A stretch of DNA of 64,000 nucleotides from a virus. Of the stretch, positions 1 through 64,000 are shown piece by piece (the first letter of the stretch is position 1; each line of letters begins with the position of its first letter). A program made the position numbers and the translations under genes. The DNA is taken from the IMG/VR virus record IMGVR_UViG_3300037245_001295, positions 32,001-96,000 of that record. One strand, written 5' to 3'. The notes under the pieces were generated by a model. That model saw nothing but the letters and a program-made list of their open reading frames with translations. It ran no database searches and was not told the origin of the DNA.

Positions 1-75
1 GAGGAGCGCAGTGCGGCTTTAGATACCACGCTGAAGGATACTGCGGCTAAGCCAGTTCGTGGCGAAGGTAAGTGA
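1..75 (+). CDS. C-terminal fragment of upstream gene (possibly portal)
   Basis: Frame 1 is open from base 1 to TGA at 73-75 (...KPVRGEGK*). It lies ahead of the head genes; the portal identity is positional inference only. Confidence 0.35.
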   Translation, partial: EERSAALDTTLKDTAAKPVRGEGK

Positions 76-79
76 TAAC

Positions 80-409
80 ATGCTGCCAGTGAAAATTTCC
101 AAAAGCTCGATCCCTGATAAGGTTTATCATGGTCATAAGACAGTGGGGGCTTCCATCGTTCAATTCGATGAGGTTGCTCCGAAACTGGTCTTTGGCTTGG
201 TACTCAGAACCCCGGGCCGAGATGACCCGGTAACAAACTCTGCACCAATATGGGTTGGTGGCTCCAATGTTACTGCCGACTCCGACCCAGGTACGGGTGG
301 TTTTCCGCTGGTCCCCGGCGCCTCCCTGTCCTTGAGTGTGGAAGATGCGAAGCACTTGTATTTCATTAGCACTGTTGCCGACCAAAGTATCATGTGGATA
401 GGTAACTGA
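80..409 (+). CDS. hypothetical virion-associated protein
   Basis: ORF in head operon; ATG at 80 after AAGG; beta-rich sequence. Confidence 0.6.
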   Translation: MLPVKISKSSIPDKVYHGHKTVGASIVQFDEVAPKLVFGLVLRTPGRDDPVTNSAPIWVGGSNVTADSDPGTGGFPLVPGASLSLSVEDAKHLYFISTVADQSIMWIGN

Positions 410-444
410 ATCAGGAAACAACCAAGCGATAACGAGGAATTCAC

Positions 445-969
445 ATGTACACATACTACGGCACAATCGCGGACGCTGATGAATACTTCGACAACCGACT
501 CCACGAGGAGGCTTGGACGGATGCGTCTACGGATGATAGACGGAAGGCTTTGATCGCCGCCACTGTCATTATTGACGCACTCAACTACCGGGGTCAGAAG
601 GCCGCCGTTTACGATATTATGTACGACGACGATGGTATCCTATTGGATGTCACCGATGAAGAACTCAGAGACGCCGACTGGTCGCAGGACTTAGAGTTCC
701 CGCGAGACTCGGATGTTGATGTTCCAGAGGAGATCGAAATCGCCTCCTGGGAAATCGCCCACGCCCTTTTGGACGGGGTCGATCCTGACCTTGAACTTGA
801 AAATCTTGGAGTGGTCAGCCAAGGAATTGCGTCAGTCAGAACGACGTACAATCGGAATCACACGCAGGTTGAACACCTGATAAACGGGATTCCCAGTGCC
901 ACAGCGTGGAGGTACCTACGCCCCTTCCTGCGTGACAGTAGCGCAATTAAATTCAGTAGGGTAGACTAA
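445..969 (+). CDS. head-tail adaptor (DnaT_2-like family)
   Basis: Motif YGTIADADEYF..RL...W...KALIAAT..ID.L.Y.G...Q.LEFPR; GAGG RBS. Confidence 0.7.
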   Translation: MYTYYGTIADADEYFDNRLHEEAWTDASTDDRRKALIAATVIIDALNYRGQKAAVYDIMYDDDGILLDVTDEELRDADWSQDLEFPRDSDVDVPEEIEIASWEIAHALLDGVDPDLELENLGVVSQGIASVRTTYNRNHTQVEHLINGIPSATAWRYLRPFLRDSSAIKFSRVD

Positions 970-989
970 CACATGTTAGGAGAGTGACG

Positions 990-1937
990 ATGTCGAACGA
1001 CAAACTGTACAACTTGATCTGGACGAAGCCGACCCTGGCCTGCTACGAAGGCGATGGTGGAGACGGTGGAGATGGTGGAGATGGTGGAGATGGTGGTGGA
1101 GATGCTGGCGACCCTTTGGCCGACCGCGCGCAGGCCGCCCAAGCTGCTGCGGATCAAGCCCGCGATGATGCCGCTCGTGCAGCCGCAGATGCTCGGCTCG
1201 CTGCCGATGCCGCCCGTAAGGACTCTGAGAAAAGCTTTTCTCAGAAGGATTTGAATGCCTTCCTGGCCGAGGACAGACGCAAGCATCAGGAGAAGTACAC
1301 TAAACTGGAAGGCAGCATGAAGACGATGCTGGAAGACACGAATTTGCAAAAAGAGCAGCGAGCAAGGATTGAATCTGAGCTTCAGGATTTGCAGGCTTCT
1401 CAACGCACCGCTAAGCAGCAGGCTGAGTACGAGCGTAAGCAAGAGCGTGAGGAGTTTACCACGGAGGTGGAAAGCCTAAAAGATCAGGTCGGTCAGTGGG
1501 AAAGTTTGTACAAAACCTCTGTTGTTGACCGGTCGCTTCAGGATGCGGCCATTGCTCAGGGCGCATTTAACCCTTCGCAGATTATGGGGTTGCTCCGCCC
1601 GATGACTCGTATGCAGGAACAGACTGACGACAGTGGAAATCCGCTTGGTCAGTTCACGCCTATCATTGATTTCTCCGACATAAACGAAGCAAGCGGAGAG
1701 GAAGAAACCACACTAAGAACCCCCGAACAAGCTGTACAACGCATGAAGGAGTTGCCGCAACTTTACGGTAACCTCTTTCGCTCAAACGTTGTAAGTGGTA
1801 TCGGGTCAGGTTCCGCAACCGGCGGCGTCAAGTCGGGCGAAGGCCGTATTGATCCTACGAAGTTGACTGCTGAGCAGTATCGTAAGGTTCGCAGGGAAAA
1901 CCCAGAAGCCCTGGGCCTAAAGCGTCGAGACGTATAA
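990..1937 (+). CDS. capsid scaffolding protein
   Basis: AGGAGA RBS then ATG 990; GGD low-complexity linker; FSQKDLN motif and long coiled coil; immediately upstream of the capsid gene. Confidence 0.75.
   Translation: MSNDKLYNLIWTKPTLACYEGDGGDGGDGGDGGDGGGDAGDPLADRAQAAQAAADQARDDAARAAADARLAADAARKDSEKSFSQKDLNAFLAEDRRKHQEKYTKLEGSMKTMLEDTNLQKEQRARIESELQDLQASQRTAKQQAEYERKQEREEFTTEVESLKDQVGQWESLYKTSVVDRSLQDAAIAQGAFNPSQIMGLLRPMTRMQEQTDDSGNPLGQFTPIIDFSDINEASGEEETTLRTPEQAVQRMKELPQLYGNLFRSNVVSGIGSGSATGGVKSGEGRIDPTKLTAEQYRKVRRENPEALGLKRRDV
1053..1103 (+). repeat. 9-bp coding tandem repeat (GATGGTGGA) encoding Gly-Gly-Asp linker
   Basis: About 5 imperfect copies read directly. Confidence 0.85.
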
Positions 1938-2027
1938 AGAAAGGGGTCACGGCAATATCCAATGTAGGATATTGAACTGTTGTCACCGCCCAGTATGGGC
2001 AAAAGTAACCAATTAGGAGAAAGCACT

Positions 2028-3446
2028 ATGAATATGCTTTACAGCCACCCCGTCATGGCTTGTTATGCCAATGACAACGATGCGTTGATCCCGGAACTGT
2101 GGGCTCAGGAAGGTCTTGCCATTCTCGAAGAGAACATGGTCATGGCTCGTCTGGTCCACCGGGACTTCAGTAACGTAGTCGCCCAATTTGGCGACGTTGT
2201 GAACACACGTCGGCCCGGAACTTTCACGGCTAAGCGGAAGACCGACTCTGACAGTGTCACCAATCAGGATGCCGTCGCGACCAACGTGCAGGTTCCTCTG
2301 GATCAGCACGTCTACGTGTCCTTCACCATCAAGGATGGTGAGGCCAGCAAGTCCTTCCAGGACTTGGTCGAGATGTACCTGACGCCCGCCGCGCAGGAAA
2401 TCGCTAGCTCGGTTGACCGCATTCTGTGTGGTCAGGTCCATGAGTTCCTCACCAACAACGTTGGTCAACTTCAGACGATGGACTCCACGAATGCGAAGTC
2501 CTATCTGTTGGCCGCGCGTGAGAAGATGAACCAGAACAAGGCCTACGCCGGTGGACGGAACATGGTTCTTTCGCCTGCGTCGGAAACTGACCTTCTGGAA
2601 ACGGAACTGTTCGTCAGTGCTGAGAAGCGCGGCGACGATGGAACCGCTCTGCGTGAAGCCAGCCTGGGCCGTGTCTTTGGTTTCGATACCTACATGGACC
2701 AGAACATTCCGAGCCTCTTGCAGGCTAGCACGGACAACGCCCCTGGCGTACTCAATGGCGGTGAGCCTCTTGGCGAAACCGTCCTGGCCGTGACCATTCT
2801 GGCCTACACGGTCGTGGATGGTGAGTATGTCTGGATCGAAGGCGAAGGTAAGCCGCATGTCGTGTCGGCCGCCACGGATGACGCCACGGACACCAGCAGC
2901 ATCACGCTGGTCTCTGGCTTGACCGCAGCCGGCGTTGACACGAATGCAGTCGTCGTGTGGAAGTCGTGTCAAGTGGATGGCATTCATGCTTCCGGCTACT
3001 CGAAGGGCATCGCTCTTGACCTCTCGAACGCCGTGATGACAGAGCCGCCGCAGGTTGGCCAGTTGCTCGCGTTCGCGGAAGGTGCGAGTCGTCATGTGTA
3101 CACGATTATCGGCATCGCCGTTGATCCCGACGACGCAACCCGCCACTTGGCGTGGTTGGATCGCCCGCTGGCCGCAGCCTTGGCTGACAACGACATCGCG
3201 TTCCCCGGCCCGTCTGGTTCGTTCAACTTTGCGTTCCACCGCAATGCTCTCGCGCTCGTTACACGTCCGCTGGCTCTGCCGAATACCGCTCTTGGTGTCC
3301 GGTCGGCCGTTGGTGCGTACAACGACGTGGCCATGCGGGTTTCGATGCAGTACGACATCAGTGCCCAGGGCACGATCGTGACGGCTGACCTGCTCTGCGG
3401 AGTGGCTAAGCTGGATGCCAACCTCGGTTGCATCATGCTCGGATAA
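2028..3446 (+). CDS. major capsid protein, HK97 fold, P22-coat-like, with large insertion
   Basis: AGGAGA RBS; IPELWA..L..L...V; G.T V..R.P; G.LGRVFGFDTY; FHRNALAL.TRPL; D.L.G near C-terminus; followed by a terminator. Confidence 0.9.
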   Translation: MNMLYSHPVMACYANDNDALIPELWAQEGLAILEENMVMARLVHRDFSNVVAQFGDVVNTRRPGTFTAKRKTDSDSVTNQDAVATNVQVPLDQHVYVSFTIKDGEASKSFQDLVEMYLTPAAQEIASSVDRILCGQVHEFLTNNVGQLQTMDSTNAKSYLLAAREKMNQNKAYAGGRNMVLSPASETDLLETELFVSAEKRGDDGTALREASLGRVFGFDTYMDQNIPSLLQASTDNAPGVLNGGEPLGETVLAVTILAYTVVDGEYVWIEGEGKPHVVSAATDDATDTSSITLVSGLTAAGVDTNAVVVWKSCQVDGIHASGYSKGIALDLSNAVMTEPPQVGQLLAFAEGASRHVYTIIGIAVDPDDATRHLAWLDRPLAAALADNDIAFPGPSGSFNFAFHRNALALVTRPLALPNTALGVRSAVGAYNDVAMRVSMQYDISAQGTIVTADLLCGVAKLDANLGCIMLG

Positions 3447-3456
3447 ACCCCTTACC

Positions 3457-3497
3457 ACCGGGCGGGCGAAAGCTCGCCCGCCCGGTTTCTTTTGTTT
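3457..3497 (+). terminator. intrinsic terminator after capsid gene
   Basis: ACCGGGCGGGCGA-AAGC-TCGCCCGCCCGGT stem followed by a T-rich tract. Confidence 0.85.
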
Positions 3498-3510
3498 AAG
3501 GGGGCGTCCC

Positions 3511-3834
3511 ATGGAAATACTTTTTGCAGCAGCAGGTTCGGAAATGCTGACAGAATTACTCGCCAACTTTGGTCCTCTTGTCGGCATTGTGCTGTTTTTC
3601 ATTTGGCGCGATTGGAAACGAGAAGACGCGCTTTCCACAAGAGTTGAAAAACTCGAAGACTACCAGCGAGACACTTTGTTCAGTCTGGTAGAACGGTCTA
3701 CAACAGCTTTGGCCCAAAACGCAGAATGTCTGAGTTGGGTTGCACACGTAATGGAGCGGCTCTGTAACCGCTGTCCATACATCGAAGCAAGTGACGCACC
3801 TGAAGGAGTCAGAGATGTTGAGCGGCGTAAATAG
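3511..3834 (+). CDS. small membrane protein, BhlA/UviB holin-like
   Basis: One TM segment (FGPLVGIVLFFIW) followed by RD.KRE and a coiled coil. Confidence 0.5.
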   Translation: MEILFAAAGSEMLTELLANFGPLVGIVLFFIWRDWKREDALSTRVEKLEDYQRDTLFSLVERSTTALAQNAECLSWVAHVMERLCNRCPYIEASDAPEGVRDVERRK

Positions 3835-5503
3835 AAGTATGAACCGCTTTCTTCGGAGAACGCTGTACAGCCTCAAGAGGCAGTACGGTGGGCGGGTCGA
3901 TGTGTACCAACTTGGAAGCACCGACACGGATTACGAGACTGGCGACAAGACATACACCCGATCAATGATTACGGTGCCTAAATGTATTGTGTTGCCTGTT
4001 AAAATCCAACGCGAGGCTGTGCAGTCGATCTCCGTAATATCAGCAAACAAAACATTCGTCTATGGTGGGACGTATGATGCGGGAACACGGATGTTTATCA
4101 TTGATGCTCGTGACTTGCCCAACGACTATGAAATCGTCAACGACGATTGGTTGGTCTATGATAACCGTCGTTACGACATCAAAGACATCACTGAGTTTGA
4201 GCAACACACAGGTTGGATAATCACCGGACGTGAAGTCAAGGGTGTTCGACCTGAGCAGATTTTCAAGGTCAACAGTGAAAATATCATGGAGGTTGAGAGC
4301 AGCGTCTTTGGTGAGGTCGGCCCAGTCGTCGCGGAGAATCCCGCCAGTGCTGCGGCAATCTTGCAAGCAGTGGTGGCAGTTATGGAGCGTTCGGTCGCGC
4401 CGTCCAGTACGGCTAGCATGTCGCAAGAAGTTGAGGCGACTTTAGTTGGCGGTGCTTGTGCCGGTGTTGCCTGGGCTAACGTAGGTGCTGCTTACTGGTC
4501 TGGGTATCAATCCTGTATCAATGCGACGAAGGACCAAAGTGGGTCAGACTCAACAGCTACTTTTGGCAGTCTTGCAGGGTCGTCTAAGTGGTGGGGCGGT
4601 GTTCTCGCACCCAATGGTTTTATCTATGGGGTGCCGTTTGTCAGTACCTCGGTGCTTAAAATCAATCCAAGTACGAACGGTGCTACCACCTTTGGAAGTC
4701 TCGCAGGGTCAACTAAGTGGGTGGGCGGGGTTTTAGCCCCTAATGGCTTCATCTACGGCATCCCATTCAGCAGCACCACCGTGCTTAAACTCAACCCGAG
4801 TGACGATTCAACTTCAACGTTCGGCACAGTCTCAAATGGTCCATATTACAGCGGAGTGTTGGCTGGCAACGGATGTATCTACTGTGTGCCAAACAACGGT
4901 ACAACAGTGTTGAAGATTGATACGAGCAACGATACTGTTGACGAAATCGGCTCGCTGCCCGCCACGTCTTCCAAGTGGAGAGGTGCCGTGCTAGGTGCAA
5001 ATGGGATGGTTTATGGGATACCTGGAAGCAGCACCACGATCTTGAAGATAAACCCAAGTAACGATAGTATATCTGAATTTGGAAGTCTGAGCGGAACCAA
5101 TAAATGGGTGGGTGGCGTCTTGGCACCTAATGGCCACATCTACGGGATACCATTCGATAGTACCCAAGTGCTAAAGATTGATACTACCTCAGACACCCCA
5201 ACAGTCTTTGGGAGTTTGTCAGGAAGTAATAAATGGCGGGGCGGTGTCTTAGCTCCCAATGGTTTCATTTATGGGGTGCCTCGCGACAGCACTTCAATCC
5301 TCAAGATTGATCCCTCGGGCGATACTGCCGGTACCTTTGGAAGTTTCCCAGGTGCTAGCGACTGGGCCGGTGGAATTTTGGCCCCTAATGGACACCTTTA
5401 CTGTATTCCATACTCAAATACAACTGTACTTAGGATTGAGCCTGACAGCGCCTCAGAGTTTACGGATGACGTGATCCAATCGGCTTACTTCAACAAATTT
5501 TAA
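3815..5503 (+). CDS. head-closure-like N-domain fused to a 7-bladed beta-propeller
   Basis: AAGGAG RBS then ATG 3815; N-terminal ~150 aa resembles stopper proteins (DYETG, DWLVYDNRRYDI); 7 repeats of FGSL.G..KW.GGVLAPNG.IYG.P.....LKI.P. Confidence 0.7.
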   Translation: MLSGVNRSMNRFLRRTLYSLKRQYGGRVDVYQLGSTDTDYETGDKTYTRSMITVPKCIVLPVKIQREAVQSISVISANKTFVYGGTYDAGTRMFIIDARDLPNDYEIVNDDWLVYDNRRYDIKDITEFEQHTGWIITGREVKGVRPEQIFKVNSENIMEVESSVFGEVGPVVAENPASAAAILQAVVAVMERSVAPSSTASMSQEVEATLVGGACAGVAWANVGAAYWSGYQSCINATKDQSGSDSTATFGSLAGSSKWWGGVLAPNGFIYGVPFVSTSVLKINPSTNGATTFGSLAGSTKWVGGVLAPNGFIYGIPFSSTTVLKLNPSDDSTSTFGTVSNGPYYSGVLAGNGCIYCVPNNGTTVLKIDTSNDTVDEIGSLPATSSKWRGAVLGANGMVYGIPGSSTTILKINPSNDSISEFGSLSGTNKWVGGVLAPNGHIYGIPFDSTQVLKIDTTSDTPTVFGSLSGSNKWRGGVLAPNGFIYGVPRDSTSILKIDPSGDTAGTFGSFPGASDWAGGILAPNGHLYCIPYSNTTVLRIEPDSASEFTDDVIQSAYFNKF

Positions 5504-5520
5504 CCAGCGGGAGAGAAACT

Positions 5521-6003
5521 ATGGATGCCAATCTACCCCGCTGGATCATGTCGTCAATTGCTGTCTATTTTAAGCCAGTTGCCGACAGCCTGAGTCTCAC
5601 ATACTTCGTGGAAGGTGTCGATGAGCGCGAGACCGATACGATGCGTGCTGAGCATTCAGAAGTGCGTGTCAGTGGTCCCAACATCCGAGAGGTTAGTAAG
5701 GACTATTGGCGTGTACATATTGATATCAATATCATGCTAACAGACTACATGCAAATGTCTTCTGAGAATGCTTATGATATCAATCAATGGGGCGGCGCAT
5801 TTCTTGCCGCAATGATGGACCCGATTCCAATCTATCGTTTTGGGAGCGGGGGAGATGACGATGATTCGCTGATAGGTTGTTTGACCCAACGGTCCAAGTT
5901 TGCCGAGCCAGCGAAGCTAATCCACTTTGGCCAAGTCAACAGTGAAGATCGGATACGACAGGCTGTGGTGGATGGACGTTTTGAAATGTACCTCACAATG
6001 TAA
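5521..6003 (+). CDS. putative tail terminator/completion protein
   Basis: Size and position directly before the tail tube gene. Confidence 0.5.
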   Translation: MDANLPRWIMSSIAVYFKPVADSLSLTYFVEGVDERETDTMRAEHSEVRVSGPNIREVSKDYWRVHIDINIMLTDYMQMSSENAYDINQWGGAFLAAMMDPIPIYRFGSGGDDDDSLIGCLTQRSKFAEPAKLIHFGQVNSEDRIRQAVVDGRFEMYLTM

Positions 6004-6062
6004 CCATTGAGGCACGCAGGGATTTTGTGATCCCACTAACTTAACAATGAAGGAGGCTTATA

Positions 6063-6812
6063 ATGGCCCGAATCGAACTTAGGGATGCCACTATCCTTAT
6101 CAAGGATGGCCTTAGTGGCTCAGGCATAATTGAAGAAGCGACTCCCGGTGCAACGGACACCGACGCTGATGTGAATACCGCCGTTCTGAACTCTGCCATT
6201 ACCGACTTGGTTCCGGTGGGCGCTCGGTTCACGGTAAACACGGCAAACAACACTGAGATTTATACGGTCACCGCTCGAACTCCTGCGACGACAAGCCCGA
6301 CTACCAACGTCGAGTTTACGCCTGCCTGGGGTGCGAATACGCCGACCGTTTCGGACGTGATTACGTTCCAGGCCCAGGAACTCGAAGTGACCATCGGTGA
6401 GGGTAACCTTACCTGGACGGAAGCCAAGGAGTACGAGTATCTCCTGGACCGTGGTGACCTCGATACCGTGAAGGAAGGCGACGAGCAGCCGCTTGAAGTC
6501 TCCCTGGAATTTGTGTACTCGCACGTTACCCAAGGCACCGGCGAATCCGTCTCCCCTGTGGATGCTGTCAAAGGCTCTGGTGGGGCATCGGAGTGGGTGT
6601 CTAGTTCGTCCGACTTGTGCGAACCGTATGCGGTTGACATGGTGGTTCGCCACTGCGTTCCGTGTGGTACGGACGAGGACGAAGAAATCACGTTCCCGGA
6701 CTTCCGCCAGGAAAGTTTGGAGTATGACCTGAGTGAGGCAACGATTGCCGTATCCGGTCGGTGCAACGTGAGTGAGGCGGTTGCGGTTAGGAGTAACAAC
6801 ACCGAGTGTTAA
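6063..6812 (+). CDS. major tail tube protein
   Basis: AAGGAGG RBS; acidic beta-rich sequence; followed by a terminator, chaperone and tape measure. Confidence 0.75.
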   Translation: MARIELRDATILIKDGLSGSGIIEEATPGATDTDADVNTAVLNSAITDLVPVGARFTVNTANNTEIYTVTARTPATTSPTTNVEFTPAWGANTPTVSDVITFQAQELEVTIGEGNLTWTEAKEYEYLLDRGDLDTVKEGDEQPLEVSLEFVYSHVTQGTGESVSPVDAVKGSGGASEWVSSSSDLCEPYAVDMVVRHCVPCGTDEDEEITFPDFRQESLEYDLSEATIAVSGRCNVSEAVAVRSNNTEC

Positions 6813-6822
6813 GCAGTGAACG

Positions 6823-6875
6823 TCAGTGGGCGGGTGTGAAATACCGCCCGCCCACTGATTCTTTTCATCTTTTTT
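6823..6875 (+). terminator. intrinsic terminator after tail tube gene
   Basis: TCAGTGGGCGGGTG...CGCCCGCCCACTGA stem then TTCTTTT. Confidence 0.8.
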
Positions 6876-6889
6876 GAGGGAGAACAGTT

Positions 6890-7435
6890 ATGCGTATAGG
6901 TGGAGTGAACATTGAAGGCCCAAATGAGGAAATTCTCGTGCTTCCGCGACTTGGTGACGACATCATCATCCGCGCGATTGCCGTATCGGATATGAGTGAG
7001 TTTCATGCACTCGTCCCCGAACCGAAGCCTCCGGGCAAGCTAACGAAGAATGGCTGGGAACCGACTCTGAACGACGAGACGTTCAAGACGAAGATGATTC
7101 GGTATGGCGAGCAACGCTACGCCTACATGCTTATCCTGTCGCTTATCCCGAGCGAAATCGAGTGGGAGACAGTCGATCTTAACAGTCCGAAGACATGGAC
7201 CCGATGGGACGAAGAACTGCGAGCCGCTGGTTTGTCTACAGTTGAGGTTGATCGTATCTCTGTCTGCGTGATGCGTGCAAACGCTCTGGACGAGAAAAAG
7301 TTGAAGGAAGCCCGCGACCTTTTTCTACTTGGGATGGCGGAGGAACAAAGAAAATCCTGTGGCCTGGAAACCGAACCGGGGAGTACGCCGTCTGGCGAGC
7401 CTGCGAGCGATTCGGAATCCGACCGCCAGGAGTAA
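6890..7435 (+). CDS. tail assembly chaperone
   Basis: Lies between tail tube and tape measure and has an overlapping -1 frame extension. Confidence 0.75.
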   Translation: MRIGGVNIEGPNEEILVLPRLGDDIIIRAIAVSDMSEFHALVPEPKPPGKLTKNGWEPTLNDETFKTKMIRYGEQRYAYMLILSLIPSEIEWETVDLNSPKTWTRWDEELRAAGLSTVEVDRISVCVMRANALDEKKLKEARDLFLLGMAEEQRKSCGLETEPGSTPSGEPASDSESDRQE

Positions 7436-7602
7436 AGGCCGACTGGGAAGATTGCATGTCTCCTACGCAAGCACAAATACTCGCGTATGACCAGACACGT
7501 CAACATGACGAATTTGAGGAAGCGAAGGCGTTGTCGGGAGCAGGGAAGTCTCCCGCATCGCCAACAATGGGACGAGGCCGCAGGGGACGAGGACGACGCT
7601 AA
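7294..7602 (+). CDS. -1 frameshift extension of tail chaperone (G-GT type)
   Basis: The -1 frame is open to TAA 7600-7602 (…LWPGNRTGEYAVWRACERFGIRPPGV…); slippery candidates are G AAA AAG (7294) and C CTT TTT (7318). Confidence 0.65.
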   Translation, partial: EKVEGSPRPFSTWDGGGTKKILWPGNRTGEYAVWRACERFGIRPPGVKADWEDCMSPTQAQILAYDQTRQHDEFEEAKALSGAGKSPASPTMGRGRRGRGRR

Positions 7603-8111
7603 TGAAATTCAAAGCTAAATTTCATACTTTGACGTTGGACTTAGGGGCCTACAAGGCGGAACTTAATGCCTACATGGAGGAATGGTTAAAGCAAGCTGGA
7701 CGAGAGTGGCTGAATGCTACCGTTATGACTGCGATCCCCACATGGTCGAAGGCATCTCGGGCCACTTTCCAAAAGCTCGCTCACGAACTAGGCACGTCAG
7801 TTCCGTATGGCCCTTTGAAAAGCCTAAAAGATCGGGAATCTCTAGGACTATCTGCCGGGAGCGGCAGTGGTGTGGAGCTTAATCCGAGCAATCAGCAGTG
7901 GCATTTCAAATACCACAGTGACCTCAAATATCTGGCATACAATGAGTACAATAAGGCCGTCTATGGACAGGGCGGCGTCTTCTCAAGATCGGGACTTCGA
8001 CATCCCACCCCCTATCACTTCCAAGAAAAAGGACTGAAAGCGTTTGAAGATTTCACACGCTTTACAGAACTTCCGAATCCCTTCAAGTTTTTGAAAAAGG
8101 GTAAGATTTAA
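7602..8111 (+). CDS. putative neck/tail completion protein
   Basis: Basic 169-aa ORF coupled to its neighbours by TAATG overlaps. Confidence 0.5.
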   Translation: MKFKAKFHTLTLDLGAYKAELNAYMEEWLKQAGREWLNATVMTAIPTWSKASRATFQKLAHELGTSVPYGPLKSLKDRESLGLSAGSGSGVELNPSNQQWHFKYHSDLKYLAYNEYNKAVYGQGGVFSRSGLRHPTPYHFQEKGLKAFEDFTRFTELPNPFKFLKKGKI

Positions 8112-11100
8112 TGCCTGAAGACATCACACAAAAACTAGGTTTTGACGCCTCCTCCGCTATCCAAGAGTTAGTGCGGTTGCGTCAGGAACTTCAGAACTTC
8201 AAGCAGTCCCTCCAGAATGTGTCTGGTGGGCTGCGGAAGTTCCCGTCTGCGGCCGTTCCCGCAATCAAGACATTCCGAGAACTCGCGACAGCGGCAACCT
8301 CAGCCTCCGCTGCTATTCAAAGTCTAGCAGTAGCGGGTGGGGTTCGTCAGGCTGCCGCTGCGGTTACAAACTCGTTTGACCAAGCTCGGACGGCTGTGCA
8401 AGGTGCTGGGGAGGCCGCCACGCAGGCGAGTACCGCAACGAAAGCGGCGGCGGACACTACCGCAACGGCTGCTAAAAAGTCTGGCGATGCAATGGACAAG
8501 GCCGGTAAAGCCGGTCAGAATGCTGGCAAAGCAATTTCCATCTCTTGGAAGACAATTGCCAGAGTCGTGCAGGCTCAGGTTATTGTCCGTGCAGTAAACA
8601 CGATAATCTCTTCGTTCAAAGAAGCCCGTGAAGAAGCTATTCAATTCTCAGTGGCCGTGGCGGAAGCGTTCACGATTTCCGGCGGTGCCTTAGGGTCAAT
8701 GGATGAGATGAACGAGCGGGTTCGTCAACTGACCCTCAGTTTAGGGGCTACTAGCGATGTCGTCGCCGAAGGTGTCTACCAAACTCTGTCGAACCAAGTG
8801 GTTGAGGCAGGGGACGCTTTGAAATTCACGGAGCAGGCGGGAAAGCTTGCTATTGCCACTAACTCCGACCTGAAGGATGCGGTGAATGCACTATCGTCTG
8901 TGATGAACAGTTATGGTCTCGATGTAACTGAGGCCACTCAAGTATCTGATGTACTCTTCAAAACAGTTGAATTGGGACGTACTCGACTGAATGAATTCGG
9001 GTCCACCTTAGGCCGATTGGCTCCTTTGACATCCGCACTTGGGATTAGCTATCAAGAAATGGCAGCAGCGGTGGCGGCTGTCACTAGGAAGGGTGTTCCA
9101 ACCCACACCGCTCTGACACAGATTTTGCAGGTGTCGCAAAAACTTCTACGGCCCACGGAGAAGCTGCAAGAACTCTATAATAAGTGGGGTGTAGAAACAG
9201 GGCCGGAGGCAATCGAGCGGTTCGGAGGCCTCGCTGGTGTATTGATTAAGATGAAGGACGAGACGGCCGGAAACGACGCCGCATTCTCCGATTTGTTAGG
9301 CCGAGTTCGTGCCATTGTTGGTGCTTTGAACTTGACCACTGACGGTGCCAATGACCTCACTGACGCACTCGATGCGATGAATAGTGTTGGTGGCGAGACC
9401 AGCAAGGCAATGGATGAGATTCGCGAGTCCACAGGTCGGCAAGCAATTGAGGCTTGGAACAATCTTGGCACGGAAATGTTGACTGTCGGTAAGACCTTGG
9501 CGGAAATTACCACGCCGTTAGCTAAGGGACTCCAGGTAATCGTTGACAATATGAATTCAGTTATCGCCGTCACAGTAGCGGTCGGTGTTGGCTTCATAGC
9601 TCTACGGGCGCAAGCTGCGGCGGCCTCGTCGCAGATGGGTGTAATGGCCCTCTCTGTGAAAGGCGTTGGTGCTGCTTTGATGTCTGTTCTTCCTATAGCC
9701 ATACTGGCAGCGGCGGCATTTGCCGCAGTAAAGGCTGCTGAGGCGTGGGCCGATTGGGCCGACAGTGCTACCGAAAATGCTGAAAGGATCGCAAATGCAG
9801 AGACGGCTCTGACGGCAGCACATGAACGGGGGACGAGGGAACGGGTGGAAACGTCTCGAAAAGAATTTGCTGCGCAAACCAAAGTTGCTGGTACGTTCTT
9901 CACTGAGATGTCCCAACTGTATCAGAAAGATGCGAGTGAGTTTGAGACTCGCAGTGAAGTCATTGGTAAAGTTCTTGATAGTACGCTTAGTCGCTTGATG
10001 AAGAGACGTGCTGATGCCGTCAAGATAGTCAGGGACGCTGTGATTGAAGCAGATGATGCGATCAGAACATCTGCTGAGAAACAAGCTACCGCGCAAGACA
10101 AACTCGATGAACTCAACTTCAAGAGACGGCTTCGCCGCCTGGGCGCGCGACGTGCAGCTACCGCCGTACACCAGCGTGCAGAGCAGACTGCGGCGCGTGC
10201 CGCGCAAGCGTTTGCCACAGCGGGTGCTGACGAGGAAGCACAAGCTGGGGCGCGGAAACTGTCGCAGGTGGCTGAGGTGCGGGCTGCCGAAGATGCCTCC
10301 CATCAAAAGACATTGGGCAACTTCAAGGGTATCCAAAGGGCTGAGAAGGTTCTTGAGGGAATCTTGCAAACTCGTATCTCGGGCGAAAAGGCTTTCCAAG
10401 CTGAAAGAACTAAGCTGCGCGACAGCGAGCACAGGACAGAGCTTCAAAGACTGGAAGAAACCGGACAGGCGGTCGAGGTTCTTCTGGAGAAGATGAAAGA
10501 CCTTGCTGACCCCACTGGTAAAACTTTCGCACAAATGGAGGCAGATACGCAGCGGATCGCCGAGCTTGTTCCTGAGTTCGCACGAAACCTTCAAGGAGCA
10601 TTTGACTTCGACGCCTTTGAGGGGTTAGGGCTGCCAGCGGGGATTGAAGAGTTGAAGACAGGCGTTGCGGAGGCATTTGACAAGGCTACGTTCGATTGGA
10701 CTCGGGCCACGGCAGACTTCAAGAATGCCGTGACCTCCCAAGAATATGATGTGCCAGTGACGCTAAAAATCTCCAACGAAGGATTCATTGAACAATTCGT
10801 GGCGTCGTTCGGTGAGGTTGATCTGCTTGGTGATCCAGGGCAGCGAGCCGCCAAAGAATTAAAGACTGCCCAAGACATAGTCCAAAGGACAGAAGAAGCT
10901 GGACGGGGTGTCGCTAACTCTCTGGACATAATTACGGACAGAGCGGGGACTATCAGAAGTAGTTTGGACATCAGTGACTTGTTAAGCACTTGGGAGAAAT
11001 TCTACGCCGTTGGTGCCCGTAAGGCCCCGTTTGAAAATATGGAAGAGTACCACGAGCGAGTGCGAAAGGCGGTGCCCGAACTCGATGCACTTCGCGGCAA

Positions 11101-12418
11101 GGTGCTGGAACTGACTAACTCACTTGAGACAAGTGGTAAAACTGGACAAGCCGTTATTGATGAGCAGCGAACAGCTTACAAGGAGATCATTGATGAAGCA
11201 AAGAGGTTGGAGGAGGAAGATATTGTCAGTCAGAACGCACTGAACAACCTCAAGCTCTCCACTGACCGTCTCAAAGAGATGGGAGCGGAAGTGACGAAGA
11301 TTAAGGCCTTTGACGAATCTGTTTCGGATATTCGGGCGGGCACTTACGAGGTGGCGTTGACTCGTCTAAGCGAGACGAGTGCCCAAGCAAAAGAATTGGT
11401 CCTCACAGAGGAACTTCTTGGCACGAAGACTAAGGCTCGAAATACAGAGCTTGAGCGGTCTATCGCCATTCACAAGCTACTCAACCAGGGTTCTCAGGAT
11501 AATGTCACTGCTACTGACAGTGAGAAAGAAGCCGTGGACTCACTATCAACCGCGTATGAGGGCGCGGCCGAGGCTCGTAAGAAATTGAACGAAGCCGGTG
11601 CTCGCGGTGAGGCTGGTGACGCCGGGGCGGCTGGCCCTGCCGGCGGCGAAGAAGCAGCGGCTCCGTCTGTGGATGCTTTGGCTGCTCAGGCTGCCGCTGC
11701 GCAGCAACTTCAAGCAGAGTTGCTGCTAGTCAATACGGAATTCGCAAACGTCATCAGTTCAGCCAGCGGACTCACAACTGCCGTTAGTGCCCCCCTTGAG
11801 CCCGCCATCCAGCTTCGGGACGCCTTCATGGGCATCTCCCAGGCGATAGCCGGTGTTAGTGCTGCTATGCCGTTGGTGACAGGGCAGCTATCGGGCGCAA
11901 CCTCAATTGCTGGTGCCTTGACCTCAGCTTTGAATCAGTCGGCCACGGCTGTAAGTGCTATCACGCAAGCCACCGGAAGCTTGTCCAGTAGTTTGGCAGC
12001 AGCGGCGGGCGCCGGTAACACCATGGCAGCGTCGATGAATGCTGCTGCTGCGGCGGCTGTGAAGGCGGCACAGGCCTGTGCCAAGGCCGCACAACAGTGT
12101 GCAGGCGGTAGCGCCCGTGCGTCCAATGGCGGCCGGTTCTTCGCGGACGGTGGGCGTGGCACGGACACCGTGCCTGCTATGCTGACTCCGGGTGAATTTG
12201 TTGTCAACGCCAAATCGGCACGTAACTTCTTCCCGCAGCTTCAGGCCATCAATGCGGGCCAGAGTCCTGTCTACCGAGAGCAAGGCGGACAGGTGACAAA
12301 TATCGGTGACGTGAACGTGACGTTACAAGGTGGTGACGGGCCGCCCGCCCAAACTATAAGAGAGATTGGTAACGGGTTACGACGTGAGTTACGTCGAAAA
12401 ACTGTGAAACTTTACTAA
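8111..12418 (+). CDS. tail tape measure protein (TP901-like core)
   Basis: 1435 aa, Ala-rich helical; VSDVLFKTVELGRT core; C-terminal GGRFFADGG.GTDTVPAMLTPGEFVVN. Confidence 0.92.
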   Translation: MPEDITQKLGFDASSAIQELVRLRQELQNFKQSLQNVSGGLRKFPSAAVPAIKTFRELATAATSASAAIQSLAVAGGVRQAAAAVTNSFDQARTAVQGAGEAATQASTATKAAADTTATAAKKSGDAMDKAGKAGQNAGKAISISWKTIARVVQAQVIVRAVNTIISSFKEAREEAIQFSVAVAEAFTISGGALGSMDEMNERVRQLTLSLGATSDVVAEGVYQTLSNQVVEAGDALKFTEQAGKLAIATNSDLKDAVNALSSVMNSYGLDVTEATQVSDVLFKTVELGRTRLNEFGSTLGRLAPLTSALGISYQEMAAAVAAVTRKGVPTHTALTQILQVSQKLLRPTEKLQELYNKWGVETGPEAIERFGGLAGVLIKMKDETAGNDAAFSDLLGRVRAIVGALNLTTDGANDLTDALDAMNSVGGETSKAMDEIRESTGRQAIEAWNNLGTEMLTVGKTLAEITTPLAKGLQVIVDNMNSVIAVTVAVGVGFIALRAQAAAASSQMGVMALSVKGVGAALMSVLPIAILAAAAFAAVKAAEAWADWADSATENAERIANAETALTAAHERGTRERVETSRKEFAAQTKVAGTFFTEMSQLYQKDASEFETRSEVIGKVLDSTLSRLMKRRADAVKIVRDAVIEADDAIRTSAEKQATAQDKLDELNFKRRLRRLGARRAATAVHQRAEQTAARAAQAFATAGADEEAQAGARKLSQVAEVRAAEDASHQKTLGNFKGIQRAEKVLEGILQTRISGEKAFQAERTKLRDSEHRTELQRLEETGQAVEVLLEKMKDLADPTGKTFAQMEADTQRIAELVPEFARNLQGAFDFDAFEGLGLPAGIEELKTGVAEAFDKATFDWTRATADFKNAVTSQEYDVPVTLKISNEGFIEQFVASFGEVDLLGDPGQRAAKELKTAQDIVQRTEEAGRGVANSLDIITDRAGTIRSSLDISDLLSTWEKFYAVGARKAPFENMEEYHERVRKAVPELDALRGKVLELTNSLETSGKTGQAVIDEQRTAYKEIIDEAKRLEEEDIVSQNALNNLKLSTDRLKEMGAEVTKIKAFDESVSDIRAGTYEVALTRLSETSAQAKELVLTEELLGTKTKARNTELERSIAIHKLLNQGSQDNVTATDSEKEAVDSLSTAYEGAAEARKKLNEAGARGEAGDAGAAGPAGGEEAAAPSVDALAAQAAAAQQLQAELLLVNTEFANVISSASGLTTAVSAPLEPAIQLRDAFMGISQAIAGVSAAMPLVTGQLSGATSIAGALTSALNQSATAVSAITQATGSLSSSLAAAAGAGNTMAASMNAAAAAAVKAAQACAKAAQQCAGGSARASNGGRFFADGGRGTDTVPAMLTPGEFVVNAKSARNFFPQLQAINAGQSPVYREQGGQVTNIGDVNVTLQGGDGPPAQTIREIGNGLRRELRRKTVKLY

Positions 12419-12492
12419 GGACTTCAGCGGGCCACGGGCACCTGATGTTGGTGCCTGCTAGACAGCCTGCGTAATACGATTGGAGACAAGAC

Positions 12493-12981
12493 ATGAACGC
12501 TAATCACGCCCTACCGCTTCGAGGCAAATTCTTCGTTGAGCACCGGAACAAGGACGGAAAACTTATCGGCCTCTACAGGATTCCTAATGGGATCGTGGAT
12601 GTTGGTATGGACTTCCTCCTGGACTGCATGTTCAACAGTGGCACGCAGAGTGCTACTTGGTATATCGCCCTCATCGACAACTCTGGGTACACCGGAGTTG
12701 CGGACAGTGACACACTGGCTTCCCACGCGGGCTGGACGGAATTCACTGATTACTCGGGTGGCCGAAAGACGTGGGGCGTTGGTTCTCCTTCTGGCCGTGC
12801 GATAACGAACGGCTCTACTGTGGACTTTACCATTACCGGCGCAGGCGCAGTCAGAGGTATTTTCGCCACAGACCAAGCGTCCGGTGCCTCTCCCATCCTC
12901 TGGGCAACGGCTCTATTCAGTTCGGCCATTACGGTTGCGGGGTCTGACGTGTTGAAGATTACCTACACAGTCAGTGGTTGA
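12493..12981 (+). CDS. minor tail structural protein
   Basis: N.IVD.G..FLLD...; GW.EFT.Y; D.LKITYTV pattern common in phage tail genes. Confidence 0.65.
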   Translation: MNANHALPLRGKFFVEHRNKDGKLIGLYRIPNGIVDVGMDFLLDCMFNSGTQSATWYIALIDNSGYTGVADSDTLASHAGWTEFTDYSGGRKTWGVGSPSGRAITNGSTVDFTITGAGAVRGIFATDQASGASPILWATALFSSAITVAGSDVLKITYTVSG

Positions 12982-12995
12982 TTCTCTCCCTCGGT

Positions 12996-13033
12996 GAGCC
13001 TTGGCGCGAGACTTCTCGCGTCAGGGCTCTTTT
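12996..13033 (+). terminator. intrinsic terminator
   Basis: GAGCCTTGGCGCGAG-ACTT-CTCGCGTCAGGGCTC-TTTT. Confidence 0.75.
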
Positions 13034-13050
13034 CAAGACAAGGTGCTGAT

Positions 13051-14088
13051 ATGGCTCTACTGTGGGTGGATGGCTTTGAAGGCTATGGTGATTCCGACAA
13101 CGAACGTGTGGAGAGTGTATTAGCGCGCCGGTATACTGTCGCTAGTCTACACGAAGTAAAGAATGATGGAAGATATGGAGGTTGGTCAATGCAGCCTGAG
13201 TTTTTTAACTGCACTTTCCAAACTCCCGCGTTGACAACTGACGATACTTTGATTGTTTGTTTTGCCTTGAAGTGGCCATACTTTGTCATTAACGCTGGCT
13301 CAATCTGTGCCATGTACAGTGGAGTTACAGAGGGTATGAAGTTTGGATGCCGTCCAGATGGTTCAATCATCATCTGGCGCGGCGGCACTATATTGGAGAC
13401 TACTGAACCCAGCGTTCTAAAATATCGCAGGTGGCATTGGATCGAATTCAAAGTAGTTACCAGTGACACGATCGGTTCGTATGAACTGAAGGTTGACGGG
13501 ACAACAGTTGCCTCAGCTTCCGGTATGGACACACAACCCGGCCTCTCTGCGTATCACGATATTGTGCAACTAAATGGCGTGGCTATCTCAACTGTAAAGA
13601 CGCCTAGATTCGACGATCTATTTATTATGGACGGTACGGGTGGGAGCTACGACGATTTCATTGGGCAGCGTCGTACGCAGGTGATAGTGCCTGACGGCGA
13701 CACTGCCACAGTAAATTGGACCGTTAGCGGCGGCAGTAATCACTGGGAGCTTGTTGATGACCTTGATCCTGATGATGACGCGAACTACGTCGAAGATACG
13801 GTCAGCACCGATCAAGATCGCTGGACTTACAGTGATATTACCGACTTCGATGGTGGGAGCATTGATGCCGTCTCCTTGATTACAGATGTTCGTGTAACAG
13901 ATGCTAACACGTATGATCTAACCACAGTCGTCAAGTCTGGCGGAACTGAATATACAGTAAATGCAGGAACTATCAGCAGCACTTCGTATGTTATGCTGGA
14001 CAGGTTGATGGTAGTAGACCCAGACACTTCGTCTGCTTGGACGTACAACAACGTAAATGCCATTGAAATGGGCGTGGAGGTGGGTTAA
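13051..14088 (+). CDS. tail protein, lectin/ConA-like fold (paralog 1)
   Basis: MALLWVDGFE; W.WIEFK; GSYELKVDG; FDDL; PDGD. Confidence 0.65.
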   Translation: MALLWVDGFEGYGDSDNERVESVLARRYTVASLHEVKNDGRYGGWSMQPEFFNCTFQTPALTTDDTLIVCFALKWPYFVINAGSICAMYSGVTEGMKFGCRPDGSIIIWRGGTILETTEPSVLKYRRWHWIEFKVVTSDTIGSYELKVDGTTVASASGMDTQPGLSAYHDIVQLNGVAISTVKTPRFDDLFIMDGTGGSYDDFIGQRRTQVIVPDGDTATVNWTVSGGSNHWELVDDLDPDDDANYVEDTVSTDQDRWTYSDITDFDGGSIDAVSLITDVRVTDANTYDLTTVVKSGGTEYTVNAGTISSTSYVMLDRLMVVDPDTSSAWTYNNVNAIEMGVEVG

Positions 14089-15146
14089 TGTCATTGTTAT
14101 GGATGGATGGCTTTGATAAGATTGGCGACATGGTCGGGGGTGAGGTGACGCCTGACAGTGTCATGGGTTGTCGCTATACAGACAGCCAGCATAGAGTGAA
14201 ATCGTATGGAGGCAGGAACGGTGGCGGGTCTATGGTCGCTTACTGGAATGCCGAGGCATTTATTCAGACGCCAGCTTTGACAACTGATGATACATTGATA
14301 GTTGGATTTTCTATGTATTGCCCAGACCCGTTTAACTCGGGTGAAATTTTTCAGATGAGATCGGCCTTTAACTTTGTAGACGACGAAATTGGCGGGATTT
14401 CACTCGTACTCAACGCTGACCTGTCCCTTACAATCAAACGTGGCTCAACTATACTGGCATCTTCGTCGGCGGGTGCTATCACACTTGACAATTGGGTTAG
14501 TGTAGAGACAAAGATAGTGTGTGACAATACCACAGGCTCTTATGAAGTTAGAGTCGATGATGTTGATGTTTTGTCTGCCACTGGAGTAGATACGCAACAA
14601 GGCGCAGACCCGCACCACAGTGTTGTTCGTTTTAATGGCGCATTGGCGTCCACTACTCCTGTCAGAGGTATGCGCATTGATGACTTTTGGGTGTGCGACA
14701 GTGTCGGTGGTCTCAGTGATTTTCTAGGTGCCTCCATAAGAATCACCACACTAAGCCCTAATGCTGATGGTGACGCTACAGACTGGACGCCGGATGCCGG
14801 GGGTACAAACTATACTCAGGTGGATGAAGATACTCAGGTAAGTGGCAACTATGTTGAGTCAAGCAGTCAATATGAGTTGGACTTATATGAGTTGGAAAAT
14901 ACCGTTAATATGCTAACACCCCTTGTTGTTCAAGTAGTTACCGAGGCTTTGAATACCGAGCCGAGTACCTGGACTCTGCAAACTGCCGTGAAGCACGGTG
15001 TTGATGTGAGTGTAGATTCTGGACAAACTATCGGCCACAGTGAGGTTGCATCAATTACCAGAAAAATGGACACTAATCCGGTAACTGCCAACATTTGGAC
15101 TGTGTCGGACATTGATGCACTTCAAACTGGGATAAAGGTAGGCTAA
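14088..15146 (+). CDS. tail protein, lectin/ConA-like fold (paralog 2)
   Basis: MSLLWMDGFD; shares QTPALTTDDTLIV and GSYE..VD with the previous gene. Confidence 0.65.
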   Translation: MSLLWMDGFDKIGDMVGGEVTPDSVMGCRYTDSQHRVKSYGGRNGGGSMVAYWNAEAFIQTPALTTDDTLIVGFSMYCPDPFNSGEIFQMRSAFNFVDDEIGGISLVLNADLSLTIKRGSTILASSSAGAITLDNWVSVETKIVCDNTTGSYEVRVDDVDVLSATGVDTQQGADPHHSVVRFNGALASTTPVRGMRIDDFWVCDSVGGLSDFLGASIRITTLSPNADGDATDWTPDAGGTNYTQVDEDTQVSGNYVESSSQYELDLYELENTVNMLTPLVVQVVTEALNTEPSTWTLQTAVKHGVDVSVDSGQTIGHSEVASITRKMDTNPVTANIWTVSDIDALQTGIKVG

Positions 15147-16336
15147 TGGCACTAAGAGTAACAAGACAACTTGGTGAAGTTTTGGGAACCGGCGGCGGTG
15201 TAGTTCGTGTTATACGTCAGTATACTGAAGTTTTAAGTGCGTCCTATACAATCTTTAACGAATCAGTGTCCTCCACACTGTCGCTTGGTTCCGAATCAGG
15301 TGAGTTCCTCGGCATTGGGGAAAGTGCCCTTGTAGGTAATACACTTAATATGACCTCTGAGGTTGTTACGAGTGGCCTATTACAGTCTATTGGTTCAGTA
15401 ATGAACCTGCAACAAACTATGGTGGTGCAGAAGCCGATCTATCAGTTTATGGTATCTCCGATGCGTATTCTTAGTGCTGTTAGTCGGGCGGGTTCGGAGA
15501 GGAATCTGTCACTAGCGTCAGAGATGTTGGTGACCGGTCAGGCAGGGCGGGGTTACGACGTTGATGTAGCGACCACGCTGGCAGTGGTCCAAGACATGTA
15601 TCGCCTCCAGACCCCCTCTTCAACGATGAACCTCACACAAACAGTTGACTATGGGAAGACCAAAGGACTTGAAGTAAGCGACATGGCTCTTGAGCAGACG
15701 GTTCTGTTAAATGCTGACTGGGTCCGTCCGATCACACAGACTTTGGGCATCGGCCACACCCTGACTTACTATCTCCCTAGTCCGTGTGGCACGAAGGCCT
15801 ACACCCCCTATATCGGTGAGAACACTATCATCGGCGCCCCCGCGCCGCCCGACGCTTCGCTGCCGTTTGCACCTGGACTCCCAGTGGACGAGAGATTCCA
15901 ACTTCTGTATCCTGGCCTTGGAGAGGCTACCGACACGGTCGAGCTTCGAGCCCCTAACCTGGACAACAGAGAGCGCCTATCCTTCACGAGGATTAACAGA
16001 GAGACTCGTGGCGGTCGTTTAATCGTATTTGCCGACCCGACGTGGCCACAAGTAAATACGTTGGTACTTAGCTTCTCCGGCCTCTCCAAAGCAGAGGTGG
16101 ACTCGCTACAAACATTCATGGTGGCACACCTCGGAGAGGAGGTTGGTTTGATTGATTGGGAGGGTCACCATTGGGTCGGTGTGATTACATCACCAACGGA
16201 ACGGGCTGTGCAAGATGGTAAAGGCTGCGACGGCCGGTGGACCATCGGATTGGAGTTTGAAGGCGTTATGTTGGAGGAGGCGCCGTCTGGGTCGCACATG
16301 TCGCTGGCGAGTTCTGTCATCGCGGTGTTAAACTAA
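15146..16336 (+). CDS. minor tail protein (C-terminal distal-tail-like domain)
   Basis: Translationally coupled; C-terminal region resembles the next gene (VELRAP/VELPSP; IDWEG..WVG/IDHNN.TWVG; LEFE). Confidence 0.55.
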   Translation: MALRVTRQLGEVLGTGGGVVRVIRQYTEVLSASYTIFNESVSSTLSLGSESGEFLGIGESALVGNTLNMTSEVVTSGLLQSIGSVMNLQQTMVVQKPIYQFMVSPMRILSAVSRAGSERNLSLASEMLVTGQAGRGYDVDVATTLAVVQDMYRLQTPSSTMNLTQTVDYGKTKGLEVSDMALEQTVLLNADWVRPITQTLGIGHTLTYYLPSPCGTKAYTPYIGENTIIGAPAPPDASLPFAPGLPVDERFQLLYPGLGEATDTVELRAPNLDNRERLSFTRINRETRGGRLIVFADPTWPQVNTLVLSFSGLSKAEVDSLQTFMVAHLGEEVGLIDWEGHHWVGVITSPTERAVQDGKGCDGRWTIGLEFEGVMLEEAPSGSHMSLASSVIAVLN

Positions 16337-16349
16337 TTGGGAGAGTCAC

Positions 16350-16733
16350 ATGTTCTTTATTCGAGCCCCATACCCCACCACCCAAGTGACGGTGGAACTT
16401 CCGTCGCCGCATTGGAGCGACTCTGTAGCCCTTGCCGCAACCTTACAAGTGTTGCGAGCAATGAACGGGGCGCAGTACACTTACGTTCACGAGCGAAATG
16501 GTCGGAAGAAGTTTCAGTGGGATTTCACCATAGCTAGAAACAAAGCCCTGGAGTTGCGTGCCTTTCTGAAGGTGTACTTCCGCTTCCAAGTGCAGATCAT
16601 TGACCACAATAACGAGACGTGGGTTGGTTACTTAATCAACAACCCGTTTGAAAGTGCTGGCAGCGGTCGGGCGGTGGACTTCCCAGGGGGTGAGACGATG
16701 GACATTACTTTGGAATTCGAGGAGGCTGAGTGA
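16350..16733 (+). CDS. distal tail-like protein
   Basis: GGGAG RBS; position before the large tail tip gene. Confidence 0.55.
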   Translation: MFFIRAPYPTTQVTVELPSPHWSDSVALAATLQVLRAMNGAQYTYVHERNGRKKFQWDFTIARNKALELRAFLKVYFRFQVQIIDHNNETWVGYLINNPFESAGSGRAVDFPGGETMDITLEFEEAE

Positions 16734-19732
16734 TGCGTGACATACCTGCTGATGTTTTAGCCAACTTACAACAGAACCATGGCATCGAACCGGTCCTCAT
16801 TATCGAGGTCCAGTGGGTTGATGGCGGTCCACTTGTATTGTACTCTGACCAAAAACTATCTGGTGCCGAGTACCCGTATCCTTCAATCATCCAAGTGGGT
16901 AATTTCGACGCGGCTATGCAGGTTGATGGTGCCGGGGACTCGCAGCAAATCAGCATTGTGTTGAATGATGTTGATGGTGCTTTGAAAACTCTCATTGACG
17001 AGAACGATATTCATAAACGCCCTGTGCGCGTGTTTCAAGGCGTTCAAGGTCTTACCATAGACCACAAGTTCCTACTTTTCAAAGGGGAGCTTAGCAGTCC
17101 CATTGTCTGGAATGAAGGCGACAGGACACTGAGCTTTGACGTGTTGACGCGCGAAGAAGATACAGAGGTGGGTTTTTCGATGGAGGAAGGTGACTTCCTC
17201 AGTATCCCCAACGAAGCTCTCGGTAAAGCGTGGCCTCTGGTCTTCGGAGAAGTGTGCAACATGCAGGCGGTCGCTGTAAGGGCTCAACAGCGGGGGCGCA
17301 TGGTGGCCGGCGAAGGTGTGCATGATTGGACCTTGCCGAATCGCATTTGTCAAGCTCGCGAACTGCAATGCCCCGCGCAGTACACAGGGCTTGAAACATA
17401 CTTAAACAACCTTAGGTTTGGCAGTGGCACACAACGTTTGATTACGGTCCCGACCTTTGCGCCTGACTATGACTGTATAGACAATCGTTGGGCGACAGTT
17501 TGTCAATTACAGAACTTGTACACGCAGCAACGTTCATACGAACATACGTCTTTTGAGATCACCGGTGGCGGGGAGTTTCCTCAAGGTGAGGGTAACCGAG
17601 TTGTGCTGAATATCAATGGGGCAAAGTTTCATGGTTGGTTTGACGACACCACCTTCCATGTTACCGAGCGATTCCACCCTGAATATGACAACATCACCTT
17701 AGCCGGTTGTACGTCCATTCCCGAACGTAATCGTGGTCTCCTTCGCGTCAATTGGTTCAGCACGGATGAGTCGGTACAAGATCAGCTTGATGGAGGCAGT
17801 CCATTCTGGGGGCGATCGGACTCTGGACTAACGTATGCGCCGAACCCCAATAGCCCAAACCTCGGTGCTTGCGTGGAGGAAGACGCAACCCAATTAGTCC
17901 CTGGAATGACTGGCGGTCCTGCCCAAGCCCAGGAGGTGTTTGACGCGATGCCCACGTCTAGTTTCTTCTGGATTCCGCCCGGGGCCGAAGTGTTCTTAGA
18001 AGAAGAGGGGGAGGTGCTCTCGATTGTTAGTCTCATTACGGGGACGGTGAACCATGTGGCTGCCTACAAGAAGCAGCCGGTAGGTAATGACTTGCTTCTC
18101 GAAGTTCCGGCCGATTATTACACAATCTACGAGACCGACTACAATGGCTACACGGTTATAGAAATTGGCATGGAGCAGAAGATGAGCCTTCGTGACCCTG
18201 ATTGGGGCGACGATCTCTATGTGTCATTTACGTCAGATGTTGGGCCTAATCCCGTTGACATCATCCAATGGTTGGTGGAGAAATACACTAGCCTGTCAGT
18301 AGATGCCGCTACATTTGCAACCGTCCAGACGAGTATGACTAACTACCCGACGAACTTTACCCTCAAAGAGCGGAAGAATGTCTTGGAGTTGATTAAGGAT
18401 ATTGCCTACCAAACTCGATGCGCAGTGTATATTCGAGACGGTGTGCTATTCATCAAGTATCTGGCTACCGAGCCCGCGTCTGTTCGGACGATAACGGGTG
18501 GGGACATTCTTACGCAGTCTTTCAAGATTACTCACACACCCTCTGAAGACCTCGTGACAAAGTCGGTGGTGAATTACCGGGAGACTGAAGCCCCCGTCGT
18601 GCGGGGCGACAACATTGACCACACCATCATGCTGAAGTACAACATTCCAAAATACGGTGTCTCTGAGGCGGACTACGATTACTACACTCAAAATACTTTT
18701 GGCACAATTATGAAGTCGTCCACCTTCTGGCTGATTCGAGACGCACACACCTGGAAGTACGTTGAGTTTGACACGACCATTAAGCACTTGGATTTAGATT
18801 TGTTTGACTGCATCACTCTGGACTTGCCGCAGTTTTCAGCGAGTCCAATAAAGTGTGTCATCACTGAAGCTCAATTCAATAGTGAAAACAATACCATTCA
18901 CTTCCAAGCCTGGACTCCTGTTCGGGCAGGAACTTCAATCCAGTATCCACTAGCGTGGCCAGCGGCTCTACCAGCCGAGACTGTGTGGCCGGTAGACGGC
19001 GAGCAGCAGTGGGCCAATCCCGGCTATTCGTTCAACGTCACCCCACCAATCGGCCACATCCTTTCGGGCGGCGACACAACGGAGCTTGAGAACTTTGTCG
19101 TTCAGTCTAGTGGCGACCGCCACCCGTCTGACCTTGACGACGTGCTGCCTTCGGTTGAGTGCCTGATCTCCTCCTTTGAAGAGGGGGATGTGGATGTTAG
19201 TGAGTTGGCCCCAGAGTTCCGAGCCTTGAATCTTGCGAAGCGTAATCACAAAAAATTGTTGGAGCGAGGGGGTTGGTCTGTGAATTGGCCCGATAAGGAC
19301 GAACAAGAGGAGGAAGAGGAGGAGAAAAACCCAGAGCGGGGCGGCTGTGGTACGGCAACGGAAGGTAGCGGCTGCGTTTACGACGTTACCGTGACATATA
19401 CCCTGCCGACCAGTGTGTCGTCTGGAAAGATTGCTGGCGGTTGCGCTGGCGGTCCTTGTTGGTGTGACGCAGGTGGCGGGCCTTGCATATCCGCACTAAG
19501 TCAGAAATGTCACTCATTTAGTAGTATGTCGGCAGCTACATTATTCCACTCTGAGATGACGGCTACAATTCAAGGGTTGAAAAATGCCTGCGGTTACTTC
19601 TGTGGCACGTCGTCACCTTATATGGTGAGTAGTGTTAAGGCATTTGCCGACCCCACAAGCGACGAGCCTTGTGAAGACCCACCGGGTCAGCCCGAGGTGC
19701 CATACATTGAGTACGAACCACAGGACGTTTAA
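16730..19732 (+). CDS. tail tip / baseplate hub protein
   Basis: 1000 aa; WPLVFG, NPVDII, LDLFDCI hub-like motifs; Cys-rich C-terminus. Confidence 0.7.
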   Translation: MMRDIPADVLANLQQNHGIEPVLIIEVQWVDGGPLVLYSDQKLSGAEYPYPSIIQVGNFDAAMQVDGAGDSQQISIVLNDVDGALKTLIDENDIHKRPVRVFQGVQGLTIDHKFLLFKGELSSPIVWNEGDRTLSFDVLTREEDTEVGFSMEEGDFLSIPNEALGKAWPLVFGEVCNMQAVAVRAQQRGRMVAGEGVHDWTLPNRICQARELQCPAQYTGLETYLNNLRFGSGTQRLITVPTFAPDYDCIDNRWATVCQLQNLYTQQRSYEHTSFEITGGGEFPQGEGNRVVLNINGAKFHGWFDDTTFHVTERFHPEYDNITLAGCTSIPERNRGLLRVNWFSTDESVQDQLDGGSPFWGRSDSGLTYAPNPNSPNLGACVEEDATQLVPGMTGGPAQAQEVFDAMPTSSFFWIPPGAEVFLEEEGEVLSIVSLITGTVNHVAAYKKQPVGNDLLLEVPADYYTIYETDYNGYTVIEIGMEQKMSLRDPDWGDDLYVSFTSDVGPNPVDIIQWLVEKYTSLSVDAATFATVQTSMTNYPTNFTLKERKNVLELIKDIAYQTRCAVYIRDGVLFIKYLATEPASVRTITGGDILTQSFKITHTPSEDLVTKSVVNYRETEAPVVRGDNIDHTIMLKYNIPKYGVSEADYDYYTQNTFGTIMKSSTFWLIRDAHTWKYVEFDTTIKHLDLDLFDCITLDLPQFSASPIKCVITEAQFNSENNTIHFQAWTPVRAGTSIQYPLAWPAALPAETVWPVDGEQQWANPGYSFNVTPPIGHILSGGDTTELENFVVQSSGDRHPSDLDDVLPSVECLISSFEEGDVDVSELAPEFRALNLAKRNHKKLLERGGWSVNWPDKDEQEEEEEEKNPERGGCGTATEGSGCVYDVTVTYTLPTSVSSGKIAGGCAGGPCWCDAGGGPCISALSQKCHSFSSMSAATLFHSEMTATIQGLKNACGYFCGTSSPYMVSSVKAFADPTSDEPCEDPPGQPEVPYIEYEPQDV

Positions 19733-19755
19733 GCAACTGTTTAAGGGAGAGAGAG

Positions 19756-20136
19756 ATGAACGGTTTATTTTGTAAGTATCAGGAGAACATGGTTGATGAC
19801 GGTAGCGGCATTACCGTCTCAGCCTGTCGGTGTCCCGACGCCGCGCACCAGCACAGCATTGTAAGCGAGTTAATTTGCTCAGCCTGTCATCTACGGGAGG
19901 AACCAACTGCGGAGGAGCGACATCTGAACACACACATGCAGGAGCAGAGGGGCGGAGACATTCTTGAGACTCGTCCCTTAGCCGTTCGGACGAAAATCTT
20001 GGAGGACTACTGCCTAAAATGCAAACACTGTGATAGTGTTGACAAGGTATGTATGGCCTGTACCTGTAACGTCAGGATACCGGTCGATGACTACGTGAAG
20101 TACGCCGCCCACCACTGTCCACTGGAGTTATGGTAA
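19756..20136 (+). CDS. Cys-rich metal-binding protein
   Basis: Multiple CxxC; ends in CxxC..CxxCxC..HCPLELW. Confidence 0.6.
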   Translation: MNGLFCKYQENMVDDGSGITVSACRCPDAAHQHSIVSELICSACHLREEPTAEERHLNTHMQEQRGGDILETRPLAVRTKILEDYCLKCKHCDSVDKVCMACTCNVRIPVDDYVKYAAHHCPLELW

Positions 20137-20885
20137 TGAGCCGACCTTGCCAGAAACGACGAACGATTGTCCACAAAGGGCAAGACGGTTCCAAGAGAAC
20201 TTACTATAGGTGTGCGCACGGCGGTGCGAACACCTACCGCCAGGAAGTGGACGACGGGATTTGCGACGGTTGCGTCCTTAGACAGGAATTGCCAGGGGCC
20301 GCCAAGTGTAGCCCTAAGCCTCCGGCAAACCCAACTTACAGTCAGCCAACATACGGGCAGGACGCGGAGATACGCTACGAACCTATTGACGCTTCCGAGC
20401 CGCCGGAGTGCCCAGAAGGATATACACGCCGCACGGACGATGAATGGGCGTTTGACTCGGTATGGTTCCCGTGCCCCTACCGGGCTTTTAGCGACGATTT
20501 GAAACCAGACGGATCGCTGCAAGTTCACGCCTTCTGCACTGTGGGTCATAAGAAGGTCACCTGCGGCGACTGTGAACAGTGTGAAGGTGCATTAGTACAG
20601 CTTGACGGTTCTTTGAAGATAGACAAGTCGCCAGAGACGCCTGCCTTAATAAGTAAGGCTAGGACATACTGGAAAGCCGTGAAGAATTGGATCTCAAGTG
20701 GGCGACCCGTCAGATCGGATGCCGAGGTGCAGAGGATACATGCAAACTATTGTTTGCAGTGTGATTGGTATGACAAACCGACCCAGAGATGTAAGGGCTG
20801 CGGTTGTAAAGTCAAACCGGTTGGAAAGGCCTTGCTCAACAAAGCCAAGATGGCTACCGAGCACTGCCCCCGTGATTTTTGGTAA
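20130..20885 (+). CDS. Cys-rich metal-binding protein
   Basis: Multiple CxxC; ends in CxxC..CKGCGC..K.KMATEHCPRDFW. Confidence 0.6.
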   Translation: MVMSRPCQKRRTIVHKGQDGSKRTYYRCAHGGANTYRQEVDDGICDGCVLRQELPGAAKCSPKPPANPTYSQPTYGQDAEIRYEPIDASEPPECPEGYTRRTDDEWAFDSVWFPCPYRAFSDDLKPDGSLQVHAFCTVGHKKVTCGDCEQCEGALVQLDGSLKIDKSPETPALISKARTYWKAVKNWISSGRPVRSDAEVQRIHANYCLQCDWYDKPTQRCKGCGCKVKPVGKALLNKAKMATEHCPRDFW

Positions 20886-20967
20886 ACGGCCGTCGTTGTC
20901 GGCAAGCGGGCTAACGCTAACTCGCCGCGATAGTCAGACACCGGCCATTTTCATAGAGGAGAAAGAT

Positions 20968-21114
20968 ATGGGTTGCTGTTCTAAAGGTAGGGGACGCAGT
21001 GGTAGCCGCAATAGTAGAAGTGTGGTGTCCTCTGGCGCATGCCGGACACCGCAGTCGAAAATGCCGCGATCCGGCAAGCGAAAAGTACGCAAGGCTCAGG
21101 GCCACGCTAGATAA
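20968..21114 (+). CDS. small basic protein (MGCC...)
   Basis: GAGGAG RBS; 48 aa, Arg/Lys/Ser-rich. Confidence 0.5.
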   Translation: MGCCSKGRGRSGSRNSRSVVSSGACRTPQSKMPRSGKRKVRKAQGHAR

Positions 21115-21115
21115 G

Positions 21116-21352
21116 CTACCATTTAGCTGACCCCTCCAGCCACCTCACAACCCTCTGGGCCATGGAGAAACGCCAGCTTATGTATGCCAGTATCCAGACA
21201 ACTGTTGTTACAGGTCCAAAGAGGAGGCTAACAATAAAGCAAGAGAGGCGATCAAAGTTGGTCCAAGAGTTATACGCCCGCCGCCAATAGGCTTGCATAA
21301 GTGTGTAAGATGTGACGCACAAAATCAACCACAAAATCAAGAACATCAACAT
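21116..21352 (-). CDS. small membrane protein
   Basis: GGAGG RBS on the - strand; two hydrophobic segments. Confidence 0.5.
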   Translation of the reverse strand: MLMFLILWLILCVTSYTLMQAYWRRAYNSWTNFDRLSCFIVSLLFGPVTTVVWILAYISWRFSMAQRVVRWLEGSAKW

Positions 21353-21353
21353 A

Positions 21354-21957
21354 TCAACCTCCAAACGCGGACAGCATTGCTTTGTACACCTTAGCTTCTG
21401 TAATTGCATCGCACAAGGCATCATGCGGTTTGGGATTCACAATCCCAAACCGTTTTGCCATTGCCTTCAGGCCGGGATATGGGAACGGCGCACTCAGACC
21501 ATGGAAGGTCGCCGCATCGTTGATGCTCAGAGCAAACAGCATGGAGTCCCGAGGGTGGTAGTGGAAGAATTGATTGAAGGACTCCAGCCCCAGCCAGTTC
21601 ATTAGGAATCCCCGCTCGAAAGCCCAGTTGTGAGCCAGAGGCACCAACCGCCTGTCGAACGGTAAGTTCAACGACTGCAACCACTCGTCAAACAAATCAG
21701 CCACCTTCCAAGCGTCTGGGCAGTTATTCATCAGTTCTTCGATGTTCAAGCCATGTACGGTCTGGGCTTCGGCCTCGCACCGCTCCGGCCTCTCTGGGGC
21801 TATGTCCATATAGAATGGAATGATGTCCGGCACGGGCTCGATTGAACTCGTAAGTGGCACCACAGCAATCTGGATAATCTCGTGGTAGCCCGCGATCCGC
21901 CCTGTCGTCTCTACGTCCACAGCGGCGAGCATGTGGCCATTCAGGTTCAGTAAGCTA

Positions 21958-21971
<14 letters not shown>
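21354..21971 (-). CDS. DEDDh 3'-5' exonuclease (DnaQ-like)
   Basis: VDVETTG, AHNWAFE, HDALCDA motifs. Confidence 0.85.
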
Positions 21972-22553
<582 letters not shown>

Positions 22554-22557
<4 letters not shown>

Positions 22558-23048
22558 TTCTCTCTCTCCGCTGCAATCTTTGCTGCGATGTCCGGGTTTC
22601 GTCTCAGGAAGTCCTCTTCGTCAAACGGGATGTTGAAGTGATCCAAAGACTGCCGGAATTCAGTGAGACCTTGGCAGGGGCGATCATCCCCGTCTTTGTA
22701 ACTGTCTACATAGTGACGAAGGAACAAGAGGTTTGCGAGGCAATGATCCAAGTGATGTTCGCCGGAGTCTTTGTCCAAGTCTTCTCCGAACCACCACCAC
22801 TTCATCCAATGCCTCATGTAACTATCATAGCACACAGACCATGCCATTCCGCGAGCCCAGTTGAAAGCTGAATACTTCAACAAGCCTCCCATGAATACGC
22901 GGCACGCACCGGCCAGTAGATGGATGGGCATCAATGAGAATGACACCTTTCCCAGATTAGCGCGAGCGCCAGTTCCGCGTTCCTTGCTGTTTACATCGCC
23001 CACCGCATACTCTAATGCTTCTGGAATCTCCAAATATTCAGAACTCAC
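22554..23048 (-). CDS. dATP/dGTP diphosphohydrolase (DUF5664-like)
   Basis: K....L.P; G..KY..NW..G; RH; GED.D.DSG..HL.H...N..FL; GTG start after GAGGAG. Confidence 0.8.
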
Positions 23049-23220
23049 AGTCGTGCTCCTCTTCGTCAACGTTGGTAATGTTGCAGAAATCGCCTTCAAG
23101 GTCGTCAATGATGTCATCGAGATCGTCGGGGATTTCTGGTCCGTACAAGGTTGTAAGCAATGTCGCCAGGACTACCGACCCTGCACGACCCGTGCTGCGG
23201 AAAATGGCTATCTCGTGCAT
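23038..23220 (-). CDS. hypothetical small acidic protein
   Basis: Fills the gap between primase and diphosphohydrolase genes. Confidence 0.45.
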   Translation of the reverse strand: MHEIAIFRSTGRAGSVVLATLLTTLYGPEIPDDLDDIIDDLEGDFCNITNVDEEEHDCEF

Positions 23221-23221
23221 A

Positions 23222-25966
23222 TCATTCCTCCAGTGCTAGTCGTTTGCCTTTTGCGATGTACCGTTTTGCATCCGGTTCTACTTTGACGTCCGTAAGGCTG
23301 ACATTTCCAACATAAAGCTGTCCGCCAGTGTTAATCCCCACTGGGAAGCTGTCTGGCACGTTTTGCCGAACCTTCCTCTTTGTCCAACTGGCCTGCTCGA
23401 ACGCTGTCAAAGTACCCATGAAATGGTTAAAGAAATCTTTGAACAAGGCCTTCTGTCCGGGACTTTCAAAGCAGTTCTCATTGATGAACTCATCAAGCGG
23501 GTTGCGATTGGATTCAGCAGCTTGTTCTTTGCCCGCCGTGTCCAGAACAGGGATGCGAAGTCGCGAAGTTGCTGCCGGTAGTGACAGACCCATTAAGGTG
23601 GCCATGAAGTGCGGGGCCTCCTCCTCCAAGGCTCGTATCAGGATCGGTTTAGGAATCTCTTCCAGAAGGGGGCCAACATACATGGCCGTGATCCGGGTGT
23701 CTCCCGGAAAGATCGGGCAGCTATCACGATAGTTAGCCGTCTGAACAAAGTGCAAGCAATTCCGCTGCTGGTAAACTTGCTGGTACATTGGTCTGATACT
23801 GAGAAACTGGGCGGTGGTCCATTCTTTGATTTTGTTGTAAACGGATGGACCGGCATTAGAAATGTTCACTTCGTCCACAACGCCTAAAACGGCGTTTGCA
23901 AGTTCGCCATTGAAGTCACTGGAACTGGTCAAAGCCCTGTCGGCCTTGACAACGCCCGCCGTCATCAGCAAATTGATCGCCTCATGGAAGATGGATTTAC
24001 CTGACTCCTGAGGGCCATACATAAAGAGGTATGGAAGTGGTTCAAAGGGCTCTCGGAGTAAGCAGGAAACCCATGCCGTCAGGTAATCTCTTCCGTTGAA
24101 AATGCCCCAGTTCTTGCACCATGAAGTCTCGGATACAACGCCGTCCAAATCTTCGCCACAGTGATCGAGAACTCGATCCCAGTGTGGGTGGTACGGTTGC
24201 TCGTCGTCCTCAAATCTGGCCGGTTGGTAGACCAATTGAGGTGCTCCAAGATTCCACTGACGACCTCCAGGGTATTCTTCGTGGAAGGGTTTACAGACCA
24301 TTAGCCATTGATTGATAATGGACTGACCCATAATCTTTGTCGGAGGTACGTCCGGCGGGGCATACAGGTTCAGGACGCTTGTGACATTTTCCCGGGGGTG
24401 TTTAATCCATGAGCCGCCCCGCACACAGATTCGCCAACCCGCGTCAGCATTTGATGGGGTCCGGCAAGACCGGATTAGTGTGTCAAATCTGGTGTAGTCG
24501 TCCTTCTCGCTGGAGGCGTCAACCATGATGTTGAAGACCTTGATCCACTTATTCTTTTTCTGGCCATCCCACGACTCAAAGCCAACGTCTGTCTCCCGGC
24601 GATCAAGTTCGACCACAAGCCTACCATCTTTGTTCTTACGTAGCGTGGCTCCCCGCTGCTCGTAATCGTTTGCGGCGGGCAGAGTCAACTCTGAGCCAAG
24701 TGCCTTTACGGCGTCCTTAGCGTCCTCCACCGCTGTGAAGTGGAAGCCCTTATTGTTCTCAAGTTCAGCACCGCCTAGAGCCGTGGCCGCCTCCGAGAGG
24801 ATCGGGGGGCGGTTGTAATGACACCACGTCCAACCCTCTCGATCCTGCTTCCATAAATCGTGTTCGGTGGTTCCTTGCCCGAAGCGAAATACCATGAACG
24901 ATCCACCTTGCTTCGGAATGGCAAAGCAGTTCGGTTTCGACAAGTCGGTCCCTGGCGACAAGGTGTCAAAGAAACCCCTGATTGGTTCACCCTGATCCGC
25001 ACACTCCGTGTACACTTGCTTCAAGGCTTGCGTGTGAGTTTGCAGCAGGGAGTGGTCAGGTACCCATACACATGAATAGCCCGTCATTTCCAGATCGGAG
25101 ATGATCTTTCTGTGCTTCTCATCCAAAGGCACCTTAGGGTGGGCTGAGGTCAGTTCTGTTAGCGGGTCTTGATCGTCAACCTCGTCCCCACTATCGTTTA
25201 CACCCACGACTCGAATCTTAGAGGATTTTCCACCGATGACGTCAAGATGGTCTCGCCAATTTGGGGGCAGATCAGATTCGATCAATTCATGCTCAGTCTT
25301 CTTGACGCAAGTGAAGCCGGGCGTTCCAAACATCTTAGTGTGCCCGACCCACATGTTCCCGCCGCATACATCAAGGTGGCTACCGAAGTCAAACTCTGCG
25401 TCGGTGCTCAGCTTGCCGAGAATGGCCCTAGCAATGGCCGCGTGTTCCGTGTGGTTCTGTGTCTTTGGCCGCTGGCCTTCCGCAAACCAAACGTAGAGGT
25501 GAAGCCCCTTCCCTCCGGTAGAACGCAGGACTTCAACGTAATCCAATTCACACGCCCGGTGCCGAATCTCCTCAAGCTGTGAGTCAGAGACGCCTGTGCC
25601 TGCGGCGTGGGAGGAGATGTCGTCAAAGTCAAATCCACAGCCCACCGACTCCCGGTTCTTCCAATCCCACCACGTCGTACCTATCCCCAACCAATGCTTC
25701 TCAAGAAGGAAGTCCAGCGGGCGATCGCGCCAATAGGGCTCGTTCATCGCGTTCTTAGGATAACGTATATGGTGCCATGTCTCAGATTCATCAGTCCAGA
25801 CGTTCCTCTTATCGTCAATGGGGTGACCGCCCTCAGGTGAGACGAGCAACTGTGTCTCCAGAGCATCGAGGTTATCGAGCCATCGGCAAAAGAACTCAGG
25901 ATTGTTGTGCTTGGGCAGCACTTCGTTTCGGAAGTATGTCTCGAAGGCTTCAAGAATAGATGCCAT
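23222..25966 (-). CDS. primase-helicase (AEP/Prim-Pol N-domain plus SF3/D5-like NTPase)
   Basis: DFDD and RSTGGKGLHLY primase motifs; YGPQESGKS Walker A; VVDE Walker B; TAN and DTRI. Confidence 0.85.
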   Translation of the reverse strand: MASILEAFETYFRNEVLPKHNNPEFFCRWLDNLDALETQLLVSPEGGHPIDDKRNVWTDESETWHHIRYPKNAMNEPYWRDRPLDFLLEKHWLGIGTTWWDWKNRESVGCGFDFDDISSHAAGTGVSDSQLEEIRHRACELDYVEVLRSTGGKGLHLYVWFAEGQRPKTQNHTEHAAIARAILGKLSTDAEFDFGSHLDVCGGNMWVGHTKMFGTPGFTCVKKTEHELIESDLPPNWRDHLDVIGGKSSKIRVVGVNDSGDEVDDQDPLTELTSAHPKVPLDEKHRKIISDLEMTGYSCVWVPDHSLLQTHTQALKQVYTECADQGEPIRGFFDTLSPGTDLSKPNCFAIPKQGGSFMVFRFGQGTTEHDLWKQDREGWTWCHYNRPPILSEAATALGGAELENNKGFHFTAVEDAKDAVKALGSELTLPAANDYEQRGATLRKNKDGRLVVELDRRETDVGFESWDGQKKNKWIKVFNIMVDASSEKDDYTRFDTLIRSCRTPSNADAGWRICVRGGSWIKHPRENVTSVLNLYAPPDVPPTKIMGQSIINQWLMVCKPFHEEYPGGRQWNLGAPQLVYQPARFEDDEQPYHPHWDRVLDHCGEDLDGVVSETSWCKNWGIFNGRDYLTAWVSCLLREPFEPLPYLFMYGPQESGKSIFHEAINLLMTAGVVKADRALTSSSDFNGELANAVLGVVDEVNISNAGPSVYNKIKEWTTAQFLSIRPMYQQVYQQRNCLHFVQTANYRDSCPIFPGDTRITAMYVGPLLEEIPKPILIRALEEEAPHFMATLMGLSLPAATSRLRIPVLDTAGKEQAAESNRNPLDEFINENCFESPGQKALFKDFFNHFMGTLTAFEQASWTKRKVRQNVPDSFPVGINTGGQLYVGNVSLTDVKVEPDAKRYIAKGKRLALEE

Positions 25967-25978
25967 GCTGTGTCCTTA

Positions 25979-26185
25979 TTAGTCTTCCATTGCCACCACG
26001 CGATTCGTCATCGAGCGACGAACCCGTGTAAGTATACTGACCCTTGCCTTGTACCACTCTGTTCCAGGAGCGGCGAATGTGTGGGCTCGTTGTTTAGCGG
26101 CTTCCCCGCTCACTTCAACTACAACGGCATTTTGGCCCCTGGGAAGGTGTAGCCAGAAGATGTACTTGTGATCCGGTGTGTTCAT
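25979..26185 (-). CDS. hypothetical protein, first gene of leftward arm
   Basis: Start codon and RBS lie in the left arm of the 74-bp inverted repeat. Confidence 0.6.
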   Translation of the reverse strand: MNTPDHKYIFWLHLPRGQNAVVVEVSGEAAKQRAHTFAAPGTEWYKARVSILTRVRRSMTNRVVAMED

Positions 26186-26253
26186 AACGTCCCCTCGCTC
26201 CTATACTTCTATATTACGCCAAACGGAGAGCAGCGGTAGCGCTAAATGAGAAA
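26180..26253 (-). repeat. 74-bp inverted repeat, left arm
   Basis: Reverse complement matches 26675-26748 with 2 mismatches. Confidence 0.95.
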
Positions 26254-26674
26254 ATTGCAAAGTGGATGGAAAACCCCTCTGATGGGTGTCGCATCCACTG
26301 GTTATCCACTAATTATGCCCCCGGTTGGGGGTATTATCCACTCAGTCGGCGCAGGGAATCTTGCTTAAACTCTATACAGTTGTACTTCTTCTCACTATGA
26401 GTGGATGAAAGAGAGTGGATAAGGTAGGAAAGACTATCTGAGAGAAAAAAGAAAAAGAAAATCTATAGGGGAGAGTTAACCCCCATCCACTCTGCGTTTA
26501 TCCACTCTCGACCTAAACCCTTGTCCCGCAACGACTTACGACAGTATTACTGTACATAAGGCGAGTGGATAAACAAAATTCCATCCACTCTGAAGCGATC
26601 TAAACCCCCTCTACCGGGGGTGGTCATACCTCTACTGGCAGTTTGACTACCCCTCTGTAGATTAGTTCAGTAAA
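26254..26674. other. putative replication origin with ATCCACT iterons and A-rich tract
   Basis: 10 copies of ATCCACT/AGTGGAT in ~330 bp; A-tract 26441-26461; non-coding; lies between primase-helicase and ParB at the strand switch. Confidence 0.7.
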
Positions 26675-26748
26675 TTTCTCGTTTAGCGCTACCGCTACTC
26701 TCCGTTTGGCGTAATATAGAAGTATAGGAGCGAGGGGACGTTATGAAC
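26675..26748 (+). repeat. 74-bp inverted repeat, right arm
   Basis: TTTCTCGTTTAGCGCT...AGGAGCGAGGGGACGTTATGAAC; includes the RBS and ATG of parB. Confidence 0.95.
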
Positions 26749-27693
26749 TTGGCACACATTGACTTGGAACTAATCCGTGCCCCTAAGTATCTCCTCCGCC
26801 CTGTGCGTGTCAACAGCGTCGAGTACGCGGAGATGCTGGACTCTATAAGAGATAATGGACTGTGGCAGCCTATCCTTGTTAGGGTGCTCGACAACGGCGA
26901 CTATGAGGTTGTGGAGGGTAACTGGCGGTATACTTGCTGTAAGCAACTCAGGTTCACAGCCATCCCTTGCATTGTATGCAAGCTCACAGACCCCGAGGTG
27001 CTGGTGGCACAGCTACAGTGCAATGGAATCCGACCAGAGACCACGCCGGTGGAATTTTCCGAACGTTTGGCACAGATTTTGCATAATACTCCTGGGATGA
27101 CTGTGCCAAAACTCGCAAAACTGATTCGCAAGAGCCCGTCTTGGATTCACAAAATCCTGCGGTTACAAAAGCTGCGAGCGCAATACAGCACGATGGTACG
27201 TAGAGGAGAGATGTCACTTACGGCCGCATGCGCCTTGGCCCGACTGCCCCCTGAATACCAAGATTTGCTGATAGACAAGGCTACAACATTATCAGCAAAG
27301 GACTTCACAGCCCTTGCCAACACGGAACTAAAACGTCTTCGGGAGGCTTCACGAAATGCGTACATTGATGGCCATGTTATCAATCAATCCAAACCGGTAC
27401 CATACCTTCGGAAGTTCGTTAAACTGCGGGGCGAATACCACAGGCCGACCGCCGCCGGTCCAACTTTGATTAAGATGGGCGCAGAGACAGCAATGGAGGG
27501 CTGGCTAACTTGTATGGCATGGATTATGCACATGGACCCGGATAGTATCGAGGATCAAGAACAAACGGTTCTCGCACGAAGTAAGATAGAACAGCGCGCA
27601 GCAAAGAGGCGAAAGAAAGAAAGACGCGCACTCAGGAAACTAAGAGAGGAAACTGGAGAAACAGAAATCCACCATTTGGAGAGTGAAGAATGA
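26743..27693 (+). CDS. ParB/Spo0J-like protein
   Basis: SIRDNGLWQPILVR...YEVVEGNWRY (divergent GxxR box); HTH LAKLIRKSPSWI. Confidence 0.85.
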   Translation: MNLAHIDLELIRAPKYLLRPVRVNSVEYAEMLDSIRDNGLWQPILVRVLDNGDYEVVEGNWRYTCCKQLRFTAIPCIVCKLTDPEVLVAQLQCNGIRPETTPVEFSERLAQILHNTPGMTVPKLAKLIRKSPSWIHKILRLQKLRAQYSTMVRRGEMSLTAACALARLPPEYQDLLIDKATTLSAKDFTALANTELKRLREASRNAYIDGHVINQSKPVPYLRKFVKLRGEYHRPTAAGPTLIKMGAETAMEGWLTCMAWIMHMDPDSIEDQEQTVLARSKIEQRAAKRRKKERRALRKLREETGETEIHHLESEE

Positions 27694-28421
27694 GTAAGAA
27701 AAACTCTTTAGTACCGTTTGATGCGAACGCCCTTCCGAGCACTGAGCTTGCGACGGACGAGCAACTTCAAGAGTTGTCCAAGGGAGTCGATTATTTGCAG
27801 CGTGTCCAGTTGGTCACGAAGGGCAAGTACGTTGACACGGGTAAGATTAAGCCCGGCCACTATGGTGTCCCCCAGCCCGGCGGCGAAGAGATTGATGATC
27901 TCGGCCCCGAGGTTGACTTCCTTCCTCTGTGTGTTCGGCCGAAGGCCTTGGACATGCGGGATCGTGAAGCAATCGTGGCAGTCTATGATATGGACAACCC
28001 GTCCTTCAAGGAAATCAAGAAGCTGTCAGCACAGTCCGATAGTAACTGTATGTGGGGGCCGTCGTTCCTCGTTCTCGAACGTTCGACAAACTCCCTCTTC
28101 GAGTTCTTTATGAGCAACAAGTCGTCTCGTGCTGAGTCAGGTAACTTGGTTAAGTTCCTGCCGATCAGCAAAGAGAAGGCTGAGCGAACAGGGGTCGAGC
28201 CGCAAGGGCCTATGCCTTGCACCTTGAAAGCTCGCTACGCAACGAGCGGTTCGTGGGGCTGGCATGTGCCAGTCGTAACGAAATGTTCTGAGCCCTTCAC
28301 CAACTCCCCGGATATTGAACGTATCCGAGAGGAGATGGTGAAGTTCACCTCTGTTAAGGATAACGGAGTTCAGAACGTGACAGAGGAAGAGGCCAAGGCG
28401 ACGAATCGCCGAGCCCGTTAA
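27690..28421 (+). CDS. putative single-stranded DNA-binding protein
   Basis: Replication context; size; WHVPVV motif; followed by a terminator. Confidence 0.45.
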   Translation: MSKKNSLVPFDANALPSTELATDEQLQELSKGVDYLQRVQLVTKGKYVDTGKIKPGHYGVPQPGGEEIDDLGPEVDFLPLCVRPKALDMRDREAIVAVYDMDNPSFKEIKKLSAQSDSNCMWGPSFLVLERSTNSLFEFFMSNKSSRAESGNLVKFLPISKEKAERTGVEPQGPMPCTLKARYATSGSWGWHVPVVTKCSEPFTNSPDIERIREEMVKFTSVKDNGVQNVTEEEAKATNRRAR

Positions 28422-28429
28422 ACCCGCTA

Positions 28430-28469
28430 AGGGAGCCGGAAAATAGCGATCCGGCTCCCTACCTTTTTC
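28430..28469 (+). terminator. intrinsic terminator / hairpin
   Basis: AGGGAGCCGGA...TCCGGCTCCCT then CTTTTT. Confidence 0.75.
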
Positions 28470-28471
28470 TG

Positions 28472-28544
28472 GGCGCGGTCGTCCAGTGGACCAAGACTCC
28501 GGGCTTTCATCCCGGCAACCGGGGTTCAATTCCCCGTCGCGTCA
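28472..28544 (+). tRNA. tRNA-Glu (TTC)
   Basis: Acceptor GGCGCGG/TCGCGTC; anticodon arm CCGGG-CTTTCAT-CCCGG; T-loop GGTTCAATTCC; no encoded CCA. Confidence 0.9.
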
Positions 28545-28576
28545 CTCACAGTAATTTAACCTCAGGAGAGAAGAAA

Positions 28577-28951
28577 ATGTTTACGAGATCATCCCTTAAT
28601 CTGTTGAAGTCAGCCGCAAAGTCCGATGCCGCAGCCCAGAGGGCGTTCGCACTCGCTCAAGCCGCGCAGACTAAGGCTAATAAGGCGCGAGAACTTGCCA
28701 GCGTGGCCGAAGCGAAGGAGCTAATCCTTGAACTGTCGAAAGCTGAGGTAGCGGCAAGACTGACCCAGACAAACGCTGCGTCAGCCTACATGGCTTCCGT
28801 TACAGACCGCAATTCTGCGTCGTCCGTTTATGAAGCCTCTAAGAAGAATGAGGAGGTCACGAAGGCAGCGTTGGCTCAGGCAGACGCGACCCTCATCGCG
28901 GCCGAAGATGCCGCCACCGTAGAGCGCGACCTAATCAAAACCACGGAGTGA
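28577..28951 (+). CDS. Ala-rich coiled-coil protein
   Basis: AGGAG RBS; heptad-like Ala/Lys/Glu composition. Confidence 0.65.
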   Translation: MFTRSSLNLLKSAAKSDAAAQRAFALAQAAQTKANKARELASVAEAKELILELSKAEVAARLTQTNAASAYMASVTDRNSASSVYEASKKNEEVTKAALAQADATLIAAEDAATVERDLIKTTE

Positions 28952-28954
28952 CTC

Positions 28955-29422
28955 ATGGACAACTCAGATTTAAGTGCAGGCCCCATCGAACATCTCGGAG
29001 GTGCCGAGCAACCGCTGGGCGACATCACTGCATTGTCACCTGAGATGGCTATCAAATCGCTACAACTGCTGAAAGCGAAGACTGAAGCTGACGCAGCAGA
29101 ATACGAGAAGCGGTTGGTCATGCAGCAGTTCCGCCCGTGTAAGATGTACCCTGTCGTCATCTACCATGACGGTATGCGTTGGGTCTGCTCGATGGGCGTC
29201 ATGGGCAACGCTTACAGTGACTATCTGCCTGACAGCGCAATGGGTCAGTCGGGGGTAGAGGGTTACGGCGAGTTCCCTGAGCAAGCGATGCAAAACTTCG
29301 ACGCTATGTGGGTAGGTATGGTGGCCGAGGAATTGGCCGACGCTGCGAACGACTCCAATGATGACTCTGACGACAGCCCTGACGACGACCCTGACGATGA
29401 CTTTTTCGGAGAAGAAGTATGA
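28955..29422 (+). CDS. hypothetical protein with acidic tail
   Basis: Coupled ORF; D-rich C-terminus. Confidence 0.6.
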   Translation: MDNSDLSAGPIEHLGGAEQPLGDITALSPEMAIKSLQLLKAKTEADAAEYEKRLVMQQFRPCKMYPVVIYHDGMRWVCSMGVMGNAYSDYLPDSAMGQSGVEGYGEFPEQAMQNFDAMWVGMVAEELADAANDSNDDSDDSPDDDPDDDFFGEEV

Positions 29423-29943
29423 CACCCGGAGTAGCGATGATCCTGCGATCTGAAATGGACCTTGGCACATTGCTGCCATTAACACGTAGGCTTCTGGGGT
29501 ACAGTATTGCAAAGCAAGCTGATGGGGCCACGATCCCCTTGGCTCCTATTGCCCACCAACTAGCCTGCCTCGCCGGGTTTAAGGATGAAAAAGCATCACC
29601 GACAGTCAGAGGCGGCGACTCTTATCTGGGTCTGCTTTCTGTTGGCTTCTTAGTTGCAGCAGACGAGCGGGACATGGTCTTCATCTTAGAAGCCACGCTC
29701 GGTATGGAATGGGTCGTCACAGATAGCACTCAACGCGGTACGCAGGCAGCACTAATCACCGGCACGCTGGCCCAGTGGAAGCGAGCGGTACGGGCAGCCT
29801 GTAAGCCTTCAACAGCCACCGCCGTGCGGCAGACCTACAATGCTGTGTATCGGCAGCTTTCCGATCAGAGTCTTCGCCCGTTATTCGGAGACCTCCGGGA
29901 ACACAAGCAAACAGACCAAACTTTTCTGCTGTTGGAAGGCTGA
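29419..29943 (+). CDS. hypothetical protein
   Basis: ATGA overlap with the upstream gene. Confidence 0.6.
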   Translation: MTPGVAMILRSEMDLGTLLPLTRRLLGYSIAKQADGATIPLAPIAHQLACLAGFKDEKASPTVRGGDSYLGLLSVGFLVAADERDMVFILEATLGMEWVVTDSTQRGTQAALITGTLAQWKRAVRAACKPSTATAVRQTYNAVYRQLSDQSLRPLFGDLREHKQTDQTFLLLEG

Positions 29944-29945
29944 GC

Positions 29946-30134
29946 ATGTACATCATCGTATTCACTGAGGACACACAGTCTGTTGTATCAACCGCCAAAG
30001 GAACGCCGCGAGATTTTTCAAAGGCGAAGAAGGCGAGAAACTTCATTCAAGGTAGGCCACGATTACGCAATCTTAAATGGCGGGTTGTTGAAGACCTACC
30101 CACAAACATCCAACGATTGAGAGTGGACCTGTAA
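29946..30134 (+). CDS. hypothetical small basic protein
   Basis: Fills the gap; TAATG overlap with the helicase gene. Confidence 0.5.
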   Translation: MYIIVFTEDTQSVVSTAKGTPRDFSKAKKARNFIQGRPRLRNLKWRVVEDLPTNIQRLRVDL

Positions 30135-32074
30135 TGTCAGAACCAGAAACAGTTCATCTGATGACGGAGACAAGTAGCGGGAAACTGATTAAAGTCCCGG
30201 TAACTTTCCAAGTGGTCAAGAAGCGGATCGAGTTTCTCAAATGCCCGTTTGCGTTGAAGGACGAGATCAAAGCAATGGCAGGGGCAAAGTGGCACGGGTA
30301 TGATGACGTAAAACGGATGATCTGGTCAGTCTCAGATTGTGCTAGGAACCGCTTCCAGCTTGCCTTCATGCAAGGTCAGAATCCATACACCCGTTGGGAG
30401 AAGCCTCTACAGGAATTCAGCTACGAGCGGCCACTGCGGCAGCACCAAGAACTGATGTCGAACTGGGGCCTGACGTATCATTACTGCATCCTGGCGGCCG
30501 AGATGGGTACTGGTAAGACTCTCTCTGCTATCGAGATCATGGAACAGTCGGGCTTTGAGGACTGGTGGTGGGTTGGGCCGAAGTCTGGGCTCAAGGCAGT
30601 CGAACGGGAGTTTAAGAAGTGGGGCTTGACCGGTGTTGACTTGAAGCTGATGACCTACGAAGCCTTGCGAAACATCGTGAAGAACTGGACACCCGGCGAC
30701 AGGCCACCCCACGGACTGGTCTGTGATGAGTCCAGTCGCCTGAAGAATCACCGGGCAAAGAGGTCAGAAGCGGCTCAGCATTTGGCTGACGGCATCCGTG
30801 AGGCCTTCGGCAGTGATGGCTATGTCATTGAGATGTCTGGCACACCATCGCCCAAATCGCCAGTGGACTGGTGGAGCCAGTGCGAGATCGCCGCCCCAGG
30901 CTTTCTGCGTGAGGGTAGTATGAAATCGTTCGAGCGGCGGATGGGCATCTTTGCGGAGAAGGAAACGTCCCAGGGAAAACACCTGCAACGAATCGCGTGG
31001 TTAGACGACGAAGACAAGTGCGCGATCTGTGGCGGCTATGCGGACGAAGAACAGCATAACCCCGACCTCTTCGCAGAGGACTACCACCCGTGGGAGGCGA
31101 GCTTCAATGAGGTGGCTTTTTTGAACGAGAGACTGCAAGGGCTGGTGCTGGTTCTACACAAGAAGGATTGCCTCGACCTGCCCGAGAAGCAGTACCGCAC
31201 CGTCGAGTGTCCGATGACTCCGACGACCGAGCGGGTGGCGAAGGCGTTGGCAAAGATCGCTCCGAATGTAATCACCGGCCTGACATGGCTGCGTGAGTTG
31301 AGCGACGGCTTCCAGTACAGGGACGAAGTTGATGGCACTGATCCGTGCCCCGTCTGTGCTAGTACCGACACACCTGGGCAGACTGAAGTGTGGTGTGACC
31401 CGGAGGACGAGGACCGCCAGTTTGAGATGGTGGACATGCTCGACCCAGAGTATGTCGAGACGTTGGAGAAGAAGCTGATCGAATGCCCAACGTGCGAAGG
31501 TTCGGCCGAAGTGCCTCATAAGATTCGTGTCACTCGGGAAGTACCCTGCCCGAAGGACAAGGCACTAATTGAACTGCTTGACGAAAATGACGATCAAGGT
31601 CGCCTCGTGGTGTTCACCGGTTTCACCGGCTCTGTGGACCGAATCACCAAACTCTGTCTGAAGCAGAAGTGGGCAGTCGTCAAGGTTGACGGCCGTGGTT
31701 GGAAAGTCTGGGACATGGACGGCAACTACCTTCTGAAAGAAGACCCGCTAGAATACTGGGCCGACATTGCCAAGAACAGACGAGTCGTCTTCGTTGCCCA
31801 CCCGCAGTCCGGCGGCATGGGCCTGACGCTCACTGAGAGCCGCATGGCCGTCTTCTACAGTAATGACTTCAACCCAGAGTCCCGGTCGCAGGCAGAGGAT
31901 CGCATCCACCGCATGGGCACGGATGTGAATCTAGGTGCGACAATCGTAGACCTGATCCACCTGCCGACAGACGCGAGGGTGCGAGACATCTTGAGACAAA
32001 ACAGAAAGCTGGAGTTGATGACGTTGGGTGACGTTGGCTCGACTCTCGGCATAGAACCTGCTGAAGAGGAGTAA
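30134..32074 (+). CDS. SNF2-family (SF2) helicase with zinc-finger insertions
   Basis: AEMGTGKT, CDESS, SGTP, GGMGLTLT, QAEDRIHRMG. Confidence 0.9.
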   Translation: MSEPETVHLMTETSSGKLIKVPVTFQVVKKRIEFLKCPFALKDEIKAMAGAKWHGYDDVKRMIWSVSDCARNRFQLAFMQGQNPYTRWEKPLQEFSYERPLRQHQELMSNWGLTYHYCILAAEMGTGKTLSAIEIMEQSGFEDWWWVGPKSGLKAVEREFKKWGLTGVDLKLMTYEALRNIVKNWTPGDRPPHGLVCDESSRLKNHRAKRSEAAQHLADGIREAFGSDGYVIEMSGTPSPKSPVDWWSQCEIAAPGFLREGSMKSFERRMGIFAEKETSQGKHLQRIAWLDDEDKCAICGGYADEEQHNPDLFAEDYHPWEASFNEVAFLNERLQGLVLVLHKKDCLDLPEKQYRTVECPMTPTTERVAKALAKIAPNVITGLTWLRELSDGFQYRDEVDGTDPCPVCASTDTPGQTEVWCDPEDEDRQFEMVDMLDPEYVETLEKKLIECPTCEGSAEVPHKIRVTREVPCPKDKALIELLDENDDQGRLVVFTGFTGSVDRITKLCLKQKWAVVKVDGRGWKVWDMDGNYLLKEDPLEYWADIAKNRRVVFVAHPQSGGMGLTLTESRMAVFYSNDFNPESRSQAEDRIHRMGTDVNLGATIVDLIHLPTDARVRDILRQNRKLELMTLGDVGSTLGIEPAEEE

Positions 32075-32077
32075 GAC

Positions 32078-32380
32078 ATGAAAGTCTTTGAAGTCAAGAT
32101 TGTGCTGGGCCGTGGGTTTGATTCTTGGACTCAGTATTTCTCAGACTATCCGTCTCTTGAGACAATTAAACTTCGACTCCGAGGCAGAGAGCGGCGGGGT
32201 TATCCGAACTTGTATAATTTTGCAACACGTCTTAACGATGCTAACTGGGTTACCGTGGAGAATCCAGACAAACTAACTCAGACAGTCTTCTGCTGCGGCG
32301 TGTGGGTTGGCGTGATTGAAATGTCCGAGAAGGACGTGTACATCTGTGACAAACAACAGACAATGAAAATCGAGGAGTGA
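32078..32380 (+). CDS. hypothetical protein
   Basis: GAGGAG RBS junction. Confidence 0.6.
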   Translation: MKVFEVKIVLGRGFDSWTQYFSDYPSLETIKLRLRGRERRGYPNLYNFATRLNDANWVTVENPDKLTQTVFCCGVWVGVIEMSEKDVYICDKQQTMKIEE

Positions 32381-32383
32381 GAC

Positions 32384-32590
32384 ATGAACTACAGACTAAT
32401 CAACAAGTTTTGCTATGGCCTAGCAATCTCATCGGTTGTGGTTGGCACGGTCATTGGCATCGCCGCAGTTTGGGTGGAAGCCTTTCAGGATTCGGACATC
32501 CCATCTAAAGGCCTTGTCACAACCTGCATCCTGTTTACCGCCGCTGCCTTGGGCGCGGTTGTTACGAAACTTATGACAGTAGAGGAGTAA
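32384..32590 (+). CDS. small two-TM membrane protein
   Basis: GAGGAG RBS; two hydrophobic helices. Confidence 0.6.
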   Translation: MNYRLINKFCYGLAISSVVVGTVIGIAAVWVEAFQDSDIPSKGLVTTCILFTAAALGAVVTKLMTVEE

Positions 32591-32593
32591 GAC

Positions 32594-32830
32594 ATGGTTT
32601 GCGGAACACTGTATCAATGCTTGAATTTCCTAGCTCGGCACAACGGCGTAATCAGCCTAGCCCCGCATCCCGAAGACCCGTGCAAGACGCGATGCGTTAT
32701 CAAGGTGGACGGCGACGAAGACGAAGTGCTGGCCACAATCGAATTCCCCTGCACAGCAGAGATGGATGTATTGGGACGGGCCATCATCCCCACCTGCCGG
32801 GCTCTGTGCGAACAAGTGGAGGAGGAGTAA
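32594..32830 (+). CDS. hypothetical protein
   Basis: GAGGAG RBS; weak similarity to the 43.2-43.9 kb paralogs. Confidence 0.6.
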   Translation: MVCGTLYQCLNFLARHNGVISLAPHPEDPCKTRCVIKVDGDEDEVLATIEFPCTAEMDVLGRAIIPTCRALCEQVEEE

Positions 32831-32973
32831 TGCCTGATTTCACACCAGAGGAACTGAGGATTATCGCCCGTTTGGCACAGAACTTGCTGGGCAACGCCTT
32901 AGAAGCTGGGCTCGACCCTGGAATTCTGATGTCAATTTACAATAAAACGGAAGATTTCCTTGACAACGCCTGA
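32830..32973 (+). CDS. hypothetical protein
   Basis: GGAGGAG-TAATG junction. Confidence 0.5.
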   Translation: MPDFTPEELRIIARLAQNLLGNALEAGLDPGILMSIYNKTEDFLDNA

Positions 32974-32988
32974 TTCATGTGGTATGAT
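32960..32988 (+). promoter_or_regulatory. sigma-70-type promoter
   Basis: TTGACA-17 bp-TATGAT with TGn extended -10; AGGAGG RBS downstream. Confidence 0.75.
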
Positions 32989-33005
32989 TAAGATAGGAGG
33001 AGAGA

Positions 33006-33984
33006 ATGGAACCAACCACAGCAGCACATTTGCAACTGATCCTGGACGAATTTGACGCCCGCAGCCTTGCGGTCGCCAGGGCCATAAGCCCTCAGGGTGA
33101 GACGGGCGAGACTCTGGTAAAATTGAATCCCGTGCAAGTTGAATCAGCCGTTGACTATCTCACTACGACCCTCAACTACATCAAGGCGTTGAAGTGATTA
33201 TCCGAGAGTATACGATCACTAAGACACCGGAGGTCGTCACCTTCCAGCTTGACCACGCGGAACTGACAGACGAGGAAATGCTGACTCACCTTGAGTCCTG
33301 GCGCAGCCCGTGGGGTCGGAAAGACCCCAACCTACACATAACTGAAACCCTTGACGGAATTGAACTACATCGGAGACCCGAGTGAAGTACCGACCGTGCG
33401 ACCGTATGGATTGTCCAAACATCGTGGTTAGCAAAGGCCCGGGATCGCCCGATCGCATTTGCTATTTCTGCTATAAGGAATATCTAGCCCTGGATGGAAG
33501 CATCGACCCAGCAGCATTTTTAGAGACGACTCCCCCTGCGGAGCGGCGATCGCCGGTCCCAGGACTGGGGTTTTTAATGGGCGTAACACAGGTAGAGACA
33601 TTACTTCAAAAGGATACCAGCATGAGCGAACCCACCATTACGATTGACGGCCGGGCGTACACAGTTCAGGGGCTTGTAGCCAACGCATTTGACAAAGCAA
33701 TAGCAGCTTCCCTCACCGCCGCAGACGGCGTCAGGGAAGCCGTCGAACGAACGATTGCGGCTAGCCGCCATAACGCCGACCTTCTGGAAGCCCTGGAAGA
33801 CGGCCGCGCGTTCCGCATCGCGTTCAAGAAGAAGGGCGAGACGGATTGGACTCGCATAAGGATTGAGGAAGAGGGCATCTTGAAGTTAGCGGCGCAGGAG
33901 GAGGTTCTACTTCGACAGGAAGTCCTGATGGACAATCTCGGCACCCTTCTTGGCGTGGAAACATTTTCAATTGACAACATTTGA
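33006..33984 (+). other. three coupled hypothetical ORFs (33006-33197, 33194-33385, 33382-33984)
   Basis: GTGA overlaps downstream of the sigma-70 promoter. Confidence 0.55.
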
Positions 33985-33994
33985 GGCGAGACAC

Positions 33995-34195
33995 ATGAGA
34001 GCTTTGATTGCAGTAGTAGCGTTGATTTTACTGAGCATCCTGATCCTTGGTTGTGACCCGCAGCCGGCCGACGGCACGGCAGGTCGCTACCACCTGCGAG
34101 AACGGGTGGGGAACTTCTTCGACCGGGACATGCTTGCAGCCCGCTACCACATGCGGACTCGCACGGCGAAGTTCTTCGGCCGGGGTGCGTGCTAA
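33995..34195 (+). CDS. putative small lipoprotein
   Basis: MRALIAVVALILLSILILG-C lipobox-type signal. Confidence 0.55.
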   Translation: MRALIAVVALILLSILILGCDPQPADGTAGRYHLRERVGNFFDRDMLAARYHMRTRTAKFFGRGAC

Positions 34196-34595
34196 TGAGC
34201 GTAATGGCTTGTCACCGCGCTGGCTGCGAAAGCGTCATGTGCGACCGGTATTCATCCCAGTATGGCTACATCTGCGGCGGGTGCTTTACTGAACTCGTCC
34301 ACTTGGGAGCCGGGATCGACGTAGCGGCATTCATGTCGAGCGAGCGTAATCAGGATACGGAAGAGGCGGACTTCGCCTACTTCGACGCCCTTTTCCAACT
34401 CGGAGACGACTGATGACACGAGATGAGATGCTAAAGGAAGGCTACACCTGTTACTGCATTCAATGCCATGCGGCATACAAAACGCAACCGACCGTGCAGT
34501 ACGAAGACGGGCATGGAGGCCGCCGGTTGGGAGAATGCGGGCGTTGTGGTTGTGATCTGTTTGCCAGTATGAAAGATGATTCACAGGTGAAATAA
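34195..34595 (+). other. two small Cys-rich ORFs (34195-34413, 34413-34595)
   Basis: CxxC pairs; overlapping stop/start codons. Confidence 0.5.
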
Positions 34596-35509
34596 TGCCA
34601 AGCACTGTTGAAAGATTAACGTTGAAAGGGCTTATCACGCCGCCAAGTTGGCTGCCCACCAATGTCCATTACGAGACCGTCATAGGCTCAGTGGCCTACG
34701 GTGTAAGCACCGATGCGTCTGACTTCGACACGGTTGGTTTCTGTGTCCCGCCTAAGGACATAGTGTTCCCGCACCTTGCGGGCAGGATTCAAGGGTTCGG
34801 CCGACAGCAGCGGAAGTTCGTCTGCTACCAGAAGCACGGCGTATATGTGGCCGACGCATTGGGCGGCGCGGGGCGTACCTATGACCTGAACGTCTACAAC
34901 ATCGTTCACTACTTCAACCTGTGCATGGAGAACAACCCGAACATGATCGACTCGCTGTTCACGCCCCAAGAGTGCGTGCTGCACAGCACTAAGATCGCGA
35001 ACATGGTGCGGGACAAGCGGTGCATGTTCCTACACAAGGGAGCGTGGCACCGGTTCAAGGGTTATGCGTACAACCAGCTTCACAAGATGAAGACGAAGAC
35101 GCCGGAGCCCGGCAGCAAGCGGTGGGACAGTGTGCAGAAGCACGGCTTTGACGTGAAGTTTGCGTACCATGTGGTGCGGCTGCTTTATGAGGTCGAACAG
35201 ATTCTCACTGAGGGGACCATCGACATTCGGCGGAACCGGGCGCATCTGAAGGCCATCAGAAATGGCGAAGTGTCGGAGGCCGGTGTAACACAGTGGGCTT
35301 CTGACAAAGAGAAGTCCTTGGAGAAGGTGTACGAAACGTCCCCACTGCCACACGGCCCCGACGAACCCGCGATTAAGCGGCTGCTGTTTGAGTGCTTGGA
35401 AGAACACTACGGCAGTCTGAAAGACGCTGTAGTGTTGGAAGATTCGGCGTCTCTCGCTCTGCGAGAGATTGCCGAGATTGTTGACCGAAGCCGAACCTTG
35501 TTAGGATAG
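34595..35509 (+). CDS. Pol-beta superfamily nucleotidyltransferase (RlaP-like)
   Basis: GSVAYG.ST..SDFD; NNPNMID; K.AYH..RL. Confidence 0.85.
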   Translation: MPSTVERLTLKGLITPPSWLPTNVHYETVIGSVAYGVSTDASDFDTVGFCVPPKDIVFPHLAGRIQGFGRQQRKFVCYQKHGVYVADALGGAGRTYDLNVYNIVHYFNLCMENNPNMIDSLFTPQECVLHSTKIANMVRDKRCMFLHKGAWHRFKGYAYNQLHKMKTKTPEPGSKRWDSVQKHGFDVKFAYHVVRLLYEVEQILTEGTIDIRRNRAHLKAIRNGEVSEAGVTQWASDKEKSLEKVYETSPLPHGPDEPAIKRLLFECLEEHYGSLKDAVVLEDSASLALREIAEIVDRSRTLLG

Positions 35510-35511
35510 AC

Positions 35512-36435
35512 ATGCTACTTTGTTGGCAATGCAATTTAGAAGCGGAGATTCTACCTGACGGGTGGGCGTGCCATCATTGCGGTCAGCATGGCGATTATAG
35601 TGGCAACTACGCTAAGACGTGGACAATAGGTTCATTACGGAATGTTCCATACTGGAAAGAAGACATGCCTCAGACTTGGTTCTCGGCAGATTGGCATCTT
35701 GGCCACGAAGGTATCCTCACGCACCAGTTGACTCGGGACGCGGATTTTGCCAGCGTGGACGAGATGGACGCCGCCATCATTGACGGCACCAATGCCGTCG
35801 TCATGCCCCAAGATACCCTGTACTTCCTTGGCGATTACGGGTGGAAGGCCAGCCGGTACGGTCACTATCGTCAGAGGTTGAACGTGCGAGGACTGCACAT
35901 TATCCGGGGCAACCATGACCGCTCCAGCCTGGGCCACCACTGCTCGACGTTCACTGACATGCTCACCCGCAAGTTCCGCTGGCCTGGGCTGGACCATCGC
36001 GTGAAGATTCACATGCTGCACTACCCGATCTTGTCGTGGGACGCCATACACCATGGCGGCATCCACCTGTACGGACACTGCCACGGGATGATCGAGGACA
36101 ACCTGGATAAGATTCATCCTGGCCGACGTTCGATGGATGTTGGCATTGACAACATACACAAGCTCACTGGTGAGTGGCGGCCAATTAGTTTGGCCGAAGT
36201 GATCGCTGGCCTCGGCGGCGACACCACTGCTGACCGGATGCCTGGACCCTTCGAGGAAGCCGTCAGCACGGAAGACAAACTGCGAGAAGCTCTAGAAGAT
36301 ATTTCGGTACGTTACGAAGAGTCTCTCAGCGGTTGGCGGGCCGGATACGTTTGCCAATTGTGCGGCGCGTCCGCTGGTAGCCGGGAGCAGCACGAACACA
36401 AACCTGACTGTATCGTCATAAGGAGCCAAGAATGA
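35512..36435 (+). CDS. calcineurin-like metallophosphoesterase
   Basis: ADWHLGH, LGD, GNHD, HYP, LYGHCHG, DVGID; flanked by small Cys motifs; true start may be at MPQTW. Confidence 0.85.
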   Translation: MLLCWQCNLEAEILPDGWACHHCGQHGDYSGNYAKTWTIGSLRNVPYWKEDMPQTWFSADWHLGHEGILTHQLTRDADFASVDEMDAAIIDGTNAVVMPQDTLYFLGDYGWKASRYGHYRQRLNVRGLHIIRGNHDRSSLGHHCSTFTDMLTRKFRWPGLDHRVKIHMLHYPILSWDAIHHGGIHLYGHCHGMIEDNLDKIHPGRRSMDVGIDNIHKLTGEWRPISLAEVIAGLGGDTTADRMPGPFEEAVSTEDKLREALEDISVRYEESLSGWRAGYVCQLCGASAGSREQHEHKPDCIVIRSQE

Positions 36436-37604
36436 AAACTTGCATCGCGTGTGGCTTCAGTTTGACTAAGCCCTTTTACAATCCAGGTCCGCAGCCGCTA
36501 GCGGCTCTCAATCTACCAAAGGACGAAGACTCCTCGGTAGACGCACTCCGGTACCCGATGAACTTTCATCGTTGCCTGCGATGCGGTCATATCTTCAACG
36601 TGGACTTCGACGTTGCGATGATCCCGTATGAGGAAGATTCCAACCTGATGTACAACAACGGTGCCGGTTGGCAGACCCACATGCAGGAAGTCGCGTGGCA
36701 CTTCACGGAGACCTATAGTGTAGAGAATAGTGTGGTAATCGACATTGGGGCCGGCGACGGTATGTTTCTGGAAACCTTGAAGTCACACAGCGTCAACAAC
36801 CGGTGCATTGCCTTTGAGCCTGGGATCGAGCACCGGTCGTGCGAAGCTGTTGGCTTGGAGACGTATGTTGACTACTTCATCCCGGAGCGGGATATTCCAC
36901 GCTTTCGACCACACGCCCTCACCTGTCGGCACGTCTTGGAACACATGGAGAGCCCACAAGAGTTCGTCGCCGCTTTAGCGTACTATGCTAGGAAATCCCG
37001 ACCACTGTTGCTGGTGGAGGTTCCGGGCGTTGACAAGGCACTTGCGAGTGGCCGCTTTGGCGACTACCTATATGAGCATGTGAGCAACTTCACACACCGC
37101 AGTCTCGTGGAGATGATGGGAAGCGCTGGCTGGCTCACAACTAGTTGTGCATATCATTACAATGACGAAGTGCTCGTGTGGGTGGGCCGACCCGATCCCC
37201 ACGGCTTTGAAGAACCGGTAGCAACACCCGACCCATCGAATGTGGCGGCACTGCTGGAATTCCTCCTACGTAACGAGCGTAGCGCGGCCTTCTGGGGCGG
37301 CACTGGCAAGGGCGCAGCCTTCCTCAACACCTGCGACATCGACGGCTACCGAGTAATCGACTCGGACGTTCGTAAGGCGGGGAGATACGTGCCCGGCACC
37401 AGTATGCAAATCGAAGCGGCGAGCAACCTGTTGGTTGAACCGGTGGAGACGGTCATCATCACGACCCGTTGGCGAGCCGCCGACATCTACGCGGAAATCA
37501 AACGAGACTATCCATGTGTGAAGGAAATCTTCATAGTGGATAATGACGCAATACGACAATACACAGAGGACGACTATGTCACGGAAAAAGCAAAAGAAGC
37601 GTAA
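36432..37604 (+). CDS. NDP-sugar C-methyltransferase (class I SAM, N-terminal Zn site)
   Basis: CIAC...CLRCGH; DIGAGDG; HVLEH; YEH.SNF; WG..GKG..FL; K.GRYVPGT. Confidence 0.85.
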   Translation: MKTCIACGFSLTKPFYNPGPQPLAALNLPKDEDSSVDALRYPMNFHRCLRCGHIFNVDFDVAMIPYEEDSNLMYNNGAGWQTHMQEVAWHFTETYSVENSVVIDIGAGDGMFLETLKSHSVNNRCIAFEPGIEHRSCEAVGLETYVDYFIPERDIPRFRPHALTCRHVLEHMESPQEFVAALAYYARKSRPLLLVEVPGVDKALASGRFGDYLYEHVSNFTHRSLVEMMGSAGWLTTSCAYHYNDEVLVWVGRPDPHGFEEPVATPDPSNVAALLEFLLRNERSAAFWGGTGKGAAFLNTCDIDGYRVIDSDVRKAGRYVPGTSMQIEAASNLLVEPVETVIITTRWRAADIYAEIKRDYPCVKEIFIVDNDAIRQYTEDDYVTEKAKEA

Positions 37605-39486
37605 GCCTCAGCGTAAGCCTCAGCGTAAGCCTCAGCGTAAGCGTACGGCCACGCCGATTACGTCGAAGGCCCCCTTTCTGATTAGCAAAGAACCGACGAC
37701 ACTCCCCGTCACCTTCAGGGAGAAACTCTACCGACTGATGGCGCGCGGTCAGCAAAATGCTGTGACGGAGAGTATTCTGGAGATACTTCTGTATATGCAG
37801 AACAACAACTTCAGCAGTCTCGATCAAGCGGGTCGAGATCGACTAAACGAAATCGTCAGCGCAATCTTTATGGTGATGTCCGATCCTGCCTACACGATTG
37901 ATCCCAAGTACGCAGGCACGCTGGTAGCAAGGGCGCACCTGATGGCAAACCTTGTAGCCCTTTCTTGCTATGAGACAACTGACCACATCCTGAAACAGGT
38001 GATGACCCAGAAGAATAACATCATCAAGATTTTCTTCCTGTACACCGTGCGGAATTACACTGAGTTGGACTCGACTAAATTCTTCGAGATGCAGCCAGCC
38101 CTTGCGTCCATGTGGTACTTCACGTATCCGCTCGCGACTGTTGGCTGTGTACTGCCACACCAGCAGTCCAATCTGCGTCGTCACTTTGAGACCATCAACC
38201 CCGCGTATGCACCGAGCGACCATCGTGTAGCGGTCCCGTACTTCGCGTCCACGTACTTTGCGGGGCAGGACAGGAAAGACCGCCCCATGAAGGAAACCAT
38301 CAACAACAACTGCAAGAAGTGGTTGAAAGCCGCTGGCATTAAGGTGGAAAACAAGCCAGCCCGAGACAGCATGTTGGTCGTCACCTCGAAGTGGTTTGAT
38401 AACAGCGCGGTCTATAAGAGCTACTTCCCATTCATCGACCGTTTTCGCAAGAAATACCGTATGACCTTACTAAACACCGGAGTCCACAAACCTGCGAAAT
38501 TGGCAACAGACTACTTCGACGTAGTCCACACCGCGAGAATGACTGCCAAAGGCGGTAACCTAAACGAGTTGTCGCTAAAGTCTGTGACGACTGGCGACTT
38601 CCAACTCGCGTTTTTCCCGGACATTGGAATGACAGATGAGTCCGTGTGGCTTAGTAATCTGCGAATGGCCCCTATCCAGGTCACGGGTTATGGCCACCCT
38701 GTCAGCACCTTTGGTAGTGAGATTGACTACTTCGTCGTGGGCGAGGAAGTCGAAGACTTGGATAACTTGGATAAGAACTACTCCGAGACTCCCATCGTGC
38801 TTCCCGGACTGGGCTGTGTTCCCACATGGCCAACCTACACGCCTAAACTCCCTGGGAAGAAGACCGACAAGATCGTGGCCAATTGCGTATGGGGGCCGGA
38901 CAAGTACAACTACACGATGATGCGTATACTGCAAGAACTAACGAGTCAAGCCCCGGCGATTGAGTACGCGATCTTTGCAAGCCGTGGTGTGCATCGCTAT
39001 AACTCCTTCCTCCCTTTCGCCACAGAACTGTCACAACAGTTGGGCGACACTGGCAGGCTGCACGCAGATAAAGAATACATGGAATACATGGAGGAGGCCG
39101 AGTATGGCGACTTCGCCATTAACTCGTATCCATTCGGTGGCTACAACACGGTGGTAGAAGCTCTCTTCCTTGGTAAGCCTGTGGTGACATTGGAAGGCGA
39201 CCGCTTTTATAACCTCGCGGCCTCAGCCCTGCTACGGCGGGTAGGCCTTGACGACCTTATTACCACCACGGCCCCCCAGTTCATCGGGACATGCGCCAGG
39301 ATGGTAAACGACCCCGCGTTCCTAGCCGAGCAGAAAGCAAAACTGGCCTCCGTAGATTTGAAAGAAGCGATCTTCGACACGGACGAACCGGCGTACTTTG
39401 AGCAAATGATGGAGTACATCATTGACAATCACGAGCAACTCAAAGGCAGTAAGAAACCTTTATTCGCGAGAGAGATATGTCGCTAA
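37576..39486 (+). CDS. HMW1C-like GT41 protein glycosyltransferase
   Basis: FFPDIGM, SNLRMAPIQVTGYGHPVST..SEIDY, SYPFGG.NT..EAL..G.PVV; helical N-domain with IFFLY. Confidence 0.8.
   Translation: MSRKKQKKRKPQRKPQRKPQRKRTATPITSKAPFLISKEPTTLPVTFREKLYRLMARGQQNAVTESILEILLYMQNNNFSSLDQAGRDRLNEIVSAIFMVMSDPAYTIDPKYAGTLVARAHLMANLVALSCYETTDHILKQVMTQKNNIIKIFFLYTVRNYTELDSTKFFEMQPALASMWYFTYPLATVGCVLPHQQSNLRRHFETINPAYAPSDHRVAVPYFASTYFAGQDRKDRPMKETINNNCKKWLKAAGIKVENKPARDSMLVVTSKWFDNSAVYKSYFPFIDRFRKKYRMTLLNTGVHKPAKLATDYFDVVHTARMTAKGGNLNELSLKSVTTGDFQLAFFPDIGMTDESVWLSNLRMAPIQVTGYGHPVSTFGSEIDYFVVGEEVEDLDNLDKNYSETPIVLPGLGCVPTWPTYTPKLPGKKTDKIVANCVWGPDKYNYTMMRILQELTSQAPAIEYAIFASRGVHRYNSFLPFATELSQQLGDTGRLHADKEYMEYMEEAEYGDFAINSYPFGGYNTVVEALFLGKPVVTLEGDRFYNLAASALLRRVGLDDLITTTAPQFIGTCARMVNDPAFLAEQKAKLASVDLKEAIFDTDEPAYFEQMMEYIIDNHEQLKGSKKPLFAREICR
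37598..37642 (+). repeat. 12-bp tandem repeat AGCGTAAGCCTC x3.75
   Basis: Read directly; encodes RKPQ repeats. Confidence 0.9.
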
Positions 39487-40559
39487 CACCCGTTGAAGTA
39501 GTCTATGTACACGCCGTAGAGCCCCACCCCAACGCCGACCGGTTGGAAGTAGCGAAGGTGCTCGGTACCCAGTTCGTTACCCAGAAGGGTAACTTGAAGG
39601 TGGGAGACCTTGTGGTCTACTTCCCGCCCGATATGTTGATCCCGGAAGAGATGGGGGTGAAGCTGGGTGTGGATGGCTACTTGAAGCACTCGATCTATCC
39701 TGGAGACATTGCGAAGACCAAGTGCCGCATCGGAGCGATCCGACTACGGGGCACGGCGTCATTCGGCTTTGGCATCGCTGTGACTACTGAGCCAATACTT
39801 GAATTGATGGCCGACCTCGGCATCGAGAAAGGCTGCGACGTATCGGCGGTGTTCCGAGCCGTCAAGTATCAACCGCCCGAGCGGTTTCAGCGCGGCGACA
39901 CTGTACGCCAGCCTGGAACGTTCCACACCTATACCAACATCCAGCACTACTACCGCAATGTAAGTGCTATCGCAGAAGGTACTCCGGTACGCATCACCGA
40001 GAAGCTGCACGGCACGAACTCTCGTCTTGGCGGGTGCCTAGATGACGGCTTCGAGTTTATGTGCGGCACACACCACCGCCGGGTGGCACCTGGAGACGCG
40101 AAGGGCCGACGCTCGCTATACTGGGAGCCGATGACCGACGACATGCACGACATGATCGAATTCCTCTCAGCTAACGGCCTGCATAACATCATTGTGTTCG
40201 GTGAGATTTACGGTCAAGGCATTCAGAAGATGGATTACGCCCGCACCAAGAAGCGCGGCTACCGAGTCTTTGACATCTCAGTCGATGGCCAGTACGTAGA
40301 CTGGAAGTACGTGAAGTCGTACTGCAACCTGTACGACATCGAGATGGTGCCCCTGCTGTACTCGGGTCCGTTCATCCATGAGTTGGTGCCGGAACTCACC
40401 TCCGGGCCTACCACGATGGCAGACCCCGATGCCATCCGGTGCAAGTTCAAGGGCCGCGAAGGTATCGTGATTACACCCTTGACTGAGACGTACAGCCCGG
40501 TCATTGGCGGGCGAACGATCCTGAAATCCGTAAGCCCAGAATACCATGAGGCTATGTGA
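39477..40559 (+). CDS. RNA ligase, DRB0094-type (OB-fold plus Rnl2-like)
   Basis: HPNADRLE, GDLVVYFPPD, TEKLHGTN, FGEIYG, FDI, REGIVI, LK.VS. Confidence 0.88.
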   Translation: MSLTPVEVVYVHAVEPHPNADRLEVAKVLGTQFVTQKGNLKVGDLVVYFPPDMLIPEEMGVKLGVDGYLKHSIYPGDIAKTKCRIGAIRLRGTASFGFGIAVTTEPILELMADLGIEKGCDVSAVFRAVKYQPPERFQRGDTVRQPGTFHTYTNIQHYYRNVSAIAEGTPVRITEKLHGTNSRLGGCLDDGFEFMCGTHHRRVAPGDAKGRRSLYWEPMTDDMHDMIEFLSANGLHNIIVFGEIYGQGIQKMDYARTKKRGYRVFDISVDGQYVDWKYVKSYCNLYDIEMVPLLYSGPFIHELVPELTSGPTTMADPDAIRCKFKGREGIVITPLTETYSPVIGGRTILKSVSPEYHEAM

Positions 40560-41161
40560 TGAGATTTGTGAGCATTGACATTGAGACGACCGGGCTCGAC
40601 CCCAACACTTGCCAAGTTCTGGAGATCGGAGCCGTTATTGAGGACGATAGGCTAGGCCTTAACGAACTGCCCACTTTCCGGTACCGAATACTGCGGGACA
40701 ACTACGTGGGCGAGCCTTATGCTCTCAGTATGCACAAGGACTTGTTCAAGGACTTGGCTAACGCGACAAGGAACACGACAGGTGGCATTCAGGCGAGGGG
40801 AGTCGCACTGATGAACCTTTGTTGGTATGGTCTTGAACGCGAGTTTGCCACGTATTTTGCCGAATGGCTCCTAGCATGCGATATTGACCCGACGAAGTTC
40901 GTCGCGGCCGGTAAGAACTTCGCCCACTTCGATGAGCCCTTCTTGAAGACGCTCACGGGCACGGGCATCGTCAGGTGGCATCACAGGATTCTCGACCCTG
41001 GCAGTATGTACGTGCGGCCGACTGACGAGTTCATGCCGGACACTAACGAATGCTGTAGACGTGCGGGTCTCGACCCCGCTTACATCCCCGGCGACGAACA
41101 CACCTCAATCCACGATGCGTTGGTAGTGGTCGCCCTAATCCGAAGCCGCTGGATAAAGTAA
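40556..41161 (+). CDS. DEDDh exonuclease
   Basis: SIDIETTG, AGKNFAHFD, HRILD, H.SIHDA. Confidence 0.85.
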   Translation: MMRFVSIDIETTGLDPNTCQVLEIGAVIEDDRLGLNELPTFRYRILRDNYVGEPYALSMHKDLFKDLANATRNTTGGIQARGVALMNLCWYGLEREFATYFAEWLLACDIDPTKFVAAGKNFAHFDEPFLKTLTGTGIVRWHHRILDPGSMYVRPTDEFMPDTNECCRRAGLDPAYIPGDEHTSIHDALVVVALIRSRWIK

Positions 41162-41664
41162 TGACACGAGCAGACCTTCTCAAGACTATTAGATCAGGGG
41201 TGCGTGGCTACCGCCGCACACACTCTGGCGATCTCAAGCGGAGCCTTAGTTACTGGTTGTTGAAGCTAATGCAAGTGAACACACAAGCCACCCTCGACGG
41301 AGTCTGGTGCGAAATTAGGCATGAGCATTACTTCTATAGGGTGGCGAGTCTTGCCGTACTGTGCCTGGACGACAATGGCGTCATCAGGGCCGGAACAGGT
41401 CCACCTATTGAGAGATTGGTGCGCCCGGAAGAAGCTGATTTGGATGTTGTGCTGATGGCCATTCATCTAGGGTGTGCTAAGTATTCAGCGGACAGCACAA
41501 CAGATTTGATTGTTAGGATTAACTCCCACTTGCACGATGCTGTTGATTCACACGCTGCACCTAACAACAAGGTATTCACCCTGCTGGAGATTCGCGATAT
41601 TGCCAGCATGGCAATACTAGGACTGGAAATAACAAAACTCAACGGAGACAATGATGCTAAGTGA
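41161..41664 (+). CDS. hypothetical helical protein (possibly duplicated MazG-like module)
   Basis: Two copies of an R.(V/I)AS(L/M)A(V/I)L.L(D/E) helix. Confidence 0.45.
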   Translation: MTRADLLKTIRSGVRGYRRTHSGDLKRSLSYWLLKLMQVNTQATLDGVWCEIRHEHYFYRVASLAVLCLDDNGVIRAGTGPPIERLVRPEEADLDVVLMAIHLGCAKYSADSTTDLIVRINSHLHDAVDSHAAPNNKVFTLLEIRDIASMAILGLEITKLNGDNDAK

Positions 41665-42958
41665 CACTAAAGTGAAGAAGATCAAGCAACAACTGGCTGA
41701 GGACGAACTTACACAGCCAGAGATTGCAAAAAAGCATGGGATCAGCCGCTCGCTAGTCTCGAACATTGCCACCGGCCGGGCTTACGCCAAGGTAGAAGGG
41801 CCAGATGCACCGCCCAAGACCCAGAAGGGACAGCGTAAGAAGCTGCAAGCGTATGACCCGACGAACGACCGGATTTTGGAGCTTGAGTCTGACGTGGTCC
41901 ACCTACGTGAGGAACGGAATTTCGCAAGGCAACAGCTAAAGGTGGCCTCGAAGACTCGTGGACTATTGGAGGCCATGACCAGTGAAATGGATCGGGTAGT
42001 CAAACCTTTCGCCACACTGCCAAGAGCGCGGCAGCCATTCGCTAAGGCGAAGGCGGGTGGTGTGACCGAGCATCTGGTCCTCCATATCAGCGACGGTCAC
42101 CACGATCAGATCGTCCGACCTGAGGAGTGCGGCGGCCTGGAACAGTACGACTTCCCCATCAGTGTACGGCGCGGCGAGAAACTGATCGACACGGTATTGA
42201 AGTGGACGCAGCAAACTCTGGCCCCTCAGTTCAAGTTCCCTGAGGTGACGGTGCTGGCCTATGGCGATCATACCAGCGGCGAGATTCACGGAGCGGTGAA
42301 CCGGTCGTACTTCAAGAACCAGTTCAAGAACTCCCTGGCGATTGGACAGTTCCACTCCCTGATGTATCGTGACCTTGCCCCATACTTTGACGTGGTGAAC
42401 GTGGTGTACGTGCCTGGAAACCACGGCCGACGTTCAAAGATGAAGAACCACCACGGCGCTCAGGACAATTGGGACTATCTGGTCGCGAAGACGGCTGAGA
42501 TGTACTGCCGTGACATTAAGAACGTCTTTTTTACGATCCCGAATTCGTTCAGCATTAACGTAGACATCTGTGGACACGGCTTCTGTATCTTCCACGGTGA
42601 TGACGTGAAGTCCAACATGGGTATCCCGTGGTACGGCCTGGAACGTCGTCAGCGGCGGTACGCGGCCCTGGGACGTGTTATGAGTGGTCCATCAGTTCGT
42701 TACTTCTGCTGCGGTCACTTCCACAGGCCGGGCAACGTGAGCGAGGTGGACGGAGAACTGCTGATGAATGGCCCGTGGGTAGCTACCGATGCCTATGCCT
42801 TCAATGCACTGTCGGCCTACTCAGCCCCGACGCAGTTGTTGCACGGAGTCCACGAGAAGTACGGCATCACCTGGAGGCTGCCTATTAAGCTGAAATCGGA
42901 CGACGAGCTTGACGGGCCTCAGCGTTACAAGATCGACTTGTTTGACGAGGTGGGGTAG
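41651..42958 (+). CDS. HTH plus metallophosphoesterase
   Basis: QPEIAKKHGISRSLVSNI HTH; SDGH, GD, PGNHGR, FHGD, GHFH. Confidence 0.8.
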   Translation: MMLSDTKVKKIKQQLAEDELTQPEIAKKHGISRSLVSNIATGRAYAKVEGPDAPPKTQKGQRKKLQAYDPTNDRILELESDVVHLREERNFARQQLKVASKTRGLLEAMTSEMDRVVKPFATLPRARQPFAKAKAGGVTEHLVLHISDGHHDQIVRPEECGGLEQYDFPISVRRGEKLIDTVLKWTQQTLAPQFKFPEVTVLAYGDHTSGEIHGAVNRSYFKNQFKNSLAIGQFHSLMYRDLAPYFDVVNVVYVPGNHGRRSKMKNHHGAQDNWDYLVAKTAEMYCRDIKNVFFTIPNSFSINVDICGHGFCIFHGDDVKSNMGIPWYGLERRQRRYAALGRVMSGPSVRYFCCGHFHRPGNVSEVDGELLMNGPWVATDAYAFNALSAYSAPTQLLHGVHEKYGITWRLPIKLKSDDELDGPQRYKIDLFDEVG

Positions 42959-43173
42959 TGAAAGACCTGAGTACACGCCGCCGCACGTTGGCGAAGGCCT
43001 TCTCGTGGCGGGCGGTATCCATCGTGATGACTTCAGGTTTGGTCTGGGCAATCACCGGCAGCCTGCAAACGGGCATGGCTGTCGGTGGCATTGACTTCGC
43101 CGTGAAGTTCGCGGTGTTCTATTATCACGAACGATTGTGGCATCAAATTAAGTGGGGGAAGAATAATGGATGA
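42958..43173 (+). CDS. DUF2061-like membrane protein
   Basis: R...KA.SWR...ITG...K...YY.HER.W..I.WG. Confidence 0.75.
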   Translation: MKDLSTRRRTLAKAFSWRAVSIVMTSGLVWAITGSLQTGMAVGGIDFAVKFAVFYYHERLWHQIKWGKNNG

Positions 43174-43402
43174 ACTACTGCGGCTTTTAGCTACGTGGGA
43201 AATTTCTCTCAGCGTGACAACTGTAAAAGGGCGGCCCGCCATTCTTTTTAAGTCAATGCGCGAAGGCGAAGATTTCACGATTGCTATAAAGTACGACCCT
43301 GAGAAACGTACTCTTAAAAATTTAATCCAGACTTGTGTACAACCTGCTGGAGGTGTCATTTACAAGGCGCGTAGAGACGCGGGGACGGTGGCTAATGGAT
43401 GA
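43166..43402 (+). CDS. small paralog family member A
   Basis: MDELL..L...ISL...QPAGGVI. Confidence 0.55.
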   Translation: MDELLRLLATWEISLSVTTVKGRPAILFKSMREGEDFTIAIKYDPEKRTLKNLIQTCVQPAGGVIYKARRDAGTVANG

Positions 43403-43631
43403 ATTGATGAAAGTTCTGCTCGATAACCAAGTATCTCTTGGAGTCATGGACTTCCCAAGTGACGAACCTATGTGGGCGATCAGATCAAACCTTGGCGAGT
43501 ATTTTTGTGCTTTTAGCACTGATCCCGACATTACTGTAGAAGACTTTGTGAGTTGGTATATCAAACCCGCAGCGGGGGCGATACGAGCTAACAGAGAGGC
43601 AGAAGAAAGGGAGGTGCGCGACGATGGATAA
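43395..43631 (+). CDS. small paralog family member B
   Basis: MDELM..L...VSL...WAIRSNLG...KPAAGAI. Confidence 0.55.
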   Translation: MDELMKVLLDNQVSLGVMDFPSDEPMWAIRSNLGEYFCAFSTDPDITVEDFVSWYIKPAAGAIRANREAEEREVRDDG

Positions 43632-43899
43632 CTTGTCAAAGGCGGTAGCGACCTTGCTGTTTGATTATTCAGTGGCTCTAAGTATTGAGAAGACCAAGGA
43701 CGGTCGCAAGTGGTGGGTGATCCGATCAACCTTAGGGGATGAATGGTACTGGTGCTGGGAGGTTGCTACTTACTACACCTTTGAAGAGTTGCTTGAAACT
43801 TGGCTGCTACCCGCCGCCAAAGACCTAGCTGAAAAACGAAAAGCCGACCCTGAACGATACGAGGATCACGATGGCTTTGAAGACCTGCCCGAACTGTAA
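43624..43899 (+). CDS. small paralog family member C
   Basis: MDNL...LL...VAL...WVIRSTLG...LPAAKDL. Confidence 0.55.
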   Translation: MDNLSKAVATLLFDYSVALSIEKTKDGRKWWVIRSTLGDEWYWCWEVATYYTFEELLETWLLPAAKDLAEKRKADPERYEDHDGFEDLPEL

Positions 43900-44218
43900 G
43901 AAGAAGCGAGGCACCCGCACGAAAGTTTGCAAGTGCGGGCACGCCTTTAATAAACACCCCCTGGTCCCAGAGCCAGGGGGTTGGGTCTTGGATACTTACA
44001 AAGGCCTGCCGGAGATCGACCCACCGGGCGAGCTTCCCGCTGGGAAGATGACGGTCCCTGCGGTGTACGATCATGTGTCGCGTGAAGGGTTGGGCTTTTG
44101 CATCTACCACCTGATCCCGGCCAACAAAATCAAAGACGCAAAGCTCCGCAAGCTCTGGACCGACGCTCGCGCAGCCTTGGGTAGAATCAAGGAGTATCTA
44201 GATGTACATAATTCCTGA
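43871..44218 (+). CDS. zinc-ribbon protein
   Basis: KTCPNC...C.CGH.F. Confidence 0.55.
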   Translation: MALKTCPNCKKKRGTRTKVCKCGHAFNKHPLVPEPGGWVLDTYKGLPEIDPPGELPAGKMTVPAVYDHVSREGLGFCIYHLIPANKIKDAKLRKLWTDARAALGRIKEYLDVHNS

Positions 44219-44738
44219 GAAGAAGTTCGCCTTTATTGCCAACCCACGTACCGGCAGCAAGGCGGTTCGCGATGCCCTGCTTCAGGCAGGGGGGGTGCTG
44301 GTCGGAGGCCATCACACCACGCCCGCCGACAATCCCGAGATTGAGATTGGCCCAGACTGGACGGTCTGCTCGACAGTGCGTAACCACTGGGATGCCATGA
44401 TCTCGTGGTGGTTCAAGATCGAGCGAAAGCGTAACGCGATGATCCCGCTGGTAGAATTCCTGCCCCGCTTCTGCGCGAACAATCCGAACTTCGTTCGTGA
44501 CGGGCGCCTGTGGTGGCACGGTGAGCCTTGCATCAATACGTACCTGCGGTACCAGTGGCTTGAGGCCGATTTGAATCAAGCCCTTGTTAAGGTCGGGCTG
44601 AACCCAGTCGATCTGCCGCAAGTCATCGACTCACAGCGTGAGGGGAGACCCTATCAGGTATTCTACAAGAAGGCGACGGCCCGTTGGGTCGGTAGTTACT
44701 TCGCAGAGGAGATTGAGGAATATGGCTACAAATTCTAG
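44202..44738 (+). CDS. sulfotransferase family-2-like protein
   Basis: FAFIANPRTGSKAV (5'-PSB-like), VRNHWDAMISW (3'-PB-like), YGYKF end. Confidence 0.7.
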   Translation: MYIIPEKKFAFIANPRTGSKAVRDALLQAGGVLVGGHHTTPADNPEIEIGPDWTVCSTVRNHWDAMISWWFKIERKRNAMIPLVEFLPRFCANNPNFVRDGRLWWHGEPCINTYLRYQWLEADLNQALVKVGLNPVDLPQVIDSQREGRPYQVFYKKATARWVGSYFAEEIEEYGYKF

Positions 44739-44916
44739 TATCCAGAGCGAGATGCCCGACGCAGACGACGCTTGGCGTGCCTCAGACTGGGAGTGCCCCA
44801 CATGCGGTAAACTAATGTGGGCGTCGGACTGGTGGGATGACACACTCGAAGCTGGGGGTGCGTGCATTGGCACATGGTATCAATGCGGAGACTGCGGCGA
44901 CTACGAGACCGGCTAA
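44722..44916 (+). CDS. small zinc-ribbon protein
   Basis: CPTCG...CGDCG. Confidence 0.5.
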   Translation: MATNSSIQSEMPDADDAWRASDWECPTCGKLMWASDWWDDTLEAGGACIGTWYQCGDCGDYETG

Positions 44917-44919
44917 CCA

Positions 44920-45468
44920 ATGAAATTCATGGAGCGAACAATGAAGTACCCAATGACTGATAACCGCGAGATCGACATAGATGACAGACCCCACGAGCCG
45001 ACCGACAATGCCTTGGTTATGACGCACGGCCTACCTCGTTCGGGGAAGTCTACGTGGTCGCGAACACACGTCGGCCCAATCGTCTGCCCCGACTCCATCC
45101 GACTGGCGAAGACTGGGAAGCGATGGTTCGGCCCAATTGAGCATGAGGTGTGGGCCACGGCTCGGACGATGGTTCGCGCCCTCTTCCTATCCGGTCACAA
45201 GACCGTGATATTGGACTCTACAACCGGCACCCGCTCACAGCGGGATATGTTCCTGCCCTCCCCAGACGTGCCGTGGCGTAGGTACCTAAAGGTGGTACCC
45301 ACTACGAGGGGTACGTGCATCCTCAGGGCTTTGAGCGGACCTTACCCCGAATTGGTCGAGGTGATTAACTACATGGCCGACAACTGGGAGCCCGTACAGC
45401 CTGAGGAAGAAATTATCACGCAATGGGGTGGAAATTTGGCGAAACCGCTTGACTTTATGAAACCGTAG
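44920..45468 (+). CDS. P-loop kinase (polynucleotide-kinase/AAA_33-like)
   Basis: GLPRSGKSTW, PDSIR, VILDST...R. Confidence 0.8.
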   Translation: MKFMERTMKYPMTDNREIDIDDRPHEPTDNALVMTHGLPRSGKSTWSRTHVGPIVCPDSIRLAKTGKRWFGPIEHEVWATARTMVRALFLSGHKTVILDSTTGTRSQRDMFLPSPDVPWRRYLKVVPTTRGTCILRALSGPYPELVEVINYMADNWEPVQPEEEIITQWGGNLAKPLDFMKP

Positions 45469-45476
45469 TGTATACT
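45449..45476 (+). promoter_or_regulatory. sigma-70-type promoter
   Basis: TTGACT-16 bp-TATACT directly upstream of the tRNA-like element. Confidence 0.6.
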
Positions 45477-45493
45477 TGTAATAGAGGAAGACA

Positions 45494-45615
45494 CGCCCTG
45501 TGGACTAATGGTTTAGGTCACGGCAAATGGCATCGCTAAGGGTTCAAATCCCTGTAACACGGCCTGTGGCGAGTGAGTCCCGGCCGAGGTGCAGCTTCGA
45601 TACCTGTCAGGGCGT
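45494..45615 (+). ncRNA. tRNA-like RNA with 58-nt insert replacing the anticodon loop
   Basis: Acceptor CGCCCTG/CAGGGCG; D-arm GACT-AATGGTTTA-GGTC; CGGC/GCCG stem; T-arm with TTCGATA; insert carries AGGG-TTCAAAT-CCCT. Confidence 0.6.
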
Positions 45616-45652
45616 TTTAAGCACGAGGATTCAGGAGTCGGAGTATGAACCT

Positions 45653-47552
45653 ATGAAATACCTAGTAGTCAAGTTTTACGACAACGACTTTGGCACCCCT
45701 ATGCTGGCGGCCTTGGCCCGATTGTGGGGTTACATCGACGGCAACGACCGGGCGTACTCGCAGCCGCAATACATGAATGTTACGCAGGTCTTCGAGAAAC
45801 TTCTTGAGTGCGGAGCCTTTCAGCCGATGCTGCTGCGGCTGTTCGTATTGGAGAATCTGTGCAGCGACGTAGAGGGTAAGACTCGCGGCCTGCATAACTG
45901 GCACGAGTGGTCTGCGGAAAAGGCAATGATTGACAAGCCCAGTCACCTTGAGCCCGACACCTACCTCTCCTGCGACGTTGCCATTTATGGGCAATACGAA
46001 AACATACCCGACATTGATTGGGCGAACGGTGAATGTGCGTACCTCAACCTAACAACTGGCGAAGTGGGGACTTTCTAATGATGAAAGCTGAACGAGAACG
46101 TATCGCCGTAATAGCCCGACGAATCGACATTCTGAATGACGAGGGGAACAAGAAATTAAAATACGCCTACACCCTTGTATCCCTACAGACTAAGCTGTGC
46201 GCAGAGGTCATCACAGGCGAGCGGTTGCTGGCCGGAAAGTGGCGGTCCATCCCGGACAATCACGTTGTTCGACTTGTGGCCACTTGGTTCGACTACCAGC
46301 GAATACGTGAGTTGGTAAAGCCTCTGCTTATTTATGACGACATAAAGCTGACGGTGGTTGAGGGCGTGACCCTGAGTGTCGGGGATGACTCGCTGACCCT
46401 GTGGCTTACGGTTGAAACTGCTGCCCAGTTCATCCTGGAGAATGGAATTACACTTGACATGGCCTCCGTATTTGAGAACCGGGACAAGCTGGCGACAAGG
46501 CTCGAAGAGACGAACGCCATGATCGCCGCACTGGGAGAGACACCATGATAGAAGCACTGAGAACATTGGCAAACATCACTGACTACTCGGACGCCGAGCT
46601 TGCGAGCCTTGTCGAGACGTTCGGGCGTGTGTGTTCCCTGCACCAGCTTACCGTACCGGTCACGTCGGTGATCGACGCCCGCCGAGAGTTGGAGCGGGTG
46701 AAAGACCCCGGCGATTCCGCTGTGTCGGCTGCCAACATCGTCGCCTGTGCCGAGGCATTGGTGGCCGTTGGCGGCGTAGGACCGGAGTTCATGGCGTTGG
46801 ACCGGGCACTTGACAACATGCGAGGACACCGGAGAGTATGATGTACCGTTTCGTTCGATGTATACCGAACCCACGATGCCCTGATACACAGGGTTGGTAT
46901 TTGGTCCTGAAGCCGGGTGATCTTGCGACATTTATGGAACTCCATCTGGGGATCGCAAACTTCTACTTTTGTAAGTTTGGTACTGGTGGTTCAGGGACGA
47001 AATCTGGACCGGATTTGGGCGTGCCTAGAAACCCAATCCGGCTTGCAGAATTGTGGCTCGAAACTGTTGAGAAACATCGGGCCGCCGGCACCACGCTTGT
47101 AGTAAATTCGTGCGGCGGTATGCTGCCTTTGGACAGTGTAGAAGTTATCACTGAGGCTGAGTCTGAGAAGATGTACTGGCCTCGTGAGAGAGGGGGCTTT
47201 GAGGAGATCACGATTTCCCGGTGGTCGCAAGCGAGTCATTACTACCTGTCAAGTGACGCGGGCCGTATTTTCGTGCCGCCCAAGTATGCTCGCTACGAAG
47301 ATGCCCGCCGGGTGGCCGAGATGTACACTGACAAAATCAATGATAAAGGTTGTTAAGATGGACGATGCAGAATTCCGAGAGTTTCAAGAAGATTTGCAGC
47401 TACACCCATACTGCGACCGCCGACTCGCGGCTGAGGCGATAATTGCCAGAATTCCTCAGTTGCTTGAAGCTGAAGCCATCCTCCATGCGTTGTATGCGGC
47501 CGGGGTGGACAACTGGGAAGGGTACGCCTTTGCTTTGGACGAGGTGGAATAA
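45653..47552 (+). other. run of hypothetical ORFs (45653-46078, 46078-46548, 46545-46841, 46838-47356, 47358-47552)
   Basis: Overlapping stop/start codons and RBSs. Confidence 0.55.
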
Positions 47553-47626
47553 TCCAGGGTAGCTCAATTGGAGAGAGCGCCCGCCTGTTAAGCGGGATGT
47601 TGCAGGTTCGAGTCCTGCCCCTGGAG
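47553..47626 (+). tRNA. tRNA-Asn (GTT)
   Basis: TCCAGGG/CCCTGGA; CCCGC-CTGTTAA-GCGGG; GGTTCGAGTCC. Confidence 0.92.
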
Positions 47627-47629
47627 CTT

Positions 47630-47701
47630 GCTACTGTGGCAGAATGGTTATGCACCTGATTTGTAATCAGGATTATGTGAGTTCGACTCTCACCGGTAGC
47701 T
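47630..47701 (+). tRNA. tRNA-Thr (TGT)
   Basis: GCTACTG/CGGTAGC; CCTGA-TTTGTAA-TCAGG; GTTCGACTC. Confidence 0.9.
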
Positions 47702-47721
47702 CTTAACCTTGGAGAACTGAC

Positions 47722-48260
47722 ATGATACGCGGAACTTACGTTGGCGACGACCCAAACTTGAGGGGCAAGCTCGCCCTCCTGATGTACAAAGGTGGCGGCG
47801 TGCTGGCTCAGTTCGATGACCGAACAATCCCCGGCGGGCTCGCTTACGGATGGCATCAGTTTGAGCGGGCCGACTTCACCGTTGCCGGCAGCCCTTTTGA
47901 AGCACCGACGAAAGGTTAGTGATGAAACGACTTGACCCGAGGTTCATTGAAGCGTTCTCCATCAAGACCACGCATCTGATGAAGGCCATCCGTCACATTC
48001 AGACGCTTGAGGATCACCTGCCTGATGGATTCCCCGAGCCTTCTGAGATCGACCTGACGAAGCGTCCTTATGATCTTGAGGTGCTTTGGGAGGCACAGGA
48101 CATGAAACACGCATGGAAACTACGTACGATTATTAAGGACATGCTTGAGTGCGACGGCAAGTGGCATACACACACCGGCGAACTTGTGTGCCGGTCGCGA
48201 GTTAACGTCGGCGGTAAAGCCAGCCTGAATCTTATCATGCGTATCGAGGTGCTAAAATAG
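47722..48260 (+). other. two hypothetical ORFs (47722-47919, 47919-48260)
   Basis: GGAG RBS; coupled. Confidence 0.55.
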
Positions 48261-48331
48261 CTCCGGGAGGAGAGTCTTGCCGGTCTGGCAGCGGCGTCAT
48301 CTGCCGCTATAGACTGACGCCCCCGGAGCTA
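48258..48331 (+). other. intergenic structured element
   Basis: 10-bp closing stem TAGCTCCGGG/CCCGGAGCTA with inner AGCGGC/GCCGCT hairpin. Confidence 0.45.
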
Positions 48332-48349
48332 CAACATAGAGGAGAAGAG

Positions 48350-50468
48350 ATGGACGAGAGCCCTTGGAGGCGGTGCGTTGTCTGCGCCCAGTGGATGAAC
48401 CTGGATTCCCACGAAGACGGCGTCGATTACATGACAATCTATGGAACACCTGAACGACGCCGCCGTGTTGATTTGGAAGGCAAGCGCCCGTATGCCAGCG
48501 TCAGATGCCTCTGTACGACGTGTATCAAAGCCATAGCGGAGTTAGCAAATGAAATCGAAGACGCCTCAAACTGAACTCTCTGTGACGCGGGACGGCCGCC
48601 CGGTCTTCCGTGGCGACACAGTCTACGTCACGAGCAATGGTGGCCCTTTCGAGAAGCATGTCATCGCAGAGTGCTACGCGATGAAGATCGTGTACACAAC
48701 GCCTGACTCTGACGGTTACGAAGGCGCGAAGCTGGCGGTAGTGTACGCCGAGCCGGATATGTACACCTGGAAGCTGGTGAAAATCCCCCGCTGGACTGCA
48801 CCTTATTGGGTGAATGATCTCGGTGATTACTGGCTTACCGGGGGTGTGCGAATACCTAAGCATGTGGAAGACGTGGTATCCGACGTAGGTTTCGGTCAGT
48901 TCAGGGATTTGGATCATACGAAGACAGGCCTCTGCGTCAAGAAGTCAGATGCGGGTTGGCTCAGCCGTGCTGGCAGATTCTACCCGTGCCGGAATGTTGA
49001 CCACGAGAACTACGCCAGCTTGATTTTTCATTCGTCAGGCCGTTCAATGGAAAAGAAGGGCTGGATACGAATCTATAGTAAGCGGGAGTGGATCGCGACG
49101 AAGAGGCTCAGCCCAGACCAATTTGAGTGGCTCCATAGTCGCGGCTATGATACCGAAGACTACAGCAGTGACTTGGCACCGCACCTCTTTGAGACGAATT
49201 AACATGGAACGATGGAAAGTAGCAGATCGCCAGTTTATGGCAGCCAGAATCGAACCCGGCGTATGTAAATGCACAGAACGCCCCCTCCGATATTCTATAC
49301 CGGGGTGGGTGCATCTTGTTAGGCTGCCCGCGCCCCGGGTGGGCGTGCTGCGGCTGCTATTCGGTCACATGTTTCCCGCCACGCTACCGCCCTGGCCTGA
49401 GCCAGTAGAAGTGCAATCCAAGGTGTGGCATACCTCCCTAGTCAAAAGTAAATGCAACTGGTGCAAATACCTGGAAGCAATGGGTGTCACCCAAGTACGG
49501 CTTGACTATGATCCGTGCCGCCAAATGTACACCCTCACCCGAGAGGACTGACATGATAGTTGTAACAATCGTCTGTGTAGTTGCTGTCGGCCTGATGCTG
49601 GCCATTACCGTCCTAGCGGCCATAACGGCACCCACTTGCCCCGACTGCGGCGGCGTGCTGATACTCGGTGGGGTGGTTCGCACGTCCAAGAGCTACCGAT
49701 GTTCACATTGTAAGAAATGGTGGTGGGGTTATCAGATTGAGAGGCGGTAACTATGTTTAGCTGCAAGACTTGTTATTGGTATATGAATGACGACCTTCCA
49801 GACAGTTGTAGGATATGCAAATGTCCGAAGATGTTCTACGGGTATCGACGTAGGGACGGCGATCAAGCTAGGGATGCGGTTCAAATTGAAGACGATGAGG
49901 GTTGGGGCATGATCCCTGGACCAGACTTTGGCTGCATACACCACAAGGATAAATGATGGACATTATAGAATTCGCAATCAAAGACGACCCCAGACACGAG
50001 TCGCTGGCCGAGACGGTGAAACGTCTAGCGCGAGGTGAAGTGCCACCACCGATGCCGAAGTCGGTGGAGTGGTCGCCAAGGCCCTTCGACATGCGGTTCA
50101 TCGACAATCTGACCCGCGAGGAGTGTCAGACCGTGTATGAGCGTCTCCTGGAGCGTGGTAAGCAACTCCGCACGGCAGACCCGTTGGTCTACGGCGTGAA
50201 GCGTACTTGGAAAAGCGTCACTCGCTACCATACGCGGGTCAAAGGAATGGGCTGGCGTCAACTACTGGCATCCGACTTGGAACATGGTGCCTTGTGGCTT
50301 ACTGCGATCCGCTCGGTGGCTGAGGACAACGCAAAGGCAATGGGGAAAGACCGTAGCTGCGTCTTGAAAGATGCCGTATGGGAGGTCTTTGAGATTCCCA
50401 AAGTCGAAGCCGTCAAGCTGCCGTGTTACAAATGTCACTACGGAAAGAGATCGGAGTTTGTAGGGTGA
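48350..50468 (+). other. run of hypothetical ORFs (48350-48574, 48549-49202, 49204-49551, 49553-49750, 49753-49956, 49953-50468)
   Basis: Dense, co-oriented, several with CxxC motifs. Confidence 0.55.
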
Positions 50469-50477
50469 GAAAACCAC

Positions 50478-50505
50478 TTGACTTTCTCCAGAAGTGTGTT
50501 ATACT
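50478..50505 (+). promoter_or_regulatory. sigma-70-type promoter
   Basis: TTGACT-16 bp-TATACT with TGn; AGGAGG RBS downstream. Confidence 0.65.
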
Positions 50506-50522
50506 TCATATAGGAGGCCCTA

Positions 50523-50792
50523 ATGATTACCAAAGCAGATAGAGAACTGTACCCACACCACACTGATGGGGCCATTCTAGGCCTAAAGCTCGTCGGCGGC
50601 CTTACCGACGATGCCCTGCAACTATGGTGCGAGGACGCAACCACACAACACCCTATCTTCCTGGCCTTGATGACGCTTATGACAGCCGGGGACCATGTCA
50701 CTAATACCAATTGGCTGCGGGCTCGATTGGCTTATGAAGCCTATGACCGTGGCATGATTGATGAGTTTGAAGTTGACAGGTTAGCAGCATGA
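50523..50792 (+). CDS. hypothetical protein
   Basis: AGGAGG RBS after the promoter. Confidence 0.6.
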   Translation: MITKADRELYPHHTDGAILGLKLVGGLTDDALQLWCEDATTQHPIFLALMTLMTAGDHVTNTNWLRARLAYEAYDRGMIDEFEVDRLAA

Positions 50793-51442
50793 GACTATTG
50801 CGACCATTCACTGGCACAGGCGCGGTGTTCTTCCCGGAAGGCCCACCACCCAACGGCACTTGCGAATTCACTACGGAGGCGTGTCGCAAGCATTGCTATG
50901 TCAACGATCAAAGTGACTTCGATGAAGAAGTGAGGATTCCTACCTGGGTGAAGCGGGAAGTCTACGACCATATTATCAACCTCCCCATCAGAAAAGTTTG
51001 TCGAAGGTTGTGTCGCGATCTAGTTGGATTGCAGACACCTATCCTGCACTGGTTTGCGTCAGGCGATTGCCCTTCAAAAGATGTTGGACGGATTTCGGCC
51101 ATTATCGAATCCATGCCGCCCGACGTTGTCCAGATGGGTTTCACGAGGAATATCGAACTATGGGAGCGGCACAAGGACATCTTTGCGTTGACATTGGAGA
51201 GATTGGGCGTAGCACCTGATCCTCACGCGATGTACTCCTGCCCAAACTACGAGAAGGAAGTATCAGTCATGTGGTGCCCCAGCTACGATGTTAGGGGCGG
51301 GTTTTGCGGCCCTATCCTGTGTAGGGATGCAAGTCGCACACACCCTGAACTTACTCACTATATTAACTGCCGAACCTGCCACCGATTGAAGACCGGTTGC
51401 TTTGATAGGAGAACGGATGAAACTACACAGTCTGAAGCATGA
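50789..51442 (+). CDS. Gp88-like / radical-SAM-related Fe-S protein
   Basis: TC...T..C...CY and H.FASGD; FTR. Confidence 0.55.
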   Translation: MRLLRPFTGTGAVFFPEGPPPNGTCEFTTEACRKHCYVNDQSDFDEEVRIPTWVKREVYDHIINLPIRKVCRRLCRDLVGLQTPILHWFASGDCPSKDVGRISAIIESMPPDVVQMGFTRNIELWERHKDIFALTLERLGVAPDPHAMYSCPNYEKEVSVMWCPSYDVRGGFCGPILCRDASRTHPELTHYINCRTCHRLKTGCFDRRTDETTQSEA

Positions 51443-51499
51443 TTGGTTCCTGTGGGTGTTGGCGGCACTCGCCACCCTTCTCGTAATTGGAGCAACACA

Positions 51500-51670
51500 A
51501 TGAGCGTCCGTGCTAATCTGGAAAAAGCAAGTAGTGAACTTGCGAAAGTCATTGGCATCATCAGCAAGCTATCCGACGCCACCTTGGTAGGCATGATAGG
51601 TGATGAAGAAGCCTGGGAAATACGCTGTCAGATGTCAGCCCTCTTAGCTGACTTGGAGGATGAGGTATGA
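51500..51670 (+). CDS. hypothetical protein
   Basis: GGAG RBS. Confidence 0.45.
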   Translation: MSVRANLEKASSELAKVIGIISKLSDATLVGMIGDEEAWEIRCQMSALLADLEDEV

Positions 51671-52122
51671 ACATGTTCCCAGCCGTAATGCTACTGAGTT
51701 CGCTATTCAGCATCCACCCCATCCTGGAGGCTGGTAAGAAGTTCGACCCCCGCTGTGACATGCTCAAGTATGGGATCACTGACGGTTACCTAACTGGTAT
51801 GGCTGAATCGCACGCCCGCAGCATGGCCACACGCCAGCATCAGGACCACAACGGGTGGGAGCGTCGTTACCACAACATCCATGACAAGTTCCGACGCGGT
51901 CCCCTGCCCAAAGACCTGGGGAAGGTCAGCGAAATCTGCGCCGAGTCCTGGCCGGGCGACGACGCGAAGACGGCCGCCGCCGGCTGTTGGAAGGACTGGA
52001 AGACGAGCCCCGGCCATTGGTCCACTGCGGCCGGTAGGCCCACTCGCTTCGGGGTCGCGATGGCCCGGGGCAAGAATGGGATTTACTACATCTGCATCAT
52101 CGCCGTATGGGAGCGACCATGA
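51667..52122 (+). CDS. CAP/SCP-domain protein
   Basis: AESHA..MA, H, EICAE, W..SPGH, FGVA.....Y. Confidence 0.75.
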   Translation: MNMFPAVMLLSSLFSIHPILEAGKKFDPRCDMLKYGITDGYLTGMAESHARSMATRQHQDHNGWERRYHNIHDKFRRGPLPKDLGKVSEICAESWPGDDAKTAAAGCWKDWKTSPGHWSTAAGRPTRFGVAMARGKNGIYYICIIAVWERP

Positions 52123-52884
52123 AACTAAACGCCTGGATTGAGGCACTGCCCCCTGCTGACAAGGCACGACTGGCAGAGGCACTGAACAAAGACCCCGTCG
52201 CCGCTTTGAAAGCCTACAAGGCTTATGCAGGTGCAGAGGCTCTGAAAGTGCTTCGTGAACTTTTCGATGTACACCCGCTAAGCGATTTCATCTACACGAT
52301 TCGTGAGTGTGAAGGCAAAGGCTGGGAAGGTCCGCTCGTGAAGCGATGGGCTGCGGCGTTGGCGCGGGCGGACGCACTCATTGAGGAGAAACCATGAAAG
52401 AATCATTAGTAATCGCTTGGGTATTTATTCTGGCACTTATCGCCATCCTCATAGGTGCCGGCTTCGCAGTATTTGATTGGTCGCCTATGCTAACCCGGTT
52501 GGCAATTGTAGAAGCCGCCGTCTTTGGCATCGGTCTTGTCATCGCAGTAATATCTAGCGTCATTCAGTAACCGTGACGCTTCCAGGAGACACCATGACGG
52601 CACGAAGCAACTGGCGTGGTCACCCGATTGAGTCGGCCCCCGTGGGGTGGATATACAGCGACACGGGCGAACCCACCGTTGGCAGTCGAAGACCTTGTGG
52701 ACGTTGTCACCGCCCACCGACATCTGAGGGGCATGATGCCTGTCTCGGCACCCTGGCAGGCGTAATGAATGCTTGCTGCGGCCATGGGAACACTGAAGCT
52801 GCCTACGTTCAAATGAACAACGGGTCAGCCCGACGTGGGAAAGCCGCTCTGGAATTTGCACAAGGGTTGTCAAATGAATCTTAA
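52119..52884 (+). other. three hypothetical ORFs (52119-52397, 52394-52570 two-TM, 52594-52884)
   Basis: RBSs and ATGA overlaps. Confidence 0.5.
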
Positions 52885-53302
52885 ACTGATTGACACTATT
52901 CGGATATTGGACTTCCCATTCCATGCTTATGTCGTGGTGGGTAGTGGGATACTGGCTATTCGGGGCATTCGCCCGGCGAGGGATATTGACATTGTTGTCA
53001 CTGGTGAACTCTACAATGAATGTAAGAAAAGTGGTTGGCGTGAAGAGTGGCACGCGGTTGTAAACAAGTATGCCTTGCACAAGCATGTTGGTTGTTTTGA
53101 AGTTGAACTCTACCGGGACGTTAATGGTGGTGAGGTGCAGTTTACATTTGAGGAGTTGCGGGCGTCGGCCGATATATTTCAAAATGCCCCCTTTATTTCC
53201 CTCCCTCAAATGTTGCGTGTGAAACAGCGTTGCGCGTCCTGGGGTGCAAAACATCGTGAAGACGTCGCGTACCTGCAAAGGCTGATTTTCCTGGAGAACT
53301 AA
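52874..53302 (+). CDS. minimal nucleotidyltransferase-fold protein
   Basis: VVVGSG.L...GIR...DIDIVV (GS..DxD); K...D near C-terminus. Confidence 0.6.
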   Translation: MNLKLIDTIRILDFPFHAYVVVGSGILAIRGIRPARDIDIVVTGELYNECKKSGWREEWHAVVNKYALHKHVGCFEVELYRDVNGGEVQFTFEELRASADIFQNAPFISLPQMLRVKQRCASWGAKHREDVAYLQRLIFLEN

Positions 53303-53670
53303 TGATTGACAAGCGCGACATCACGTTCCGGTACACCCGAGGGCAAGGCCCTGGCGGTCAACGTAAGAACAAAGTCGAGACCTGCGTGATTGCCACACAC
53401 ACGCCCACAGGCCTTGAAGTTCGGGTTGACGGACGCAACCGCCGCCAGAATCAGAAGGAAGCTGTCAAGCTCCTGACGCAGCGGGTGCGGGAAGCTGCTG
53501 CGAAGCGGGTGGCGAAACAGCGGAAGGCGCGGCGCGACCACGCAATTAAGAATGAGGAACGCATACGGACGTATGACTACTCGCGAAACCTCGTGACAGA
53601 TCACCGGACGGGCAAGACAGCCCCGATCAAGGAAATCCTAGAAAAGGCTAAACTGGAGAAACTGCGATGA
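53302..53670 (+). CDS. peptide chain release factor-like protein (GGQ domain only)
   Basis: RGQGPGGQ..NK....V...H.PTG and ERIRTY.Y....VTDHR. Confidence 0.85.
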   Translation: MIDKRDITFRYTRGQGPGGQRKNKVETCVIATHTPTGLEVRVDGRNRRQNQKEAVKLLTQRVREAAAKRVAKQRKARRDHAIKNEERIRTYDYSRNLVTDHRTGKTAPIKEILEKAKLEKLR

Positions 53671-53835
53671 ACACGAGGGCGTACTTAGGCGGGTTGCACT
53701 ACAATACAAAACTTCTGTTGCAGAAGATCGCCACCATGACTGACGACGAGGTAAACTCAGTGGTGTCAGAGGAGGAGGCTTTTGAAATGCAAAACTTCGT
53801 CCGTGACATTCTAAACCAAATAATGGAGAACTGAT

Positions 53836-54048
53836 ATGGGATGGGCCGGAGGAAGTGACGTTATGACTAGCATCATCCATGGTGCTAAGAAGCGATTTCC
53901 GCATGATCCAGAGATACGGCGTGACATTTATGAGATTACCATCTGGGCACTTGACGGGCATGATTGGGATACACACGACGAGTGCATGGGTCAAGATATT
54001 GAGTTCGACAAGGCCCTTGAAAAACTACGACCGGAGCGTAGAGACTGA
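53836..54048 (+). CDS. hypothetical protein
   Basis: GGAG RBS; MGWAGG...DWDT. Confidence 0.55.
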   Translation: MGWAGGSDVMTSIIHGAKKRFPHDPEIRRDIYEITIWALDGHDWDTHDECMGQDIEFDKALEKLRPERRD

Positions 54049-54049
54049 C

Positions 54050-54829
54050 ATGCCCAAGTACCCTGAGTTAGCCGACTACAAGACTCTTGAGATTCCCGTA
54101 GGCGTGATCTACTTCGACCGGGCGTTCAACAGCCGGGGCGTGTTCGCGCCTCAATCGTGCGTAGAGCTTGCCGAGAGTATGCGGGCCAAAGGCTTGAAGA
54201 TTCCCATCATCGTTCAACCGCGCGGGGATGCCAGGGGTGTTCCGAAGGGGTTCGAGTATCGTATCATTGCCGGGCACCGCCGGTACACGGCCGCTAAGCT
54301 GTTGCTACAGTGGGTCACTATCCCGGCAACTGTAGTCACAGGCTTGTCTGAGAAGGACGCCAGGGTCACGAATCTGATCGAGAATCTGGCCCGGAAGAAT
54401 CTAACGCTGTACCAAGAGGCAGTCGCCCTTCGGCATACCTTCCCTGACCCGATCTCTTACGAGAAGATGGCTAAGGAGGTGAGCAAGAGTTCCTCGTGGT
54501 GTCGAATTCGGTGTCGTCTGCTAGAGGCCCCAGAAAAGGTGCAGGAACTTGCCAGAAAGAACATCTTAGGCGCGGCCGATCTGAAGTACCTGACGTACAA
54601 AACGCCCGACGAGCAGCTAGCTATAGCGGCAGAGATCGAGATTGCCAATTTGCACGGCGAGACTCTGCTAAACTACAGGCGTCGGAACAAGAAAATACGG
54701 CGAGCCCGCAACCTCCGGGACATTGATGAAATGCTGACTATGCTCATGGCTAAGGGTGTATACCCAGACCCGTACAAAGCGCTATCGTGGGCTGCCGGAA
54801 GAATACCAGACGAAGAACTTTTAGGCTAA
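54050..54829 (+). CDS. second ParB/Spo0J-like protein
   Basis: LAESM...GL..PIIV, IIAGHRRY.A, NLIEN..R.NL, HTH. Confidence 0.85.
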   Translation: MPKYPELADYKTLEIPVGVIYFDRAFNSRGVFAPQSCVELAESMRAKGLKIPIIVQPRGDARGVPKGFEYRIIAGHRRYTAAKLLLQWVTIPATVVTGLSEKDARVTNLIENLARKNLTLYQEAVALRHTFPDPISYEKMAKEVSKSSSWCRIRCRLLEAPEKVQELARKNILGAADLKYLTYKTPDEQLAIAAEIEIANLHGETLLNYRRRNKKIRRARNLRDIDEMLTMLMAKGVYPDPYKALSWAAGRIPDEELLG

Positions 54830-54830
54830 T

Positions 54831-54846
54831 TGGCACGGGAGTTGCA
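54831..54846 (+). promoter_or_regulatory. sigma-54 (-24/-12) promoter
   Basis: TGGCACGGGAGTTGCA, GG-N10-GC. Confidence 0.55.
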
Positions 54847-54847
54847 C

Positions 54848-55105
54848 ATGTATGTAGATCAACAATTAAGAAGGCTGCTTGTACGGTATCGCGGGAGGAT
54901 TCTGTTTGACTACTCAGGTCCACAGGACGTGTGTTGCCTCAGTGCGCGGCGTGACGGCTCGGCCGACGATGATTGGGTTTATGTCTCATTCACCCTCCCC
55001 ACGTCCCCTGAGGACTCTTACGACCGTGCAGTCATCGCCTTGAGGGGTTGGCTGACAATGCCGCAAGCTCGGTATGACAAAGAATACCCAAAGGATTCCA
55101 ACTGA
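54848..55105 (+). CDS. hypothetical protein
   Basis: Fills the gap; start uncertain. Confidence 0.4.
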   Translation: MYVDQQLRRLLVRYRGRILFDYSGPQDVCCLSARRDGSADDDWVYVSFTLPTSPEDSYDRAVIALRGWLTMPQARYDKEYPKDSN

Positions 55106-55106
55106 T

Positions 55107-55122
55107 TGGCACGGAATTTGCA
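55107..55122 (+). promoter_or_regulatory. sigma-54 (-24/-12) promoter
   Basis: TGGCACGGAATTTGCA, intergenic, correctly placed before AGGAGG and ATG 55148. Confidence 0.7.
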
Positions 55123-55147
55123 CTATTAGTATGCCAAGGAGGCCGCA

Positions 55148-55528
55148 ATGCAAAGAATAACAGAAAAAAGGCTTGATTTACTAGGGTTTCACCGCGAGAA
55201 CGGCGTCATCGAGGTACGAAAACTTCCCGCCGGCACGCGAATTGCACTGGAGACTGTGTCCGAGGTCTACGAGCTTGAAGTCGGAACCCCCCGGTTGGGG
55301 GTTGTTCTGATAGCCAGCGAGCGGAAGTTCCGGGCGCGCGACAAGGCAGTAGTCACCGGAAGCCTTGACGTTGACACTGGCCTGTTTCTACCGAAGATCA
55401 TTGGGCAAGGCCTCAAGGTTGTACTCAAACGACCCTACGCCCCTGTGATACGAACCGATCCGGTGCTGGCCGCCACGATCCGGGGCAAGGACGACAGTTA
55501 CGTTTATGAAATGTGGAATTTGGAGTAA
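55148..55528 (+). CDS. hypothetical protein
   Basis: AGGAGG RBS. Confidence 0.65.
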   Translation: MQRITEKRLDLLGFHRENGVIEVRKLPAGTRIALETVSEVYELEVGTPRLGVVLIASERKFRARDKAVVTGSLDVDTGLFLPKIIGQGLKVVLKRPYAPVIRTDPVLAATIRGKDDSYVYEMWNLE

Positions 55529-55532
55529 GACA

Positions 55533-55697
55533 ATGAGTAAGTCGTTCCTTTACGCGATCATCTTTGGCGCATTGGCCGCCGTGGCCGTCCGTTTTTCCAC
55601 GGGCCTCACACCCGATGGGGAGTGCGTTACTACGTACTTGGCAATGATCCTGGGTACCCTGCTGGCCATCGGAAAAACTCTGGAGCAGAGATCGTGA
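55533..55697 (+). CDS. small membrane protein
   Basis: GGAG RBS; two hydrophobic segments. Confidence 0.5.
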   Translation: MSKSFLYAIIFGALAAVAVRFSTGLTPDGECVTTYLAMILGTLLAIGKTLEQRS

Positions 55698-56578
55698 AAA
55701 CGCACACCTTTTCCATCGTGGTCGGCACGGCAGCCTGTAATGCGAAGTGCCCGTTCTGCGTTAGCAAGATGACGCATACGGCGGCGTGCCGGATGAAGGC
55801 CATTAACAAACGTCGCTTACACACGGCCTGCCGCATTGTCGAGCAAGCCCGAGACGGGTTGGTGAACGTACTGCTGACCGGCAAGGGTGAGCCACTGCTG
55901 TTTCCCGACGAAATCACAGAATACCTTGTCGAGCTTGGGCAGTACAATTTCCCGTTGATCGACCTCCAGACTAACGGTATCCTCCTCAAGGCGTCAGCCG
56001 ATCACGGGTATCTGAATAAGTGGGTGGGCTTAGGCCTCACCTTGGCCTGTGTCTCAATCACACATTGGGAGCCGGATCATAGCAACAACTTAATGGGCAT
56101 CGACCGTGGCTTTAACTTCTATGAGGCCGTGGAGGTGATCCATAAAGCCGGGCTGGCCGCCCGCCTGAATTGCACTTTGACAAGAAGTGGCTGTGCCACC
56201 CTGCACGACGTTGACATCTTGATTAACCGCTGTCGCGAGGAAGGTGTTGAGCAGCTTACCTTACGTGAGGTCGAAGTGCCGGATTACACCCCCGGCTCGG
56301 GCACGGCTGATACGACTAACGCGGTTCGTGAATATGCTGAGCAAGAGAAGCGAGTCGGCTTCGCTAATCAGATTCGTCTACATCTTGAGATGAAGGGTGC
56401 CACGAAGCTCATGGAGTTGCCGCATGGAGCAGTAATCTATGACGATGCAGGGCAGAATGTCTGCATCTCCAACTGTCTCACGTCTACGACGGACCCGAAC
56501 GACATTCGGCAGATCATCTACTTCCCCGATGGCCGGATCGCTTATGATTGGAAATACAAGGGAGCCCGAATCCTGTGA
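55694..56578 (+). CDS. radical SAM protein
   Basis: CNAKCPFC (CxxxCxxC), TGKGEP, QTNG. Confidence 0.85.
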   Translation: MKTHTFSIVVGTAACNAKCPFCVSKMTHTAACRMKAINKRRLHTACRIVEQARDGLVNVLLTGKGEPLLFPDEITEYLVELGQYNFPLIDLQTNGILLKASADHGYLNKWVGLGLTLACVSITHWEPDHSNNLMGIDRGFNFYEAVEVIHKAGLAARLNCTLTRSGCATLHDVDILINRCREEGVEQLTLREVEVPDYTPGSGTADTTNAVREYAEQEKRVGFANQIRLHLEMKGATKLMELPHGAVIYDDAGQNVCISNCLTSTTDPNDIRQIIYFPDGRIAYDWKYKGARIL

Positions 56579-57032
56579 CACCTGATACATGTAGTATATG
56601 CGGCAATTCACTTGAAACAGGGGGCACCTCTATGACCGCCATCACGTTCAAGATTAGTGGCAACCCACTCGACCCCGAGGAGACAAAGGCCCTTGCGGAG
56701 GCGATCTCTCCATATTGCTTAGACAAGACATACAGCGTTTGTGTTCCGTGCTGGATGCGTAAACTAGGTGTCAAACCTTAGAAGGCTGCTATGAACAGAA
56801 TTTTGAGATGGTCCGTTTGTTTTGTAATGGGATTTAGTGCTGGCTGGGTCGTACTACTACTCCTCTGGGCATTTGCAACCCTTAACCACCTTCTAATAAC
56901 CGGCTTAACTAATTACTGGTCGGAGGTGCTATGAGTACAACGGTTGTAAACCTGAAACGAGATTTCTGTGACGCTGTGTCGGATCAACGTCTTGACATTG
57001 TACTCAATGAATCCATGGGCGGGAGTTGGTAA

Positions 57033-59567
57033 ATGATTAAGACATATCTCGACACCGAAACATGCGGTCTGCACGGACTCCCTGTGCTGATCCAATACGC
57101 CTTCGACGACGGTGACATCAACCTGTTCGAGCCGTGGACTCGCCCGGCGCGGGAGTCGCTCGAACTGATCGAGAAAGTGGCCGACACATGCTTCGTCGGC
57201 TTCAACAACAATTTTGATTGGTTCCACCTGTGTAAGCTCTACACCATCTGGCGTCTGCTGCCGCCCGATTTGCTGCCCGCAAATGACATCTCCCTAGTCT
57301 CTGAGATGGAGCCATTGGGCCGCGATGGCCCGTGCATCAAACCAGCTTCGTCGCTGGACCTCATGCTACACTCACGCAAGGGTCCATACCAATCGCTGAT
57401 GGCTCGTAGCGACGTGCGGATTCGGAAAGTGCCAACCATTCTGGCGGCCCCGCTGGCCCAAGAGCTTGAGAAGCGGGTGGAGTTTGACGGCATCCTCTTC
57501 GCACGCCGCAAAGACCCCGAGGCCCCGAAGTGGCAGGTGTTTGACCGGCGTAACAAGGACGACGACATTGATCCCGATTTCAAGGACGTGGTACTGAAGT
57601 TCAACCCGGCGGGCGGCCTGAAGTTTCTAGCCGAGCACGCTCTGGGGATTAAGCCCGACTACCACTACAAAGACGTAGAGCTTGACCCCAAGCTCCGTCC
57701 CCGAGAGCTTGGGTACGTTCCGTTTGCTCTTGGTATGTCTAGCCCTGAGAAAGATTGGGAAGTCTTCGACAAGCATGGCGACTCGAAAGGTTTTGCATGG
57801 CCTGCGGTCATTCACCATCATATCAAGCACTGGCATAACAGCCAACCCGCTCGTGATTATGCACGGGACGACGTGAAGTACACCCGAATGCTGGATGAGC
57901 ACTTCGACTACCCCGAGATCGGGGACAACGATAGCATATTGGCGTGCATGGTAGCGGCAGTGCGGTGGCACGGGTTCGTCGTGGATTTAGAACAGACTGA
58001 GGAGCTTCTGGACAAGTCTGCCAAGATCGTCAGACGATCTCCGGTGAACATCAATAAGCCCAAGCAGGTGCGACACTACATCCGTGATTGTATGGTCGAT
58101 ATGGAAGCCCTCCTCATTGACGAGTCAACAAAGAAAAGTAATCTTGAGAAGATTCGCGACGAGATGGTGGTAGAGGAAGCTGGCGAAATCTGCATCAAGT
58201 GCTTTGGCGATGGCTGCCTGCGGTGTGACCATGCGGGCGAGCTAGCAGTGGGTAGGATGCCAGCCGCCGAACGCTGTGACGAAATCTTAATGGTCAAAGA
58301 GGCTGCCAAAGAGGTAGAGCTACACACGAAGCTGACGCAGGCTGGCCGCTTCCACGCGAGCTTCAATGTCATTGGCACGCTGTCCTCACGGATGTCGGGC
58401 GGTGGCGGTCTAAACGCCCAAGGGATCAAGCACTCGGACGAGGTGCGGCGTATGTTCCCGCTGGCGTGGGACGGTATGATCCTGTGCGGCGGTGACTTTG
58501 ACTCATTCGAGGTGACGCTGGCCGACGCCGTGTTTGAAGACCCCGCCCTACGGGCCGACTTGTTGGCCGGTAAGAAGCTCCACGCTTTGATGGCGATGGC
58601 TCTGTATCCTGGCAAGACCTACGAAGACATTCTAGCCTCAAAAGGCTCCAGCTTTGACATGTACACCCGTGGCAAGCAAGCCGTCTTCGCCATGCTATAC
58701 GGCGGTGACCACAACACGGTTCACAACAAACTAGCTATTCCGCTGGCCGTGGCCGAGGACGCCTTCGTCCGGTTCCAGCGTAAATATCCCGGTATCAAAG
58801 CCGCTCGTGAAGAGGTGATGGATAGATTCCAAGCCATGCACCAGCCTGACGGCATCGGCACGGCCATTACATGGAGAGACCCACACGACTATGCGGAGAC
58901 CTTCCTTGGTTTCCGCCGGTACTTCACACTTGAAAACCGCATCTGCAAAGAGCTTTTCAAGCTCGCACAGAGGCCACCGAAACATTGGCGGAATGTGAAG
59001 TTGGAGATCGTCCGCACAGACCGCGTGCAGCAGGTGGGCGGTGCGGTATCATCCGCCCTGTACGGAGCGGCTTTCCAGATTCAGGCCAGCAACACGCGGG
59101 CCGCAAACAATCACATGATCCAAAGCCCTGGCGCGATGATTACCAAATCCTTGCAGCGGGCAATTTGGGACGCGCAGCCTGCCGGTGTAAACGACTGGGT
59201 AGTAGCCCCTATGAATGTGCATGACGAAGTTATGGTGGTGGCCCATCCAGACGCCATTGACGATATTACCGAGCGGGTTATAGCCTCTGTTGAATCCTAT
59301 CGCGACCGCGTGCCACTTATCGGCATGGGGTGGGTGAAGAAGATGGACAACTGGGCTGAGAAGGGCGGGGGCGTTGGAAATGAAGTTCACATTGAACCCA
59401 AGGAGATTACCGATGACGACGGAAGAACGAGCAATTTGGCTGAAGCCCTTGACGACACCACAACTGAGAGCCCTTGCTTCTCAGAATCAGATTGCGAACT
59501 GGAGAAAATTGCCGAGGATGAAGCTAATCTCGCAGCTATGCTCAGTGGAGGAATGTTTGGTGCATGA
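57033..59567 (+). CDS. DNA polymerase family A with 3'-5' exonuclease
   Basis: ExoI DTET, ExoII FN..FD, ExoIII YARDD; TLSSRMS; motif A DFDSFE; motif B RGKQAVFAMLYG; motif C VHDE. Confidence 0.92.
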   Translation: MIKTYLDTETCGLHGLPVLIQYAFDDGDINLFEPWTRPARESLELIEKVADTCFVGFNNNFDWFHLCKLYTIWRLLPPDLLPANDISLVSEMEPLGRDGPCIKPASSLDLMLHSRKGPYQSLMARSDVRIRKVPTILAAPLAQELEKRVEFDGILFARRKDPEAPKWQVFDRRNKDDDIDPDFKDVVLKFNPAGGLKFLAEHALGIKPDYHYKDVELDPKLRPRELGYVPFALGMSSPEKDWEVFDKHGDSKGFAWPAVIHHHIKHWHNSQPARDYARDDVKYTRMLDEHFDYPEIGDNDSILACMVAAVRWHGFVVDLEQTEELLDKSAKIVRRSPVNINKPKQVRHYIRDCMVDMEALLIDESTKKSNLEKIRDEMVVEEAGEICIKCFGDGCLRCDHAGELAVGRMPAAERCDEILMVKEAAKEVELHTKLTQAGRFHASFNVIGTLSSRMSGGGGLNAQGIKHSDEVRRMFPLAWDGMILCGGDFDSFEVTLADAVFEDPALRADLLAGKKLHALMAMALYPGKTYEDILASKGSSFDMYTRGKQAVFAMLYGGDHNTVHNKLAIPLAVAEDAFVRFQRKYPGIKAAREEVMDRFQAMHQPDGIGTAITWRDPHDYAETFLGFRRYFTLENRICKELFKLAQRPPKHWRNVKLEIVRTDRVQQVGGAVSSALYGAAFQIQASNTRAANNHMIQSPGAMITKSLQRAIWDAQPAGVNDWVVAPMNVHDEVMVVAHPDAIDDITERVIASVESYRDRVPLIGMGWVKKMDNWAEKGGGVGNEVHIEPKEITDDDGRTSNLAEALDDTTTESPCFSESDCELEKIAEDEANLAAMLSGGMFGA

Positions 59568-59607
59568 GACCGCTGAGCCGGTTGGGAAGTTTCAACTATG
59601 CGGATAA
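59413..59607 (+). CDS. small Rho_N/SAP-like nucleic-acid-binding protein overlapping polymerase 3' end
   Basis: AAGGAG RBS at 59400, ATG 59413; LTTPQLRALASQNQIANWRKLPRMKLISQL. Confidence 0.55.
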   Translation: MTTEERAIWLKPLTTPQLRALASQNQIANWRKLPRMKLISQLCSVEECLVHETAEPVGKFQLCG

Positions 59608-60052
59608 TAATCAATGCAAAAGTGATCCCAGAAGTCACGCCGCCTAACACGGTGTACGTGAGATTGGGCGACGGAAACATACCTTATGAGGAGAAACCGA
59701 TGAAAGAACCTATGACAATTTGTACTAAATGCCAGCATGTGAAGATCACTGGGAGAAGCTCCGTGTGGACCAGATTTGAGTGCTACGCAAGTATCATTAT
59801 CGACGGGGTAAATCCAGTCACAGGGGAGCCGCAAGATACAGTGCTTGCAAAGTGCCACAACAGAAACACAGGCGACTGCAAACTGTATGAGGAAGCGCGA
59901 TGAAAATGTTCAGCGAATGTAGTGGACCGTGTGAGACCTGTAAAGTGCATCTTTCCGGCACCATGTGCATGGCCGGGCACGGCGACGACGACTATGTCCA
60001 CGCGGACGTGGAGTGGATTGCAGCCTTGAAGCAAAAGGAAGCGAATGGATAA
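59598..60052 (+). other. two small Cys-containing ORFs (59598-59903, 59900-60052)
   Basis: Coupled; the second reads MKMFSECSGPCETC...CMAGHGDDD. Confidence 0.5.
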
Positions 60053-60452
60053 TCCTCACATGCGAGAAGCGCACGGCCCTGAGTGGCGAATCCAGAAGGA
60101 ACTAATCAAGTTCCTGCGGGCTCGCGGCTGGCTTGTTGAGGTTATGCACGGTAACCTATTCCAAAAAGGCGTGCCTGACTTGTACATCGCCCACCCGAAG
60201 CATGGGCAGAGGTGGATTGACGTTAAGAACCCCGTCAGCTACAACTTCACAAGAGACCAGAGGATTAAGTGGCCCAACTGGGAGAAATACGGAGTCGGAA
60301 TCTGGATACTCGTGGCCGCCACGGACGAAGAGTATGACAAGTTGTGGAAGCCGCCCAACATGCGCGATTACTGGAAGGCCAGTTGGTACTTGGAGCCCAC
60401 TGTGGACGACCTTCTGGACGAACTAGATGACCCAACACTGGAGGAAGAGTGA
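60045..60452 (+). CDS. VRR-NUC / PD-(D/E)XK nuclease
   Basis: E..IQ..L..FL..RGW, G.PDL, WIDVK, T..Q. Confidence 0.75.
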   Translation: MDNPHMREAHGPEWRIQKELIKFLRARGWLVEVMHGNLFQKGVPDLYIAHPKHGQRWIDVKNPVSYNFTRDQRIKWPNWEKYGVGIWILVAATDEEYDKLWKPPNMRDYWKASWYLEPTVDDLLDELDDPTLEEE

Positions 60453-60661
60453 TGGCAGTGCAACCTTGCACACGCGATGGAAAGCCGGGTTACCGGGCGA
60501 TCAGCCCGCACGGTGAAGGGGATTGTTTCCTGTACCGAGACGGCGACCCTGGTGGCCAGGCGCGGGCAAAGGCATTTGCCCGACAGCAGCTTGTCACAAT
60601 CACAGCCCGGTCAAACGACGAAAATATTCAAGCAGTGATCGAATCAATCGAGTGCATTTAG
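60449..60661 (+). CDS. small protein, paralog of next gene
   Basis: C..DGKPGY...G.C..Y. Confidence 0.55.
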   Translation: MMAVQPCTRDGKPGYRAISPHGEGDCFLYRDGDPGGQARAKAFARQQLVTITARSNDENIQAVIESIECI

Positions 60662-60670
60662 GAGACTGCG

Positions 60671-60841
60671 ATGCCTATTCAAGTTTGCTCTAAAGACGGC
60701 GACCCCGGCTATAAGTACGGTGAGGGGGGCTTCTGCTACACCTACAAGGGTGGAGACGAAGCGGGGCGTAGGGAAGCGAAGCAGAAGGCAGCGATGCAAG
60801 GCGCAGCAATCGAGCGTCGAGGCGGGGAGTCCCACGAATGA
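60671..60841 (+). CDS. small protein (56 aa)
   Basis: AGGAG RBS; MPIQVCSKDGDPGYKYGEGGFCYTY...KAAMQGAAI. Confidence 0.6.
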   Translation: MPIQVCSKDGDPGYKYGEGGFCYTYKGGDEAGRREAKQKAAMQGAAIERRGGESHE

Positions 60842-61365
60842 TCCTCCGTAGCAACCCAAACAATTGGTCATGTCTCCCCACCGCATTCGCGATGGCACTT
60901 GGGCGGGTTCCTGAGTGGGTAATTGAACAGATTGGACACAATGGCAGTGCTGAACCCTATAAGGCGGCGGGCCTTAAAGCGGGCTTCCACGAGCAGGAGT
61001 GCATTGAAGTTGCCCTGGGCTTGGGTTACACTTGCACACCTATTGAAGCCGTGCCGACCATTTCTCCGTACCAGCACGGAGGGGACGCACGACCCGTCTA
61101 TTTTGGGGAGGGGTTGTCCGGCAATTTTGAGGCGGGGGTGTCCGGCAATTGGGTACGTTTGTTGCGGCACATGGTTGGTACTTGCGGTGTTCTGACTGGC
61201 ACGTATGCAAAGCTCACCGATCCCACCTGTGTTCGTGGCCACGCTGTCGCCTGGGACGGTGTGACAACACAGAAGATTCACGATCCAATCGGCCCCCGCT
61301 GCTACTCGTTTGTGGAGGCTGCTAAATACGGATTCACCCCTGGATGCTTTTGGAAGGTGGAATAA
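60838..61365 (+). CDS. putative papain-like (C39-type) cysteine peptidase
   Basis: N-terminal SCLPTAFAMAL Cys; GHAVAW His; IHDP Asp. Confidence 0.6.
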   Translation: MILRSNPNNWSCLPTAFAMALGRVPEWVIEQIGHNGSAEPYKAAGLKAGFHEQECIEVALGLGYTCTPIEAVPTISPYQHGGDARPVYFGEGLSGNFEAGVSGNWVRLLRHMVGTCGVLTGTYAKLTDPTCVRGHAVAWDGVTTQKIHDPIGPRCYSFVEAAKYGFTPGCFWKVE

Positions 61366-62072
61366 TGTCAAAGTGTATGGTTAGGCTCACACCGAGCCAA
61401 CTGACGAGCGTCTCTGTTATACATCCATTGCTGTACGTGACAGATGGGCCTCTCGATGAAGAACAACTTAGCGAGCTAGTACCACTAGCGTTGGAAGGGG
61501 ATGAATATGCACGGAACGAGTTAGTAGTTGGCCACCTATCAATGCTGAGCCACACGGTTGGTCGTTACCTTTACCACTGGCCCTTAACCCGGCGATTCCT
61601 TGACGAGATGGTGTCGGCGGGCGTGTTCGGAATGGTGCATGCCTTGCAGATTCTTAACGAAGAGTCATTGGAAGGTAAGACCATCGGTACGTATCTACTC
61701 CAGCATATCTACAAGCACATAGAAACTGAAGTCTGCGCATTGCGGGGCATAGCCCCCGCCCCGATACGTACAAATCAAAGGCGTGTGAAAGAGGGCCTCG
61801 ATCCAATTTTCGGGGACGTTGTTGGCGACACAGCTTCCTCAAAACTGACGGATGGGTACAGTTATATCGAGTCCGGCTTTGAGGAGATTGACGTGCTTGA
61901 GGCCCTTAACCTTCTGCGGGACGAATTTGAGCTTTTGGACCTCATCTTCGAGCCTGAGAATTGGGGTAAGACTAATCGCGAACTGTCGGACCTCACCGGA
62001 GTACCAAGGCGAACTGTCCATTGGTACCGAACAGAGCTACTACGACGCTACCAAGAATTGACTGACAAGTAA
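61365..62072 (+). CDS. sigma-70-like RNA polymerase sigma factor
   Basis: GDEYARNELV..HL......RY; DEMVS.G..G...A (region 2); TNRELSDLTGVPRRTV HTH (region 4). Confidence 0.7.
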   Translation: MSKCMVRLTPSQLTSVSVIHPLLYVTDGPLDEEQLSELVPLALEGDEYARNELVVGHLSMLSHTVGRYLYHWPLTRRFLDEMVSAGVFGMVHALQILNEESLEGKTIGTYLLQHIYKHIETEVCALRGIAPAPIRTNQRRVKEGLDPIFGDVVGDTASSKLTDGYSYIESGFEEIDVLEALNLLRDEFELLDLIFEPENWGKTNRELSDLTGVPRRTVHWYRTELLRRYQELTDK

Positions 62073-62090
62073 CCCTACGGAGACTAATCA

Positions 62091-62546
62091 ATGAAATTTT
62101 TCCTGAGACTTATTCCCGCGATATTGGTGGCCGCCCTTCTCGGTTGGAGCATCATGTCTGAAATCCAGCAAGAGAAACTCTTGTCAAGGCTTAATGATGC
62201 TGAGGCGAACGTTGACGCCATCGCTGACGCCCAAGATTTTGCAATGCCGCTCATCGGGTTGTCGGAGCAACTTGCCAGAGAAAACGCAATGTTCACCCAG
62301 GTCATTGATCGGGCTCGTGACATTGTCACTGCGAAGGACTTAGAATTGGTTCAGACCAAGGAGTCCCTCAACAGTTCCATCGAGCTTCTGCAAGAGCAGA
62401 TCGTTGAGAACAACCGGTGCGTTGACGAGATTCGAGCCCTGGAGAGCCATATTAGGGCGCTGCGACGAACTGTAAATGAGCTTATGAGTAAAATCCCTGA
62501 CGCGGGCGTTTTGGATTACCCTTACGATCCCGCCTACAACAACTAG
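62091..62546 (+). CDS. membrane-anchored coiled-coil protein
   Basis: N-terminal TM segment then heptads. Confidence 0.6.
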   Translation: MKFFLRLIPAILVAALLGWSIMSEIQQEKLLSRLNDAEANVDAIADAQDFAMPLIGLSEQLARENAMFTQVIDRARDIVTAKDLELVQTKESLNSSIELLQEQIVENNRCVDEIRALESHIRALRRTVNELMSKIPDAGVLDYPYDPAYNN

Positions 62547-62557
62547 GAGCCAACCCA

Positions 62558-62755
62558 ATGATTGATTCCCTATACCGAACCCTGTGTTACTGCATTATCA
62601 TCCTTGGTGGCGTGTACTTCGGCAGTTATGTCGCCGCCATTGAGCAGCGAGTGACCGCCTTAGAAGACCGGGCTCGCAATAGTTTTGTGATCCCCCGTCC
62701 ATTGCCATTTGACATTACCATTGACCGCAACAAAAGAGGAGACGATTCCAAGTGA
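62558..62755 (+). CDS. small membrane protein
   Basis: AGGAG RBS; one TM segment. Confidence 0.5.
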   Translation: MIDSLYRTLCYCIIILGGVYFGSYVAAIEQRVTALEDRARNSFVIPRPLPFDITIDRNKRGDDSK

Positions 62756-63015
62756 GTTTGCAACGAGTATTAGAAGACGTAGTGAATGAACGAGCACACC
62801 AAGAGAACCGGTGGGGCGTCGTCAATGACGACCGCAACACCTTTGAGGACTGGCGTACCTACATGAACAAGTACAGCTTTCGAGTCGGGCATGCTATGCC
62901 TAATTCGCCAACGCAGAGGCGACGACTGATTCAAGTGGCGGCCCTGGCGGTAGCTGCGATCGAGTCCTTTGATAGAAACCGTGGATTCCCTGTGCCTGTA
63001 CCGGAGGTGTTTTGA
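62752..63015 (+). CDS. MazG-like all-alpha protein
   Basis: ERAHQ..RWG and LIQVAALAVAAIE. Confidence 0.55.
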   Translation: MSLQRVLEDVVNERAHQENRWGVVNDDRNTFEDWRTYMNKYSFRVGHAMPNSPTQRRRLIQVAALAVAAIESFDRNRGFPVPVPEVF

Positions 63016-63016
63016 G

Positions 63017-64000
63017 ATGAATTTACCACGTCGGGAATTTCTGATGTTGGCCAAGAAGTACACCCCTGGCAAGATGCCGGTAGGTGGTTACTATCTTAGT
63101 GAGAAGTTAGACGGCACCCGCGCGTTTTGGGATGGCGGGATCAGCCGTGGCGTGCCAACTATTCAGGTTCCGTATGCCAATATCACCGACCCCAAGACTG
63201 GGAAGATCAAGAAAAAGATCAAGCCCGTCGCCACAGGCCTGTGGTCACGTTATGGTAACCCGATCATTGCCCCAGACTGGTTTCTAAACACCCTACCCTG
63301 TATGCCGCTCGATGGCGAAATCTGGGCGGGCCGTGGCAACTTCCAACTCTGCCGCTCTATCTGTGCCGGGGACACCCCTGGCCCAGATTGGGATAAGGCT
63401 GAGTTCGCCGTGTTCGGCTGCCCTCCGCTAGGCATCATATTTGGCAACGGACGTATCAAGAACCAGCACATGGTGATGAACATTGTGGCCGCCGACATAA
63501 AACGCTGGCTGAAAACGAAAGAGAAATCGTTTCCAGATTTCTACTACCTCTCGGCCGCGAATGGTCGAGTACCATTTGATTACGAGCTTACCTGCCTGCA
63601 AGATTCCTTGGATTCGTCCAGTCGCGTCTACCTTCACCGTCAGCGAAAACTGCCGAGGGGCATCGTGGAAGCGGCGTTGGCGGTTGAGGTGGAGTTGAAG
63701 AAGGTGCTAGACCTTGGTGGCGAAGGCATTGTCCTGCGTAACCCCGATTCTCCGTGGCTGCCGAAGCGGCTCACTACCTTGTTGAAGTACAAACCATTCA
63801 GCGACGACGAGGGGATTATCGTCGGCTTTACGGCTGGCCGGAAAACCGACAAAGGCTCAAAGCTATTGGGCAAGATCGGGGCCTTGATCTTGGATTACAA
63901 GGGCAAGCGATTGGAGCTTTCGGGCTTAACCCATGAGGAGAGGAAGTTCGACGACACTGGCATCCTTCTCGCAAGTGGTTATGCCGCTAAGAATCCCGGC
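63017..64000 (+). CDS. ATP-dependent DNA ligase (runs off window end)
   Basis: GGAGG RBS; SEKLDGTRAFWDG, LDGEIW, GEGIVLR, LLKYKP; no stop before the end. Confidence 0.88.
   Translation, partial: MNLPRREFLMLAKKYTPGKMPVGGYYLSEKLDGTRAFWDGGISRGVPTIQVPYANITDPKTGKIKKKIKPVATGLWSRYGNPIIAPDWFLNTLPCMPLDGEIWAGRGNFQLCRSICAGDTPGPDWDKAEFAVFGCPPLGIIFGNGRIKNQHMVMNIVAADIKRWLKTKEKSFPDFYYLSAANGRVPFDYELTCLQDSLDSSSRVYLHRQRKLPRGIVEAALAVEVELKKVLDLGGEGIVLRNPDSPWLPKRLTTLLKYKPFSDDEGIIVGFTAGRKTDKGSKLLGKIGALILDYKGKRLELSGLTHEERKFDDTGILLASGYAAKNPG

Follow-up and report, generated by a model that had tools for sequence, protein, structure and literature searches.

A matched N-terminal leader on the scaffold and coat proteins of uncultured phages of likely Planctomycetota hosts: a possible propeptide and a candidate peptidase

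Introduction

In the canonical prohead protease systems, as with the capsid-targeting leaders of T4, head proteins are trimmed at a short common motif during maturation. The canonical enzymes (S78, ClpP/S14- and S49-like proteases, and the S77 protease gp21 of T4) are serine proteases of the head module that are packaged in the prohead. The job of the C39 double-glycine peptidases is the removal of short N-terminal leaders in bacteriocin/RiPP export. To our knowledge, head maturation by removal of a leader common to scaffold and coat is represented by one experimental system, the staphylococcal phage 80alpha. Capsid and scaffold of that phage are reported to carry leaders of 13–14 residues, with the cut at a Phe–Ala bond (PMC5744158); the enzyme that removes them is the host ribosomal protease Prp (PMC5744158; PMC9405229). 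Cleavage was found to be dispensable there, whereas assembly required the scaffold leader, and the function suggested for the leader was binding to a common chaperone or a part in regulation (PMC5744158).

Here we describe a comparable arrangement in an uncultured phage. The stretch of DNA that was analyzed, called the window below, comprises 64,000 nucleotides (positions 32,001 to 96,000 of IMG/VR record IMGVR_UViG_3300037245_001295), and coordinates refer to it unless stated otherwise. An initial annotation had proposed that the scaffold and the major capsid protein begin with the same 12-residue leader, and that this leader is a maturation-protease signal. Is the leader real, and if so, what reads it?

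Results

The head-gene module

The head genes considered here are all encoded on the plus strand. The head–tail adaptor (445–969) matches PHROG 477 (adaptor Ad1, E = 5.7e-14) and Pfam PF20557, and in related loci it is kept between portal and scaffold wherever the contig extends that far. It fills a slot that is often taken by a prohead protease. The following gene (990–1937, 315 aa) has no match to a Pfam or PHROG family; we named its product the scaffolding protein from its position, between adaptor and coat gene in 44 of 50 related loci, and from its composition. It consists of the leader, an acidic Gly/Asp linker, a long middle part, and a basic C-terminus. The major capsid protein (2028–3446, 472 aa) is a P22-type coat protein, scoring 126.8 bits against Pfam PF11651 (cut-off 24, E = 1.2e-36) and matching the major head protein family PHROG 283 with an E value of 3.4e-61. 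In an AF2 model of the whole capsid protein, residues 1–55 have pLDDT values below 50.

That no protease lies among these genes had been noted at the outset, and Pfam and PHROG searches, together with the related loci, bear this out for portal, adaptor, scaffold and capsid alike. A 116-aa ORF (59–409) was considered as a leader peptidase and rejected: it belongs to no Pfam or PHROG family, contains no Cys, and is in place in only 2 of 50 loci.

A common leader on two otherwise dissimilar proteins

Both leaders can be placed exactly. A Shine-Dalgarno sequence, AGGAG (978–982, plus strand), read directly from the DNA, lies 7 nt 5' of the ATG at 990 and fixes the scaffold start there; the leader is therefore translated. 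From this ATG the protein reads MSNDKLY-NLIWTKPTLACY-EGDGG, of which residues 1–19 (MSNDKLYNLIWTKPTLACY, 990–1046) form the leader and 1011–1046 encode the common 12-mer; the predicted cut falls after Tyr19. The capsid gene has its own AGGAG, likewise read directly (2015–2019, plus strand), 8 nt 5' of the ATG at 2028, and its product begins M-NMLYSHPVMACY-ANDNDALIPELWA. Here the leader is residues 1–13 (MNMLYSHPVMACY, 2028–2066), and the cut is predicted to follow Tyr13.

The coordinates and the shared residues of the initial annotation proved correct. The two 12-mers have N, P, A, C and Y in common (5 of 12 positions), and the remaining seven pairs are L/M, I/L, W/Y, T/S, K/H, T/V and L/M. 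The ungapped BLOSUM62 score of the two is 41. When the first 30 residues of this genome's ORFs were compared pairwise, this score ranked second among 16,290 N-terminal pairs (mean 10.0, SD 4.75); the single higher-scoring pair, and those ranking next below, come from neighboring ORFs that we take to be paralogues. A strict form of the leader motif occurs only at the scaffold and capsid starts in a six-frame translation of the entire 124,740-bp record. All four identical residues with degenerate codons in the last 10 leader positions are encoded by differing nucleotides in the two genes, which places the likeness at the protein level.

It had also been argued that cleavage after ACY would expose a normal coat N-terminus, and the alignments agree: position 2 of PHROG 283 falls on residue 14 of the capsid protein. 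A nucleotide search found no cultured relative, and the best cultured matches reach at most 36% identity for the capsid and 25% for the terminase. The leaderless cultured relatives begin at the predicted cut, the Keanu capsid with VANTF and that of JasmineDragon with MANDF; the scaffolds of both begin with MA followed by acidic residues.

Conservation and concerted change among relatives

The initial annotation had staked its proposal on conservation of the motif in homologous scaffold/capsid pairs. In a first search, the leader was found on both proteins in 41 loci, the window included, representing 35 distinct pairs. Among the 50 related loci, five lack the capsid N-terminus because the contig ends or the gene is interrupted (L004, L018, L043, L050 and L051), and five others lack the scaffold N-terminus (L006, L022, L029, L031 and L041). 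Ten of ten further contigs carry the leader on capsid and scaffold. Of 22 loci in planctomycete genomes, 9 could not be parsed by the anchor pattern; among the other 13, the leader is present on both proteins in 10, two have truncated capsid ORFs, and one more lacks the scaffold N-terminus. Across six whole genomes, capsid and scaffold are the only proteins with the leader. One record labelled as a provirus (G007) was checked for host flanks; it proved collinear with the phage over nearly its whole length and gave no host.

The residues around the predicted cut follow a consistent pattern in the 35 pairs. P1 is Tyr or Phe in every one. P2 is Cys on both proteins in 28, and it is kept or lost jointly in 33. 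In the capsid, P1' is A in 30 cases, D in 3 and V in 2; in the scaffold, it is E in 17, D in 16 and G in 2. The capsid leader varies from 8 to 17 residues in length. Its boundary is sharp: across 33 capsids, identity is 35% in the leader and 74% in the approximately 36 residues that follow.

Within this fast-changing leader, the two copies in a phage stay alike. Capsid and scaffold leaders of the same locus are 57% identical, whereas between loci the identity is 35% for capsid against capsid and 28% for scaffold against scaffold. Cognate pairs score 31.9 versus 15.4 for non-cognate pairs, and the difference persists when only positions −4 to −10 are scored (15.6 versus 3.4). When the pairing was shuffled 100,000 times, the observed cognate score was never reached. 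Thus, the leader drifts fast, yet does so in concert on scaffold and capsid. Identical residues with degenerate codons use differing codons in 110 of 195 cases; because synonymous codons differ between the two leaders in this way, gene conversion appears unlikely.

Could the resemblance nonetheless be due to chance, to a recent gene conversion or 5'-end duplication, to a signal at the RNA level, or to a lipoprotein-type signal with a lipobox (...A-C)? Taken alone, the window offers just the five identities in 12 positions, and V-M-A-C and T-L-A-C do resemble a lipobox. The ranking of the pair and the shuffles argue against chance, and the codon differences against conversion or an RNA signal. 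As for the lipobox, the Cys is missing on at least one side in 7 of the 35 pairs and in several further contigs that keep the leader, and the leaders have neither a basic n-region nor a long hydrophobic core. We regard this whole set of explanations as very improbable.

The same data bear on whether cleavage occurs. The leader could be an uncleaved assembly tag on one or both proteins, recognized in common by a chaperone, by the portal or by some other factor in assembly; in a variant of this reading, the two leaders would pair with each other, for example as strands in register or via the Cys that many of them carry, and so couple the folding or co-assembly of scaffold and coat. Concerted evolution could arise without a cut, given either a common partner or mutual pairing, and the joint retention or loss of the P2 Cys would suit such pairing. 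The link between the leader and any protease is, moreover, putative. The 80alpha precedent points the same way: with cleavage dispensable there and the scaffold leader essential for assembly (PMC5744158), the main job of the leader here could be other than being cut. On the other side stands the invariant aromatic residue, which in two unrelated proteins marks the exact boundary of the module and precedes small or acidic residues, as well as the precise placement of the module before residue 2 of the leaderless relatives. A hydrophobic 12-mer kept on each subunit of a P22-type coat would also be unusual. We consider an uncleaved tag possible, but it is not the outcome that we would expect; the leader is probably removed during head assembly, by some enzyme.

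Hosts, Prp and conventional prohead proteases

One enzyme to consider is that of 80alpha itself. If the mechanism of that phage operated here, the leader would mimic an N-terminal extension of the host ribosomal protein L27 and be cut by host Prp. The architecture is similar: the leader has about 13 residues, P1 is aromatic, and the capsid has Ala at P1'. The hosts are likely Planctomycetota, and in five of five candidate host genomes from this phylum L27 is unextended, starting M-AHKKGQGS. Searches for Prp (PF04327) were negative in all five of these genomes and in the phage genome, while controls in Bacillus, Lactococcus and Thermotoga were positive. The leader is also unlike MLxx(D/N)LQ(F/L)F, the motif given in an excerpt of PMC9405229. 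The host ribosomal-protease route that the initial annotation had taken from 80alpha as a precedent thus fails in these candidate hosts, and we deem it exceedingly unlikely.

Conventional prohead proteases of the S78, ClpP and S49 families (PF04586, PF00574 and PF01343) were found in none of the six complete clade genomes. PF03420 (S77) matched none of the six either, in a search in which its control was also silent.

A papain-fold peptidase as the candidate enzyme

The initial annotation had raised the possibility that a C39-like peptidase of the phage cuts the leader. The gene in question (60838–61365, plus strand) encodes a stand-alone papain-fold cysteine peptidase of 175 aa. C12, H34 and H135 are invariant across 58 homologues, and the AF2 model has a pLDDT of 79. 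At position 4, the window copy has Arg, whereas five of six aligned clade copies have Gln. The folds closest to the model are those of LahT150 (Z = 11.4), PCAT1 (11.3) and ComA (11.2), which appear in the top Foldseek rows as well; these C39 matches have rmsd values of 2.4–2.9 Å across 117–123 residues. Because PeiR and the staphopains score within 1 Z unit of them, the C39 assignment of the modelled protein is one of fold neighborhood only. Neither PF03412 nor PF13529 has a match in the phage genome, and none of the 58 homologues passes any Pfam model (one reaches E = 0.051 to PF13529). The leaders end in [C/V/A/L/F]-[Y/F] rather than in the Gly-Gly (or Gly-Ala/Ser) of C39 substrates. The C39-like label therefore holds for the fold, which is of the papain type and closest to that of C39 leader peptidases, in a protein encoded by a clade core gene; by sequence, the protein is not C39.

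The distribution of this peptidase parallels that of the leader. It is present in all three complete and both large partial relatives, and in two of five smaller fragments, the most distant one included. In one genome, a peptidase of this type adjoins each of three prophage capsids, and the ten further contigs mentioned above, which were retrieved via the peptidase, all contain a leader-bearing capsid. It was not found among 50,697 cultured phage records. This co-occurrence spans the whole clade, so that any core gene would show the same. Leader divergence tracks capsid divergence (r = 0.76); a crude, low-powered partial Mantel test of leader versus peptidase given capsid (18 genomes) showed no additional correlation, with a partial r of 0.05 that 1688 of 5000 permutations reached. 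A complex prediction of the peptidase with the capsid N-terminus returned a score of 0.02, compared with a mark of 0.32, a result that weighs neither way on binding. The link of the peptidase to the leader is only circumstantial.

A different enzyme might instead do the cutting, either a host protease other than Prp or another phage protein. The host enzyme of 80alpha is a precedent, and the peptidase gene, part of the replication region, is separated from the head genes by 58 kb. The null result of the co-divergence test is compatible with this alternative, as is a chromosomal element (G023) that retains intact genes for leader-bearing capsid and scaffold without the peptidase, having lost the entire replication half. 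Against a host enzyme, the candidate hosts have neither Prp nor a long L27, and the rapid divergence of the leader to 35% identity is more easily reconciled with a quickly evolving partner encoded by the phage than with a conserved enzyme of the host. Against another phage protein, no further protease-like core gene was found in the core ORFs scanned. A papain-like protein with a Tat signal is encoded upstream of the terminase (genome positions 25951–26985); it carries the motifs QTIGDC, WYHAM and NSWG and has no Pfam match. We rejected it as leader peptidase, as it occurs in only two of five relatives and looks exported. Overall, the involvement of a different enzyme appears to us rather unlikely, and we favor the peptidase at 60838 as the leading candidate.

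Discussion

Our overall reading, to which we assign a probability of about 0.55, is that the common leader is a propeptide on scaffold and coat that is cut by a common endopeptidase. The N-terminal 12–19 residues of the two proteins form one discrete leader module, placed in front of residue 2 of the leaderless relatives. A single common partner would read both copies, so that they must keep matching while they drift. Most likely, an endopeptidase would cut after the invariant Tyr/Phe. The products would be a coat protein with the N-terminus A/D-N-D...IPE.WA and a scaffold whose first residues belong to its acidic Glu/Asp-Gly linker. Cleavage as such we judge somewhat better than even. The assignment of the cut to the peptidase at 60838, which may work like a bacteriocin/RiPP leader peptidase with an aromatic P1 replacing Gly-Gly, is tentative. 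The broadest form of the proposal, in which head maturation throughout the planctomycete phage clade depends on a papain-fold, C39-like peptidase whose gene is remote from the head genes and which trims both leaders, is possible but doubtful.

Whatever the partner may be, the matching of a fast-drifting leader within each genome shows joint selection on both copies, and it is the clearest sequence evidence so far for one common partner reading such leaders. If the peptidase proves to be that partner, a bacteriocin-style leader-peptide system would have been recruited for capsid assembly, and phage prohead proteases would gain a new enzyme class. At the level of titles and abstracts, literature searches returned no paper in which a capsid or scaffold leader is the target of a C39 or papain-like peptidase, and none on these planctomycete phages.

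How does this system compare with those already described? With the canonical proteases there is a clear contrast: the S78, ClpP/S14 and S49 families are absent from all six complete clade genomes, and the candidate enzyme is a cysteine peptidase. The C39 double-glycine peptidases (ComA PEP, PCAT1 and LahT150) are nearer, as the 60838 protein matches them best in structure and has, like them, an N-terminal Cys and a distal His. The phage protein differs from them in that it is stand-alone and cytoplasmic-looking, is not fused to an ABC transporter, has no Pfam C39 match, and has putative substrates that end in Cys-Tyr/Phe, not Gly-Gly.

The comparison with 80alpha reveals differences in detail. 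The motif is ...P..AC[YF] here and LNLQ[FH]F in 80alpha; the coat is of the P22 type (PF11651); and the phages are those of Planctomycetota, with candidate hosts that have an unextended L27 and no Prp. The leader, the cleavage of which is predicted here, diverges strongly between relatives while being matched within each phage. In overall design, though, the two systems are alike: an otherwise dissimilar scaffold and coat have an N-terminal leader in common, about 13 residues long; an aromatic residue precedes the (here predicted) cut, followed by Ala in the coat protein; the head module contains no prohead protease; and there are exactly two phage substrates, which are putative in the present case. 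An 80alpha-like design thus recurs in unrelated, uncultured Planctomycetota phages and prophages, with another tag and with neither Prp nor a long L27.

A shared leader on scaffold and capsid

The head module of the phage comprises the large terminase and portal, both located upstream of the capsid gene and before a head-tail adaptor (PHROG 477), followed by the scaffold (990–1937) and a P22-type coat protein (2028–3446; PF11651, E 1.2e-36; PHROG 283, E 3.4e-61). The module contains no protease, in agreement with the initial annotation, which placed no prohead protease between adaptor, scaffold and capsid. The scaffold starts at ATG 990, with AGGAG at 978–982, and opens MSNDKLY-NLIWTKPTLACY-EGDGGDGG; the capsid starts at ATG 2028, with AGGAG at 2015–2019, and opens M-NMLYSHPVMACY-ANDNDALIPELWA. 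On our reading of 900–2200, both genes have good ribosome sites. The two 12-mers are identical at N, P, A, C and Y, and the remaining pairs are mostly conservative. Of 16,290 pairings of ORF N-termini from this genome (mean 10.0, SD 4.75), only one exceeded their ungapped score of 41; the pairs ranked near it are adjacent ORFs, which were taken to be paralogues. The strict motif did not occur again in a six-frame translation of the whole 124,740-bp record, of which the window covers bases 32,001–96,000. The proposal of a common 12-residue leader was thus upheld. In each of six whole genomes from the clade, the genome's own leader was borne by capsid and scaffold only; the next-best matches had about half the score and fell in short spurious frames.

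Concerted evolution of the two leaders

Searching a viral contig collection with the capsid yielded 50 loci (83–40% identity), in which the order portal, adaptor, scaffold, capsid is maintained. The leader is found on both proteins wherever the contig includes the N-termini, i.e., in 41 loci (window counted) representing 35 distinct pairs. Its final residue is Tyr or Phe in 35/35 pairs, and the penultimate residue is Cys on both proteins in 28. Just past the leader, capsids have Ala in 30 pairs, Asp in 3 and Val in 2, and scaffolds have Glu in 17, Asp in 16 and Gly in 2. Elsewhere the leader is highly variable, yet it changes together in the two proteins of a single phage: one pair reads ...YLNPVVSLY in capsid and scaffold alike, and others read ...FVIANARPVAF / ...YVIANAKVAAF, ...AVFPCY / ...VLFPCY and ...QAQFACF / ...RAQFSCF.

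This impression was quantified by comparing cognate pairs (capsid and scaffold leaders of one phage) with non-cognate ones. Cognate leaders scored 31.9 vs. 15.4 over the last 10 residues, and 15.6 vs. 3.4 over positions -4 to -10 alone; for neither score did any of 100,000 shufflings of the pairing reach the observed value. Leader identity was 57% between capsid and scaffold of the same locus; between loci, it was 35% for capsid-capsid and 28% for scaffold-scaffold comparisons. If the two leaders had simply drifted apart from one ancestor, independently of each other, cognate pairs could not be more alike than non-cognate ones; these comparisons therefore indicate that the two leaders undergo concerted evolution. 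Recent gene conversion was ruled out as the source of the match, since 110 of the 195 identical leader residues with degenerate codons are encoded by different codons. We propose that a single common partner would recognize both leaders.

The leader as a putative propeptide

Identity among 33 capsids is 35% over the leader vs. 74% over the following ~36 residues, and position 2 of the PHROG 283 profile aligns with capsid residue 14, the first past Cys-Tyr. Cultured phages of the same coat family lack the leader: the capsid of Streptomyces phage Keanu begins VANTF... and that of Arthrobacter phage JasmineDragon MANDF..., while their scaffolds begin MA and continue with acidic or Pro-rich sequence. 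The boundary and these leaderless relatives point to an addition set before residue 2 in both proteins. They also sustain the earlier suggestion that a cut after ACY would leave a normal coat N-terminus.

The leader may therefore be regarded as a candidate propeptide that would be cut after the Tyr or Phe. This fits a boundary that is sharp, an aromatic residue that is invariant and followed by a small or acidic one, and the starts of the leaderless relatives. We assign cleavage a probability of roughly 0.55–0.6. A serious rival, and the main one, is that the leader acts as an uncleaved assembly tag, because in staphylococcal phage 80alpha the scaffold leader is essential but cleavage is dispensable (PMC5744158).

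Other features of the head module

A 116-aa Cys-free ORF of no family (59–409) lies between portal and adaptor. It occupies the same place in only 2 of the 50 related loci, with weaker copies elsewhere in three (L032, L047 and L037); this slot is variable. Immediately 3' of the capsid gene, a small ORF (3415–3834) whose position is kept in most related loci encodes the hydrophobic stretch FGPLVGIVLFFIW, and its product may be a membrane protein within the head module. The 570-aa protein at 3791–5503, of which the first ~165 residues are conserved clade-wide and the remainder consists of variable DUF6923 repeats, may be a head fiber or a decoration protein whose binding repeats can be exchanged; two more DUF6923 proteins are encoded upstream of the terminase, in the same phage record outside the window (L053:6353–7480 and L053:7730–8872). 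In three related contigs (L013, L004 and L050), the capsid gene is broken directly after ...LEENMV (about codon 38). The ~0.9-kb insert at L013:4121–5051 contains an ORF of 283 aa, rich in Cys and His, whose product resembles a homing enzyme of the HNH or endonuclease-VII type; the capsid frame then resumes at ...ARLVHRDF. The interruption may be an intron or a homing element at a conserved capsid site.

Likely hosts and the Prp route

A search with the conserved capsid N-arm against one genome per prokaryotic species returned 22 loci, 14 of them in genomes whose names place them in the Planctomycetota (Thermoguttaceae, Planctomycetaceae, Pirellulales, Aureliella); among contigs >400 kb, 7/8 belong to this set. 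The elements in planctomycete genomes are prophage-like. One Thermoguttaceae chromosome carries a full collinear gene set and also three capsid copies, and both proteins bear the leader in 10 of the 13 parsable loci from this search. On this chromosome (G022:C1), the three copies belong to related elements at about 1.47–1.53, 2.17–2.20 and 2.69–2.72 Mb, all of which also encode the peptidase discussed below. Another chromosomal element (G023:C1, about 1.29–1.32 Mb) consists of the structural half only, terminase to tail; it may represent a prophage in decay or a particle-forming element that has been domesticated.

The 80alpha mechanism proper, in which host Prp cuts leaders that mimic ribosomal protein L27, is excluded, because L27 starts M-AHKKGQGS with no extension in 5/5 planctomycete genomes, Prp (PF04327) is absent from all five and from the phage, and the leader is unlike the L27 motif of Prp substrates, MLxx(D/N)LQ(F/L)F'A(S/H)KK (PMC9405229).

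A candidate leader peptidase

The S78, ClpP and S49 families were absent from the six complete clade genomes; an S77 search of the complete genomes gave no matches, its control being likewise silent. About 39 ORFs have counterparts in four or all of five large relatives. Where no role was evident, Pfam scans of these ORFs identified nucleases, ParB, ligases, a methylase, a deaminase and a GNAT, and no peptidase. A GNAT acetyltransferase outside the window (L093:2361–2894; genome 98361–98894) is common to four of the five large relatives.

The exception among the core ORFs is a 175-aa protein (60838–61365) whose AF2 model (pLDDT 79) is a papain fold. Neither Pfam nor PHROG assigns it to a family, and 0/58 homologues pass any Pfam model; C12, H34 and H135 are invariant among them. 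In structure it matches C39 domains that cleave leaders best (LahT150, Z 11.4; PCAT1, 11.3; ComA, 11.2), with PeiR (11.1) and staphopains (10.5–10.7) within one unit of these. A protein atlas gives a consistent picture, with viral clusters and one of IpaJ proteases, and with C39/C47/C10 on the structural side. The initial annotation called this ORF C39-like; the label holds for the fold, which is nearest the C39 leader peptidases, but by sequence the protein is not a C39 member.

The peptidase is present in 3/3 complete and 2/2 large partial relatives, and in two of five smaller fragments, one of which encodes the most divergent of the leader-bearing capsids. In three planctomycete genomes, its distance from every capsid is 29–46 kb, and the contigs found through it have the capsid and both leaders in 10/10 cases; a search of 50,697 records of cultured phages gave no match. 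This co-occurrence spans the whole clade, and any core gene would show the same. After capsid divergence was removed, leader and peptidase divergence had no extra correlation. The G023 element has intact leader-bearing head genes and no peptidase, its entire replication half being lost. The peptidase gene itself sits in the replication region, always preceded by a small protein 63–71% identical between genomes and followed, in the loci inspected, by a protein of 240–270 aa (242 in the window); this neighborhood spans 60045–62072 in the window and was also read in contig loci L054–L058. Read by eye, the former resembles a PD-(D/E)xK or VRR-NUC-like nuclease and the latter a sigma factor; Pfam scans of both gave no match. 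We consider it possible, albeit doubtful, that the peptidase is the leader-cleaving enzyme.

A Tat-signal papain-like protein (QTIGDC, WYHAM, NSWG) with an adjoining thioredoxin-domain protein is encoded just upstream of the terminase, outside the window (L053:9951–11523; genome 25951–27523); it has no Pfam match and occurs in only 2/5 relatives.

Comparison with known systems

Our literature search turned up no account of a leader or an enzyme of this kind. The peptidase is similar to C39 leader peptidases in fold, but not by sequence or substrate motif. The proposed cut after an aromatic residue resembles that in 80alpha, where cleavage of the leaders falls between Phe and Ala (PMC5744158). 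The present system would work like that of 80alpha but is not a member of it, because tests for two of its defining features, L27 mimicry and Prp, were negative; it extends the shared-leader theme to another host phylum, with a tag and a candidate enzyme class that are both new.

Follow-up and report, generated by a model that had tools for sequence, protein, structure and literature searches.

The window analysed here, a 64,000-nt stretch of an uncultured 125-kb phage (positions 32,001 to 96,000 of IMG/VR record IMGVR_UViG_3300037245_001295), contains two overlapping plus-strand genes identified by ORF analysis, a methyltransferase (MT) gene followed by a glycosyltransferase (GT) gene. The locus comprises the following features:

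36432..37604, + strand: MT gene, 390 aa, three-domain NDP-hexose C-methyltransferase type (ORF, Pfam, PDB profile, AF2/Foldseek)
36441..36584, + strand: N-terminal Cys4 zinc-ribbon of MT, C4, C7, C48 and C51 (sequence, homologue conservation)
37576..39486, + strand: HMW1C-like GT41 glycosyltransferase gene, 636 aa (ORF, Pfam, NCBIfam, PDB profile, AF2/Foldseek)
37576..37662, + strand: basic, disordered N-terminal tail of GT, K/R-rich with RKPQ repeats (AF2 pLDDT, homologue comparison)
37598..37642, + strand: perfect 12-nt tandem repeat, 3.8 copies, spanning the MT stop and GT N-terminus (Tandem Repeats Finder)
37717..38331, + strand: all-alpha N-terminal domain of GT, corresponding to the acceptor-binding AAD of HMW1C enzymes (model helices, AaNGT alignment)
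38347..39441, + strand: GT-B catalytic part of GT, with an invariant nucleotide-binding core (family alignment)

Read from its first ATG, the GT frame spans 37543-39486 and encodes 647 aa; the ATG at 37576, which yields 636 aa, encodes a Met shared by 90% or more of 32 aligned GT homologues and is preceded by GAGGA 7 nt 5' of the start codon. The two genes overlap by 29 nt, or by 62 nt if the earlier ATG is used. An AAGGAG stretch lies ahead of the MT start codon, which overlaps the stop of the upstream gene as ATGA, and the tandem repeat (100% matches, score 90) codes for the RKPQ repeats. Both genes, described in an earlier note as a Zn/SAM methyltransferase overlapping a 636-aa GT41 enzyme, are present in the ORFs, and the quoted GT motifs (FFPDIGMTDES, LRMAPIQVTGYGHPVSTF and SYPFGGYNTVVE) recur in the translation. 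The pair is located within a replication/repair gene block rather than among virion genes, with phosphoesterase/RNA ligase or helicase genes on one side and an Mre11-like nuclease gene on the other.

The MT product matches Pfam Methyltransf_23 (1.8e-10) and Methyltransf_14 (1.9e-5) above their cut-offs, and its zinc domain matches Methyltransf_13 below the cut-off (0.003, 18.1 bits; cut-off 31.3). Its profile aligns over nearly the full length with the NDP-sugar C3-methyltransferases MtmC (4rv9, 4.1e-21), TcaB9 (5.7e-18) and KijD1 (5.6e-16) in the PDB, and these enzymes exclusively occupy Foldseek ranks 1-18 for its AF2 model (pLDDT 90.3; 1.5e-22 to 1.6e-17), followed by a match at 4.9e-9. TM values against the three are just 0.51-0.57 with large rmsd, which may reflect domains differently placed relative to each other in the model. 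Across 29 homologues, C48 and C51 of the zinc-ribbon region, which aligns with the N-terminus of TcaB9 and MtmC, are invariant, C4 and C7 occur in at least 90%, and H167, H171, E215 and H216 are invariant throughout. In the profile alignment, E215-H216 coincide with the E-H of MtmC YHEH, and E224 and H225 of TcaB9 are, according to PDB titles, residues mutated for mechanism studies. These matches support membership of MT in the NDP-sugar C-methyltransferase fold family.

For the GT, Pfam GT41 is detected at 1.4e-7 (30.7 bits; cut-off 25) over the C-terminal 84 residues only, HMW1C_N falls below its cut-off (3.6e-4), and the best NCBIfam match, NGTferase (1.4e-24), attains just 86.7 bits where the cut-off is 1000. 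The family profile, however, aligns positions 63-578 of its 610 with HMW1C/NGT chains in the PDB (1e-54 to 2.5e-51). The top 10 Foldseek matches of the AF2 model (pLDDT 88.7, pTM 0.85) are all ApHMW1C, ApNGT or AaNGT (1.5e-29 to 6.4e-28, TM 0.70-0.77, rmsd 4.4-5.0 A), with OGT and SPINDLY next at about 1e-18, supporting a predicted HMW1C architecture. The family assignments of the earlier note, a branched NDP-sugar methyltransferase and an HMW1C-type GT41 enzyme, agree with the full-length matches of both proteins, and chance matches would not account for either family assignment.

The predicted helices H59-H263 of the GT form the region aligned with the AAD of AaNGT. In the 647-aa form, pLDDT stays below 50 at residues 1-17 and 19-40, and K/R-rich tails are confined to a single viral subclade (e.g. 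loci L003, L006, L010, L016 and L024). In 647-aa numbering, G384-H385 and K454 are invariant in 98/98 aligned family members; the nucleotide-binding core of K, G-H and N (N535) is invariant in all 31 viral and all 10 planctomycete sequences, and E539 occupies the ribose-binding Asp position. S288-A289 stand where NGTs have a sugar-contacting His-Ser pair, which has become Ser/Thr/His-Ala in 41/41 viral and planctomycete GTs. At the position of AaNGT H276, 19 of the 31 viral GTs have Thr or Ser, and the GT of this phage has Ser; since the GT41 literature, in the available part of PMC11329713, describes this His (AaNGT H276, hOGT H558) as crucial, the chemistry of the phage enzyme may differ, or its activity may be lower than assumed.

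In 32 of 33 viral loci, MT lies directly 5' of GT. The neighbouring Mre11-like gene led to 40 related phage loci, of which 24 carry both genes, 16 carry neither and 0 carry one alone. The pair stays intact even though the GTs of most viral loci are just 33-40% identical to the one analysed here. On the Mre11-like marker tree, 23 cassette-bearing rows fall within one clade of 24 (SH-aLRT 99), a pattern explained by two changes, one gain and one loss, the latter in the close relative L121. These observations support a functionally coupled unit co-conserved through a deep phage clade. The cassette is nevertheless accessory, because both genes are missing genome-wide from relatives estimated to be 98% and 100% complete. 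In a comparison of five near-complete relatives, an EndoVII-domain ORF was the only one to co-vary with the cassette, and no structural gene did so. A search of 50,697 phage records for a counterpart gave 0 hits, BFVD contained no look-alike over the full length, and no paper describing such a phage MT-GT system was found in the literature.

Both phage genes have their nearest cellular relatives among the enzymes of planctomycete islands (34-39% identical for GT, 34-46% for MT). In a GT tree of 99 rows, the 31 viral GTs form one clade, which groups with 10 Planctomycetota GTs in a larger clade of 41 (support 98). The support for viral monophyly is just 93 (FastTree, SH-like), which was counted against the interpretation given below. 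Nine of the ten Planctomycetota loci carry fliC, fliD or fliS and seven carry MT; the gene order is fliC-GT-MT-fliD-fliS in L040, and MT precedes GT, as in the phage, in L042, L043, L047 and L048. Synteny alone suggests a flagellar role for these homologues, and no paper describing such islands was found in the literature. Because the closest cellular relatives reside in planctomycete flagellar loci, we interpret the two phage genes as an accessory protein-glycosylation cassette sharing ancestry with an undescribed Planctomycetota flagellin glycosylation island; this reading, taken as a whole, appears reasonably probable. The pair probably places an unusual sugar on a protein without using the classic Asn-X-Ser/Thr signal.

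A Pfam scan of the 120 phage ORFs that reach 100 aa or more detected no sugar nucleotidyltransferase, dehydratase, epimerase or ketoreductase, and the host must therefore supply the precursor. An NDP-4-keto-6-deoxyhexose would come from the host, for example via RmlA/RmlB; RmlB scores above its curated cut-off in 2/2 Thermoguttaceae genomes bearing the island. The phage MT, judging from its fold and conserved residues, would then C-methylate the sugar nucleotide using SAM, and the translationally coupled GT41 enzyme would move the methylated or otherwise unusual sugar onto a protein in the cytoplasm. A pure C-methylation product would retain its 4-keto group, and the scanned ORFs hold no ketoreductase match.

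Alternatively, MT may methylate a sugar that has already been transferred, or else the protein that accepts it, with GT using an ordinary host UDP-sugar. The missing 4-keto precursor and ketoreductase genes would suit such a scheme, as would a Caballeronia plasmid that carries, in a row, genes for an adhesin, for an HMW1C-like GT and for another kind of methyltransferase, and the generic AdoMet methyltransferase domains fused to GT41 in enterobacterial flagellin islands (available text of PMC4875605). However, MT possesses all three nucleotide-sugar-enclosing domains of MtmC, TcaB9 and KijD1 and retains the invariant His and Glu-His positions, generic class I methyltransferases trail by over 13 orders of magnitude in Foldseek, and the remodelled His-Ser pair of the GT fits an unusual donor, rendering this scheme unlikely.

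The earlier note had proposed that the GT modifies Asn within N-X-S/T, and a true NGT carrying a methyl-branched sugar to neck and tail proteins would accord with the whole-length HMW1C/NGT fold, the top NCBIfam match and the sequons of some virion proteins (the DUF6923 protein of 570 aa has 7, and the 249-aa product of 6063-6812 has 4). In AaNGT, the +2 Ser/Thr is recognised by R177 and D215, and Ala substitutions at these residues abolish activity, according to the available part of PMC10507012. The corresponding positions map to the GT all-alpha domain, where they are not conserved: 0/31 viral and 0/10 planctomycete GTs have R, H or D at the columns aligned with R177/H214/D215, whereas EtpC and a Caballeronia GT, both HMW1C homologues linked to adhesins, have the complete triad. 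Triad loss in the alignment thus indicates that the acceptor is not selected through the NGT reading head, and sequon counts become uninformative in the absence of these residues. Together with the NGTferase shortfall, a major capsid protein with 0 sequons and virion genes that are all common to cassette-less relatives, this makes a true NGT quite unlikely. The earlier interpretation accordingly stands for the coupled, co-conserved unit, both enzyme assignments and the undescribed pairing, and fails for the N-X-S/T acceptor logic, while the virion, host-receptor and defence proteins that it named as targets are speculative candidates; the accessory status, flagellar-locus origin and absent precursor pathway had escaped it.

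Modification of nucleic acid, with GT glycosylating phage DNA or RNA and MT tailoring the sugar to give protection from host nucleases, would match the replication/repair surroundings, the disordered K/R-rich tail of a type that binds nucleic acids, and the known DNA-glycosylating GT-A and GT-B enzymes of phages (bioRxiv 10.1101/2023.12.21.572611, available part). Nonetheless, the 120 ORFs contain no thymidylate-synthase-like hydroxymethylase, TET/JBP-like oxygenase or other base-hydroxyl source in Pfam, the DNA GTs in the available text of that preprint resemble T4 beta-GT or TarP with 0 mentions of GT41, the nearest cellular relatives lie in flagellar rather than restriction/DNA-modification loci, the second viral subclade lacks the basic tail, and just 17/33 viral loci have an RNA ligase within 8 kb, so that this proposal is very improbable. 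A passenger captured recently from a host without a phage role, or a decaying remnant, is barely credible despite complete cassette-less relatives and the loss in L121, given the single gain sufficient on the marker tree, retention in 23/24 deep-clade members across that divergence, intact frames with invariant core residues, Shine-Dalgarno sites at both overlapping starts and a tandem second GT paralogue (32% identical) in some phages.

For the protein-glycosylation cassette, the HMW1C architecture and the flagellar context of the nearest relatives point to a protein acceptor, and a conserved virion component appears about as likely in this role as a host protein, for instance flagellin. A flagellin mid-domain HMM found no match in the phage. 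This result was counted against the cassette reading, as were the replication/repair location, the lack of a co-varying structural gene, the absence of a Ser/Thr-rich tail peculiar to phages with the cassette, the missing sugar-precursor and ketoreductase genes, the synteny-based assignment of the planctomycete homologues and the replacement of the crucial His by Ser.

Several known systems offer comparisons. In mycobacteriophages, as Freeman et al. are said to have described in 2023, phage-encoded glycosyltransferases of other GT families decorate virion proteins in the cytoplasm, reportedly on Ser/Thr-rich C-terminal tails of capsid and tail-tube proteins. Phage-encoded protein glycosylation is likewise the candidate role here, although no equivalent Ser/Thr-rich tails mark the cassette-bearing phages. 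With HMW1C-like NGTs (H. influenzae HMW1C; ApNGT, 3Q3E/8J30; AaNGT, 8P0O/8P0Q; ETEC EtpC), the phage GT shares a soluble form with no evident signal peptide, a two-part architecture of all-alpha domain plus GT-B without TPRs (about 620-648 alignment columns) and the phosphate/ribose core K440, N520, G369-H370 and D524 (as Glu/Asp). It differs in its 17-19% identity, the missing R177/H214/D215 triad, S-A in place of H276-S277, a score more than tenfold short of the NGT equivalog cut-off, the lack of an adjoining two-partner-secretion adhesin (the ETEC type has EtpB-EtpA-EtpC, in L117), and a phage-borne sugar C-methyltransferase as partner. TcaB9, KijD1 and MtmC, from antibiotic deoxysugar pathways, have the Zn ribbon, class I SAM domain, C-terminal domain and His and Glu-His positions in common with the phage MT, but identity is just 17-19%, and their natural-product clusters contrast with its phage and flagellar contexts devoid, in the phage, of dehydratase, aminotransferase or reductase neighbours. 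Unlike flagellin islands, the phage has no nearby flagellin, fliD or fliS and no flagellin-like protein, and its MT is a separate TcaB9-type enzyme rather than the fused generic AdoMet domain of enterobacterial islands, where, in the available text of De Maayer & Cowan 2016 (PMC4875605), GT41 enzymes are mostly fused with methyltransferase domains. The enterobacterial islands, the planctomycete loci and the phage nevertheless all couple GT41 to methyltransferase function.

The source of the window is a tailed phage; its record of 124,740 bp, of which the window spans bases 32001-96000, is rated 100% complete. The methyltransferase gene (MT) and the glycosyltransferase gene (GT) of the cassette are two of the tightly packed, mostly overlapping ORFs that fill the + strand between 33382 and 42958, in the following setting.

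Features of the phage around the cassette (window coordinates)
just upstream of the window, gpA-type large terminase
1980-3446, major head protein
8111-12418, tape-measure protein
from about 26.7 kb onward, + strand, replication/repair gene block
34595-35509, RlaP-family nucleotidyltransferase
35512-36435, phosphoesterase, phrog_547
36432-37604, + strand, MT gene, 390 aa, with AAGGAG 8 nt before the start
37576-39486, + strand, GT gene, 636 aa, with GAGGA 7 nt upstream of the ATG
37598-37642, perfect 12-nt tandem repeat of 3.8 copies across the MT/GT overlap, encoding RKPQ repeats
39477-40559, RNA ligase, at 149.2 bits just under the DRB0094 equivalog cut-off of 151.15
40556-41161, RNase T-like exonuclease

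The MT start and the stop of the upstream phosphoesterase gene overlap as ATGA, and the GT start is best placed at ATG 37576, giving a 29-nt overlap with the 3' end of MT. At least 90% of 32 homologues share the Met at 37576, which, together with the GAGGA site, supports the 636-aa length proposed in an earlier note made from the sequence. Promoter- and terminator-like sites around the cassette show no excess over shuffled sequence (9 vs 6.9 and 13 vs 9.1, respectively). The basic N-terminal tail of GT, which contains the RKPQ repeats, is disordered in the structure model, and the copy number of the underlying 12-nt repeat (37598-37642) could change by slippage. RNA-repair-like genes lie on both sides of the cassette (34595-36435 and 39477-41161), and in a related viral locus, L121, the phosphoesterase and RNA ligase genes abut exactly at the position that the cassette occupies in this phage, so that it looks inserted into an RNA-repair-like module.

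Among viruses, the two genes are inherited together. Scanning IMG/VR with a pattern from the GT alignment gave 68 matching stretches, of which 35 code for a relative, at 33 distinct loci; in 32 of these 33, MT is the gene directly upstream of GT, the exception (L034) being a 23%-identical outlier, and the proposal that the genes form a conserved pair thus stands. When loci were found through the neighbouring Mre11-like nuclease gene (n=40), 24 carried both genes, 16 carried neither (three of them short contigs), and none carried one alone; MT and GT profiles found no match in five whole cassette-less records, two of which are rated 98% and 100% complete. In a tree of the Mre11-like protein (36 rows, excluding three loci that are short, one that is truncated and one duplicate), the 23 cassette rows fall inside one clade of 24 (SH-aLRT 99), and the cassette label changes twice, by one gain and by one loss in L121. 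Within this clade, GT is in most loci 33-40% identical to the present protein, and the Mre11-like protein 55-80%. Two phages carry a tandem second GT paralogue after MT (G006:C1:61305-64671 and G007:C1:53064-56374, part of the latter being locus L184); the paralogues of G007 are 32% identical to each other, and the second has His and Thr at the columns of H276 and N520 of the solved enzyme AaNGT, respectively. MT and GT are a unit, and the cassette is accessory for the wider lineage; its long retention as a pair argues for selection on joint function.

The fold of GT is that of the HMW1C/NGT enzymes, as had been proposed. Although Pfam recognizes Glyco_transf_41 (PF13844) in residues 531-614 alone, the last 84 residues (30.7 bits, cut-off 25), and leaves HMW1C_N under its cut-off, a family profile of 32 homologues matches HMW1C/NGT chains in the PDB at 1e-54 to 2.5e-51 over positions 63-578 of 610, with OGT and SPINDLY at 1e-20 or worse. 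The AlphaFold (AF2) model (pLDDT 88.7, pTM 0.85) returns only HMW1C/NGT structures (ApHMW1C, ApNGT and AaNGT) among its ten best Foldseek matches (TM 0.70-0.77, rmsd 4.4-5.0 A, identity 17-19%), OGTs ranking ten orders of magnitude behind. The predicted architecture is accordingly HMW1C-like, with an all-alpha N-terminal domain and a GT-B catalytic part, and is free of TPR repeats. The NGT equivalog NF049992 is not reached (86.7 bits against a cut-off of 1000). Complex prediction of MT with GT residues 71-647 scored 0.00 in two runs whose controls were not folded, a result that speaks neither for binding nor against it.

Residues were mapped by HMMER profile alignment and by MAFFT alignments that included two genuine homologues from adhesin loci, EtpC of the etpBAC locus and the GT of Caballeronia, with phage GT residues numbered in the 647-aa form (ATG 37543). 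In AaNGT, as described in PMC10507012, the +2/+3 Thr of the sequon is read by three residues of the all-alpha domain, R177, H214 and D215, and the mutants R177A and D215A are dead; K440, N520, T437 and S277 bind the pyrophosphate together with backbone atoms, D524 binds the ribose, and H276, S277 and G369/H370 contact the sugar. A study of Y. pestis HmwC, in its available text, holds the His at the H276 position, equated with H558 of hOGT, to be crucial across GT41 (PMC11329713).

AaNGT residues in 98 family sequences (31 viral, 10 planctomycete, 57 other)
K440, G369 and H370: invariant in 98 of 98
N520: present in every viral (31 of 31) and every planctomycete (10 of 10) sequence
D524: Asp or Glu
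R177: no Arg in any of the 98
H214: His in 0 of 41 viral and planctomycete sequences; 26 His among the other 57
D215: Asp in 0 of 41 viral and planctomycete sequences; 12 Asp among the other 57
H276: Thr, His or Ser; among 31 viral sequences, 16 Thr, 12 His and 3 Ser
S277: Ala in 41 of 41 viral and planctomycete sequences (31 of 31 viral)

The phage GT has V or a gap at the R177 column, A230 and V231 at the H214/D215 columns (HMMER posterior probability about 0.5-0.6; MAFFT yields the same columns), and S288-A289 at the H276-S277 columns; EtpC and the Caballeronia GT retain all mapped AaNGT residues. Judged from these alignments, the nucleotide-binding machinery of the family is intact, the sugar pocket is remodelled in a way that fits an unusual donor, and the N-X-S/T reading head is missing from the phage enzyme, which would therefore work like an NGT only in part. 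The N-X-S/T logic attributed to GT in the earlier note is not supported, the R/H/D sequon triad being absent in all 31 viral and all 10 planctomycete enzymes. Domain-wise identity ratios (AAD against GT-B) of 0.62-0.75 in every comparison give no sign of an acceptor switch. An HMW1C-like enzyme of Y. pestis can act as an O-GlcNAc transferase with many substrates, according to the available text of PMC11329713.

MT belongs by fold to the branched-sugar methyltransferases, an assignment made earlier from the sequence and upheld by profile and Foldseek matches. In Pfam, Methyltransf_23 and Methyltransf_14 lie above their cut-offs, and Methyltransf_13 reaches 18.1 against 31.3. Profile positions 2-351 align to residues 11-380 of MtmC, and the alignments with MtmC, TcaB9 and KijD1 run near end to end; the same three enzymes take Foldseek ranks 1-18 for the model (pLDDT 90.3), with generic methyltransferases at 4.9e-9 or worse. 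The three-domain architecture of NDP-hexose C-methyltransferases is present, comprising a Cys4 Zn ribbon whose four Cys are conserved among homologues, a class I SAM domain and a C-terminal domain. In TcaB9, His225 acts as the base, and MtmC, the best structural match of MT, is a bifunctional methyltransferase-ketoreductase. All 29 homologues of MT share H167, H171, E215 and H216. In MtmC, the EH of the motif YHEH lines up with E215-H216 and RHVFAH with RHVLEH, the Tyr of YxEH being shifted by one position. According to PDB titles, Y76, H181, Y222, E224 and H225 of TcaB9 were mutated to probe its mechanism. With the correspondence to TcaB9 numbering drawn indirectly, the active-site His and Glu-His of these enzymes appear to be present in MT; the alignment at TcaB9 Y76 is ambiguous. 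That MT methylates the sugar after its transfer, rather than as a free NDP-sugar, is quite improbable in view of its complete nucleotide-sugar-enclosing architecture.

In the protein collection, 159 relatives of GT (the best 120 listed) and 298 of MT were found at E <= 0.001. When one genome per species was scanned, 223 stretches matched, and 168 of them encode relatives; the best 78 of these 168 loci, which were analysed, are mostly MAGs of Planctomycetota, Cyanobacteriota and Verrucomicrobiota, and just 8 of the 78 contain MT, one of these (L049) being a related phage's contig binned into a MAG. The four other loci whose neighbours were scanned (three cyanobacterial, one gammaproteobacterial) are without MT, and their GT lies among unrelated genes. 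For 9 of the 10 nearest planctomycete GTs, Pfam on the neighbours and tblastn with flagellar proteins revealed a flagellar locus (fliC/fliD/fliS).

Gene orders in planctomycete flagellar loci
L040: fliC-GT-MT(reverse)-fliD-fliS
L043 and L047: fliC-MT-GT
L048: MT-GT-fliD-fliS
L045: fliC-GT-...-TylF-like MT-MT-fliD-fliS, the TylF-like gene encoding an O-methyltransferase
L041, L044 and L046: fliC then GT, without MT; in L044 a radical SAM/SPASM gene lies between fliC and GT

The flagellins of these loci are giants of 901-1069 aa; those of L040, L041 and L043-L047 contain 17-22% Ser+Thr in their middle part. Next to the phage cassette, no fliC, fliD or fliS was found. In a FastTree phylogeny of 99 GTs (after removal of 13 rows, of which nine were truncated, three near-duplicates and one a giant fused ORF), all 31 viral enzymes group in one clade (SH-like support 93) and join the 10 planctomycete enzymes in a clade of 41 (SH-like support 98, by FastTree only). 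The distance between the two viral subclades is as large as that separating either one from the flagellar-locus enzymes, and GT may therefore have been captured by viruses twice, independently. A cyanobacterial Ogt glycosylates pilin, as stated in the available text of PMC9306852; a tie to that system found no support, a type IV pilin N-terminal motif lying near GT in 2 of 115 loci, none of them cyanobacterial.

The donor, the acceptor and the role of the cassette we infer from these affinities and from the gene content of phage and hosts. By Pfam, the 120 phage ORFs of at least 100 aa include no sugar nucleotidyltransferase, 4,6-dehydratase, epimerase or ketoreductase, and MT must therefore act on a host metabolite. 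RmlB (dTDP-glucose 4,6-dehydratase) is above its curated cut-off in both island-bearing Thermoguttaceae genomes, and host supply of an NDP-4-keto-6-deoxyhexose is plausible. The same 120 whole-phage ORFs contain no thymidylate-synthase-like hydroxymethylase by Pfam. Modification of DNA or RNA by GT and MT, to which their position in the replication/repair block and the basic GT tail point, is very unlikely, as no base-hydroxylating pathway is present in the phage (Pfam, 120 ORFs), the flagellar affinity of GT runs against it, and DNA glycosyltransferases, in the available part of bioRxiv 10.1101/2023.12.21.572611, resemble T4 beta-GT or TarP rather than GT41. Nor did a known anti-phage defence system match, PADLOC yielding 0 families for MT, GT and four neighbours at E <= 0.001.

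Under protein glycosylation, the preferred reading, the acceptor was sought within the phage. The earlier note's sequon-bearing virion targets are not borne out: no sequon excess is tied to the cassette, the capsid protein has 0 sequons, and 17 head/tail module proteins, compared for length, Ser+Thr, sequon counts and C-termini, show neither a cassette-linked pattern nor Ser/Thr-rich tails that go with the cassette. In five near-complete relatives (three cassette-bearing, two cassette-less), the presence of the cassette is not matched by that of any structural gene; of 203 phage ORFs compared with them, besides MT and GT only a 216-aa endonuclease VII domain ORF outside the window (L035:3913-4563, genome coordinates) tracks it, in 3 of 3 against 0 of 2, a weak signal at n=5. 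Since the cassette-less relatives have all the virion genes as well, assembly of the particle does not depend on the modification. Neither phmmer nor an HMM of seven flagellin mid-domains found a flagellin-like protein among 201 phage ORFs (E <= 10). It is conceivable, if unlikely, that in the infected cell a filament on the host surface, with the giant flagellin of a planctomycete host as the most plausible candidate, is re-decorated by the phage enzymes with a C-methyl-branched sugar under a linkage rule unlike that of any characterised GT41 enzyme. Such re-decoration, if true, would change motility or adsorption to the swimmer cell, the latter as superinfection exclusion against flagellotropic phages; no earlier case would then exist of a virus taking over flagellin glycosylation, or of a phage with a GT41 system.

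Several other genes of this phage deserve mention. A protein with a dATP/dGTP diphosphohydrolase N-terminal domain (MazZ-like, 8.4e-23) is encoded at 22554-23117 (- strand) and an HD_4 domain protein at L035:14157-14690; no PurZ-like gene was seen, so that nucleotide-pool manipulation is indicated and a 2-aminoadenine genome is not. A 644-aa Amidoligase_2 protein (L038:11433-13367, - strand) adjoins a GATase_6-like protein (L038:14043-15116, - strand); this pair, at 117433-121116 of the genome and outside the window, occurs in only one of five relatives, G007. A 122-aa RF-1 domain protein (53302-53670, 4.3e-21) may be an ArfB-like peptidyl-tRNA hydrolase, and the phage has tRNA genes for Glu (28472), Asn (47553) and Thr (47630). 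A radical SAM protein (55622-56578; PHROG 'QueE-like', weak) has 50-54% counterparts in the related phages G008, G010 and G004 and is not conserved in G007 and G005; neither DpdA nor any further gene for 7-deazaguanine was seen. Of three DUF6923-repeat proteins (3791-5503, L036:6353-7480 and L036:7730-8872), one directly follows the capsid gene, and homologues of the protein at 3791-5503 are much shorter in relatives (123-426 aa).

As regards novelty, GT has no match in 50,697 deposited phage genomes, in agreement with the earlier remark that the pairing is not known as a described phage system, and MT has two weak matches only; no phage record was a near match to the window DNA. Look-alikes of GT in BFVD are generic GT-B proteins (TMq at most 0.39, E at least 3.9e-8), no paper found by joining 'HMW1C' and 'phage' concerns a phage gene, and no literature was found on GT41/C-methyltransferase flagellin glycosylation islands in Planctomycetes. 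To our knowledge, there are very few systems in which a phage encodes its own protein glycosylation, none of them built on a GT41/HMW1C scaffold. In the cassette this scaffold is combined with a branched-sugar methyltransferase. Of the 24 members sampled from a deep clade of uncultured phages (roughly 100-175 kb), 23 retain the cassette, which also suggests that Planctomycetota have a flagellin glycosylation system not described so far. GT may offer a naturally occurring version of the NGT scaffold used in biotechnology, one whose acceptor rule differs and whose sugar pocket is remodelled, and the cassette would offer a short path, of only two genes, for placing a rare sugar on protein, probably drawing on host dTDP-sugar metabolism. 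It also provides a case, open to experiment, in which a phage borrows a module for decorating the surface of its host.

GT41 protein glycosylation and the coupling of GT and MT in flagellin islands are already known. A further GT41-methyltransferase pairing occurs in an adhesin locus of Caballeronia sp. Sq4a plasmid p1 (L118:2791-9472), where a filamentous-haemagglutinin-type adhesin, an HMW1C-like GT annotated as 'peptide transporter' and a 586-aa methyltransferase-domain protein stand in a row; for several homologues on E. coli and Salmonella plasmids the annotation reads 'cobalt ABC transporter permease', which looks like an error. The adhesin-linked loci L117 (EtpB-EtpA-EtpC) and L118 have an adhesin neighbour, whereas the phage GT has none, no two-partner-secretion or autotransporter adhesin gene being found anywhere in the phage, the window included. 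In the flagellin glycosylation islands of Enterobacteriaceae, as described in the available part of PMC4875605, GT41 is coupled to methyltransferase function through a fused domain, whereas in the phage MT is a separate gene.
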